A DNA stretch of 63,973 nucleotides, the filler included, from Nemertoderma westbladi (Eukaryota; Animalia; Xenacoelomorpha): NCBI GenBank assembly GCA_032718475.1. It is 3 parts of 3 records of this genome, joined end to end, with 100 filler letters (N's around TTAATTAATTAA, not from the genome) between each part and the next. Parts side by side here need not be neighbours in the genome. Positions count along the whole stretch, not along the records: positions 28,989 to 58,330 come from JAUCBJ010004894.1; 2 more parts are not named here. One strand, given 5' to 3'. How positions within the stretch are numbered: the first letter of the stretch is position 1; every line of letters starts with the position of its first letter. Positions 1 to 63,973 of this stretch are shown here, one piece after another. The notes beneath the pieces were generated by a model, which was not told where the DNA came from, made no database searches, and worked only from the letters and a program-made list of their open reading frames with translations. A program made the translations under genes and the position numbers.

Positions 1-300
1 AGCAGGTTACCGTGGCGCGTTTCTTCTAACCAAAACAATAAAAGAAAGTCAATAGAACATGTTGCAGTTTTATTTTTGAGAGTAATCAGCTGTTATTTGC
101 GTCGATTTTTCCCTGGAGAGGGATGAATTCCCCCCCCCCCCCCCCCCACAATCTGATTGGGCTTGACTGGACCTAACCAATAAATTAAAATGTCAAATTA
201 TTTTCCTATCTTGGAACAATTAACCTTCTATTTATTACTCAGCCACAATAGCCTCTATTTCAGTACACCTCTTATGATAGCTAATTATTTTTTATTTTAG

Positions 301-524
301 AACACGAAAGTCACAAACTTTGCGGCAGTGCCGACTACATGAACCTTCACTTTAAAGTCAAGTGGTTTTTCAACCAGTACGCCAGGAAGTTACCCCAGTT
401 GAAGGATCAGGTGCCGCCCTACGCCAAATGGTTTGAGCCGTTCGTCTTGAACTGGCTGGACGAAAACGAACAACTCTCCATGGAGTTCAATATAGGCGCC
501 TTCGAGAGGGATAAAAAGGATTTG
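301..524 (+). CDS. unc-13: Unc13/Munc13 exon (MUN domain region); first exon visible in window
   Basis: tttag|AACACG acceptor and TTG|gtgagt donor; translates [21 protein letters not shown]...[14 protein letters not shown]...GAFERDKKD, matching the Munc13 MUN-region motif [16 protein letters not shown]. Confidence 0.93.
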
Positions 525-650
525 GTGAGTAAATAAAGTCGGATACAGGGGTAAAAAGGATTTGGTGTATAAATAAAGTCGAATACAGTGGTAAAAAGTA
601 TTTGGTGTATAAATAAAGTCGGATACAGTGGTAAAAAGGATTTGGTGTAG
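508..650 (+). repeat. ~40-bp tandem repeat spanning the unc-13 exon/intron donor junction
   Basis: Unit ~GGATAAAAAGGATTTG|GTGAGTAAATAAAGTCGGATACA repeated about 3.5 times; diverged copies at ~985-1070. Confidence 0.85.
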
Positions 651-2098
651 GCCTATAAATCAGACAGGAGAAATCAACTTTAAGATTGCTGTAATGTCTG
701 TATTTTATGCTCTCATGTATGTTTTTAATACCCATATTATGGAATATACTAAAATCTCAATTTCGTAACGATTTTATTATGAACTACATATTTTTACTGC
801 AAATCTAGTGCAATTCATTAAATATTTTATATTACAGTCAGTTTTTATGCAATCATTACATTAGTCTGTATGTATGGTGTATTTATTCTACGTATATTGA
901 TGTTCATACTTTCTTTGTACCAAAGCGCCTAGAACATCGCGTAAAGGCGCATAATAAATATATATTATTACGTATTATATTATAAATAAAGTCGGATACA
1001 GGGATAAAAAGTATTTGCTTAGTAGATATAGTCTGATGGACGGATAAAAAGATTTTGGGAGTAAATAAATAGGTGTAGGGATACGTATATGTGATTATGT
1101 GAGTTCCATAAATTTGGTGTTAATTAAAGGATTCATTTATTTGTTAATTACAAAATTAAAAAATCCCCTCAACCCTCAACTGTAATTGACCAAAACCTTC
1201 CATAACCTAAACTTTAACTACAGTAAAATCGGTCCCAACTTAGTTAATCGGTGTTTTAGTAATACCCACTACTACTATATCATACAATAACAGATAACTT
1301 GTTACTAAACTAAAATGTTCTAGAATTTTATTACCTCCAGCAAGCTCTCTATTGATGAGATTACCAAAACAAGTAATAATTTTAGAATTAAATAAAATAA
1401 TCCACACTGAGAGAAAAAAAGTTTTTTTCACTTCCGTCAATTTCTTTTCCTTTCCACGATGGAACGAGAAGATAACACCAGTTCTTCCACAATGAATAAA
1501 ACATTTGTTATGTATTCAATATTGTTCCAGTTTTAACAACGCAGTTATTCTTAACAAAATATGGATTCCGATCGAAATGTTGATTTTGGTATTCCAAATC
1601 TGTAAAATTTGAATTTTTTATTTTAAACAAAGCGAAATTAACAAATCTGACTCATCACCCACTATGAAGTCTATCTCACTTCAAATCCATTGCGATGTCA
1701 ATAAATAATCCTTATTAATATTATATGCAAGATACTTTATGTTGACAAATGCTGTATTCAATATCTATTCAATATGTATCCAATATTAAAATATAAGTCG
1801 AATACGTATGTCATAAAATCGCGTCATCAGCAAACTAATGGATCTCATTAAGAAATTATCTAAGTGCATTTAGTGTGTAACTGTGAATTTAATGCGATAT
1901 TTAAAATTAAAATAATTGGTTTGTACCGGTACTGTATACATTTGGTACTAGTGTAATTTATGTAGTGTATACATAAATTACACTAGCACACTATAGTAAA
2001 TATAGTAATTAACTATTTAAATTGACTGTTTAGTTTTGTGAATAAATGAGGCTTGTAAAGTTAAAAAAAAAATTTTAATCTTATATTTTATATTGCAG

Positions 2099-2320
2099 TT
2101 CCAGCGTAGTTCTAACCACGCCCTATTCTCGTGTTCCGTCGTCGATATTTTTGCACATCTAAACCAAAGTTTCGACATAATTCGTAAACTAGAGTGTCCA
2201 GACCCGCAGGTACAGAACATGTACATGTTGCGATTCAGTCAGACACTCAGTAAAGTTCTCAATAAGTACGCAGAACTCACGAAGAAAGAGTTCCCAAACG
2301 TTACAGGAACACAGAAAACA
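2099..2320 (+). CDS. unc-13: Unc13 exon
   Basis: ttgcag|TTC acceptor, ACA|gtaagt donor, 222 nt, phase 0/0; [36 protein letters not shown]. Confidence 0.95.
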
Positions 2321-2377
2321 GTAAGTTATTAAATATAATATCAAGTCCTACAGGCCTACAGTGTGTAATGATTCCTT

Positions 2378-5300
2378 TGAACTACCCCCTTCTCATGTAT
2401 AGGCCCCCATTGTAATGAACTACCACCTTCTCCCACAGGCCCACATTGTAATGAACTACTCCCCTTCTCCCCCAGGCCCCAAATTTGTAATGAACTACCA
2501 CCTTCTCCCACAGGCCCCCATTGTAATGAACTACCCCCTTCTCATACAAGCCCACATTGTAATTAACTACCACCTTCTCCTACAGGCCCCCATTGTAATG
2601 AACAACCCCCTTCTCATACAAGCCCACATTGTAATGAACTACCACCTTCTCCTACAGGCCCCCATTGTAATGAACAACCCCCTTCTCACACAAGCCCACA
2701 TTGTAATGAACTACCACCTTCTCCTAAAGGCCCCCATTGTAATGAACAACCCCCTTCTCATACAAGCCCACATTGTAATGAATTTCCTTCTCCTACAGGC
2801 CGCCATTGTAATGAACAACCCCTTTCTCATACAAGCCCACATTGTAATGAACTACCACCTTCTCATACAAGCCCACATTGTAATGAACTACCACCTTCTC
2901 CTACAGGCCCCCATTGTAATGAACAACCCCCTTCTCATACAAGCCCACATTGTAATGAACTACCACCTTCTCCTACAGGCCCCCATTGTAATGAACTACC
3001 TTCTCCTAAAGGCCCCCATTGTAATGAACAACCCCCTTCTCATACAAGCCCACATTGTAATGAATTTCCTTCTCCTACAGGCCGCCATTGTAATGAAAAA
3101 CCCCTTTCTCATACAAGCCCCCATTGTAATGAACTACCTTCTCCTAAAGGCCCCCATTGTAATGAACAACCCCCTTCTCATACAAGCCCACATTGTAATG
3201 AATTTCCTTCTCCTACAGGCCGCCATTGTAATGAACTACCACCTTCTCATACAAGCCCACATTGTAATGAACTACCACCTTCTCCTACAGGCCCCCATTG
3301 TAATGAACTACCACCTTCTCCTACAGGCCCCCATTGTAATGAACAACCCCCTTCTCATACAAGCCCACATTGTAATGAACTACCACCTTCTCTCACAGGC
3401 CCCCATTGTAATGAACTACCACCTTCTCCTACAGGCCCACATTGTAATGAACTACCACCTTCTCCTACAGGCCCCCATTGTAATGAACAACCCCCTTCTC
3501 ATACAAGCCCACATTGTAATGAACTACCCCCTTCTCATACAAGACCACATTGTAATGAACTACCACCTTCTCCTACAGGCCCCCATTGTAATGAACTACC
3601 ACCTTCTCCCACAGGCCCCCATTGTAATGAACTACCACCTTCTCTCACAGGCCCCCATTGTAATGAACTACCCCCTTCTCATACAAGACCACATTGTAAT
3701 GAACTACCACCTTCTCTCACAGGCCCCCATTGTAATGAACTACCACCTTCTCCCACAGGCCCCCATTGTAATGAACTACCACCTTCTCTCACAGGCCCCC
3801 ATAGTAATGAACTACCCCCTTCTCATACAAGACCACATTGTAATGAACTACCACCTTCTCCTACAGGCCCCCATTGTAATGAACAATCCCCTTCTCATAC
3901 AAGCCCACATTGTAATGAACTACCACCTTCTCCTACAGGCCCCCACTGTAATGAACTACCACCTTCTCCCACAAGCCCCCATTGTAATGAACAACCCCCT
4001 TCTCATACAAGCCCACATTGTAATGAACTACCACATTCTCCTACAGGCCCCCATTGTAATGAACAATCCCCTTCTCATACAAGCCCACATTGTAATGAAC
4101 TACCACCTTCTCCCACAGGCCCCCATTGTAATGAACTACCACCTTCTCCCACAGGCCCACATTGTAATGAACTACCACCTTTTCCTACAGGCCCCATTGT
4201 AATGAACTATCCCCTTCTCATACAAGCCCCCATTGTAATGAACTATCACCTTCTCCCACAGGCCCCCATTTTAATGAACTACCACCTTCTCCCACAGGCC
4301 CACATTGTAATGAACTACCACCTTTTCCTACAGGCCCCCATTGTAATAAACTACCACCTTCCCTCACAGGCCCCCATTGTAATGAACTACCACCTTCTCC
4401 CACAGGCCCCCATTGTAATGAACTAAAAACCTTCTCCCACAGGCCCCCATTGTAATGAACTACCACCTTCTCTCACAGGCCCCCATTGTAATGAACAAAC
4501 ACCTTCTCCCACAGACCCCCATTGTAATGAACTACCACCTTCTCCCACAGGCCCCCATTGTAATGAACTACCACCTTCTCCCACAGGCCCCCATTGTAAT
4601 GAACTACCACCTTCTCTCACAGGCCCCCATTGTAATGAACTACCCCCTTCTCATACAAGCCACCATTATAATGAACTACCACCTTCTCCCACAGGCCCCC
4701 ATTGTAATGAACTACCCCCTTCTCATACAAGACCACATTGTAATGAACTACCACCTTCTCACACAGGCCCCCATTGTAATGAACTACCACCTTCTCCCAC
4801 AGGCCCCCATTGTAATGAACTACCACCTTCTCTCACAGGCCCCCGTTGTAATGAACAATCCCCTTCTCATACAAGCCCCCATTATAATGAACTACCACCT
4901 TCTCCCACAGGCCCCCATTGTAATGAACTACCACCTTCTCCTCACAGGCCCCCATTGTAATGAACTACCACCTTCTCCCACAGGCCCCCATTGTAATGAA
5001 CTACCACCTTCTCCCACAGGCCCCCATTGTAATGAACTACCACCTTCTCCCCAAGGCCCCCATTGTAATGAACTACCACCTTCTCCCACAGACCCCCATT
5101 GTAATGAACTACCCCCTTCTCCTACAGGCCCCATTGTAATGAACTACCACATTCTCCCACAGGCCCCCATTGTAATGAACTACCCCCTTCTCCCACAGGC
5201 CCCCATTGTAATGAACTACCCCCATCTTCTACAGGCCCCATTGTAATGAACTACCACCTTCTCCCACAGGCCCCCATTGTAATGAACTACCACCTTCTCC

Positions 5301-7367
5301 CACAGGCCCCCATTGTAATGAACTACCACCTTCTCCCACAGGCCCCCATTGTTATGAACTACCACCTTCTCCCACAGGCCCCCATTGTAATGAACTACCA
5401 CCTTCTCCCATAGGCCCCCATTGTAATGAACTACCCCCTTCTTCTACAGGCCCCATTGTAATGAACTACCACCTTCTCCCACAGGTCCCCATTGTAATGA
5501 ACTACCACCTTCTCTCACAGGCCCCCATTGTAATGAACTACCACCTTCTCCCACAAGCCCCCATCGTAATGAACTACCACCTTCTCCCATAGGCCCTCCC
5601 ATTGTGATTAACTGCCCCCTTCTACAGGCCCCCATTGTAATGAACTAACACCTTCTCCCACAGGCTCCCGTTGTAATGAACTGCCCCCCTTCTCCTACAG
5701 GCCCTATTGTAATGAACTACCACCTTCTCCCACAGGTCCCCATTGTAATGCCATTGTAATGAACTAACACCTTCTCCCACAGGCCCCCAATGTAATGAAC
5801 TACCACCTTCTCTCACAGGCCCCCATTGTAATGAACTCCCCCCCTTCACCCATAGGCCCCCATTGTAATGAACTACCACCTTCTCCTACAGGCCCCCATT
5901 GTAATGAACTCCCCCCTTCTCCTACAAGCCCGCATTGTAATGAACTACCACCTTCTCCCACAGGCCCCCATTGTAATGAACTACCACCTTCTCTCACAGG
6001 CCCCCATTGTAATGAACTAACACCTTCTCCCACAGGCCCCCATTGTAATGAACTACCACCTTCTCCCACAGGCCCACATTGTAATGAACTACCACCTTTT
6101 CCTACAGGCTCCCATTGTAATAAACTACCACCTTCTCATACAGGCCCCCATTGTAATGAACTACCACCTTCTCACACAGGCCCCCATTGTAATGAACTAC
6201 CACCTTCTCCCACAGACCCCCATTGTAATGAACTACCACCTTCTCCTACAGGCCCCCATTGTAATGAACTACCACCTTCTCACACAGGCCCCCATTGTAA
6301 TGAACTACCACCTTCTCCCACAGGCCCCCATTGTAATGAACTACCACCTTCTCCCACAGGCCCACATTGTAATGAACTAACACCTTCTCTCACAGACCCC
6401 CAATGTAATGAACTACCACCTTCTCCGACAGGCCCCCATTGTAATGAACTACCACCTTCTCCTACAGGCCCCCATTGTAATGAACTACCCCCTTCTCTCA
6501 CAGACCCCCATTGTAATGAACTACCACCTTCTCCTACAGGCCCCCATTGTAATGAACTACCACCTTCTCACACAGACCCCCAGTGTAATGAACTCCCCCC
6601 TTCACCCATAGGCCCCCATTGTAATGAACTACCACCTTCTCCTACAGGCCCCCATTGTAATGAACTCCCCCCTTCTCCTACAAGCCCGCATTGTAATGAA
6701 CTACCACCTTCTCCCACAGGCCCCTATTGTAATGAACTACCACCTTCTCCCACAGACCCCCATTGTAATGAACTACCACCTTCTCCTACAGGCCCCCATT
6801 GTAATGAACTACCACCTTCTCCTACAGGCCCCCATTGTAATGAACTCCCCCTTCTCATACAAGCCCACATTGTAATGAACTACCACCTTCTCCTACAGGC
6901 CCCCATTGTAATGAACTCCCCCCTTCTCATACAAGCCCACATTGTAATGAACTCCCCCCTTCACCCATAGGCCCCCATTGTAATGAACTACCACCTTCTC
7001 CTACAGGCCCCCATTGTAATGAACTCCCCCCTTCTCCTACAAGCCCGCATTGTAATGAACTACCACCTTCTCCCACAGGCCCCTATTGTAATGAACTACC
7101 ACCTTCTCCCACAGGCCCCCATTGTAATGAACTACCACCTTCTCCTACAGGCCCCCATTGTAATGAACTACCACCTTCTCCTACAGGCCCCCATTGTAAT
7201 GAACTCCCCCTTCTCATACAAGCCCACATTGTAATGAACTACCACCTTCTCCTACAGGCCCCCATTGTAATGAACTCCCCCCTTCTCATACAAGCCCACA
7301 TTGTAATGAACTACCACCTTCTCCCACAGGCCCCCATTGTAATGAACTGCCCCCCTTCTCCTACTAG
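2378..7367 (+). repeat. 36-bp intronic minisatellite, roughly 135-140 copies
   Basis: Consensus ACAGGCCCCCATTGTAATGAACTACCACCTTCTCCY; copy number estimated as span/36; explains the long repetitive ORFs in the track. Confidence 0.97.
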
Positions 7368-7534
7368 GCCTGCATAGTAATGAACAACATCCAACAACTG
7401 CGGATTCAGTTAGAGAAGGTTTACGATGGGATGGGTGGGGACCGCGTAGACAGACAGGCGTCGGCTATCCTACAGGATTTACAGAAATACCTCCACGAAC
7501 TGCTCAACCAACTAGCTGCCGTATTCGCTAAGAG
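7368..7534 (+). CDS. unc-13: Unc13 exon
   Basis: ctactag|GCCTGC acceptor, AAGAG|gtaagg donor; ACIVMNNIQQLRIQLEKVYDGMGG matches Munc13 CILMNNIQQLRVQLEK. Confidence 0.93.
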
Positions 7535-7744
7535 GTAAGGCGACATTACATATCGGTAGGTCTGGTTTTTGCTCCAATGATTTTTCCCGCAATACAATCT
7601 AACTTTTGGTGTTATGTGCCATTATTTAACATTCCGACTCAAAATTATAATATATCGGTTTAGTATAGGAAGATAAAGATTAATATAAAAAGAAGCGTAA
7701 AAATATCTGGGCATAATTTTATCCCACTACTCGTCTTTCCTTAG

Positions 7745-7925
7745 CATGGAAATTCAGATACGTAAAACGGTTATGGAGCTGTCCAAGCTCTTACACGGGA
7801 TAAAGGGCTCTGGGAACATTCAGCTGAACAAACCCGAGGTTAAAAACGAGGTAGCTCAATGTTCGGATAATGTGTTGCGGCCTCTAATGGATCTGTTGGA
7901 TGGGAAACTATCCATGTTCGCTGAG
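7745..7925 (+). CDS. unc-13: Unc13 exon
   Basis: ttag|C acceptor (phase 2, matching previous exon), GAG|gtgagt donor; ...DNVLRPLMDLLDGKLSMFAE. Confidence 0.92.
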
Positions 7926-8111
7926 GTGAGTGAAGTGGGTCTATAATTGGTAGCAAAGAAGGCGCCAAAGAGGTTAGTGGTAGGCCAAGTGTAGGAAAGT
8001 GATACTAAGTAGTGAGAAAATAAAACTATGGGAATGAGATTGAGTTGCTTTATTTGAATCTTAATTATAATGAGCAGTATTCCTCTTTATTCTCAGTGTT
8101 TATAATTACGG

Positions 8112-10325
8112 AACTGAAGGCAGCGGAAGCCCGAGTAGAGGGAACCCAGCATCACATTGCCGTTCGTCTAGCTGACCCGAACCTGCTCGAGCATGCAGTC
8201 CGCCAGGCAAATACCTGGTGCGAGGGTAAACTAGAGCAGAGGAGGGCTGACCATGACGAGAAGATTAGGTGGTGGGCAGGGAGCCTAGGGACTCCCTTAC
8301 TTAATGTCAAAGGCACAGTCCGGTGTGAAGACTGGATAGCGTTGCCTGAGATGTGGAGTCGGTGCTCAGACTTGGGGCCAAGAATCCGGTCAAAACCAAG
8401 TTTGACACCGCACTCTTCTACACACAGGTGGATTTCACCCACACCACTGATGCTGACAGAGTAAGTGTGTCCCACCATTCCCAGAATTATACGCCAGGTT
8501 GATGCGCCTCCAGCGGCAATCTGATGCTGTCGCTACAACGGCGCGTTACCTGAAGCACCAGGGATTGATTGCTGTGCCGTTCGACAAGGGGAATGGATTC
8601 TGTGTGCTGAGGAAGGAGTCATACCTCGCTCGGGCTGACAGGCCCCTACGTCCAATAACCTCCATGCCCGGCAGCATTTACCATCCTATCGCTGAGTTCC
8701 TCAGAGATATGTTGGACGCGCTGCCCGAAGGAAAGATATCGACTAACAGTGCTGGAGCTGCCAGAATTCTCGCTGAACTGGATGTAGAACCCACGGACCG
8801 TCTCTACTCACTGGACGTTGTGAGTTTATTCACTAACGTCCCACTGAGGGAAGCGGTGCAGGTCTCTGCTGATCTACTGTATGAGCAACATCCTGACACC
8901 CAGCCAATCAGCAAGGACCAATTTATTCGTCTGATGCTGTTGGCTACCAAGGATGTTATATTCCTAGATCACCATGGCAACTATACAGTACGTCTGTCAG
9001 AAAGATGGTGTCGCTATGGGGTCCCCTTTGGGTCCCATACTCGCCAACATCTTTCTCTCACAGTTAGGCGAGCAGATCACAGTGGGGACCAGGCTCAGTA
9101 CGAGGTACGTCGATGACGTGTTCAGTGTTGGAAGTAACGACCCCACTGAGAAGTTGAGGGAGGTCAATGACCTCCATCCGAATCTCAAGTTTACACTTGA
9201 GTTGGAGGAACAGGGTCGGTTGTCCTTTCTCGATATGGTTGTGACACGTACGAGTCACGCACTTTCAACTGTTTGGTACCGCAAGCCTACAGATACTGGG
9301 CTCGTCCTGAATGCTACAGTACTGTCCTGAGTCATACAAACGCGGTGTGGTTCGTGGTATGTTCCATCGTATATTTAACGTCAGTAAGGGTAGGTCTAGG
9401 GATGGTTATCCCAACTCAATACTGCTTTTGGGGGAGGGAAGTATATTCTTCACAATAACCAATATACGGATGCGATGGTCCTACATGAGCTTACTGCGGT
9501 ACAAGCCGATAGGGGGTGCACAGGCAGTGACACATGGACTGAAGTGCCAACGGTGGTTCCCACTGAGGTCATTGACCTTGATGGCAACGTGCCGGCTGAC
9601 AGTTCCACGCCCATTATCTGTAAGTTTGTGTACCGAGGCCGGGCAACCGACCTCTTTGTTCGAAGGTTGTGTGGTCTCATACCCATGTCTTACACACGGT
9701 CAGTTCGGTTTGTTTTTACAACCTCCAAACTGCGCCAGTCGCTCCTACCATTAAAACATCCTGTCCCTGATATCCTTGTTTCTAACGTCGTTAATTCTTT
9801 CTCCTGTCCCTCTTGTAAGGGGGGATATGTTGGACACACTACCCAACACCTGTTTGAACTCGTTAGACAACACCAGGACGGTACAGCCAATGACGGGAGT
9901 GAGCAGGGCAAGACTGTGCCCAACACATCATGTCGCACCGCGGCGAGCCCAATACACGATGGCTGACTGACTGGCGCGAGCTTTTTAAACATTTCAAAGT
10001 TATTGCTAGGCACCCACTGCGCCCTGTTCGGGCAAAAGCTTGAAATGCTACTATATTCGCACGCGCCAGCCAGTTATCAACAAACAGAAACGTGATTGGC
10101 GCAAGTTTGTTGTGCTGCTTCCCAGTGGTTAGTTAGTATGTATCAGCCCCATCACACTTTGCCTGTTATTCTCCTTTGGGAACTTCACTCTACTGTCGTC
10201 CTGCTACCTTGAGCATCCTGAGAAAGCCCGCTGTATTGAGGCGAAACCTACCGATCAGCTGTCTGCAGTCAGCTGATCACTGATTACATGCATGTCTGGG
10301 TCTCGCAGTCGATTTTTCTTTACTT
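8112..10325 (+). mobile_element. Penelope-like retroelement relic (RT + GIY-YIG), frameshifted and internally deleted
   Basis: PFDKGNGFCVL, PLRPITS, SLDVVSLFTNVP, GVAMGSPLGPILANIF, RYVDDVF, FLD, YRKPTDTG; GIY-YIG-like NVVNSFSCPSCKGGYVGHTTQHLFELVRQH; boundaries approximate. Confidence 0.9.
10214..10313 (+). ncRNA. Degenerate hammerhead-ribozyme-like motif at the Penelope 3' end
   Basis: CTGAGAA-AGCC...GGC-GAAAC core (10218-10247), GATCAGCTG/CAGCTGATC hairpin, candidate GUC triplets at 10300-10302 and 10308-10310; stems I and III imperfect. Confidence 0.45.
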
Positions 10326-10743
10326 GTTGTACATACCGGTACCTGCCGGTACGGTTTTTTACTATTAGTAGCTTGACGTGAAATATAAATAAAATATAAT
10401 TAGCAACTTTTCAAGCTTTCCTTACTACTGTTTATAATTAATTATAACACATTAGAACAATAATTTAACCCATTTTTATCATAACAATCTAACTTTCTGC
10501 GATTGCTAAAAAATTTAAGTTTCAATAATATTCAGCGCAAATTATTGTGTTGGCTTATCTTCTGGATCGCTATACAGTAGTTGGCTAGACACACTGTGAG
10601 TGGTGATTCAGTATTTGGGGTCGAGGAAAGGGAATAACAACTCGTTAAAACGGGTAAATCTGAAGTATGATTATAGTCAATTAATCTAATTAAATAAATA
10701 CAAAGAATAACATTAATTTATTGTACAGGTATCACATATTTAA

Positions 10744-12465
10744 TCAAGTAAAATTACATTTAATAACATTGCCGATTGATAATACAGCACAAGCCGTTTC
10801 AACAGCGATATTTAAACTAGATTGACGAATAACAGCTAAATCGCTAATTAATGATTCCTCGTCTTTGCTCTCGGTAATTAATTGAGTTTTAGAACTTTCA
10901 ATGTCGCAGTTACTCATAGACAGCTGTGCGAGACCGTGGGGCGTTAAGTATTCCAGTTGACGCAACTGGCCGCTGGTTCTACTCGTATCTACGCGACCAC
11001 AGACGCAACATTCTGATTGGTCGGACGCCCAGCAGTGATGGGCGTTGGTGTCGGTGTATAGTCGGTCGTCAGATGTGGCCGTGTGTAACGCGAAGAGCGT
11101 AGCGAGCAACGAGTTAACGAAAGCCGAGACCCCCGATGCGGTGTGACCTCGGGAGCAACCGGGATGATTGATTGCGGCCCGGTAAGAGGAGACCACACGG
11201 TGTATGAGCACGGTCTCGTAGCAACCAGCACCGGGGACGACCTCAGGGTTAACCAATAGAACCTTTAATGTCTCTACAACGGAATCGATCATTCGTTTAG
11301 TTTCGTCTACAACTGGTTCGCACCAACCCGCTAGACACAAAGTGGCCACGTTGCATTCCTGTTTTATATGCAGGAAAGACTTAGACTTCATCTCTGTCGT
11401 ACTAACTTCCGTTATTCGTCCGACATTCCGCGATTGGATTGAACCTAACGGGTTAGATAGAGCGACGCAACCTAACGCTTTACGCAGCTGGTTAGTCTGT
11501 ATTCGACCTAAACGTTCGAAAGCTAAAACTTTTCTAGAATTCATGGAATGTTGTAAATCGGGACTGATTACTTTCTGGCAAAACACAATGTCGATGTTAC
11601 ATCGAGTTATCGATTGTAACAGTAGGTTGTAAAGATGTTGTAGTTGATTCTCCAGAGTGGTGGATCCTTGTTGGGTGACGTTCGCGTTATCAGTGAAACC
11701 ATCTAGGATAGTCTCGTTTAACATACAGTCGTAAACGATACAGGTAATGGGATGTTTGTTGGTAATCAACTCGTCTATGAGTTTATCCTTGTTTCCCAAT
11801 GGGATGGGTATTAGTAACCCGGGGAGTACCGCGGATGTGTGGATGTCCGAGGAGTCTGTGGTCAGTATGTTTACCGAGAGTTGGTTGACGGATAGTTGAT
11901 TCGAGTCGGAAGGTATTGATAATATAAAACCCTGGAGTATCAAAGTAGATAGGAAATTGTTGTCGTTTTTGTTTAAACTAGGTATCGGTTTGGTGTTTAT
12001 TAGGTTTCTTATGAATTGTATAAGTTGAGAGGTTGATGAAATGTTTATCTTATTTTCTCGAGTTGTTGTTTTATCAGCCGTATTAATAATTTCTGAGCAT
12101 CTCTCGTAAATATTTTTTATCAACATTGGGTTGATTTCGGTTTTTAGGGCTCTTCTAATTAATTGGCAGGTAAAGTGAAGGAATAAATTGCGTCCATCGT
12201 CCCATAGGAATTCATTTAATGTGGATTTAATTATGTTACTGACTGGACTCTTTAGTTCTATGTAAGGGACTAATGTGGGTAGGAATGATGAGGCTATGAT
12301 GTCGTCTTGTACACCGATTAGTTTCGCGTTACTACGGGGGCCGTATGTTGACTTACACAGACGTATAATCCTATCTAGGTCGTCTATGATATATTTATTA
12401 GTATCCCAGGAGTGGCGGGTAACTTGTACCTGGTTGGGGCCCTGGAGAGTGAATTGTTCGGCCAT
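10744..12465 (-). CDS. MKKS: McKusick-Kaufman/BBS6 chaperonin-like protein; single coding exon, nested antisense in an unc-13 intron
   Basis: 573 aa; divergent group II chaperonin motifs CKSTYGP, INTKP, CQKVISPDL, AFERLG, GAGCYET, HHCW...CCVCG, in the order seen in MKKS. Confidence 0.85.
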   Translation of the reverse strand: MAEQFTLQGPNQVQVTRHSWDTNKYIIDDLDRIIRLCKSTYGPRSNAKLIGVQDDIIASSFLPTLVPYIELKSPVSNIIKSTLNEFLWDDGRNLFLHFTCQLIRRALKTEINPMLIKNIYERCSEIINTADKTTTRENKINISSTSQLIQFIRNLINTKPIPSLNKNDNNFLSTLILQGFILSIPSDSNQLSVNQLSVNILTTDSSDIHTSAVLPGLLIPIPLGNKDKLIDELITNKHPITCIVYDCMLNETILDGFTDNANVTQQGSTTLENQLQHLYNLLLQSITRCNIDIVFCQKVISPDLQHSMNSRKVLAFERLGRIQTNQLRKALGCVALSNPLGSIQSRNVGRITEVSTTEMKSKSFLHIKQECNVATLCLAGWCEPVVDETKRMIDSVVETLKVLLVNPEVVPGAGCYETVLIHRVVSSYRAAINHPGCSRGHTASGVSAFVNSLLATLFALHTATSDDRLYTDTNAHHCWASDQSECCVCGRVDTSRTSGQLRQLEYLTPHGLAQLSMSNCDIESSKTQLITESKDEESLISDLAVIRQSSLNIAVETACAVLSIGNVIKCNFT

Positions 12466-12596
12466 TTGTAGATGGAGATCTTAGTTTCAGTACAAAAGGG
12501 TCTAAATCTAAACCAAATTATGATAGTTTATGATGATCGCCTAATTTTTATATCAGTTATAAATTAGGCCTAATCGAAACGTCTCCAATTAATTAA

Positions 12597-12986
12597 TTAA
12601 TTAATAAGACCCGCAGCTGCTGTTTGTTGCTCGAGTTTTTTACTCAAGGTTTTTCGTCTCTCGGTTTCGCGGACAACATTAGCGTGGAGTTTATTCAGTC
12701 TGTCCTGAGCGTTCTGAAGTATACTGTTAGCGAGGAGAACTTTCCTCCTGCAGTTCCCCAACCGTTTTATGTATGGTTCGAGGTCTATGGGGGCGGATTT
12801 CGCGAGTTTAACCTCCCGGAGCTGTCGATCGACTTCCTCGAGTCGATGCAGCAGTTGAGATTGACTGTCGCGCGCGAGTTTAACTCGTCCGTCTATCGCC
12901 TCTACCGACGGGCCGAGCAGTTGTAGTAGTCCTTGTCGGAATGTGTCAGACACTTCGGGCGAGAGGTCGTCTCCGGTGTCAGTCAT
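12597..12986 (-). CDS. SNAPIN: Snapin (BLOC-1/BORC subunit); single coding exon
   Basis: 129 aa coiled coil; DLEPYIKRLGNCRRKVLLANSILQNAQDRL...RETERRK matches Snapin DLDPYVKKLLNARRRVVLVNNILQNAQERL. Confidence 0.93.
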   Translation of the reverse strand: MTDTGDDLSPEVSDTFRQGLLQLLGPSVEAIDGRVKLARDSQSQLLHRLEEVDRQLREVKLAKSAPIDLEPYIKRLGNCRRKVLLANSILQNAQDRLNKLHANVVRETERRKTLSKKLEQQTAAAGLIN

Positions 12987-14701
12987 AGCGCATACCGGTC
13001 TGCCAGTAGTCCGAGTCAGGTGGTCTGTTGACGATGTAATTGCTGAATTTATCCTCTATTATAATAATGTAATGTAGATATTCTCATATTTATTTATTAG
13101 TGCATCTGCCTATCATCTAGTGGATTATAACCGAACCGCAAACGCTTAAAATTAAAGTAAAGTTTTTTGTCATTAATAGTACCGTACCGGTACAGTTGTC
13201 TTAGTACCTAACCTACTGTAGTAGGCCTAACTCAGTAACTTCGAAATTATTGGCCTAATCCAGTAGTCTAAGTCTGTAAATAAGCTAAGCAGCTCACAGT
13301 AATAAATTTAGTTGAATTTTTGAGCCCGAATTGCCGTGGAGCGTGGAACGGAACAGTGGAAGGCTATACCAGTATACACTATAATATAATATAGACCTAC
13401 TCCTACTACTGTAATATCTATCCATTCAGATTGGACGCGAGCGAAGTTTGCTGCGTACCGTAACCGACACATTACTGCTTAACTACCGGTACCTTACCTG
13501 TACTGCTGTACTTAGGCAGCTAGGCCTACCCTACCTACTGACCTACTCCAAGGATTTTTCGCGCAACACCTTATTCACAGTTTCAGCTATAACACCAATA
13601 ACACCATACTGCCATAATTACAGTATTCAGGTATTAGCAAGTAGGCAGTGTAGTATCCCTTACACCTTACTGCCTTACCGTACGCCTGTATTCTGAATTC
13701 TGTGGTGCTGTAGTATATTACCTACCGGTACGATTAGACATCTGTAATTTATTATTAATTTATTTCGGGTGCAATGCCGCAATATACACATAAGTGACCA
13801 AAACTTGCCAAAAGGTGAGTCTATGGTGTAGTGTGATTAGATTTCTACTAAATTAAATTTTATGAAATAAAATGTTACATGTAGAGATTTTCATAAGGAA
13901 TCTTGGAAATTTGCTTACCCCTACTTTAATTGTAGATATTAAATTTTACTTGAAACTATAAAAAAACACCTTAAAACATGATTTTTTCATAAAATAAGGA
14001 GCTCTAGTTTCTATCAGGTGTCAATAAAATTAACATGTTATATACCAAATGAAAGCTCGAAAATTTATCTTTAAATTTAATGAAACATCATAATCTGTAG
14101 ACGTATAGATAACACACACACAGAGATCCTGGAACACTTTATTTTCTACTACACCCCTAAAATATCCAAAATGAAAAATATTATCAAAGAGAGGCAATTT
14201 ATTTATAAATTTATTTATTTAGTTTGGGTAACAATTAATTTATTTATTGCACTAATTAATATCAACCCATATTAAAACTATAGCACAAGAATATTAAAAA
14301 TAGTAAAATAGTGTAATTAAGTTGCCGTTTTTTAAAATAATAAAATTTGAGTTTCTTTATTAAAAAAGAATATCATATAGTATGTAGAGTATCATATAAG
14401 CCAATTGGGGTTTCAAAAATAATAATGTTTATCTATGTAGGTTAACAAAGCACTTTGGACCATTTGAAATATTCTGGATAAAATATATGTCGCATGATGC
14501 ACGTGATGAATATCAATATAATGTATGTATATGAGATGAATAGCAATCCTCTCAATTGTTTTTTTTATTGAATCTGTAATTACTCATCAGTAATACACAA
14601 AACAATTATCCAAATTCATCGAAATATTGTGAAGATTATTATGTGGATTTGAAGGGTTTCGGATCGATTCAGAAAACCATAAACTGTCCCCTCCTGTAAC
14701 C

Positions 14702-17690
14702 AAAGTTTAAGTTTAAGTTTAAGTTTATCTCTTTTATTCATTAAAACTCATAGTTATGATAAATAACACATGAGGCAGTCTACATTAAGAGTAGACTGAT
14801 AATCAAAATGAATAAGCGTCGTAGGGCCAAGGTGTTGCTTCGCAGCACCTGTACGTACAGTATGTAAGCTACTATAAAGTAATATACTTAAATTCAAGCT
14901 AACCAATTATAGCACAAACAAATTATAATAACTGAATAAAACATATGTAAATTTATATTTATATTAGCATCTATCCGTTAGGTTACCTCTTCCCTTGCAT
15001 ATTTAGTTTGGTATATTTTCCATAATTTCGCCTTGAATATTAATAATGAAGCAGCACCCGATACATTTAACGGTAGCTTATTCCATAATTTTATGAGAGA
15101 TACTATGAGGCTGTCATGGCCGTGTTTGTTTTTCGTTTTAGGTATGACTATATTGTTAGTGCGTTGGTTAATTTTCTGATTTTTATTTGAATGAAAGGGT
15201 AAGTTTAAATTTTGGTAGGGCTTAGATATGTTATGTATGTATTTGTAAAAATAAATTAAAGCGAAATATTCTCGTTGGGCAGATAATAATGGGACCTTAG
15301 CTTTTTGTCGAAGTTCTGTACCTGTCGTGTCCCTTATTTTTTTTTCCAAATATTAAGCGAAGTGCATAATTTTGTACCTTTTCAAATTTATACAGTATGT
15401 CTTTGTAACCATGTTTTCCATGCAATGATACCAGTAATTGACTACAGTAGTTATGATATGGTAATGTTAGAGCTTTGTATATATTTAATTTGGTTCTATT
15501 AGTTAATTGCCCCTTAATACTGCGTAAACTAGAAATGCTCAAGGTCATCTTTTGTATTATATTATCTATATAATTCTTCCATTGTAATTTGTTATCTATT
15601 TCTACTCCTAAGTACTTTACTGATTTTGATTGGTTTATCGGTATTGCAGTTCCAACATTTAGTTCTATTTGTTCAGGTGTGTTTCGTTCTTTAGGGGATA
15701 AAAGTAAGAATTCCGTTTTTGATGGATTGAGTTTAAGGTGGTGAAGTCTGAATGTATCATTTAGTTTTATAACTTCCTGTTCCAATTTTTGTGATGCTTT
15801 TTTTGGATTTTTGTCTGTTGTAAATATAACTGTATCGTCCGCATATTGTATCAAATCTGTGGTGCTGCTTATTTTTTTTGGAATGTCGTTTGTATAGAGA
15901 GTAAATAATAAAGGACCTAAAATTGTACCCTGTGGAACCCCTCTTAGTTCTGTTTTCCAGTTGGACTTTGTGTTTTGTAATTTTACCCTTTGTTGTCGTT
16001 GATTGAGATAGCTTCTGATTAATGATATTGCCGTTTTGTGGAATCCCATGTCGGTCAGTCTGTGTAATAATATTTCCCTGTTTATGGAATTGAAGGCCTT
16101 GCTGAGATCCAAGAATGCAACAGCTACAGTACGTATTCCCCCTTAATTATCTTTTCTCTCCAGTATTCAGTCAAGTAAGTTATGGCATCTACTGTAGAGT
16201 ACCCCTTCCGAAAGCCAAACTGTTTACAGTAAAGCATATTGTTGTGGTCTATGTACCTAACTATTTGATTAAATATTGCCCGTTCAAATACTTTAGTTAA
16301 GGGTGATGTCACAGCTACTGGTCTGTAGTTTTCAGGATCCGAACTGTCCCCTTTCTTAAAAACTGGTGTTATATCAACTAATTTAAGCTTATTTGGGAAT
16401 TCAGATCTGGTAAAACTTTGGTTAATAATATATGTTAGTGGTGCTAATATGTCTGCAGATATTTTCTTAATTATTCGAACCGGAATTCTAGAAGGCCCAC
16501 TAGACTTGTTTTCTTTTAACTTACTAAGTATTAATAATATTTCATTGTCATTTGTACATCTAAATGAAAATTGTGGTTTATTATTATTATTATTATTGCT
16601 ATTAGGTACATTTAACTGTGCTATTTGTTGCGATATCGATACCCCATCATAAAAATTCCCAATATTAATGTAAACATCATTAAATATGTCCGCCATTCTC
16701 TTGCTGTCAGTTATTACCTTTCCTAAGTGTTTTAAACTACAGATAACATTTAGTTTTCCCTTTTTATGTAATATTTGATTTATTAATTTCCATCTTTTCT
16801 TACTGTCCGTTGCTTCCTGAAATTTTTGCTTTATATACGAATTTTTTAATTTGCTACTTAGATTGTTGTATTTATTTCGTATGGCTTTATATATTTTATA
16901 ATCTGCGTCTAATTTCGTTTTTCTCCATTTTAAAAAATGTGAATACTTATCTGCATTTAGTTTCTCTAGTTCATCTGGGGACCAATCAGGTTTATTGTTA
17001 TTTGCTTCCCGTGGACGGCCAGTATCAAGCTTTCGTCTGTATGGTGCATATTTATCGAGTATTTTTTCTATGGTATTTTCAAGAATTTCATACTGTACAT
17101 TAATATTTGTTTCCCAGTATATTTTTTCCCATGTTATTCTATGAATCTCTGCTAAGAACTCACTTTCTCTAAAATTAGTAAAATCACGGTATTCTATCCA
17201 TTGCCTTTTGTGTTCTATCCTGTCTCTAACTACGTAGTTTAATTTTGTTAGTGTATAATCATGATCGGAAAACTCACACGGAAAAATGATAGTTTGTTGT
17301 ATAATTTTCTTATCAATATTTGTCATTACCAGGTCAATGAGCGTTGCGGTTGTTTTTGTAATACGAGTAGGTTTATTTTTGTTTGTAAAGTACATATTAT
17401 ACAATATTGCTAATTCTTCTAATAGCTGAGTACTCGGATTTGGATTTTTACATATTAAATTTATATTAAAGTCTCCTTGTATAAGTATTTTCATCTTTGG
17501 TTCTAGAGTTAATGCATGTTCGAGTTCTTCTGCTAATTGGCTAATAAATTTATTTGTCTTTGTCCTTGGCGGTTTATATAAAGTACATATTAATAGGTTA
17601 TCTAGTTCTATCCATATAGATTCAAGGCTATTGCATGATTTAATATCGTATCTTATTTTAAAATTAAAATTTTCCGGTATGTAAATTAAA
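14702..17690 (-). mobile_element. 5'-truncated CR1/L2-group LINE (APE endonuclease + RT) with two frameshifts
   Basis: GDFNI, SDHD, NYRPV, QFGFR, DLSKAF, GVPQGTILGPLLF, YADDT, KYLGV; (AAACTT)n tail at 14703-14726; possible TSD GTAACCARAGTT. Confidence 0.92.
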
Positions 17691-18093
17691 TTAAATTAAA
17701 TTAAACAGAGTAACCAGAGTTATAATAGCCAAGAGTGAAACATGTTCGTGGGGCCATCGCGCAGCCCGAGGCTCAGTTATGGGATACAAATTAAAATGGA
17801 GCGATTCTATCACAAAATCGGCGTTTAAGAAATTTAACCGAACCGCCAATAGACCGCCGTCAACCCCTTCAACCTCACTCTTAATCTGCACCACCCCAAT
17901 CCAATTGAGGATTGATGACAGGCAAGTATTGGCAGAGAATTGGTGTTTTAAACGTAGGACATTTTAGGCGGGGGGGGGGGGGGGGGGGGACCCAAATTCG
18001 GGGGAATGGAAATAGCGTGGAGAGAAGGATTTTAATAAATAAGTTAATTTAATATTTAGATAAATTATTATTAATAGCACATTTTTTTCACAG

Positions 18094-18282
18094 AATTGCG
18101 AAAAAACCGTATTAAAGCGGCTTCTGAAGGAGTTATGGAAGATAGTGATATCGAATCTCGAGAAATGCGTCGTTCTTCCCCCGCTGAACAACCCAAGGGA
18201 AATCGGGTTACATGACAACGAGAAGAATTTAACTCCTAAGCAATGCGCTGTGCTAGATGTGGCCTTGGATGACACAATAAGA
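18094..18282 (+). CDS. unc-13: Unc13 exon; last one recognised before the assembly linker
   Basis: ttcacag|AAT acceptor, AGA|gtgagt donor, 189 nt; [30 protein letters not shown]...[15 protein letters not shown]. Confidence 0.95.
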
Positions 18283-20136
18283 GTGAGTAATGTTAAACTT
18301 ACTACTATTATTTTTTCTATTTTTTATAAATTTTTTTTTATTTTTATAATATCATATTAACTTTGATTTTACATATTTACAATAAACATTATTATTTTAC
18401 TCTAATTTAATATTTAATCTACAGGTACATAGATAATGTACAGTAGAGTTTCTGTTATGATTAAAAGTAGTGTTTTTTTTTTATTACATTGATAGTATTG
18501 GCAATGCGCTAGATACGTAGTGGAGTTGCCAAGAAAAGTTGTACTGTAGTTTATCTTGTGATTTTATTCTTATAAAATGCCGTACGGGGTAATGATGGCG
18601 GCTGGCGGCGTGAACAATTCATTAGAACTATCACACAAAAAATGTTGACATTTACTCTACATTATACGCCCAGTATCATACAGTAAGTTGGTAAAATAAA
18701 AAATATTTATTTATCTGACGAATGACATGCATTTGTAGCAGCAATGAAACCTTAGTCTGATTAGTGATTATCGCCATAAACCAACAGCATTTATGCTTAA
18801 ATCGTTTAATAACCAGACTGGTATTAGGAATAAAGATGACCTTTTATTAATCGTTTTGATTTTTTAACAATTACATTTTCATATGTTAGTTTATACTGTA
18901 TATCGGCCCTTACATGCCAAAACCGTCAAACTCAATCTTTTTGAAAAATGACATATGCATATATTTGGAATCAGAAAAACGAGGCGCATCTTTCTAGCCA
19001 AGTCTTAAGACGTAATTATGAACTCCTAAGGAGTTATATTTTTGCCAAAACCGTCTATCTCAACATCTGTCAATAATACAGTAGTAAATCCCAAAACCAT
19101 CTATCTATCTTTACTTGGAATTAAACATTAAGTTTGGTTTTATTGTTTCCTTTATGTGCCGAAACCGTCTATCTGTGTATTCTATTCTATCTGTGTATTC
19201 TATTCTATCTGTGTATTCTGTCTACTTGTATTCCTTTGGATTCAATATCTAATAATTATTCATTTGTATTTGCCAAAACAGTCTATCTCTATGATCTACA
19301 ATACAATAATGACTCTAAACTTGCCTTATAGCCTACAATTAATCTTTTACTATACCAAGTTTTACTAGTTTCCAAAAATTTAATGGGCTATCCAACATCG
19401 CAAATGCCATTTATATACTGTAGCTACAGTATGTTAGTTTTCGTGCCACGGTAACTTTCTGATACCCATCTCCAGTATTTTTCGTGCTAAAATTTTCAAA
19501 CGTTTTTATGACTAACTAAAATAAATTTATTTGCGGTATATCTCGTTTTTTGGATGTTGATGACGATTGTAGAACTCAAATATAACATTCGAGATTGTTT
19601 TTTGTAATTTTGAATGTGCACCCTGGGGCACGAAAAAACAAGCAATCAAGCCAATTTTATGACCTTTATTGAAATTTTTGATTTTTTTGGAGTGCTGATC
19701 ACGAATATGACACTTAAATATATCGTATCTTGTTGATTATGGCATTTTTAGAAATGTGTCAATGTGCGGCACGAATTGCAATCATTCTTCTTCTAAACCA
19801 AGTAGTAACTGTTTGATGATTATATCTCATCTCGTCTGAATTTGTCTAAGGAAGCATGTAGAACAAGTCCACCTGTGGTGGTAACTAATATCATAGGGAA
19901 ATCATTAAATTCAAAATTCATGAGCAAAACAGAATCAAGAAAACAGTGCTTTTAGGGTTAACATTACTTGATATGATGATCTGAAATGGTGGAAATCAAG
20001 TATTCCAATTTTGGAATAAAAACATAATTAGTATATTTTAGGATGTTACTACTACTATTCTATATTATATATCACCAAAATTAGTTACATGTTGACACAT
20101 ACATCGAATTAAACAATAGTATGAATAAATGTCTAA

Positions 20137-20551
20137 GGCCTGTGCTCAACTGGTAACTCGTAAGTCGTATGTCATAAGTCGTATGTCTTAAGTCGAAATA
20201 AATTATGAAATACATTGGTTACAACGGGAGCGTCGCCACTGGTATGCCATAAGTCATAAGTCGTTTGTTACGACTCATGCATGAGTCGAAAGTGATGTCC
20301 CATGTTCCATCTTTGACATATACGACTGATGAGTTATATCCGGCAAGAGGCCTGTGATGGGTTAATTTTGGGTAGCAGCAAGCCAGAAAATAGTGTACAG
20401 AGAAAAAATGTGAGACCCATCTTATATTTTCTAAGAAAATACTTTGATGACTTACCAGTGGAGCACGGGAGCTATACTTTTGACGAACTCAGACAAAATC
20501 TGAAAACGACTTATGACATAAGACTCAAGAGTTACGAGTGGAGCACGGGCA
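20137..20551. mobile_element. PIF/Harbinger-type MITE
   Basis: Imperfect TIRs GGCCTGTGCTCAACTGGTAACTC / GAGTTACGAGTGGAGCACGGGCA, TAA on both flanks, subterminal TAAGTCGTATGTCA repeats. Confidence 0.75.
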
Positions 20552-21030
20552 TAACTGACTAACAATCCGGCAATATATAATTTATAATATCATATTGTGT
20601 ATATATATATATATAATAGTTTAATTATGGTCATAAATGTTTTCTCCATATATAATATGGTGAGGTATATTGGAAAACCTACTTCAACTACAAACAAGCA
20701 TAATATGATGTATCCTTTTTGCTAATATAAAGCAGTATCAATGGTGCGGTATCAAAATGAAACCCTCTCCACTTCATGGAAGAATATATGCCAATAACAA
20801 CTGAATGATTACGTATGCAAAATGTATATATTCATATGGAGTACTATAACATGTATATATATATAGCATATATAACATGGTACTATAACCTGTTCCATTC
20901 GCTTTCCATTTATTAATAATATAATATGGGATTTCCAGTGGGATTTCCATCATTAGTTCCCCCTTGTCCCCAAACATGAATGATTTAATTATCTGCAATC
21001 CCCCCTCCCCCTATTTATCAAATTTCCGCA

Positions 21031-23520
21031 TCAGAAAACACGTATTTGATGTCTGGGAGTTTCTGCCAATTCATCATCTATAATCAGAACTATAATGAAG
21101 GAAAAGAAAAGACTGACAGCTGATAAACAATGCCAGACATCATGTCTGTCATAGAATGAGAAGAGGATGCAGTCTGTATTGGTTTCCCGTGACAATGCTG
21201 GAGTTGTTCTCTTATTAGAGGATTTCCCCAGGAATGCGTAGATAGCTGCCCCCCATGTTACCATGGTAATCGCAATCAACACCTTGGTCTTTGGTCCTAT
21301 TCGCTCTTTATGACGGATCTTCATAATAACATAGTACCCAGTATATACCAGCAAATTCAGGAGAACTAATGCTAAAACAAAACTTCCAAAATCACCAGGA
21401 ACTTTTATGACACCGAATAATGATAAGCCAATATTTACAACTTCAACACAAAGTATAAGTATCATCCTATCCATGTATTTAGGTTTCAGAAAATCTTTAA
21501 AACCTGACTTGTACATATTGTAGTACTGAAGAATGCATCCCTTATTCACCCTTACTGTCCCCATGTAGTATAAATATCCTGTAATCTTTATAGTTATCCC
21601 AATGACGATAATCATGAACAAAATGTAAAACCATCTCGCAGTCCATTTCATACCGACAACAGTTATGGCTACTAGTACTGCTATACCCAAATAAACAGAG
21701 TAGGCCTGAGGATTCAAATCACAATGGCGAGATTGATATAATCTAAGAATCCCCAGGAATCCAATTATGTACATGAAAGTAACATCGAATTGGAAATTAG
21801 TGGTATTGGGGCAGACATGGAAGCATGAGCTCAGAACTCCTTCCATAATCATAGCAATACCTATTGCGTAATTTAAACCAAAGTGTGTCGGGAGACCTAG
21901 CAGATTGGAAGATTTGAACTGGTATCTATACTGTCGAATACGCACAACGCATATAAATAGTGCACCTAAACCGATGTAGGAAATGTTCGACCATATGTTA
22001 TTGAAAGCACTAACAAAACCAACTCTGTGAGAACAAAGGAAGTTATAGTAACATATGTCTTGTGATCCTAAAGAGTTGAAAAGGAGCTGATAGTTGATAA
22101 CAAACTGAATGGCAGGGAGGGTGTAGAACATGCCAATGGTTGTTAGGTTCCAATGGTAGAGGCTAACCTTTCGCGACACTTGTTCATAGGCCTTGCGAGA
22201 CATATCTGAGACTGTAAGGTTTTGTTTGGAGCGGTAGACTCTCTTATCTGTTTCATCATCTGGTTGGAGTTTAAATTGGATTCCAGTTTGCATTCCTATT
22301 TGAACAGAGTGGTGGGTGGCTGCATCCGATTGGGCTGGTAATTTGGTATCCATTTCTGATTGGTTGGTCATGTTGCTGTCAATCTCTGATTGGTTCTGCT
22401 GCTCCAATTTCGAAGTTGATTGGATGACCTTCTCCAATTGGATAAAGGGTACGACGGTGGTCAGTGAATCAATACTAAGCATTGCAGGTCCCTCTGAATG
22501 GCTACTTTGTTTATCTGATTGTCTTACAGGAATTACACTGACATCATCATTCCCGAGAGATTCCATTTTACTATCAATGTTTCGTTTTCCTTGTCTTCTT
22601 AAAACTCTTGCAATAATTTGGTCCCAATTCCAATTTATCATAATAAGAAACGTAATAGTGTAAAATGCTACTAAGAAAAGAACCAAAGAAATTGAACCGG
22701 TGACATATTGTGAAGTCTCCAAACCTCGATAAACATTGATTGAGAACTTCTTGATTCGATTGTTGTTTACATCACTCATCATATCTTGTGACATGCATTC
22801 GCTATCTTCAGGCTTCACGGAGACGATTATAAAAAAGCGACTTCCGAAATCAGTTCTGCGAACTGCGATTAATCCCAATTTTGTGACTGTTTGTGTCCTG
22901 TTGAAACTGCGGATTGGACATGAGAATTTCTGCACTGCGAAATCTGCACAAATACGCGTTTCTGAGGTGAATTTAACGTTGACGTATTCTGTGTCATTGG
23001 GTATATGAAAGGAATATAATTGTGATTGGGAAGGAGAAGCCACAGATGATATAGATTGATTCATACTGAGCGAGAATATATCTACAATTTCTATCATAAT
23101 ACTATAATTTATGACACTTTCAGATAGTGTGGACACTTCAATAACTAATGTATTGTTATTTAGGACACTTTTACCATCGTTATCCATTGCAACTGGGCAT
23201 AACGTCCTGGCCATTGAATTGTATTTCTGATCTTCTCTTGAAAAAGGTAGTCGCCATGCCTCTATGACATCGTGTTGCATAGCAATCACAAGTATTGGTC
23301 TACTATAATCAGCATTAGTACTATTGACATGAACTCTAGCGACTGATTGATGTAGTCCGCTATTTTGTAAGTCAAAAATAAATATATTATTCTTCCCTCG
23401 AGAAGTGGCGCAAGTGTATGGTGTATTGGAATCCGTGACAGTTACATTGGTACAATCAGATGCGACTGCTTTGTCTGTACAGATAAACAATAGTAATATC
23501 CAAATCAAAGCCAAATCCAT
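21031..23520 (-). CDS. SIDT: SID-1/SIDT family transmembrane protein; single coding exon
   Basis: 829 aa; signal peptide, RTLCP, FYTLPAIQFV, GSQDICYYNFLCSH, AFNNIWSNISY, CFHVCPNTTNFQFD, DRHDVWHCLSA, C-terminal IRVF. Confidence 0.95.
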   Translation of the reverse strand: MDLALIWILLLFICTDKAVASDCTNVTVTDSNTPYTCATSRGKNNIFIFDLQNSGLHQSVARVHVNSTNADYSRPILVIAMQHDVIEAWRLPFSREDQKYNSMARTLCPVAMDNDGKSVLNNNTLVIEVSTLSESVINYSIMIEIVDIFSLSMNQSISSVASPSQSQLYSFHIPNDTEYVNVKFTSETRICADFAVQKFSCPIRSFNRTQTVTKLGLIAVRRTDFGSRFFIIVSVKPEDSECMSQDMMSDVNNNRIKKFSINVYRGLETSQYVTGSISLVLFLVAFYTITFLIMINWNWDQIIARVLRRQGKRNIDSKMESLGNDDVSVIPVRQSDKQSSHSEGPAMLSIDSLTTVVPFIQLEKVIQSTSKLEQQNQSEIDSNMTNQSEMDTKLPAQSDAATHHSVQIGMQTGIQFKLQPDDETDKRVYRSKQNLTVSDMSRKAYEQVSRKVSLYHWNLTTIGMFYTLPAIQFVINYQLLFNSLGSQDICYYNFLCSHRVGFVSAFNNIWSNISYIGLGALFICVVRIRQYRYQFKSSNLLGLPTHFGLNYAIGIAMIMEGVLSSCFHVCPNTTNFQFDVTFMYIIGFLGILRLYQSRHCDLNPQAYSVYLGIAVLVAITVVGMKWTARWFYILFMIIVIGITIKITGYLYYMGTVRVNKGCILQYYNMYKSGFKDFLKPKYMDRMILILCVEVVNIGLSLFGVIKVPGDFGSFVLALVLLNLLVYTGYYVIMKIRHKERIGPKTKVLIAITMVTWGAAIYAFLGKSSNKRTTPALSRETNTDCILFSFYDRHDVWHCLSAVSLFFSFIIVLIIDDELAETPRHQIRVF

Positions 23521-24384
23521 TATGTAAATTATTCGATTTATCAGTTTTTACACAGCTTAGCAGTATACCAATAAGGAACACCTCGTAATTTGTTAGAAAA
23601 TATAACTCACTGTTTATGATTGAAATGTAAGCATGTTTGAAATCATAGCGATAGACTGTTAAGTTAACTAAAACATCCATGCAATGCTGTATTTAAGCCT
23701 TCACATTTGTGTGCGAATCTGTATAATATTATTATGGAATCCTAACGTGACTTACTACACACATTGTACAGCAGCAGCAACCATATTCTGTTAGTTCATA
23801 TATCATAGACCGTTATACTGCAATAGCTTAGTGGAAGACCTTACTGAAGCAACAGTGTGAAACGCAATAACACTAGTATTCTAACATATAATGTGGTGAC
23901 AGCTTATAACAGAATATTATGCCTTAAATAAAGATAAATTAATTTAATAACAGTTTATAATTTGTTAATTAGATACGCCGAAGGCACAATGAAAATGCAT
24001 CAACGAGTGTAAAAGTGTCAGATAGTGGCGCACATTGACCGCAAGTGAAACTAATGATCTTCAGCGTAAATTGACCTCAAGTGAAATAATGTATAGTTTA
24101 TTGTTTTGGTTAGAAAACAATGCCACTGTATACTGCTCCGCTCCTTTCCTTTAATGTTTTTAATTAAATTAAAGTTTTCATAAGTTTTCATACCCACTGT
24201 CCCACTGTTTGCGGTTAATTTGCGCCATTAACTCGACATAAAGGGTCTTTTCACCGAGGCGATTGAATAAAAATTTGTTTATCGAATGGCCACGGCACGG
24301 CCGTCTACAGCGGTTTATTTACATAAACATTAATAAACACTATCTAAATAAAATGTAATAAACAAATAAAATAAATAAAAACGA

Positions 24385-25158
24385 GAATACATACACACTG
24401 ATACGATAAATACATACGGATACGATAAATACATACGGATACGATAAATACATACGGATACGATAAATACATACGGATACGCTTAATACATACTGATACG
24501 ATATATACGGATACGTCAAATACATAAGGATACGCTTAATACATAAGGATACGCCGAATACATACTGATACGATATATACGGATACGTCAAATACATAAG
24601 GATACGCTTAATAAATACGGATACGCCGAATACGTACTGATACGATATATACGGATACGTCAAATACATAAGGATATGCCTAATACATACGGATACGCCG
24701 AATACATACTGATACGATATATATGGATACGTCAAATACATAAGGATACGCTTAATACATACGGATACGCTGAATACATACTGATACGATATATATATAC
24801 ATACTGATACGATATATACATACTAATTACAATATATACGGCCCATGTGAAGAATACCAGACTTTCTGCCGTTATATTTCACTTTGCAGTTACCCCCATG
24901 TGAAGAATAGGCCAATCAGGTTTTCACCAAAAACACAGGTTACAGAAGGGCTTAATCTAACCAAAACAATAAACGAATTAGTACATGTACAGGTTATAAG
25001 ACAGAAATAAGAGCTATAAGAATACTTAATAAAGTTAAATTAAAAAAAAAAAATCTTCATATATAAAATTCCAATAAAAAGTCGACCGAAAAGTGAAATC
25101 CTGGTATTCTTCACATGGGCGCTATATACATACGGATACGCCGAATAGATACACCCTA
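24385..25158. repeat. TACGGATACG-rich subterminal repeat array, probably a DNA-transposon end
   Basis: Many short ATACATACGGATACG variants ending in CACCCTA; interrupted by a MITE. Confidence 0.6.
24839..25122. mobile_element. MITE with 20-bp perfect TIRs
   Basis: GCCCATGTGAAGAATACCAG (24841-24860) / CTGGTATTCTTCACATGGGC (25101-25120); TATATA on both flanks. Confidence 0.8.
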
Positions 25159-26249
25159 ATTTTGATGAATCTTTTTTCAATTTTTGGTTACCGGTAAAAC
25201 ACAAAACCCAAACAGTATTTGTAAAAAGTTTTGCAAATCTCGCTAAGATTTGGCCTCGTACCTTTATGATACTTTTCATTACATAAAAATGATTTCACGG
25301 TACAGCATATTATTGTTACAAATTCAATTAAATTAAATTAACAACGCTGTAAAGATGTTAGAGCCTAGAACCTGTTAGGCAAAATAGGTGTAATTAAATA
25401 TTTGACAAGAATCCTCAACTTGTCAATCGCAAACAACATTGTGGAAAACTGTGTGTAGGGGTGACCATAATACTGGAAATAATGTAGGCCTAATGTTAGT
25501 TGTGTATACACATGCACTGTATGAACAGTTTGAAGCAAATCTTCTTTGAGTGTGTAGGTAGATATTCAGTCCAGGAGACACTCACATTTTATAACCATGG
25601 CAACATCCCAGCGGTTTGGTGTTAACCGAGCTACTAACTAGTATTGGACTACTGGGCATACAACACAGCCTCTACGTGGTGGGTTCATTAGGTATTCATT
25701 CAAATAATTTAGCCAACAGGCTGACAGGAGGATATTACCACTTATTACTGCTACTGCTACTGTACAACTGCACCATGAAGGACAACCAAATAAATTATGG
25801 ATAAGCCTATAATAAAACTTAAAGGTCAATTTATATGTGATTAGTTTAAATGAGTAGAAAGTTGTTATTTTATCAAATTCGTTGTGTTTGTTTACATTGT
25901 AATTTACCAATCACAACTGAATATTTAATTGGAAATCTCCATAAATTACAGTTTGGATATTGGACTAACAAACAAACTCTTTGAGTAATGAGATAGTATT
26001 TACCAAAAATATATATGTCTAGACTCAATAATAGGACACATTTCGACAACTTTATGACCAACATGTTTGTTAAGTAAACATTAATCAACTTTAAGTAAAT
26101 AACGTCTATGGGCTGGCGATAGAACCTTCCTATATGCTAAATATGCCCAAATGCAGCCTAGAAAGTAATTTTTTTTATTAAATTTCAACCGAATTGTGAT
26201 ACACTGGTAGGGGATACTTTCGATACTTAACTATATTTATTATTATTAC

Positions 26250-26346
26250 CCTGATATTTTGTTATTTTTCCGGTTATTTTAACCCGAGGAACAGGAACTA
26301 GGGTTCAGAGGGTTAAAATAACCGGAAAATTAACAAAATATCAGGG
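26250..26346. repeat. Foldback inverted repeat
   Basis: CTGATATTTTGTTATTTTTCCGGTTATTTTAACCC ... GGGTTAAAATAACCGGAAAATTAACAAAATATCAG. Confidence 0.75.
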
Positions 26347-26367
26347 GGCAGGGTAATTAATAAATGT

Positions 26368-28841
26368 GTTGTTACCAACTAATCTCGGAAAAAATAACCA
26401 ACTACATCATGTTTATATCAAGAAGCCACTATTAATTTACAATACAACAAACCCATCCAGATACCCTAGATTTCTAAAAGGGTTTTGTTTGGGGGTATAA
26501 ATTTTGGGGGGAGACACTAATTACAAATTAATAAATAACACGAGCGGCCAAGGCATTACATATGTATTAACGCCAACAGTAATACCGATTTCCCAACTTA
26601 CTCTATGTAATATTACTATTAAATTGTATAATATTAAAAAAATATTAATAAAAAAAAGTAGAACATTTTTTTTCTCAATATTCTCTCGACCCTTTATTAA
26701 CCTCGCTGGCGCTCGGTAAATAAAATGCCTCGAGAATAATGAAAAAAAAGTTCTACTTTTTTTTTCCATGTAATAAATAATTATTTATTCTTAAATTGTT
26801 ACCTTTTCGCTTGAATTTAGACCAAAATCGGGAGAAAATGTTTAACTTTTTTTCCCGGCTAAAAAAGTAAAACATAATATTTTTGGTGGAATTTCTTAAA
26901 TTTTATTACCGTTATACCGGTACCGTACTGTAGTTCTACAGCAGTGTGCAGTATGTACGTTATTTACAACTGCTAGGTACAGTACAAGCCTGGCTGTCTG
27001 GCAGTCTGGTGCGATCGCCTTTACGGTAGAATCGTAGAAACTGTTGAGAATGGGATCAGGATGCTGCTGCCCATAATTTTCAAATAGTGAAAGTAAAAGA
27101 TCTCTGAGTAGGCTGAGTTGAGTGTGCAATCTGAACTTGTAGTGTAACAGTAGGCCTACTGCACTTCCCCTGTAGTTTCTCAGTAGGGTGAGTGAGGGAG
27201 ACTTGACTTTAGGGGAGACTTGATTTTTTTTAATAACTCAAAAACTATTGTAAATTATTTTAACAATACCACACAATAATGTGTAAAGTACATGTTGGCT
27301 ACACCCGCGCAACAATGTTTTATTACCTTTTGGTTATTTTTTGTTTTATTGTCAATAAACGTTTTCTGGGTTCAAAAGTAAATTTTTGCCCTTTACAACG
27401 AATGAAAATTCGCATCCTTATTTCACTGTATGTTAATTGTAATTCAACATGTGTTGACTAATTATTGCACTCTCCTGCCATATATTGTTTTCCAGTTTTG
27501 GTTCAGCCGTTTTGAAATTATATCAATTAATAGAAAAAAATGCCCATGTGGGGAGACAGGACGCTCGAGTGTGAGGGAGACTTGAACCCGCCAATGCTGA
27601 CGTCTACCTAAAGATAGACCCACGTAGAGAACCATTACACCAGGCCACTCCAACTAGTTGATTGGCACTTACACCGACGCAGCTATCAATGGATGGCTAT
27701 GCTTCATGCAGTAGGAGTAGCCCCTCTCTCGATTAAACCAAACCCAGCCAAGCCAACCAACAACTCTTCCTTCCCCTCTTTGCAATGTGGTAGCCCGCCA
27801 ACTTGGTGATTAACAACTTAAACAAGATGCCACTATGTCAGAAAGCGACACACATCAATAGAATTACATGAAAACAATTAAAGTGCTCCTGGATTGAAAA
27901 TTATACAAGATATTCATTAATAAAAAGTACCTTCCCGCGTTAAATTTTATTGCGGTTTTAATTAACTATTATTTATTTATTTATTGTTAGGAGAACCATG
28001 TGAACGACCACCTAAATTTGTACAAAATTTGGGATAATAATTTGACAAATTAATAATCGTATTTTTTGCATGTTTGCTGCTCTACTATAAAATAGACATG
28101 TTGAACATTATTAGGTTATTAGGCCTACACTTCTTACGCATTTCTGAAAGAATTTACAAGAATGTGAGGTGGGGTTCAAGTCTCCCACCCTAGGTGTCAA
28201 GTCTCCCCCCATTGAGGGATACTTGACGCTTTTTCGAAAATACGGATAATTGGTTTAATTAAAAAAGTTTAAGAGTTGAAATTCTCAAACTCTCACATAA
28301 TGATAGCAATCATAAATGTAATCTGAAAAAGTTAAAACGGCATTGAAAAATTCATATATCTGTTCTTTAGAGCGATTATAACTTTTGGGGTTCAAGTCTC
28401 CCTCACTCACCCTACCGGTACCGGTACATTAAATTATTGCTCAATACAGCAATATGTTATTTTCAGTAGGCCTACCGGTCTGGTAGGTTCTGTAGTTGTA
28501 AGGCAGTGATGTGATTGAGAAAGGAAGCTGCGGTACCGTTACCGGTACTGTACGATGCATGCAGTCAGTCTACCTACACTCTGAACTAAAACATACCATA
28601 GGCCTACAGTAGTCTTATTCTTACAACTTTCACTTTCACTCATGTTAGTAAAGGTACCGACCGGTATGCTAACTACTGTATTCACAACACGGCAAACAGG
28701 CATAAATATAATTTCAAACATGCAGATATCGGAGTGTTGAAAAATAAATGTGTTATTATTTCCTAGGACTAAAATAACACAATTTTTAGATAGGTTATCA
28801 TTTCGATTGTGTTATTTTTTCCGGGATTGGTTGGTAACAAC
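26368..28841. mobile_element. Non-autonomous TIR element hosting a nested MITE
   Basis: ~31-bp TIRs GTTGTTACCAACYAATCYCGGAAAAAATAAC with two mismatches; no clear TSD. Confidence 0.6.
27186..28412. mobile_element. TA-flanked non-autonomous DNA transposon
   Basis: Perfect TIR GGGTGAGTGAGGGAGACTTGA, TA on both sides, internal GGGAGACTTGA subterminal repeats. Confidence 0.85.
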
Positions 28842-28888
28842 TTCATTGATAACGGTAAACCTATAACACAAACGTGTGTAATGCTGAT

Positions 28889-28988
28889 NNNNNNNNNNNN
28901 NNNNNNNNNNNNNNNNNNNNNNNNNNNNNNNNTTAATTAATTAANNNNNNNNNNNNNNNNNNNNNNNNNNNNNNNNNNNNNNNNNNNN
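28889..28988. other. Artificial contig linker (N44-TTAATTAATTAA-N44)
   Basis: 100-bp spacer with a six-frame stop cassette; identical design at 58331-58430. Confidence 0.97.
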
Positions 28989-28996
28989 GGGGGGGG

Positions 28997-29648
28997 GGGT
29001 ACACCATTTTCGGACAATTCTTCGATTTATCTCTCTCAGCATTTCAAAATTATTTGGTTTTTGGCTATAATTTGGAGTATAGGTACCTAAAATGCTATTC
29101 TACATGATTGCTCAGAAAAATTTTATTTTTCGCTATTTAATATTAGTTAATACAAGTTAACAATAATAAAAATTAATTGCGCTTTAAAACCCTTAAGGCT
29201 TTTAAAGTTCTAAATTTAAACACATGAAAGTTTTTTTATATGATAGATCAAAGATGGCGCAACATAACTATCAGGCAAAATTTTGTGAAAATAATTCTGC
29301 GCCGCTAGGTGGCGTAGCTAATTTATGCTATTTTTTGAGTTTGTTATAAATAGTATTAAATTTTATTAACAAAAAATTTCAAAAAGTTGTCTGTTACTTT
29401 TATGCAGGGTGGCTAATGAGACACCCACAGTAGGGTTTTGAAGTTGACAATTTCCCAAATAAAATATTTGGAGATAATCGACCTTTCATTATACATAGTA
29501 ATAGTAATTTCAATAGGATTCCCTAAATGGAAATTGTTACAACTTGAAAACTAAAAGAGCTATTAAATAGCGGTTTTCAGATTTGGAAACACCATTTAAT
29601 CGATCGTAAAAATAATGTCGCAATATTTTGGACCAAAATGGTGTACCC
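28997..29648. mobile_element. Non-autonomous TIR element
   Basis: GGGTACACCATTTT / AAAATGGTGTACCC inverted termini, followed by a CATGACCTACTATAACAG / CTGTTATAGTAGGTCATG palindrome. Confidence 0.6.
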
Positions 29649-29829
29649 ATGACCTACTATAACAGTCTGTAACAGTCTACTACTGTTATAGTAGGTCATG
29701 GGGTACCCCCCCCCCCCCCCCCCCCCTAAAAAGAGCTAAATTTATTTATTTATTAAGACTGCGCACATTAATATTTTATAATAAGGTTATAATAAATTAT
29801 TCATTAAGAATGTCACTCTTTATGAAGTA

Positions 29830-29922
29830 CCAACCGAATGTCACACTTTATGATGTGCCAACCGAATATACCAACCGAATATACCAACCGAATATACCAA
29901 CCGAATATACCAACCGAATATA
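29830..29922 (-). repeat. 13-bp tandem repeat spanning a DPP exon donor junction
   Basis: (CCAACCGAATATA)x5 plus diverged copies; reads TATATTCG|GTTGG on the minus strand. Confidence 0.85.
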
Positions 29923-30034
29923 CATGCCGTGTAAAAGGACCCATTTGTGTTGATATGAAATAAAGTAATCTTGTCTTTGGAATAAATCGCAATATTTCCG
30001 TAACTTCCCATTGTCCGCGTGTTAAGAATTTACC
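29915..30034 (-). CDS. DPP4/6/10-family (S9B) beta-propeller exon
   Basis: ttacag|GGT acceptor; GKFLTRGQWEVTEIL...LLYFISTQMGPFTRHVYS resembles DPP4 FITKGTWEVIGI...LYYISNE; donor TCG|gttggt. Confidence 0.85.
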
Positions 30035-30765
30035 CTGTAAGAAATAGAGGCTAATTAGAGTCAGATAGAAAAAAAAAACAATTTATTTACCTGAGTGAAA
30101 TAAAGTTGCCATTATTTCGATATGCGGTGGCGTGTCACTTAGAAAATTGGTTAACTGGTCAAAATCACATTCGAGAAAAACGCAGTTAAAATTTAAATGG
30201 TAAATGGATTTTAGATGGACATGACGATTTGAATTACATTTTTCAAATACTTAAAATAACATTTAAGGCAAGAAAAAAGGCAAGTGTTAGCGCATTGGAA
30301 AGGTAAATAAATGTTCTCTATTAACGTTTATGAATAACTAAAAATCGACCAGATGACCAGTTAACCCTTTTTCTAGGTGACGTAGGCCTATTATAAATAA
30401 TTCGTAATAATTTATTAGTAAAAAATAGTAAAAAATGTATAATATCATATTTAATTAAATTCACGTTAAGTCTTCTGCAGTAAGTAAACATATTAACAAT
30501 AAATTAAGTTTGTAATTAATTAACAATATAGGCCTAATTGCGGCTACGCCGTACTGAGACTGAAAGATATTAATTTAATCTTTAAAAATATATAAACCCC
30601 AATTGGGGGAATCGGTATAAGTGTCATATGGAAGTTACTATGAAATATTTATTTAAATTAAATATACAACAGTTATATTAATAAAAAGAAAGATGTTAAG
30701 GAATGAATCAGAACTGATATTATTGTTTATGATGTAATGTAAATGGGTTTGTTCAGTTTTTAAAG

Positions 30766-32541
<1,776 letters not shown>

Positions 32542-32544
32542 CCA

Positions 32545-33820
32545 ATTTATTTATTTAATATCACCTGGCAGCAATACTCGAGCTGAATATTTATTTAATT
32601 AATATCACCTGGCAGCAATACTCGAGCTGAATATTTATTTATTTAATATCACCTGGCAGCAATACTCGAGCTGAATATTTATTTATTTAATATCACCTGG
32701 CAGCAATACTCGAGCTGAATATTTATTTATTTAATATCACCTGGCAGCAATACTCGAGCTGAATATTTATTTATTTAATATCACCTGGCAGCAATACTCG
32801 AGCTGAATATTTATTTATTTAATATCACTTGGCAGCAATACTCGAGCTGAATATTTATTTATTTAATATCACCTGGCAGCAATACTCGAGCTGAATATTT
32901 ATTTATTTAATATCACTTGGCAGCAATACTCGAGCTGAATATTTATTTATTTAATATCACTTGGCAGCAATACTCGAGCTGAATATTTATTTATTTAATA
33001 TCACCTGGCAGCAATACTCGAGCTGAATATTTATTTATTTAATATCACCTGGCAGCAATACTCGAGCTGAATATTTATTTATTTAATATCACCTGGCAGC
33101 AATACTCGAGCTGAATATTTATTTATTTAATATCACTTGGCAGCAATACTCGAGCTGAATATTTATTTATTTAATATCACCTGGCAGCAATACTCGAGCT
33201 GAATATTTATTTATTTAATATCACCTGGCAGCAATACTCGAGCTGAATATTTATTTATTTAATATCACCTGGCAGCAATACTCGAGCTGAATATTTATTT
33301 ATTTAATATCACCTGGCAGCAATACTCGAGCTGAATATTTATTTATTTAATATCACCTGGCAGCAATACTCGAGCTGAATATTTATTTATTTAATATCAC
33401 CTGGCAGCAATACTCGAGCTGAATATTTATTTATTTAATATCACCTGGCAGCAATACTCGAGCTGAATATTTATTTATTTAATATCACCTGGCAGCAATA
33501 CTCGAGCTGAATATTTATTTATTTAATATCACCTGGCAGCAATACTCGAGCTGAATATTTATTTATTTAATATCACCTGGCAGCAATACTCGAGCTGAAT
33601 ATTTATTTATTTAATATCACTTGGCAGCAATACTCGAGCTGAATATTTATTTAATTAATATCACCTGGCAGCAATACTCGAGCTGAATATTTATTTATTT
33701 AATATCACTTGGCAGCAATACTCGAGCTGAATATTTATTTATTTAATATCACCTGGCAGCAATACTCGAGCTGAATATTTATTTATTTAATATCACTTGG
33801 CAGCAATACTCGAGCTGAAT
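32545..33820 (+). repeat. 44-bp homogeneous tandem array (~29 copies); resumes at 40445-40505 after the LTR insertion
   Basis: Unit AATATTTATTTATTTAATATCACCTGGCAGCAATACTCGAGCTG. Confidence 0.97.
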
Positions 33821-34098
33821 TGTTAGCTTATCCAATTCCGCTAACACAAACCCATAGAGTGAGCCATAAAGCAATATTGGGAGCACGAGGTTGATTACCA
33901 ATCAACCTCGTGTCAGCCCAGTAAACGGGGACAATAGGCCCCAAAGGAGACACACACAATAAGGGTCAGGGGCCAAACCCCTAACCAAGAGAGAACAGAT
34001 GGAGTGAACGGGAACACTCCACGGGGTGCCAACAAGGGTATCAACCAATCAGAGGGGGGCAAGGCATCGATTAGGTAGTAATTAGGCCAACCGTGCAA

Positions 34099-34131
34099 TA
34101 TAACCAGTAACCCAATATCAGTAATTCAGTT
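34099..34131 (+). promoter_or_regulatory. LTR core promoter (TATAA + TCAGTT initiator)
   Basis: TATAA at 34099 and TCAGTT at 34126, with upstream CCAAT motifs; similar TATA-Inr spacing in the BEL-B LTRs. Confidence 0.55.
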
Positions 34132-34422
34132 ATCTCAGTGCAGTAGTGCTAGCATAGGTTAATTAGTTTAGATAGGGGAGCACGGGACTTTAGTTACTGT
34201 ATCCCGCCTTCCATATACTATACAATATATCTATATCTTATACCTTTATTATTATACACCGAACTTCAGAACTCATTTCACTTTCATTCACTCTTTATAC
34301 ACGGCGGGGACGCGTGAACTAAATACCGGATAAATCGGGATCCCTCCTGGATCCCGTCACAGTAACTAAAACCAACCGCTGCCCTAGCTAGCCAAACCAT
34401 CAGCCACCAATTACCAAAGGAG

Positions 34423-37400
34423 ATGAGTCAGTCAAGAAAGACGACACCGCCGCGGACCCCGGACGGCGATCTAACGATCCGCGAGGCCGCGACGAGACGG
34501 TATGCACCCACAACGCCGAACCCATCGAGAACGGGCCATCCGGCGATCCGAGACGAGGGGGGCCGTCTACAGCGAGAGGACGAGACGGGAAGGAAGAAAG
34601 ACGAGTCGACGCGGATCGAGGGTCGACGTACCGATGTCGCCGGCCAGCCACAGGCCGAGGGCGACGGACGACCCACCGGAACGGCGACGGTGGGGCCGCC
34701 GGTACGACGTCGGGCCCGGAGAGACGGAGGAGAGGTCGGCGACGAGGACGTCGGGGTTTCTGATCGACTTCGACGGGCCTACCTCGCGACCCGGAAGCAA
34801 CTGAGAGAGGCCAGAGGAAGGGCGAAGATAGACAAGGTGAGATTAACAAGAGGACTAGGTGAGTCGAGCAGATACTTTGATTACCTAATGCGTTTTGGGC
34901 AGAGAGAACTAGCCGAGGAGAGGGCGAGGGGAGTTGCCAACGAACTGATTGAAGTATGGGAGTGTAGGGGTATGGAACCTAGCGTAGTGTACGTAGGGCC
35001 ATACTTAGTCGATGCCCGGGGAGTAAAATTAGTGGGTTGGAAGAGACCTGAGGAGGGCGAATCCGAGGTTAAACCCGAGGATTCGGTCTCGTCGGTAGGA
35101 GGAAGTTCCGGGAGGTGGGGGAAAGTTGGTGGGACGGAGGGGCGACGGGAGTCCGTCGCAACCGATAAGTCTGCTACATCCTCCGCAAAAGAAAGAAGGG
35201 TGCGGGAGATAGGTCTGACGTGTGAATTAGAAACGGTGGCGAATGAGCAGAATGAGTTAGAGTGGCAATTGAGAGAGAAAACCGCATTGTTGGAGGGAGA
35301 AGAAGAGTGGGCGAGGGAGTGTAGAGAGGAAGCCGAGGGGTGTAGAGAGGGAGCCGAGGAGTGTAGAGAGGCAGCCGAGGAGTGTAGAGAGCGGGAGATG
35401 GGAGTAGAGAGCGAGTCGGCGAGGCGGTTGGAGATGACTGCGAGATGGTCAGAGTTGGAAGAACAGAATATGCGAGAGAGAGAGATAGAGAGTAAGCGCG
35501 TGCAGGATGATTTGCGTGCCCAGCTAGAGAGGCTTACACAATATCAAGCCAAACTGAATCAGCGCCGACTAGAACTGGCGCGGTTGGAACTATCAGAGAG
35601 TGAGACCCCACTTACAGACACCGGGCGAGAGAACCAGAACTGGTGTAGCCGTACGGGCGGGGGGGGGTAGTAGTAGTACGTTAGAAATAGTTAATATTAA
35701 TAGTACCGTAGTAGATAACCCTAATCCCTTTATTACAGGAAATAATATTTTACCGGGTAGTAGTAATTTAAATTTAAATAGAAATATTCTAAACAATAAT
35801 TTCAATTCAAACCCGCAAAATAATTCGAATAATAATTTAAGTTTAGAGAATAGTAGTGATCTAAGTAATTTAAATAATTTAAATAATAATCCCGTTTCAA
35901 ACTCTAATAATTTAATTGATTTAACAAATAATATTGGGAATGGTGCTATTAATATGAGCGTGTCGGACGTACATAACCCGGCAGACGGCGACCTGGCAGG
36001 CCACGTAGTTAGTAGGCAGGAAGTGGCAGGGTTGAGCCAACCCGACGGCGGCCTGGTAGGCCACGTAGTTGGTAGGCAGGAGGTAGCGGGGTTGAGCCAA
36101 CCCGAGGTGGGCCTGGTAGGCCACGCAGTAGTAGAGAGAGAGGCGGGGGTGAATAGACCCGGCCGTAGTAGAGACAGTGCGTCGACTAGAGAGGGGTGTA
36201 GAGACGAAGTAAGAGATAGTGAAGTTAGATGTGGCGAGTGGGGGGGGGGGCTATGGGCGCCCCACCACATGAGATTAGCGGCGAGAGAGGGGGGGCAGAG
36301 AATGCCCCACAAGAGGGGTGTAGAAGTGTAGTAAGAGGTAGTGAAGTTAGAAGTGGCGGGTGGGGGGGGGGCTTCGGACACCCCACCGCGAGAAGTTAGT
36401 AGAGAGAGAGGGGGGGCAGAGAGTGTCCCACAGCCGTCAGCGGATAATGCGCGGGCCGAATCAGGTAAACCGCAACACCCGGCGACGGAGAGTAATAGGG
36501 GGATTGCGAGTATCCCCAGCGGCGTGCGATCGAGCAGAGAGAGGCAGGTTGACGTCGCGAGAGGGCAGGCGAAGCGTCGAGCCCGATCAGAAGAGGGAAG
36601 AAGAACAGTGGAGTTTAATCGGGAGGTCGACGAGAGACCTCACGAGCCGGAATACTACACAGAAAAGAGAAGAAGAGAAGATAGTAGAAGAAGTGTCGCC
36701 ACGAACGATAGCAGTGCGAGGACGGATAACGGACCGTCGACAGTAGAGATGGAGTCAGGGGGCCAGTGGGGTCGAACTTCGGGAGATTGCCGTAGCCCCG
36801 GAGAAACGCACCGCACCCCAAGAGAGGGGTACAGGAGGCACCAATACAAAGTCGAGAACAGGAGAGGGGATCGAAGAGAAGCTTCCCGACGGGATATAGC
36901 TGCCGATCGAGAGTGCAGTAGTCGCGGGGAGATTCGAGATTCGCAAAGAATAAACTTCGGTTCGGAAGGGCACATGCAGACTGCAGGACATACTGTAGGC
37001 CTTACTGCACATACTATTATAGGCCATGCTGGGAGAGATAGAGTAGGCGATGGGGTAGCGCGAACGACGGGATTAAACCCGGAAGTCGCGGAGTACATAC
37101 CGGTAGGTAGGCGAGAGGTAGGTAGGCCTATATCGGTACAGCAGCATGACTATAATACACAGGGACATAACATGTATCCAGGGGAGGGGGGAGTTATTGG
37201 AGATAGACGTATGGGCCCCAATGTATTAACATAACCCCAGTACCAAACATACCGGCCGGGGGGGGACAGGGTGACATTCCCCCATCACAATATCGACAAT
37301 ATACCCCAATAGGAGCGAGAACATCGAACCCCTTGGACGAGAACAGGTCGTGCGGACAGTCAATACCACACGCGGCCGTACAGGGGACTGCTAGTCCACA

Positions 37401-38124
37401 GTTAGCTGGTAGCAGGGCCACACCGTGGCAGGGACAGAAAGAAAATAACACCAAAAATAAACACAATCCCAATATACCCAGTAGGCCGAGTCTAGACAAC
37501 CAAAACATTAAATCGGTACATATAAACCTAAGCGCGATACGTGAAGGACTATACAGGAAACGCTATAATCCAGGATTCCAATGTCAATTACATCGGGACG
37601 GAACCCATAAGACCAGGAGTTGTAAGTACTGGCAAGCGTTGCCCAAACGAGATCGTGTAGCCTACACAGACGCAAACGGACTATGTCATCGATGTGTGGT
37701 AAAAGGACACAGATCCGGAGAGTGTTGGAAAGGGAGAGGATGTGAAAGGACTAAACCAGGGGCAGAGAAGCCCATTAGCAAACATAAGGGAGTCGGGAAA
37801 GTAGGAGGAGGCGTGTTGCATACACACGCAGGACGGACACAGTGCGAGGGGGCATTGCACGGGCAGACACCGCGTATACCGAGGAACGAGCGGGGGTCGT
37901 CGAGGGCTCTAATGCCAGCGCACATACGAAGGGGGAGGCCAGCAAAGGTGGCACCGAAGAGAGTGTGGCGAAGAGTTAGAGGACGTATAGGAGGGCAGCA
38001 GGAGAGTGCCTACTGGAAGAAGGGGCACCTGAGAGTTTTTAGTCGTCCAAAGTTTTGGACTGAGGGGGGTGGGAATGAGGGCGAGACGCCCTTCCCACGC
38101 ACAAAATATAAAATAATTATTTAA
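34423..38124 (+). pseudogene. Interrupted gag-like coding region of BEL-A (ORFs 34423-35670, 35600-36331, 36341-37234, 37333-38124)
   Basis: Coiled-coil N-terminus homologous to BEL-B (YVGPYL, PEDSVSSV, ESVAT.KSATSS), Asn-rich segment, C-terminal Zn knuckles; several frame changes fall near G homopolymers. Confidence 0.75.
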
Positions 38125-38179
38125 TTAAAATAAGAAAATAATTAAATAATAGAGTAGGTAGAAGTTAGGTAGTAAGAGA

Positions 38180-39000
38180 GTAGTACCGATAGTTAGTTAG
38201 AGAGTTAGAGGGTATGTAAGTACCGATAGTTAGTTAGAGAGTTAGAGGGTACGTAGTACCGATAGTTAGTTAGAGAGTTAGAGGGTACGTAAGTACCGCT
38301 AGTTAGTTAGAGTTAGAGGGTACGTAAGTACCGCTAGTTAGTTAGAGAGTTAGAGGGTACGTAAGTACCGCTAGTTAGTTAGAGTTAGAGGGTACGTAAG
38401 TACCGCTAGTTAGTTAGAGTTAGAGGGTACGTAAGTACCGCTAGTTAGTTAGAGTTAGAGGGTACGTAAGTACCGCTAGTTAGTTAGAGAGTGGTACGTA
38501 GTACCGCTAGTTAGTTAGAGAGTTAGAGGGTACGTAAGTACCGCTAGTTAGTTAGAGAGTTAGACGGTACATAAGTACCGCTAGTTAGTTAGAGTTAGAG
38601 GGTACGTAAGTACCGTTAGAGAGTAAGAGTTAGAGGGTACGCAGTACCGTTAGAGAGTAGGAGTTAAGGGGTACGTAGTACCGTTAGAGAGTAAGAGTTA
38701 GAGGGTGGTACGTAGTACCGTTAAAGAGTAAGAGTTAGAGGGTACGCAGTACCGTTAGAGAGTAAGAGTTAGAGGGTACGCAGTACCGTTAGAGAGTAAG
38801 AGTTAGAGGGTGGTACGCAGTACCGTTAGAGAGTAAGAGTTAGAGGGTGGTACGTAGTACCGTTAGAGAAGTTAGTAAGAGGGTACGTAGTACCGTTAGT
38901 TAGTGGAGTTAGAGTAGTGAGAGGGTACGTAGTACCGTTAGTTAGGAGAGTTAGGAAGTTAGTGAGAGAGTACGTAGTACCGTTAGTAGAGAGTTAGCAG
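38180..39000 (+). repeat. ~33-37-bp tandem array inside the BEL-A 3' region
   Basis: Unit ~GTACCGCTAGTTAGTTAGAGAGTTAGAGGGTACGTAA, drifting along the array. Confidence 0.9.
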
Positions 39001-40624
39001 AGTAGAGTTAGTAGTAGAATGGTTGTGGGCACCGTAAGCGCCACATAGAAAGTAGTAGCAGTAGAGGGTTGTGGGCACCGTAAGCGCCACGTAGTTAGAG
39101 TTAGTAGGGAATGCGCTGAACTTAGTGGGGCACGGGCGTGATGACGTGTTTGATGTAAGAGCAGGGTATGTTAATTAGGGTGGGTGCCGGGCACAAGAGG
39201 TGCCGGGCACAAAAAGAGTTAGTAGTAGAGTTAGTTGAGTTAGTAGTAGAGTTAGTTGAGTTATTAGTTAGATAGTTAGAGTTAGTAAGCAGTAGGTAGA
39301 TAGTATGATAGCACAGGGGTAGCATTAGAGATTAAAGCCTTAGGGAGTGACAAGAGAGTGGAGAGGTGATAGTGCGGAGTGCGGGGAGAGTGGTGTAAGT
39401 ACTATAGTCATACAACCTTTCTCAATTAGCTACTGGGACTGGGGGGCTAAGTGACTATGGCACTAGGGACAAGACGCCAGACGATTTCGCATTTCCTGAG
39501 TGCGACGGCACGGAGGGGGGGTGAGATTCGTCAGAAGGGATGAGGTAGTCAAGGAGGGATGGAGTAATAGTGCGGAGTGCGAAGAGAGCGTGGGCGCAAT
39601 TCAAGTGTGGGGGAGGAGAAGTGAGAGGAAGAGTGTGGGACGAGGAGGTCCGGGAGTATGCGAGAGTTGGAGTAGAGTGGTGAGAGTGTTGGGGAAACAA
39701 AAATTGTGTGAGAGAAGCGCACGATCGGCCCGACACGAAACGCCAGAGGGTAGCAATATCATACCCATAGGGAGCGGCCTGGAAAGCCGGCTCCGAAAGA
39801 AAATAACCCACCCCACACCCGATACTAGATCGGGATCCAGCGGAATTGTAGCGCACTTTAGTTGGATGCTATCTTCTCACCGGGAAGATAGCATGGGGGG
39901 GAGTGTTAGCTTATCCAATTCCGCTAACACAAACCCATAGAGTGAGCCATAAAGCAATATTGGGAGCACAAGGTTGATTACCAATCAACCTCGTGTCAGC
40001 CCAGTAAACGGGGACAATAGGCCCCAAAGGAGACACACACAATAAGGGTCAGGGGCCAAACCCCTAACCCAGAGAGAACAGATGGAGTGAACGGGAACAC
40101 TCCACGGGGTGCCAACAAGGGTATCAACCAATCAGAGGGGGGCAAGGCATCGATTAGGTAGTAATTAGGCCAACCGTGCAATATAACCAGTAACCCAATA
40201 TCAGTAATTCAGTTATCTCAGTGCAGTAGTGCTAGCATAGGTTAATTAGTTTAGATAGGGGAGCACGGGACTTTAGTTACCGTATCCCGCCTTCCATATA
40301 CTATACAATATATCTATATCTTATACCTTTATTATTATACACCGAACTTCAGAACTCATTTCACTTTCATTCACTCTTTATACACGGCGGGGACGCGTGA
40401 ACTAAATACCGGATAAATCGGGATCCCTCCTGGATCCCGTCACATGAATATTTATTTAATTAATATCACCTGGCAGCAATACTCGAGCTGAATATTTATT
40501 TATTTGTACTTCCCTCCTGTTTCACTCTAGCATACTTGAGGCCATTAGGTCCGCTGTTAGAGATAGAATATTTGCAACTTAAGACTGCCCGTTCAATAGA
40601 AGTGGACTAGGTGAGACTGTGAGT

Positions 40625-40752
40625 GTCAGTGGCTAGTGGCTGAACTGGTTAGCGCTACTGATGAGGCCGGATAGGCTGAAACGTACGTATAGCGCTGGTT
40701 CAACCCCCGGTGACGATTCTTTCTTTTCTTTCCACTTCTGAACAAAACCATT
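40625..40752 (+). mobile_element. SINE-like Pol III unit with a hammerhead ribozyme between the A and B boxes
   Basis: A box TGGCTGAACTGG 40637-40648, B box GGTTCAACCCC 40697-40707, T-rich tract with TTTT at 40724-40727; second copy at 62599-62693 (-). Confidence 0.7.
40651..40696 (+). ncRNA. Type I hammerhead ribozyme
   Basis: Stem I AGCGCTA/TAGCGCT, core CTGATGA, stem II GGCC-ggata-GGCT, GAAA, minimal palindromic stem III ACGTACGT, GUA triplet (predicted cut after 40689). Confidence 0.9.
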
Positions 40753-40866
40753 TACATTACATCATTAATTACAGTTGCAACAGCTCATCTCCAATTTATT
40801 ATTATTTATAGCTTTTCATTTACCTGATCACCACATGTTTAGGTACATTAATGAGGGTCTACCAAC

Positions 40867-41019
40867 CTTCTTTCTCTCGGACTCGTTAACATTTAACCAG
40901 TAAATGTGTTTATAACTCCCGATTTTTCCCTGAGGTAGAGATTTTATTATAAAAGCCTCAGCTGCCTCGAATAATGACTTTCTCAACGACAATGGGAATT
41001 CAGAAGATTCATCTATTAC
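40867..41019 (-). CDS. DPP4/6/10-family exon
   Basis: ctcag|GTA acceptor, AAG|gttggt donor, 153 nt, phase 0/0; ...SLPQGKIGSYKHIYWLNV. Confidence 0.75.
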
Positions 41020-41107
41020 CTGAGTATAAAAAGTTAAAACAATTTAGTAAAAAATTGCATTTAATTAATAATTTAACAAGGAAAAGGAAATATCGTATGT
41101 CACTTAC

Positions 41108-41338
41108 GTTGACACACGTTGTATTCTGGCCATTGTTATTAACAACCGCGCAGTAGGTAACGATTCTGTGATTTTGGGAACGATTTAACCATGTTACAGC
41201 CAAAGTAGTAACATCGACCCAATCCAGAGATGTGACGTAATACGCGGTGCCAATCTCAACCGGCGGCGATATAATGACGTCATCTAAGGTCCATAAGTCG
41301 GTGACGTGCACTGTAACTTCTGGATTTGTATCACCTGC
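41108..41338 (-). CDS. DPP4/6/10-family exon
   Basis: ttacag|GCA acceptor, AAC|gtaagt donor, 231 nt; AGDTNPEVTV...YYVTSLDWV...LAVTWLNRSQN. Confidence 0.92.
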
Positions 41339-41564
41339 CTGTAAAATAACAATAGTAATGTAACTGGATATTATTACCTCATATTATTATGGAACATATA
41401 TATGGAACAGCTTTAACGATTGGGTTCATAAGGAGGATTCAATTTATTTCACAAATTCAGGAAATATGCCTAGAATGTAATATTTTTGATCATACGGTAT
41501 TTTTTTCTATCCAACACGTCGTCGGCAAATACCACTAGGATGCGTCAACGGCCGGCTGGCCATC

Positions 41565-42075
41565 ACTTGGCACTATATCAAGACGTACCAATGGGTGACC
41601 ACCACGTGGCACTATTCCAAGACGTACCAATGGGTGACCACCACGTGGCACTATTCCAAGACGTACCAATGGGTGACCACCACGTGGCACTATATCAAGA
41701 CGTACCAATGGGTGACCACCACGTGGCACTATATCAAGACGTACCAATGGGTGACCACCACGTGGCACTATATCAAGACGTACCAATGGGTGACCACCAC
41801 GTGGCACTATATCAAGACGTACAAATGGGTGACCACCAATTGGCACTATATCAATACGTACCAATGGGTGACCACCACGTGGCACTATATCAATACGTAC
41901 CAATGGGTGACCACCACGTGGAATTATATCAAGACGCACCAATGGGTCACCACCACGTTGCATTATATCAAGACGTACCAATGGCTGACCACCACGTGGC
42001 ACTATATCAAGACGTACCAATGGCTGACCACCACGTGGCACTATATCAAGACGTACCAATGGGTGACCACCACGT
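41565..42075 (+). repeat. 39-bp minisatellite (~13 copies)
   Basis: Unit GGCACTATATCAAGACGTACCAATGGGTGACCACCACGT. Confidence 0.95.
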
Positions 42076-42271
42076 ATCATCTCGATAGACTGATCAGTTG
42101 TACGATGGCAGTGGCTGGAAAGTCTAATACGTTGTGCTTGGGCATCCTGTTGAATGCACCGTCAGGTGTTCTGGTCTCTTATGCTGTAAGAGAACTGTTC
42201 TACTGCAGACCGGAATAAATTAACATTCGGGGACGGTGTGATTGCAGATGATTTCCGTCCTTGATTGCTTT

Positions 42272-43424
42272 ACTCAATGCCGACCTCATCCGACTTAATG
42301 CCGACCTCATCCAACTCAATGCCGACCTCATCCAACTCAATGCCGACCTCATCCGACTCAATGCCGACCTCATCCGACTCAATGCCGACCTCACCCGACT
42401 CAATGCCGACCTCATCCGACTCAATGCCGACCTCATCCGACTCAATGCCGACATCATCCGACTCAATGCCGACCTTATCCAACTCAATGTCGACCTCGTC
42501 CGACTCAATGCCGACCTCATCCGACTCAATGCCGACCTCATCCGACTCAATGCCGACATCATCCGACTCAATGCCGACCTTATCCAACTCAATGTCGACC
42601 TCATCCGACTCAATGCCGACCTTATCCAACTCAATGTCGACCTCGTCCGACTCAATGCCGACCTCATCCGACTCAATGCCGACATCATCCGACTCAATGC
42701 CGACATCATCCGACTCAATGCCGACATCATCCGACTCAATGCCGACCTTATCCAACTCAATGTCGACCTCATCCGACTCAATGCCGACCTCATCCGACTC
42801 AATGCCGACCTTATCCAACTCAATGTCGACCTCGTCCGACTCAATGCCGACCTCATCCGACTCAATGCCGACCTCATCCGACTCAATGCCGACCTCATCC
42901 GACTCAATGCCGACATCATCCGACTCAATGCCGACCTCATCCGACTCAATGCCGACCTCATCCGACTCAATGCCGACCTCATCCGACTCAATGCCGACAT
43001 CATCCGACTCAATGCCGACCTCATCCGACTCAATGCCAACATCACCCGACTCAATGCCGACCTCATCCGACTCAATGCCGACATCATCCGACTCAATGCC
43101 GACCTTATCCAACTCAATGTCGACCTCGTCCGACTCAATGCCGACCTCATCCGACTCAATGCCGACATCATCCGACTCAATGCCGACCTCATCCGACTCA
43201 ATGCCGACATCATCCGACTCAATGCCGACCTCATCCGACTCAATGCCGACATCATCCGACTCAATGCCGACCTTATCCAACTCAATGTCGACCTCGTCCG
43301 ACTCAATGCCGACCTCATCCGACTCAATGCCGACCTCATCCGACTCAATTCCGACCTCATCCGACTCAATGCCGACCTCATCCGACTCAATGCCGACCTC
43401 ATCCGACTCAATGCCGACCTCATC
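42272..43424 (+). repeat. 21-bp minisatellite (~55 copies)
   Basis: Unit ACTCAATGCCGACCTCATCCG with recurring variant blocks. Confidence 0.96.
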
Positions 43425-43977
43425 ATGCCTTGCCCTTTCGTATTTGGTGCATTTGGCGAATCGTCTTCATCAAAACTCAGGATCCAAAAACCTAGGAAAC
43501 AGCTTCTAAGTGACAAACCAGGACATTTAACAACTGAACAGAACACACTGTCGGCCGACGACCTGCTAAAGGGAATCCAAATTTACAGTGACAATTGGTA
43601 GAATTTTCAAATAGAACTAACATAGGATGCTGCCTGTTGCCATGGATGCTGCCTGTTCTAGACCGCTGAGAACCATCCAAAGTTTCTGACATTAAATCCA
43701 GATCATCAGCATTCGTAGTAGATAGCTACGGTTGCATGGTAACGGTACTATCTTAGAGAAGGGGATGGATTAGGCGTTGGTATTGATGGAGACTTGCGAT
43801 GTATAATGAAGTATTCAAGGCAGTACTTGATCAATATTGAACAATATAACGAGACATGAGATGAAAGTAAATTTGTGTATAATATTTCGACACCTGGGGA
43901 TAAATTTTAATATTAAAAACATCCTCAACATAGATTCGGAACAATATGATAATAGGAAGGGCAATCTGCATTCTTAC

Positions 43978-44147
43978 CTTGGGCAATCTGTATGACAGTG
44001 AATTCCACAACGAATTTGAAGTATTTGACTGGTCTAGCTGGTACACAGGAATGGAATACTCCGGGACATTGCTGGTATTGATAGTTAAGTAGCAGAGTTT
44101 CGTCGCATTCGGTGACCAAGAGAGCGCAAGTCGATCGATAAAAAAAC
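43978..44147 (-). CDS. DPP4/6/10-family exon
   Basis: tttag|GT acceptor (phase 1), AAG|gtaaga donor; ALSWSPNATKLCYLTINTSNVPEY...YRLPK resembles DPP4 [22 protein letters not shown]...YPK. Confidence 0.9.
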
Positions 44148-44448
44148 CTAAAAATAAGTAAAACTCTACAGAAGAGTTTTAAATGGTCATTCTACAAATT
44201 TTGCAGATAAATGTTGAATCTCTTCATATGTTTTCTCGCAGCAAAAGGTCTGCAAAATGTCTGCAAATCGTTATTATTTAGGTTTTTGTGTTGCGCAAAT
44301 CAATCACCACTTTCAAAAACATTCGCTTTGGAGTCCAGTCTGCAAAAAAGAAGTAAACGTATAGTAAATAGTAAAGTAAACGTCTTAGTAAACTGTATAG
44401 TACAAACACAAGTAAAAAGTAAACATCAAAGTCACGGTAAAACTTTAC

Positions 44449-44669
44449 CTGTATATAGCCAATCAGTGACTCCATTGAACAACACTCCATTATTGGTTCC
44501 ACTATAAGTCATTCTGAGATACGGACACTTCTCATTGGATGTCCAGAGATTACTTGGGTCATTGACATACCATATATCGTTATTGTAGAAAATGAGAAGT
44601 TTGTGACCAATAGGAGACCAACTTACTGAATCTATCTCTAAACTGTTGTTAAACTTAATTGCCTTTTCC
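44449..44669 (-). CDS. DPP4/6/10-family exon
   Basis: tttag|G acceptor, ACAG|gtaaag donor; VSWSPIGHKLLIFYNNDIWY...RMTYSG...LFNGVTDWLY. Confidence 0.92.
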
Positions 44670-44739
44670 CTAAAGTTCAAATATATAAAATTATTATTTG
44701 AACTAACATTAGTAATATTTCTATAATAATTATATACTT

Positions 44740-45235
44740 ACCAAGACCGAATTCATGACATTTAATGTTGTTGGAAACTTGACAACCATTGATAATAATC
44801 CACTAAGGAAGGTTGACGACTTCCAGTACCTTGGATCATGGATAGAGAGTAGCAAAAAGGACATAGAAGTTAGGAAAGCAAAGGCTTGGGTAGCTCTATC
44901 AAAAATGGATACCATCTGGAAATCAGATCTCTCCAGGCACCTGAAGACTAAGTTCTTTCGAGCCACAGTGGAAAGTGTACTTTTATATGGGGGGGGGGGG
45001 GGGGGGGAGACCTGGACACACCAGGTCATAGGTCACGAGGTCATACCAGATCTAATTTTCTGGCAACCATCTCTTGGAAAGCGTAGTCGTGGACGACCGG
45101 CCATAACATATATAGATCAACTTGAAAGGGATACTGAACTTGGGAGAAACGAAATTGCGACAACTATGGAGAATCGGGTAACCTGGAAGGATCTCATTTC
45201 CACTGTCCGAGTTCGCTCGACCTAGTAGTAGTAGT
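44740..45235 (+). mobile_element. RTE-clade LINE 3' fragment with internal deletion and (TAG)n tail
   Basis: DFQYLGSWI, KAKAWVALSKM, ESVLLYG, GRPAITYIDQL; same family as 52250-52590. Confidence 0.85.
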
Positions 45236-45585
45236 ATATTTATTAAAAATATCACTAGAACGCCAGCAAGCTGGCTATAAGAAGACTTCAACCCCTGCGA
45301 AGGACAGGTCATAGCGGAACATATCCTCTCAAAGGAGAGGACGTTCCCTTCCAAGCCAATATCAATGTATACAGACAGACAAACAGACAAACAGACGTTT
45401 TTTTTGGCAGCAATAAGACCTAAAAGTCTTCTAAAAATTTAATTATTATTTTAAAAATATGTTGACATAAATTTGTTACAACTATAACAAATTAAAATTA
45501 TAACAAATTTATTTAAACAACCAGAGACTTTAATAATTATCTAATCTCTACAAGACAACTAATAGACTTCCTACTTAATACTCAC

Positions 45586-45704
45586 CCTAACTTTCTTGCT
45601 GTATCTTCGATGTAGCATTGTGATCTGTAGTTGAGTCGCGAATACTGAAATACACTTTTGCAATAAACTACAAATTGGAGATCGTCAGAAATCTGAATCA
45701 CTTC
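45586..45704 (-). CDS. DPP4/6/10-family exon
   Basis: gatag|GAA acceptor, AGG|gtgagt donor, phases consistent with neighbours; IQISDDLQFVVY...SRLNYRSQCYIED. Confidence 0.8.
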
Positions 45705-45893
45705 CTATCAGATAATGATGACATATAATAAAATTGTTTATTATAAAAATTATTTACAGATAAATTAAATAGAGATAAATCAGATTTATTATAAAAATCG
45801 ACATGTTTATAACATCGCTGAAAAGATGACAAACCGTTAATTATTAAACGTCATACACAACATACATACATAACTACATAATATAATACTTAC

Positions 45894-45991
45894 AGATTTC
45901 TGATTTTCATACAAGAGTTTTGATGTAATCTTGTCTTCGTTCATATCTATCATCATTACTCTTTTATTAATGACGTAAACATATTTGTTAT
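45894..45991 (-). CDS. DPP4/6/10-family exon; 5' boundary uncertain (frame stays open to ~46150)
   Basis: ttgcag|AT acceptor, TCT|gtaagt donor; DNKYVY resembles DPP4 DHEYLY. Confidence 0.6.
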
Positions 45992-46271
45992 CTGCAAAAT
46001 GATTACCGTTTACTAAGAATAATCGCGTCACTTTCAATACAATAATGTATTGAACAGAGCCGCCTCGGCTTCGCAGGACATGCACAGCATTCTTAAAGGT
46101 CGCTGCATCAAATGTAAGCACATTGTAGAATGCGTGGTGGTGCCACAAATTTTTTGGTAATCTATTATAGTATCTAAAAGTTCAACTACAATGCAGCAGG
46201 TTGTTTTTAGAAAGATATAATAAGATATATATAATGTAGTGCAGAAGTATATATTAGGATAAATTTGTAAA

Positions 46272-46495
46272 ACACCATCTTGACGTCTCTGGAGGTCGTA
46301 GGTTCGATCCCCACATGAGGGCCAGGGCAGTTTACGTTTCGGCATGAATGCTTTAAATGGACTTGCCAGGGGGATCTATGCCTTGCATCTTTAAATAGTT
46401 TCCTCTGGGGAGTATAGTTCTCGGGGGACCGCACTGGAAAAAGGACGTCAGACTATGTGCGTAATGCCCGGCCAAACGGCCGAATAAATCGTTAC
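46272..46495 (+). mobile_element. 5'-truncated tRNA-derived SINE
   Basis: GAGGTCGTAGGTTCGATCCCCAC T-arm/B box, GC-richer body, AATAAA and TTAC-like tail; no A box seen. Confidence 0.5.
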
Positions 46496-49400
46496 TTTAC
46501 TGTAACGTAACATTGACGACGCGATCATTTAGCGAGCAGGTGCTGTGTAACTAACACAAAGAACACAAGATGACAAGAAATAAGTGAACTGATGCATCCT
46601 GTCTGATATTGTAATTCCTAAGTTTATTACATCACTGCCGAACGAGACTGGCTTTATCGATGATTGACATTAGTCTTTGATCTGAGCGGGAAATGGGCGG
46701 ATATTAATATTCCGGTGAATTTGGTGAGTTGTTTGTTTTATGGAATAAAGTATAGCCAACGGGACACATCGACCCTAGGAGCTAAGCGATCCAAATCGTT
46801 GAGCAACCCGGTGTTGGGTGGCGAATCGCCTACATTACATATATTCGATTGTTGCGCTTCGGTATACACCATGTCCTGGAATATAGTCTCGTTATTCAGG
46901 CACCTGCCCCCCCCCCCCAAAAAAAATTTTTTTTCTAGAAATCTTAATGAGATTAAATGAAATTTGAAACAGAGATAGTTTCACCTCCCTCCTCCTTGCA
47001 GGGTGAGCCAGAATTTTTATTTTTGCTTTCAATCTTTAGCTACAAGTATTTGAAAAAGGTGTCTCCGGTGATATTTCACAGGTCACAGTGCAATCATTCT
47101 TCAACCTTATAGTCTAGAGATTTGATGGTACCAATAGAAATCTGCCAAGGGAAGGATTCCTTAAATATGTAATAACTATTTACGTACTTGTGTGTAAAGT
47201 AGCACTTCACAGTGTGATGATCCGAGTGGCTTTGTTTGTAAGCGGAACCCATTCCCTGCACTACCCAGCGGAAAATGGGGAAAGTGGCTTTCTACCAATT
47301 ATAGTTGGCCGGGTGACATTGGCGATATAATGTCACCTAATAACCAACGGCAATACACATTGCCAGCCACAAGCAGAGATAAGAGGCTACAAGCCATCTC
47401 AGGGGCACAAAGGGAACAAGGAGTGCCAAACGAAGGGAGAATAGGTTAGCCAATGATGGGGCAGAACACCATCTGATTGGGGTGCATTCATTAGCCAGGC
47501 CACGTAACAGTAGGAATATTCCATGTGTGTTAGTAATATAACCGTTGCATTTATTACCTATAGTTCAGTTGGTTTGTGTAGAGCTGTGGAAACAAGACGG
47601 TTTTAACCGTCGTCGTCATTAACCGTGCTATTATATTCTGATTGTGCTATTATTGTATTCTGACATTACGAACAACTGCCACTAAAACTTATTCAACCAG
47701 CCTTCAGCCTTTTAAACTCAGATACCAACAGCCTTTCAGCAGCCTACGGACGCGGCGAAGAGTATAACCCAAAAGGAGAGACGGTTCGGTCGTCGAAGAG
47801 GAGAGGGGCCGAGTACGAGGAGAAGAGGGACGCGAGTCAGCACAAGATAAGAGTGGCGAGAGAAGTACCGGAGTGGCTGGCCAACCAGTGGCTACAGGCG
47901 GCGAGGGGCCCACCGGAACGGCAATGGTGGGACCGCTGGTACGACGCCAGACAAGGAGAGAAGGTCAAATTCAGGAGGAAGACGTTGGGACGAGTGATCG
48001 TCTATGACAGGGGTACAATGTAACGAGGAATTTACTCAAGAATGCTAACTGGAGGAAAGCTCCAGCCCAAGTTGTACTGGAGACCCGGTGAGTGCAATAA
48101 ACATTTCCACTACCTAATCTGATTTGGGCAGGGGGAACTAGCGAGTGAGAGGGCGAGGGGGGTCGCCACAGAACTGTTCGAATTGTGGCGATCCGAGATA
48201 ATGCCACCTGGTGTAGTGTACATAGGGCCTTATCTAGGGGATGCACAGGGAATTAAGTTAGTGGGATGGGTGGATCCGCACGAAGCCGAACCCGAGTTTA
48301 ACCCCAAAGATTCGGTGTCGTCGGTTAGTAGAAATGCTAGCAAGCATGGCAAAATTAATAGAACGAATAGGCGATGGGAGTCCGTCGCAACCAAAAAGTC
48401 TGCTACATCCTCTGTGAAAGCAAGAAGGGTGTTAGAGATAGATCTGGCGTGTCAGCTATACATGGTCGCATTAGACCAAAAGGAATTAGAGAGGCAGCTG
48501 GATGAGGGGACTGCGTTATTAGAAAGGGGAAGGGAGCTAGTGAGAGAGTGTAAAGAGAGGGCCGAAAAGGTGGCGAGAGACTATAGAGAACGTGAGGAGA
48601 GGGAAAAGAGTGAACGTAGAGAATGGAAAGAGAAAGAAATGAGTGAGCGTGAAGAGCGGTAGGCGAGAGAGGAGAATGAGCGCAGATAGAGGGAGGCAAG
48701 AGAGGCGAATGAGCGCAAAGAGCGAGAAGCGAGGAAAGCTGAGAGGATTGAGAGAGAAGTGAACGAGCACAGAGAGCGGGAGGCGAGGGAGGCAGAGTTA
48801 GCTGATCAGAGTGTTAGAGAGGACAGAGAGAGAGAGAGAGAGAGGGTGGGCAAAAGAATGCGGGATGATATCCATACCTGGTTGAGGGGGTTAATGCAGT
48901 ATCAGGCGAAGCAAAATGGGTTATCAGAGAACGAAGCTGGTTCGGGAAGTATTTATGAGGAACCAGGGGTGATGGAAACCTTTGTTAATACCCCACTTAC
49001 AGGTACCGGACGACAGACCCAGAACTGGTGTGACTGGACGGAAGGGGGGGGGGGGGGGGGGGGTAACGACAATACGTTTAATGAGAACGCTTATATTAAT
49101 AATACCATAGTAGACAACCCTAATAATAATTAAACATTTCTTACAGGAATAATAATGTTTTAATAAATAATGGTAATGTAAATGTTGGTGCGCCGGACAA
49201 TCAAAATAATTTAAATAATAATGCTAGTAGTGATATGGTAAATAACAATACAATAAATAATCCCGGTGAAATTAATCAAAATAATCAAAATAATAATGTA
49301 ATAAGTAATCATGGCGAGGCTAGTGGTGGTATAATTAAAATTGCGCAGAGAGAAATGCAGGCGAATGAACCCAGGGAGAGCAGAAGCAACGTGTCTACTG

Positions 49401-52249
49401 GAGGGGAGCGTGGTCAAAGGGGTGAAAGGGGCGAAGTGAGAAGTGACGGTGGGGGTGCTACCGTAAGAATACCTACAGTATTCTTCGTAGTCCTAGCAAG
49501 CCGGAAGAATACCTACAGTTCCGGAGGAAGTACAGCAATGAGATTTTGACGAAAAATCTCACACAGGCGGAGTGCCTTAAATATCTACAAGTCTATACAG
49601 GGGGGCCAGCCTATGACATCGTAAGGCAATACCAAGTAATTGAAGGAGGATTTACAACCGCGTGGAGAGCCTTGGACAGGGAATTTGGCCATCCTGCGAA
49701 GATTATCTGACAAACCTTAAGGGGAATAACATCAGGAGGACTCGAAGATAACCCTGTTAGTATCAAGACCTTCGCTAACAAAGTGGAATAGGTGCTGATA
49801 GTCTTGAAGACTCTAGATACACCATACGAACTTAATGTATCGAATAACATCACAACCATAGTGCCGGCACTACCGATTTGGTTAAGGAACAAATGGAGAT
49901 AGAGCGCTCTCCACTCGAGTGAAGAAGGGTGCAGAGCCAGGGTTGGAGGAGATGTCGAACTTCCTTATCTACGAGGCGGAGTTGATAACGGATCCAGTCT
50001 ATAGTGAGGACAGTCTAGGCAAAGTACCGAAAACGGAATACAGCCGACCTAAACCCGAACATAGTGTGGCGGATGCACTTCCGAAAGTGAGGCAGTCGCT
50101 ACCGCATGCAGCCACACAGGGGACTACAAGTCCACAGAGCCCTGGGAGTGAAGCCACATCGTGGCAGGGACAGAGACAAAATAGCAACAGCAGTAGATAT
50201 AAACCTAACACCCCCAGTAGGCCGAGTCCAAACAACCAAAACATCAAACCGCTAGATATGAATCTAAATGCGATACGTGAAGCGCTATATAAGGAATGCT
50301 ACAATCCCGATTACAAATGCCAATTGCACAGAAGCGGGACACATAAGACCATAAACTGTAAGCATTGGCAGGCGTTACTTAAACAAGACCGAATAGCCTA
50401 CACTGGAAAGAATGGACTATGTCACTGATGCGCGGTAGGAGGGCACAGAAAGGAAGAATGTCAAGAACCACCGATTAAGTATGCCGAGACTGATGGAACT
50501 GGAGGCCAGATGATGGCAACGAGTACCACGGGAATAAGGAGGAAGAGAACAGTACTACTCGGAGTAGTACCAGTGAGGATAATTGGTGAAAACGGACTAT
50601 CGGTTACAACATTAATGTTAGTCGATAGTGGAGCAGCATTAACGCTAACGGAGAGTTGGGTGGCCGAGAAGATAGGATTAAAGACCAGGTCAAGTAAGAT
50701 GGCGGTGACCACGATATCAAGCAAAGACGAGGTCATGAAGATGAGGATGGGATGGTGTGAAATTGGAGCAATAACACCAGGGTGTAACTTTGGGGCTACC
50801 ATCGAACCCATCCAAATAATAGAGTCAATGAACATCAACGCCAGGCAACCTACAAAGATCGAGATCGAGCAATACAAGTGTCTCTCAAAGTCGGCATGGA
50901 CTGTCCAATGGCCCATGGGAGACTGCAAACCATCTTCGGCGATGACAAAGAGCGAGACCCGGTGGCCATTCTCACGCCATTCGGGTGGACGCTCAGTGGC
51001 CCAATAAAGACGAGGATCCTGTTTAGCGTATCCGAATCCTCTGGATGCATGCTGTCCGGTACCGTTGAGGACACAGAGCAGAAGCCAAAGACGGGTGATG
51101 GGGAGGTGCCATATGGGAAGCGGCCTGAGCAGAAGTCAAGGACAGGCGATGGGGAGTACCCATATGAGAAGCCGCCCGGGGAAGGATATCAGGAGTCGGG
51201 GGCGGGTATGGATCTGGAACCACGCATAATGAAAATGGCCAGATGTCATGTCAGTGGGCCAGATGTGGATATGAATCCTACTGATGAAAAGACAACCAAG
51301 GGTAGCATTCAACTACAAAGGGAGGAATTTTATGAAGAGGCGAGTCTCCAGAATGAAGATTTCTGACAGCAGGGGGCATTCTACTACTGAATGCTACCCT
51401 GGCGAGGACGGAAAGATTAAAGCCGTGGAAGTGAGGATCGCAGGAAAGATAGGGGCCAAAGATAGGAAGACCTACAGGAGGGCGGTAGGGAAGTGTTGCC
51501 TATTGGAGGGAGCGCCCTAATTAGTTGAGTTGTCCAATATACTGGACTGATGGGGGTGGGAATGAGGGCGATACGCCCTTCCCACACACAAAATATAAAT
51601 AAAAATAATAAAATAAAAAATAAAATTGAGTAAGCAGTAGTACCAAGGTACAGTTTAGGTAGACATTATGTATGTCTGATGGGTACGGATGTACCAACGT
51701 ACATAATATTTAGGTGTAGGTAGTTATAATTACGTACGTCGGATGGGTATGAATGTACCAACGTACCTAGTTTACATACGCACCAAACATTCCGGGTCAA
51801 TGGGACCAATATCAGTAGAAGGGTACATGGTACCATAGTGAGGATTGGAAGGGTATACATTACGTATGTCTGATGGGCACAATGTACCACTGTACGTAAT
51901 AAATACCAAACATGCCTGGTCAATGGGACCAATAATAATACGTAATACGTACTACAGTGGGCACTGAGGGCCCCATGTGAGGAGTTTAAGGGGGTATGTA
52001 GGCGTAGTAGAATAGACCGTGTAGGCCGAATGAACTAGAGTACTGTAGCGCATAGCCCGTAGTGCAGAGTTAGACCATTGTTACAGAGCCAGAAAGTTGT
52101 CTGGTAGGAAGCTAGTACAAGAATAAGACAATTGTAGCTAGTCTTCTCTGTAGACAAGTAGTGATGAATTACTTACATTGTAGTTGAATAGTAGGTAGGG
52201 TAATAGCACGTTAGTTGAGGTTGGGTAGTGAACACAGCACTGAAAAATC

Positions 52250-52590
52250 ACATACTACTACTACTACTACTAGGTCGAGCGAACTCGGACAGTGGAAATG
52301 AAATCCTTCCAGGCTTCCGATTCTCCATAGTTGTAGCAATTTCGTTTCTCCCAAGTTCAGTATCCCTTTCAAGTTGATCTATATATGTTATGGCCGGTCG
52401 TCCACGGGTACGCTTTCCTTGTGTTGGTTGCCAGAAAAGTAGATCTGGTATGACCTCGTCTTTACTTCGCCAGCAGTGCCCACTGAATCGTAATCTGCGT
52501 TCACGGAGGGTGGTTGATACAGGCGGTATTGTACCATAAAGGTCGGTGTTTGTCATGTATTGTCTCCAGCTGATGTTTGAAATTGGCACA
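52250..52590 (-). mobile_element. RTE-clade 3' fragment with (TAG)n tail, nested in BEL-B
   Basis: RRLRFSGHCWR, GRPAITYIDQL; nearly identical 3' end to 45035-45235. Confidence 0.85.
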
Positions 52591-52712
52591 TAGAGGGGAA
52601 TATTTGTGCGAAACATTGGCAGAACGCAGATAGGAGGTAGGCCAACACTGATTTAGACTAATTAAGACCATACTTAGTCATCTCTTGCCCTACTGAGCCT
52701 TTCTAAGGCACC

Positions 52713-55135
52713 TACTATACTACTACTATGATCGGCATGCTGCATTGCAGCTGCATTTTTAAGAATGCTGTGCCGGCTTGTCAACAAAATTGCACCGCCA
52801 CAACTCCCTATCACCCATGACATTTGCTAGATCATCCGCATCTTCAAGGCCAGTGTCCTTTAAGATGCGTCTCAAGAAAGTCATGGGCTGTCCACCATGC
52901 TTATTCACTCCATGAGGCTGCCAAAGTACAAGATTATGCACTGGCTGGTCCTCACGGCGAAAGCAATGTCCTGCAAAGCGGAGGCGATTTTGTTCTAGTG
53001 TCAAGCTTGGGGGAACCAATGAGACGCCTCCAATGTTATATAGTGTCTGGTTGGAGATGTGTGCATTGTACTTGACACAATGAACCCGGCGTAGCATTCT
53101 TGTGAATGTGCCATCCAGAGATTTGGTGTCCTCAGCAGCTAGAGCCCAGCATGGACTCCCGTAGAGGAGTACTGGAACTACTGCTGCTCTAAATAATCGG
53201 ACCTTAAGTTTCCGATTAATTCTCGGTGACTTCCAAATCCTGGAAAGCCTATTCAAGGCTGCCCATGCCTTTCCCTTACGTATTCGAAGGTCCTCACCTG
53301 ACTTCCGGATCCATGATCCCAGGTAACAGAAGTCGTCCACATGCTCAAGCATACCATCCTTTGAGCTTATGCTCATCCGATCAAAGACTTGCTGAGGACT
53401 TTCAAAGTTAACTGTCAGAATTTTGGTCTTTCTGGAGTTAATAAAAAGACCAACACTAGAAGCAGCATGTTCTAATGAGCTGAGGAGCCGCTGGGCTCCC
53501 TCTAATGATTCTGAGAGTACTCCTAAGTCATCAGCAAAGTCTAGATCAGTTAGGTACTTGGCAGGATTTCCTCGACTTCTGGAGCCAGTAGGTGGAGTTA
53601 TCATCACCCCATCATCATTATGATGATCTAAGGACATGCGTAGAACATAGTCAACCACAATAATGAACAAGAATGGTGCAAGTGTGTCTCCTTGGAGGAC
53701 GCCCCATAACACTTCAAATGGTTCTGTGTCACCGTCAACAGTAGACACAAATGTTGTCGAACCATCGTATACTGATCTGATTGCTGCAATAATTTCATCA
53801 GGAATCCCATATAATGAAAGTATGCTGAACATACGTGAGCGAGAGACTGAATCAAAGGCCTTGAAGAAGTCAACAAAGATAACAGCCAGATGCCTGTCTT
53901 TCTTTTTTGATAACTCTTCAATTATCCTTCTAAGTGCCAAAATGGGCTCCATGGTCCCACGACCTTTACGGAACCCATTCTGATTTCCACGGAGCAGTCT
54001 CTCAATGGGATCCCTGATGCGATTTAATAGAATCCTATTGTATAGCTTTGCAGCAATCGAGATCAATGAGATTCCCCGAAAAGAACCATAGAGTGTTAGG
54101 TTGCCCTTCTTGGGAACTGGCACCAACTTATTTGTTTTCATTTCTTGTGGGACTCTTGTAGTTCGGTACATGTAACCCTTTAAACACTCAGGTATTTTAA
54201 AGACCTCAGGGGGAACACCATCTACTCCACTGGCACGATTGGTCTTAATGCTCTTTGCAGCAGCCTTCACTTCTGCAAAGGAGATATCGCCAATGGGAAT
54301 ATCTGGGAGTACAGACTCAGACACTTTTACTTCTATAAAGTTATCAGGCAATACCCTGTCATTATTGAGGAGCTTTTCAAAGTGGGCTTCCCAACCATTG
54401 AGGCGATCGGCTGGTGATTCAGCCTTAACCTTGGTGGTTGGTTGGCTTTTCCGCCCAGTAAGCAGATTGATCGATTTCCATGCCTGGGATGATTGCCTGC
54501 TGTCGTCAGCATCATTGATAGCATCAACCTGTTGGTTTATTAGCTCCTGTAGATTAGCAGAGTACTGCCTGTTCAGGGACCTAGATGCAGCCTTAACTGC
54601 ATTCTTGGCCGCTGTAGTCTGTTTGAGTCGGGACTCTTTCTGCGCCTTATGAAGATCATTTCGGCACTTCTGAATTTTGTTGTCAGTCCAGGGGGCCCTT
54701 TTCCTGTTTCGAGGGTATACAGGAACTGTTTCTGCAGCTGCTAACTTAACTGCTTCTGTAAAGGCAGTATAGCCCTCACAGTGATCTGCCGCCTCAGAGG
54801 CAAGAGCCTCATACCTGTTGCTCAGCTGTAGTGTGAAGCTGGATCTCACACTTGGCTGTTGCAACAGAGAGGACCAGTCATGCCGCGGCCTAGCAGATTT
54901 CGTTGTTCTGCTAGCACGCAGACTAAGTCTTACCTTGGCCACAATAAGGCGGTGATCACTGGAGAAGGGTCGAAGTGTAAATGCATTACAGTCTTGTATA
55001 GAGCTCCTGTATTTCCTACGAAACAGAATATGGTCTATCTGGGACTTGTGACCACTGGGTCCACTATGAGTCCATAGCTTTCCAGTTCGCTTCTTGAACT
55101 GGGTTCCAGCCGAAAACAATCCATTTCCATTTCTA
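52713..55135 (-). mobile_element. 5'-truncated RTE-clade LINE (ORF 52759-55119, partial APE + RT), nested in BEL-B
   Basis: QIDHIL, SDHRL, QNGFR, FVDFFKAFDSV, GVLQGDTLAPFLF, LDFADDL, YLGSWI, RLRFAGHC. Confidence 0.93.
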
Positions 55136-55195
55136 AGGCACCACCAGTCTGGTGAAAGAGGAGAATCGTAATGGCGGAGAAGCTAGAGGAAAAGT

Positions 55196-55790
55196 TTGTC
55201 GTATTCTGTGGAGATGGGCAGATATATGGTCCTGGATGACATGGGCACAGTAGAGGATGATGGTGGGACAAGAAAGGGGTCAGGAGGGTCGAGTATAACT
55301 ATATTGCTGCATTTAGTGGCGCTGAACGGAAATATTTTTCTGTTTGACCTAGCGAACTATGGTAAGAAGAGCGGGCCAAAGTTGAACCGCCTAACGGATG
55401 CAATGCAGAAGCTAGTAAGGTCAAAGACTACGATCGAAATTGGATCGGCGATATGCGACGATGCAGAGAGGATTATTGGACCGGGCACCCCGAATCTTCT
55501 GGACATGCAGGTAGTCTATATGGCTATTACAAAACCGGATGGATTATGATTGGTGGATAACACGGGACAATAGGGAGCCGTGGCAATGGGTCAGTTGATG
55601 GAATCCCTAGCCACAAGCCGATGGAGTGGAACAAGTTCCAAGAGGAATACGGGGTGGGACTTACGAATTCACTCAAGTGGGTGGCGAGATGGGGGAGAGA
55701 CGAGTTATATCACTTCCGAAAGGGGGCGATAAAGACACGTCGTATAGACGAATATATAATATACGTACTATAGTCAGATATAACCTTTTC
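55196..55790 (+). pseudogene. DEDDy (RNase D/WRN/EXD-like) 3'-5' exonuclease relic; extra ORF of BEL-B
   Basis: Motif order YMVLD..., ILLHLVALNGNIFLFDL, MQKLVRSKTTIEIGSAICDD, NLLDMQ parallels LLQLA...FLFDL / LKxLLxxxxIxKVGxxIxxD / NxxDLQ; stops and frameshifts downstream. Confidence 0.65.
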
Positions 55791-57254
55791 CAATTAGCTA
55801 CTGGGACTGGGGACTAATTGACTGAAACAGGAGGGCGGGACAATAACGGATCTCACTGACATGGTGCACACATGCGTGAGGCCCGATAAGAGTGTGTGGT
55901 GGAGAGTGACAACGAAAAGGGGTTGAGTATGGGAGAAGCGTAGGGGGGGAAGTGCTAGGACCTGGGGGAAAGTAAAGAGTGCGAGGTCCAAGTGTGGGGA
56001 GCGAGCATAGAGGGGGATGAGTCCTATGGGACTAGTGAGCGAGAAGAACGGAGAATAGAGTCCGAGACATAAAATTGTGGGAGCAGTGAGGGCAATCGTC
56101 TAAAATAGAGACGCCAGATGCCTTGGTACAGCTTAGCTCGCAGATGTACCAAGGCTGGGCAGTGAAAACAGACAAAGGAGGGCCAGCCTGGAAAGTTGGC
56201 CCCGAGAAGAGAATTCCACCCCACATCCAATACTAGGTTGGATTCCAGCGGAATTGGAGCGCACTTAAGGTTGATGCTATCTTCTCACCGGGAAGATAGC
56301 ATGGGGGGGGGGGGGAGTGTAAGAGGAAACCATTTCCCTGCACTACCCAGCGGAAAATGGGGAAAGTGGCTTTTTACCAATTATAGTTGGCCGGGTGACA
56401 TTGGCGATATAATGTCACCTAATAACCAACGGCAATACACATTGCCAGCCACAAGCAGAGATAATAGGCTACAAGCCATCTCAGGGGCACAAAGGGAACA
56501 AGGAGTGCCAAACGAAGGGAGAATAGGTTAGCCAATGATGGGGCAGAACACCATCTGATTGGGGTGCATTCATTAGCCAGGCCACGTAACAGTAGGAATA
56601 TTCCATGTGTGTTAGTAATATAACCGTTGCATTTATTACCTATAGTTCAGTTGGTTTGTGTAGAGCTGTGGAAACAAGACGGTTTTAACCGTCGTCGTCA
56701 TTAACCGTGCTATTATTATATTCTGATTGTGCTATTATTGTATTCTGACATTACTAACAACTGCCACTAAAACTCAGTTATTCAACCGGCCTTCGGCCTT
56801 TCAAACTCAGATACCATCAGCCTTTCAGCAGCCTACGGACGCGGTGACGCGTATAACCCAAAAGCAAACACACACCGGTCGGGATTCCCTCGCCAACTCG
56901 GGGATCCCGCCACATTGTTAGACGAACGAACGTTAGTGAGTGAGTGAGTGAAAATAAAGCCACGAGGATCAGAACACTGTAAAGTACTTTGCAACAAGTA
57001 TGTATGTAGTTTTATTCCAAAATTTTAACATTACGAAATGATTGTATATATATTATAAGTGATAGAAACTGCACAAATTAAATTAGTTGCTGTACAAATA
57101 AATGTAAAAATGACATAAATTATGTTATAAATAAGTTAGCTTATATTTATGGTGGCGTTTGGAGCCATGTTATAATAATATAGCTAGGCCCTACTGGTTA
57201 TTAATAGCTATACCCCGCCTACCGGTAGGTAATGCAGAAGGCCTATCTGGCTGT

Positions 57255-57758
57255 TAGGCAAATTTCCACCTATTGTTTACGTGGTATCCAATGACGGCGT
57301 AGGCAAATTTCCACCTATTGTTTACGTGGTATCCAAAGACGGCGTTAAGTAATGAGCCCTTGGTGGACATTACTTAACGCCGTCCTGTGTTACCACGTAA
57401 ACAATAACACCAAATACAATACTAAATGTACAAGCCAATACAATGCTGTAATGTAATCTAAAGTTGTAAAGTGCTAAATAACAACTCGCTGTTAATACTA
57501 ACGGCGTTGAGTAATGTTACAATTTTGGGATAAAAACAATAAAAACATTCGAATTTGGTTGGGAGATAGCTGAGATATGGGCATTCGAATGTTGCATGTA
57601 TTTGCTTCCCCTGCAGGCCATTTATTCTATTTGATAAATGTACCATATTCTAGAACATTTTGTTTATTCCATACGTAGCTGGGCAACAATGCAATACCTC
57701 TTTAATTATACTATTACGGAGCTATTCATAAATAAACAAAATGTTCTAGAATATGGTA
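57255..57758. repeat. Direct and inverted (foldback) repeats inside the TIR element
   Basis: GACGGCGTTAAGTAATG/CATTACTTAACGCCGTC; TACCATATTCTAGAACATTTTGTTTATT and its inverse. Confidence 0.7.
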
Positions 57759-58330
57759 TTTTTATTTAATAGAATAAAATAGCCTCATGCAGATGCAAAA
57801 CCTTGGAACTTTTGTACGCTCATATCTCAGCTAGTTTTCAACAAAATTCAGATTATGTTACATATTTGGAATCCTCACATGGCCAGCTATCCATCAGTCC
57901 CAACAAATCACTATAAGGTTGAAGAATAACTGGAGTGTAACTGGTGAAATATCACCGGAGACACCTTTTTTAACCTTTTGTACCTACGACACTATATTCC
58001 AGGACATGGTGTAGATAGTTAATTAGTTAGATTATTCATTATTAACCATATAAATTACTAATTTTCCGAAACAAACCTGATGTCCACTTTCCGGTAATCA
58101 TGGGCGATCGAAGCGAGGAATTAAACACATCATTAATAGTTAGTCGAGTTGGTTCTTTTGGCACTGAAAACGAAAGTAAATTAAAATGATAAGTATGTAA
58201 TTCAATTCAATTCAATTGCTTATTTCTTTCAGAGCCTGTTCATATAATATTACAATAATTGCACATATGTGGGGTTTGATATGCTATAATATAATAGCAT
58301 ATACGATTTGGGGATTCAGTAATTGTAAGT

Positions 58331-58430
58331 NNNNNNNNNNNNNNNNNNNNNNNNNNNNNNNNNNNNNNNNNNNNTTAATTAATTAANNNNNNNNNNNNNN
58401 NNNNNNNNNNNNNNNNNNNNNNNNNNNNNN
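58331..58430. other. Artificial contig linker (N44-TTAATTAATTAA-N44)
   Basis: 100-bp spacer with a six-frame stop cassette. Confidence 0.97.
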
Positions 58431-58830
58431 AACTATCAGACATCGCCATAGAAGTGGGGTCAATGACCTCAACTAGAGCAACCTCGTATATGAAATTCAA
58501 CCCAGAACTGACAGTTCATCCCATATTCAAGCTGAACGAAGAACGTTTATCTTCACACCGATTGAAGGTTGAGTTAGGGAGATGGAACCGCCCATCGAGG
58601 CCACATGATGACCGGCTATGTAGCTGTCGTCGTGTCGTCAAGCCCGTCAAGTTGTAGAGAATGAGAATCATCTTCTTTTCCATTGTAGTGTGGCTGATAG
58701 ATTTGAAATTCGATTGAAATTCTCAGGTCTACCTAACAATATTTTGGACTTGATATCCAATAGTGAGCCCAGCCCAGCCCAGGAATATTAAAAAGAAAGC
58801 AGAATTAATATATTTATTTCTAAAACAACT
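58431..58830 (+). mobile_element. LINE ORF2 C-terminal remnant (CCHC region)
   Basis: RLSSHRLKVELGRW...RLCSC then ENENHLLFHC after a frameshift. Confidence 0.7.
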
Positions 58831-58849
58831 CGGTAACATCCTCGTGTCG

Positions 58850-58976
58850 ATTTATTGTGCTATTTATTTCTACATTATATTTCCTATTTATTTATTGTGC
58901 TATTTATTTCTACATTATATTTCCTATTTATTTATTGTGCTATTTATTTCTACATTATATTTCCTATTTATTTATT
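58850..58976 (+). repeat. 40-bp tandem repeat, three copies
   Basis: Unit TTTATTGTGCTATTTATTTCTACATTATATTTCCTATTTA. Confidence 0.85.
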
Positions 58977-59084
58977 GGCTATCTAATTAATTAATTACCT
59001 GGTTATAAAGCATTATTATTAGTGAGATCAAATTATAGGACAGGAGAAGCCTGTCAACTAGCTAACTATTGTATAAAATACAAG

Positions 59085-59169
59085 GCGTGATTGTGGGGCG
59101 AGCCACGAAGTTGGCGGAGCCTTAGCGAATTGACACTGTTAGGGGGTGGGTCAATTTATGCAAATAGTT

Positions 59170-59246
<77 letters not shown>

Positions 59247-60390
59247 TACGATTTTGACATGCTAATAACTTTGTCGGATTTAAAGCTGCCAAGTTGAAAA
59301 TTTGTAGGTATCAATATGAGCAAAAGTTGAGATTTTTGAGAGACTTTCAGATACCATCAGTGCAATGGTCTCCCGCTAGAGGGCCACATGTCTAAACATT
59401 AAATGCCCTCCCATTTCTTTGCTTTTAATCCGTTTAAGCTGAAACTTGGCAGATATGTATTAGACCATTAGCTGTGACTTTCAAAGGAGGCGAATCCATC
59501 TGCAGTTCTCCAGTCTGCCGCTAGAGGGCCAAAGGTCTGAAAGTGAAATCGTTGTCGTCGTTACGATTTTGACATGCTAATAACTTTGTCGGATTTAAAG
59601 CTGCCAAGTTGAAAATTTGTAGGTATCAATATGAGCAAAAGTTGAGATTTTTGAGAGACTTTCAGACACCATCAGTGCAATGGTCTCCCGCTAGAGGGCC
59701 ACATGTCTAAACATTAAATGCCCTCCCATTTCTTTGCTTTTAATCCGTTTAAGATGAAACTTGGCAGATATGTATTAGACCATTAGCTGTGACTTTCAAA
59801 GGAGGCGAATCCATCTGCAGTTCTCCAGTCTGCCGCTAGAGGGCCAAAGGTCTGAAAGTGAAATCGTTGTCGTCGTTACGATTTTGACATGCTAATAACT
59901 TTGTCGGATTTAAAGCTGCCAAGTTGAAAATTTGTAGGTATCAATATGAGCTAAAGTTGAGACGTTTGAGAGACTTTCAGACACCATCAGAGCAATAGTC
60001 TCCTGCTAGAGGGCCACATGTCTAAACGTTAAATGTCCTCCCATTTCTTTGCTTTTAATCCATTTATGCTGAAATTTGGCAGATATGTACTAGACCATTA
60101 GCTGTGACTTTGAAAGAAGGAATTGAATTGAATTGAATTGAAGGCTAATCCGTGTGCAGTTCTTCAGTCTGCCGCTAGAGGGCTAAATGTTTGAAAGTGA
60201 AATCTTTCTCCCATCTCGTTATTTATGATCCGTTCAAGCTGAAACGTAGCAGATATGTAGTAGAAGTCGGCCTGAGTCTTTGGTGGGCAGTAAACGGTCT
60301 GGAGTCCTCCAGTCTGCCGCTAGAGGGCGAAATGTATAACTAAGTATAATTGAGTCACGTGCTGCGCGAAGGCCCCACTTCGTGTATACT
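59085..60390 (+). mobile_element. Helentron-associated (HINE/DINE-1-like) element with (GTC)n and 315-bp core tandem repeats
   Basis: Subterminal inverted motif CACGAAGT/ACTTCGTG, (GTC)n at 59170-59245, core units phased at 59246, 59561 and 59876; family call is from architecture only. Confidence 0.6.
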
Positions 60391-60571
60391 ATGTATGTAG
60401 AACACTACTATTACTGTATCGGCCTATCAGGTGTCGAGTCCACACTCAACGCATATAATCGATGTAGGGCCACTTAAAGACATAAATAATCCACAATCGT
60501 TAGGCTGTTTAGGTCTCGTTTGTGTAACGGCAACATATTATATTTTTGTTGGTTATTTATTATTATATATT

Positions 60572-60822
60572 TATACAGATAGGGGGGGAAACTGGACGCA
60601 ATAAAAATTCATCCCTCTCCAGGGGAAATTCGACGCAAATGACAGCTGATTACTTTCAAAAATAAAACTATAACATGTTCTAATGTGTTTAGTTTATTGT
60701 TTTGGTTAAAATAACGTGCTACTGTAACCTGCTCCTTTCCCTAAATTGAGAATTTAACATTGAGGCGGGATATTAATTCGCCAAGGCGGGTTTTGCGTCC
60801 AGTTGCCCCCCCTGTCTCTATA
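60572..60822. mobile_element. MITE with ~30-bp TIRs; related partial copies at 1-170 and 62850-62920
   Basis: TATACAGATAGGGGGGGAAACTGGACGCAA / TTGCGTCCAGTTGCCCCCCCTGTCTCTATA; shared internal GAGTAATCAGCTGT...TTGCGTCGA. Confidence 0.75.
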
Positions 60823-61040
60823 TTTAGTCTCATATATACTATTTTATTTTGTTGGCGTAATGTCTGATTTGCGTAACTTCCTGTTTGCTACTTCTTGTTG
60901 CTGTTATCACATTTTTTAACATTCGGTTGTTATCGCAATCGCAACCGATCTTTCTCTAAAAAATAAAAGTCAGTCAGTTTTAAAAACTGGTACCGTACTG
61001 TTGTAAGTCAATAAGTTGATTCTGTATTCTGGTATTGGCA

Positions 61041-62240
61041 ATGTTTCTCTCTAAGCAAGCGGTTTACGTTGTGGCCGCGAAACGGACTCCTTTCGGTGCG
61101 TTCTGTGGAACATTAAAGAATCACACCGCTACGGACCTGCAAGAAACGGCCTGTAGAGCCGCGCTCGCCGCTGGTAACGTAGACCCTGCCGCTGTAGACA
61201 GCGTCACTATAGGGAATGTAGGCCAATCGTCCCGGGATGCGATCTACATCGCTCGCCATGTGGGACTCCGGCTGGGGTGCCGCGTCGAGGTCCCGGCCCT
61301 GACCGTGAACCGGCTGTGCGGCTCGGGGTTCCAGGCCCTAGTGACCGGGGCCCACGACCTACTGGCAGAGGACGCCGACGTCGCGCTCACCGGGGGCACC
61401 GAGAACATGACGCAGTTCCCTCACGTGGTGCGCAGCGCGCGACTCGGGTTGAAGTTCGGGGAGACGACCGAGTTGGAGGATTCCTTGTGGACCGGCGTTC
61501 ACGACGCCCACGTCAACATGCCGATGGCGATAACCGCGGAGAATCTCGCGGTTAAGTACGGGATAACTCGCGAGCAGTGCGACGAGTTCGCGTTGGCGAG
61601 TCAGCGGAACTGGGCGGCGGCCGACGAGTCGGGGGGGTTGGCTGACGAGTTGGCGTCCGTTGGGATCCGCTCGCGACGCGGCGAGACGAGTTTCACCAAG
61701 GACGAGCACCCGCGAGTCGACGTTACCCCGGCCGCGCTCGCTAAGTTACCGCCGGTATTCAAGAAGGACGGCGTCGTAACCGCGGGTAACGCCAGCGGGA
61801 TCTGCGACGGGGCGGCGTCCGTTGTTATAGCGAGTGAGTCGGCGGTTTCGCGATTATCGCTGACGCCGTTAGCCCGAGTTGTCGGCTACTTCGTGGCGGG
61901 CTGCGACCCGACTATCATGGGAATCGGGCCGGTTCCCGCGATACGGGGAGCCCTCCAGCGGTGCGGCTTGGAACTGGGGAGCATGGACCTTGTAGAGGTG
62001 AACGAGGCGTTCGCAGCGCAGACGCTAGCCGTCGCCAAGGAGTTGGATATCAACGAGACGCGACTCAACGCGTGCGGCGGCGCCATCGCTATGGGACACC
62101 CCCTAGCGGCGAGCGGTAGTCGTATAATCGCCCATCTGGTCCACCAACTGCGACGGAAGTCCTTGCGATACGGGCTGGGTTCCGCTTGTATTGGGGGCGG
62201 CCAGGGAATAGCCGTGGTGCTGGAGAACACCTCAGTGTAA
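61041..62240 (+). CDS. ACAA2: Mitochondrial 3-ketoacyl-CoA thiolase; single coding exon
   Basis: AAKRTPFGAF, NRLCGSGFQ, TAENLA, TAGNASGICDGA, EVNEAFA, GHPLAASG, SACIGGGQG; ATG at 61041. Confidence 0.93.
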   Translation: MFLSKQAVYVVAAKRTPFGAFCGTLKNHTATDLQETACRAALAAGNVDPAAVDSVTIGNVGQSSRDAIYIARHVGLRLGCRVEVPALTVNRLCGSGFQALVTGAHDLLAEDADVALTGGTENMTQFPHVVRSARLGLKFGETTELEDSLWTGVHDAHVNMPMAITAENLAVKYGITREQCDEFALASQRNWAAADESGGLADELASVGIRSRRGETSFTKDEHPRVDVTPAALAKLPPVFKKDGVVTAGNASGICDGAASVVIASESAVSRLSLTPLARVVGYFVAGCDPTIMGIGPVPAIRGALQRCGLELGSMDLVEVNEAFAAQTLAVAKELDINETRLNACGGAIAMGHPLAASGSRIIAHLVHQLRRKSLRYGLGSACIGGGQGIAVVLENTSV

Positions 62241-62598
62241 CTCATAGAAACTTTGTGCTCAAATAGTTACTCATATAATCAGTGTTAAAATGATTTGTTT
62301 GTCGCGCCACAAACATTCTTTACATTTACATTATTTACAAAACAATCATTACTTAGTAATTTAATTAATACAATTATTGAATGAACTTCATCATTGTTAT
62401 AAACATATTTTATTTATTTAAAAGTTCTATTGGAAAAATTAAATGAAATACAAAATAATTCATTGGGTTCGCTTTTTAACGAAATAATGTTTTTTGAAAG
62501 AATGCTGGCTACAACTCTTATCTACCAAGTCTTACCTACAATTAATTAAAGCAATTGGAGTTGAACTAATTCAACTGTAATAAATATGTTTTATTAAT

Positions 62599-62693
62599 AT
62601 GATTTTGTTCAGAAATGGGAAAAAATTAGGAAGCACATCATCGGGGGTTGAACCAGCGCTATACGTACGTTTCACGTCGAGCCAGTCAGCGAC
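62599..62693 (-). mobile_element. Internally deleted copy of the hammerhead SINE-like unit
   Basis: Minus strand TGAAACGTACGTATAGCGCTGGTTCAACCCCCG is identical to 40677-40709 and the downstream TTCTGAACAAAA is shared; CTGATGA and stem II are missing. Confidence 0.75.
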
Positions 62694-63747
62694 TTTCCCC
62701 CTTTTTTTTACAGGCGATTATCACATTCTGAACCCCATAAGAGAACAATGATGTAGAACTGAATCCCTGTTGTTTTTTGTTGGCACATTAGCAGTACAAT
62801 TAAAGTAAACGAGCGAGCAGGTTGCAGACTAATCAAAACCAATAGATGAAAGTTAATAGAACAGATTACAGTTTATTTTTGGGAGTAATCAGCTGTTTTT
62901 TGCGTCGATTTCTCCCTGAAAACACTACTGCACACGCACAGTCGTCATTTTTTTTTTCATTTATAAAATAGTAACCAAAGTACGCTATTAAATTTTTACA
63001 ATAGCAAATTTAGTTTTTTTTAAATAAGTCAAAGCAAAGCATTACTCTTAACTTTTTAACTAAAACTATTATCGTATCTTATATACAGACAAAATATCTA
63101 ATGCAGCACAATCTCATCGGGTGTTTCCCGCATGGTACTGGGGTTATTAACAATTAATACTCTGGTACTCGAATATTTCGCTTTCTGAACACTTTTTTAT
63201 GAGAGTTCCATCCGCTACCCGGTACAGATTTGAATAAAATAACTGAGTTGTTGTAATAAACCAGGAACACAGCTCAAAAACAGCTCAACCCCAATATTTA
63301 TATTTAAATAGAATAAACATCCTCCCTCAGCTGTATCATTATTTACTTCTGAGTCGTAGATACGATACGAAATCGGATTATTTTCGTATTCCAGTATTTT
63401 CTTCGTATCTTATTTCATATCGTTTCATAAATATTGACTTCGAATCGTATAATACGAATAATTATTATTCGTATTTTGTATCGTATTTCGTATTCGTATC
63501 GTATCTTTTTTTAATTTTAATGTTGTTAGCAGTCGAATCAGAGACCACACCACGTACAGTAGTTGTTTACGTATTAAAGTTAGTATTAAAGACACTGAAA
63601 TAATTGTAATTACAGTTGAATAACTTATGTGGAGAACTCCAATTGCACCGACACGACATTGATAATTATTATGAATATGTCAAGACTTTCGAATTTTTGT
63701 TTAAGATTTGAATGTAAATAAAATAATTATTCCATATTAGGGCCGAC

Positions 63748-63943
63748 CTAATGGATGTTGCAGCCAGTAGCCGCACTGTTGCCGTAGCAAGCAGCGTAGT
63801 GCTCTGCCGTGCAATGTAAAAAGACAGCAAGTCGCATTTTTCCAAAATTCGCCTTTTCTGGGTCTAAAAAATGCGCTCTATCTAATGGTATAATCGAGAA
63901 CACCGTATCTACTCTAGTTCTCGAGATATTCAATGTAGAAAGG
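63748..63943 (-). CDS. Possible terminal exon of an unidentified minus-strand gene
   Basis: ttacag| acceptor, then an open frame ending ...ATGCNIH* (CaaX-like); family not recognised. Confidence 0.3.
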
Positions 63944-63973
63944 CTGTAAGTCACAACATATGTATAGTGTTAC

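Follow-up and report, generated by a model that had tools for sequence, protein, structure and literature searches.

A high-copy repeat of about 344 nt in Nemertoderma westbladi, a likely non-LTR retrozyme with a type I hammerhead inside a remodelled tRNA-Asn gene

Metazoan non-LTR retrozymes, as described in excerpts of PMC7229834 and bioRxiv 10.64898/2026.07.22.740005, are head-to-tail repeats with a unit of 150-450 bp and a canonical type I hammerhead; they are present in many copies together with solo derivatives, have a GC content below 50%, occur in genomes that also harbour Penelope-like elements, and form circles described as highly self-paired. The text of PMC7229834 examined makes no mention of a Pol III promoter or of a tRNA origin for retrozymes. 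Schistosoma's SINE-like repeats Sm-alpha and Sj-alpha, according to excerpts of PMC6765202, PMC2770079, PMC2576457 and PMC8490949, are about 335 bp long and carry tRNA-derived A and B boxes and a type I hammerhead; Sm-alpha is present in more than 10,000 copies, its multimers are cut to units, and it derives from tRNA-Gln, its head still being called tRNA-Gln by tRNAscan. The terminal repeats of Penelope-like elements (excerpts of PMC4209133, PMC11167929 and PMC8557442) have a type I fold with a palindromic stem III, a genomic 3' end that lies roughly 100 nt past the cut, and a microsatellite at a junction, all of which recur in the element described below; their helix II of 7-8 bp, their helix I of 4-5 bp and their adjoining RT-endonuclease ORF were not seen at its unit. 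This element bears on the question whether animal hammerheads share a single ancient ancestor or have arisen again and again, and we found no natural hammerhead with a nameable non-catalytic ancestor in the literature searched.

The window analysed here is a stretch of 63,973 nt from Nemertoderma westbladi (GCA_032718475.1), filler included, made of three parts of three records joined end to end. At 40625-40715 on the plus strand it holds a body with an intact hammerhead core, flanks on both sides that match eukaryote-type tRNA-Asn, and A and B boxes complementary to each other; the repeat to which this body belongs has a high copy number, a unit of about 344 nt and head-to-tail joints. We consider it probable that the locus is a dispersed copy of a tandem repeat family in which a type I hammerhead lies inside a remodelled tRNA-Asn gene, and that the family is a non-LTR retrozyme. 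The anatomy of the unit is that of a non-LTR retrozyme and not that of a 128-nt SINE. What is new is that ribozyme, promoter and tRNA ancestor are the same bases; the retrozyme type and the parts combined in Sm-alpha were already known, and the first-pass annotation had rightly cautioned that the same parts are found in Schistosoma. The predicted cut falls between the boxes, so the promoter does not lie wholly before the ribozyme, as it does in the serial layout ascribed to Sm-alpha. Compared with Sm-alpha, the layout of which we take from its depiction in a review as a promoter and then a ribozyme (excerpt of PMC6765202), the Nemertoderma element has its ribozyme between the boxes and apparently built of the tRNA's own bases, its parent is tRNA-Asn, and no tRNA is called in it at normal thresholds. 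We found no report of a natural hammerhead nested in a tRNA body in the literature searched, which was mostly text outside subscription papers, figures and bioRxiv supplements.

The hammerhead, the A box and the B box were each found where the annotation had placed them, together with every other motif it had named. The 5' strand of stem I (40651-40657, +), which corresponds to the 3' strand of the former D stem plus 2 nt, forms 7 bp with the 3' strand at 40690-40696, which is not tRNA-like and is the reverse complement of 40651-40657. Between the two strands lie the catalytic core CUGAUGA (40658-40664), stem II with loop 2 (40665-40677; 4 bp, 40665-40668 with 40674-40677, the outer pair being G.U in the window copy), the catalytic GAAA (40678-40681), and a stem III of 2 bp with a palindromic tetraloop (40681-40689; palindrome 40681-40688), followed by the predicted cleavage site after 40689. 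As had been proposed, this cut separates the A box (40637-40648) from the B box (40697-40707). A type I hammerhead descriptor matched the window once, at this site, and matched in none of 300 Markov-resampled windows. Pairs of A and B boxes were expected at 0.02 per resampled window and two were present in the real one (40637-40707 on the plus strand and 27642 on the minus strand), and both boxes were found around the core in 0 of 20,000 local resamples. When the core was enforced, the best fold (-27.8 kcal/mol, against -30.3 kcal/mol unconstrained) contained the suggested extension of stem I by pairing of the A box with the B box. The outer pairing said to close the hairpin (40625-/40714) is where the annotation had put it. 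The 128-nt stretch alone preferred a different fold, which did not exceed shuffled sequences in stability (z -0.15). A covariance-model search, which had been put forward as a check, returned a weak match to Rfam Hammerhead_3 (17.4 bits, E 0.82) but none at the gathering threshold.

Two further points about the ribozyme had to be revised. It had been set beside the minimal type I hammerheads associated with Penelope elements and retrozymes; under the helix-length definitions given in an excerpt of PMC4209133 it is canonical, with a helix I of 7 bp and a helix II of 4 bp. Those minimal forms had been noted to cleave as dimers. A stem III of 2 bp capped by a tetraloop marks the invertebrate type, and because invertebrate ribozymes of this kind are reported to cleave well as monomers (excerpt of PMC7229834), monomer cleavage is probably possible for the predicted ribozyme; the palindrome, for which a dimer pairing of -9.8 kcal/mol was computed, would also allow dimers.

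Data on the unit, its copies and their variants come from contigs of public sequencing runs aligned to 40450-41000, with only contigs at least 80% alike being used (100-1985 placed per run). In runs X1 and X2, variation in CUGAUGA stays below 1.3% at the places listed: for the invariant core positions listed it does not exceed 0.5% of depth, and for 40662, the free position, it is 0.6-1.2%. In run X4, which has few contigs, core variation reaches 9%. Position 40669 is T in 98-99.6% of depth and 40671 is T in 10-55%. In the majority of other copies, loop 2 has the letters of an anticodon loop (GUU or GAU). The frequent variants are compatible with the ribozyme: C at 40677 (56-82%) turns the outer stem II pair into G-C, and with G at 40685 (3-14%) the palindrome is retained via G.U. 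Conservation of the boxes among copies, on which the earlier reading had depended, was borne out for the variants listed: the common A-box variant, G at the purine position 40644 (5-58%), keeps the pair with the B box as G.U, the B box of a second copy in the window is identical, and no B-box variant is found among the 40 of 63 rows listed, with 12 places of at least 5% variation in X1 being given without a position and a second variant table covering 40651-40685, a range outside which both boxes lie.

The first-pass annotation had placed the hammerhead where the anticodon and variable region of a tRNA would be. The body does align in this way, to tRNA-Asn(GUU), and the parent tRNA can be named, a point absent from that account. 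Compared with the tRNA-Asn locus L073, the first three bases agree (3/3), the former D arm with the A box (40637-40655; tRNA positions 8-25) is identical at 16 of 19 positions, and in the segment that holds the B box, or former T loop, and an acceptor-type 3' end with discriminator G (40697-40715), the T loop agrees at 10 of 11 positions and the 3' end at 7 of 8. The flanks of the body resemble the Rfam tRNA consensus and, in a comparison with 17 tRNAs of E. coli, are the sole place in the window where D arm and T loop match jointly. Forty-one loci (18 viral and 23 genome) matched a pattern made of three motifs of the element, in the letters of other copies; ARAGORN called a tRNA at the match in 34 of these, 29 being Asn(GTT), 4 Ile(GAT) and 1 a duplicated Asn called Leu, and called none in 7. 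These motifs were chosen with tRNA-Asn in mind and the Asn tRNAs are thus selected by the pattern, so the parts outside it were scored separately, against 60 different tRNAs (18 of Asn type and otherwise Ile tRNAs selected by the pattern, E. coli tRNAs and giant-virus neighbours, a set other than the host's own tRNAs); the best 9 of the 60 were all Asn-type. Most of the Asn signal comes from the 3' part (23, the other tRNA types reaching no more than 11).

The anticodon arm of tRNA-Asn maps onto stem II and the catalytic GAAA, which stands in the same register as tRNA-Asn positions 41-44. In this register the tRNA pair G30-C40 and the following GAAA at 41-44 equal the hammerhead pair G10.1-C11.1 and G12-A15; GAAA occupies positions 41-44 in 17 of the 18 Asn tRNAs, in all 4 of the Ile(GAT) type and in 0 of the other 38. 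With the commonest letters, stem II and loop 2 agree with tRNA 30-40 at 10 of 11 positions, allowing two 1-nt insertions. Taken alone, stem II resembles the Asn anticodon arm only modestly: against random stem-loops the p value was 0.012 for the GUU type, 0.08 for the GAU type and 0.67 for the letters of the window copy, for which a MAFFT alignment took another register. The CUGAUGA core and the anticodon loop are alike at 5 of 7 positions, a likeness that suggests a tandem duplication of the anticodon loop, one copy of which would have become the core and the other loop 2.

Of the cloverleaf, 2 of 4 D-stem pairs and 3 of 5 T-stem pairs remain, and all four differences between the boxes and L073 put a Watson-Crick pair of the A-box:B-box helix in place of a mismatch or wobble. 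Because the box differences favour this helix while the D and T stems have lost pairs, the cloverleaf appears to have been traded for the long stem I of the hammerhead. Hammerheads engineered into tRNAs have the ribozyme in the anticodon region and keep the cloverleaf; in the Nemertoderma element the cloverleaf is dismantled. No tRNA was found at the site by ARAGORN at default settings or by the Rfam tRNA model at E 10. A functional tRNA gene was considered and rejected, as a cloverleaf with D, anticodon and T stems is not present and the default ARAGORN run makes no call. Also rejected was a tRNA-Ile that ARAGORN calls at the site only at thresholds of 92% or less (1 of 500 shuffles gave a call at 90%), in a contrived fold with the CUGAUGA core as anticodon. 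Between the unit and the flanks of the tRNA-Asn loci we saw no similarity beyond short AT-rich matches. The loci L073-L075, L056, L058, L063, L065, L069 and L072 are eukaryote-type tRNA-Asn genes that lie on short contigs in records of bacterial genomes and probably stem from host contamination, and L073-L075 form a tandem tRNA-Asn array.

How did a hammerhead come to lie within a tRNA gene? Tentatively, we lean toward a de novo origin. The anticodon arm of a tRNA-Asn gene would have become stem II and supplied both the G10.1-C11.1 pair and the catalytic GAAA; CUGAUGA would have been added in front of it, possibly through a short tandem duplication of the anticodon loop; and stem III, the cut site and the second stem I strand, the latter perhaps from a short inverted duplication, would have taken the place of the variable region. 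The D and T stems would have been given up, while the two boxes would have come to pair with one another as a scaffold. Such a gene would have turned into a self-promoting, self-cutting retrozyme with a promoter that is whole only in circles or multimers, and a short Pol III transcript could act as a partner in trans via the palindromic stem III. If so, the likely ancestor is among the most conserved genes known, and one can set out, step by step, the mutations that lead from tRNA to ribozyme; the element also offers a retrozyme origin other than a Penelope terminal repeat, and presents a case in which the same bases must serve a DNA-level promoter and an RNA-level fold.

We rank below this, and regard as unlikely, the import of a ready-made hammerhead as a module from another retrozyme or Penelope repeat into the middle of a tRNA-Asn head, with the same retrozyme cycle and with the likeness of stem II due to chance. 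The range of p values for stem II alone would be in keeping with such a chance likeness, GAAA and G10.1-C11.1 are forced by any hammerhead, and hammerheads are common in animal repeats (excerpts of PMC7229834 and PMC4209133). However, the flanks by themselves name a tRNA type that has G30-C40 followed by GAAA, a combination seen in 0 of 38 unselected tRNAs, and stem I uses the tRNA's own D-stem strand, both of which speak against import.

The size of the repeat differs from what had been expected. Summed contig depth over most of 40450-40810 was 1e4-1e5 in runs X1-X3, against 24-37 on the adjoining exon, and 1e3 against 94 in X4, that is, 3-4 and 1-2 orders of magnitude above the exon, respectively; such depth is not equal to copy number, for which the rough range is hundreds to about 10,000. 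Depth peaked over the ribozyme, dipped at 40716-40753, where the window copy differs from the others, and reached at least 175 nt upstream and 85 nt downstream of the body. A head-to-tail joint from 40793 to 40450, with a period of 344, was present in 6, 1 and 3 contigs of X1, X2 and X3 and in none of X4. The proposed check of copy number and arrangement thus confirmed a very high copy number and head-to-tail joints, but with a unit longer than the 100-130 nt that had been suggested. Relative to the family as a whole, the tandem joints have low depth (45-237), so the majority of copies may be solo. In two runs, 14 and 15 contigs depart at 40800 into unlike flanks (agreement about 0.5). One 371-nt contig of run X6 starts and ends with 40686-40715, giving a closed loop of 341 nt; as this run is labelled as another organism and only guessed to be RNA, and the single contig has a depth of 5.5, we use it for unit length only. 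The GC content of the 344-nt unit, 41.9%, lies below 50%, as in metazoan non-LTR retrozymes.

The main body of the unit in the window lies at 40445-40800 (+); counted from the cut, the 3' end shared by copies lies about 105-111 nt further on, near 40793-40800. The 5' start of the same copy is found at 32538-33820 (+), where a 14-nt repeat of the unit's 3' end is followed by 29 copies of a 44-bp sub-repeat of the unit. Nested between the two is a later insertion, an LTR element (33821-40444, +) with 541-bp LTRs that are 99.4% alike, TG...CA ends and a 5-bp target duplication. At the 5' junction stands an (ATCT)43 microsatellite (32370-32541), either a target site or a slippage product. The window copy is bounded by the same 14 nt at both ends, which are element sequence, and is circularly permuted relative to the predicted cut. 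No large target-site duplication, of the kind that non-LTR retrozymes may have, was seen at its ends, the 5' side being the microsatellite. A second copy, 5'-truncated, at 62536-62674 (-) is identical over 40677-40709 (33 nt including the B box) and alike at 111 of 141 positions overall (78 of 108 outside the identical stretch), and has the same 3' end region. A rearranged fragment of the unit's 3' part lies at 30726-30778, with 31 nt on the minus strand and 19 nt inverted. Patterns specific to the element matched 0 loci in the metagenome, genome and viral contigs searched. The type 2 Pol III boxes derived from a tRNA are shared with tRNA-derived SINEs. Such SINEs begin with the tRNA head and have an A- or LINE-derived tail as their end; unlike them, the unit is permuted and tandem and extends well upstream of the tRNA head, by the 175 nt or more given above.

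In the retrozyme cycle that we favour, the A and B boxes would recruit Pol III, and multimers would come from transcripts that pass the T tract or from read-through from neighbouring promoters. One cut per unit would divide the long transcripts, and the products would be closed into circles and returned to the genome by a reverse transcriptase of the Penelope type. Since the cut separates the A box from the B box, a linear monomer running from cut to cut could not found a copy with a working promoter, whereas a circle or multimer could; only circular or multimeric templates would give both boxes in order, which fits the permuted window copy. Reverse transcription would have a fixed starting point, some 105-111 nt behind the cut, and would yield permuted copies with a short terminal repeat, or 5'-truncated ones. 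For comparison, the reverse transcriptase of a Penelope element of the anole begins within its RNA, at 85-92 nt past the hammerhead cut, as computed from an excerpt of PMC11167929. A candidate Penelope-like RT/endonuclease remnant is present in the window at 8024-10070, with a weak Pfam RVT_1 match. Its motifs suggest that it belongs to Penelope.

Two results weigh against this cycle. Behind the body lies a pyrimidine/T tract (40718-40733, +), in a position like that of the terminator behind a tRNA gene; the TTTT noted earlier is right for the window copy (T4), but other copies carry T6. With a T6 lying about 10 nt past the tRNA body, Pol III would be expected to terminate after about 105 nt, with the unit not yet copied, so unit-length RNA would need read-through or another promoter. 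Moreover, the 344-nt unit folded as a circle is 60% paired and, for this one diverged copy, does not exceed 100 shuffles in stability (z -0.1), whereas the circles of metazoan non-LTR retrozymes are described, in the excerpts cited above, as highly self-paired.

Rather improbable, in our view, is a satellite that arose at the DNA level out of a tandem tRNA-Asn gene and spreads by recombination, the ribozyme only processing or destroying transcripts and the spreading involving no RNA intermediate. In its favour, the unit has kept a T tract and a trailer like those of a tRNA gene, tRNA-Asn genes do occur in tandem arrays (L073-L075), and both the head-to-tail joints and the X6 loop are as compatible with DNA arrays as with circles. 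Reverse transcription is nevertheless the better fit for solo copies that share their 3' end, vary in 5' truncation and have a short terminal repeat. We give scant credence to the unit being the terminal repeat (pseudo-LTR) of an autonomous Penelope-like element, with the solo copies as its truncated insertions. Animal retrozymes are related to Penelope terminal repeats (excerpt of bioRxiv 10.64898/2026.07.22.740005), the fixed 3' end lies about 100 nt behind the cut, and a microsatellite marks the junction (compare the excerpt of PMC8557442); yet the ribozyme is canonical and not of the minimal type, no Penelope ORF adjoins either of the two window copies examined, units join directly head to tail, and the unit has no similarity to the one Penelope-like element in the window. 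Finally, a self-cleaving SINE of 100-130 nt, transcribed by Pol III from 40625 to the T tract and itself mobile, is highly improbable and as a mobile unit largely refuted, as the extent of the depth on both sides, the period of 344, a second copy that runs to the equivalent of 40800 and the lack of any A tail or target duplication seen around 40625-40752 speak against it, although boxes and T6 would give a Pol III transcript of such a size, possibly surviving as a short transcript, and depth is greatest over the ribozyme.

A generic pattern of a hammerhead plus a B box matched 30 loci, 26 of them without stems and 4 belonging to one unrelated family, and thus revealed no second type I family of nested layout among these matches. 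Four contigs of one metagenome (L006:1-125, L011:1-124, L015:1-127 and L026:1-127) begin with an identical segment of about 125 nt and continue into four different flanks. The segment carries a type III-like hammerhead (Rfam Hammerhead_3, 27.6 bits, E 0.0057), with a stem I like a tRNA D arm and a T-loop-like hairpin behind it; ARAGORN made no call in it down to 80%, and no clear parent was found among the 60 tRNAs. Possibly, it is an independent hammerhead in a tRNA-like frame.

The copy lies antisense in an intron of a dipeptidyl peptidase IV-family gene, as had been reported: exons of this host gene flank the insertion (29816-41383, -), and Pfam DPPIV_N matches on the minus strand at both sides, with model positions 150-225 at 41012-41383 and 272-313 at 29816-30082. 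Searches with the DPP exon returned nothing or fragments only. In the exon at 40831-41019 (-), the DPP-like frame meets a stop shortly before the apparent donor site, perhaps because the true splice site differs or the assembly has an error. The nested LTR element is young, with a gag-like region and internal tandem arrays, and no pol ORF was seen in it; a related, diverged LTR element around 47237-56864 has its own repeats of about 540 bp and an aspartyl protease. The second pair of A and B boxes, at 27579-27642 (-), is accompanied by lone B-box matches at 28173 (+), 28389 (+) and 46301 (+); downstream letters are common to three of these sites, and together the four are probably a tRNA-derived SINE family. 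At 8024-10260 (+) the broken Penelope-like RT and endonuclease is followed by a decayed hammerhead-like motif near 10217-10250. Single-exon genes of the chaperonin family, for Snapin, for SID-1 and for a thiolase lie at 10744-12480, 12597-13055, 21031-23547 and 61020-62240, respectively, near a DPP gene with large, repeat-filled introns, and homologues of SID1 come from several animal phyla, the best having 47% identity.
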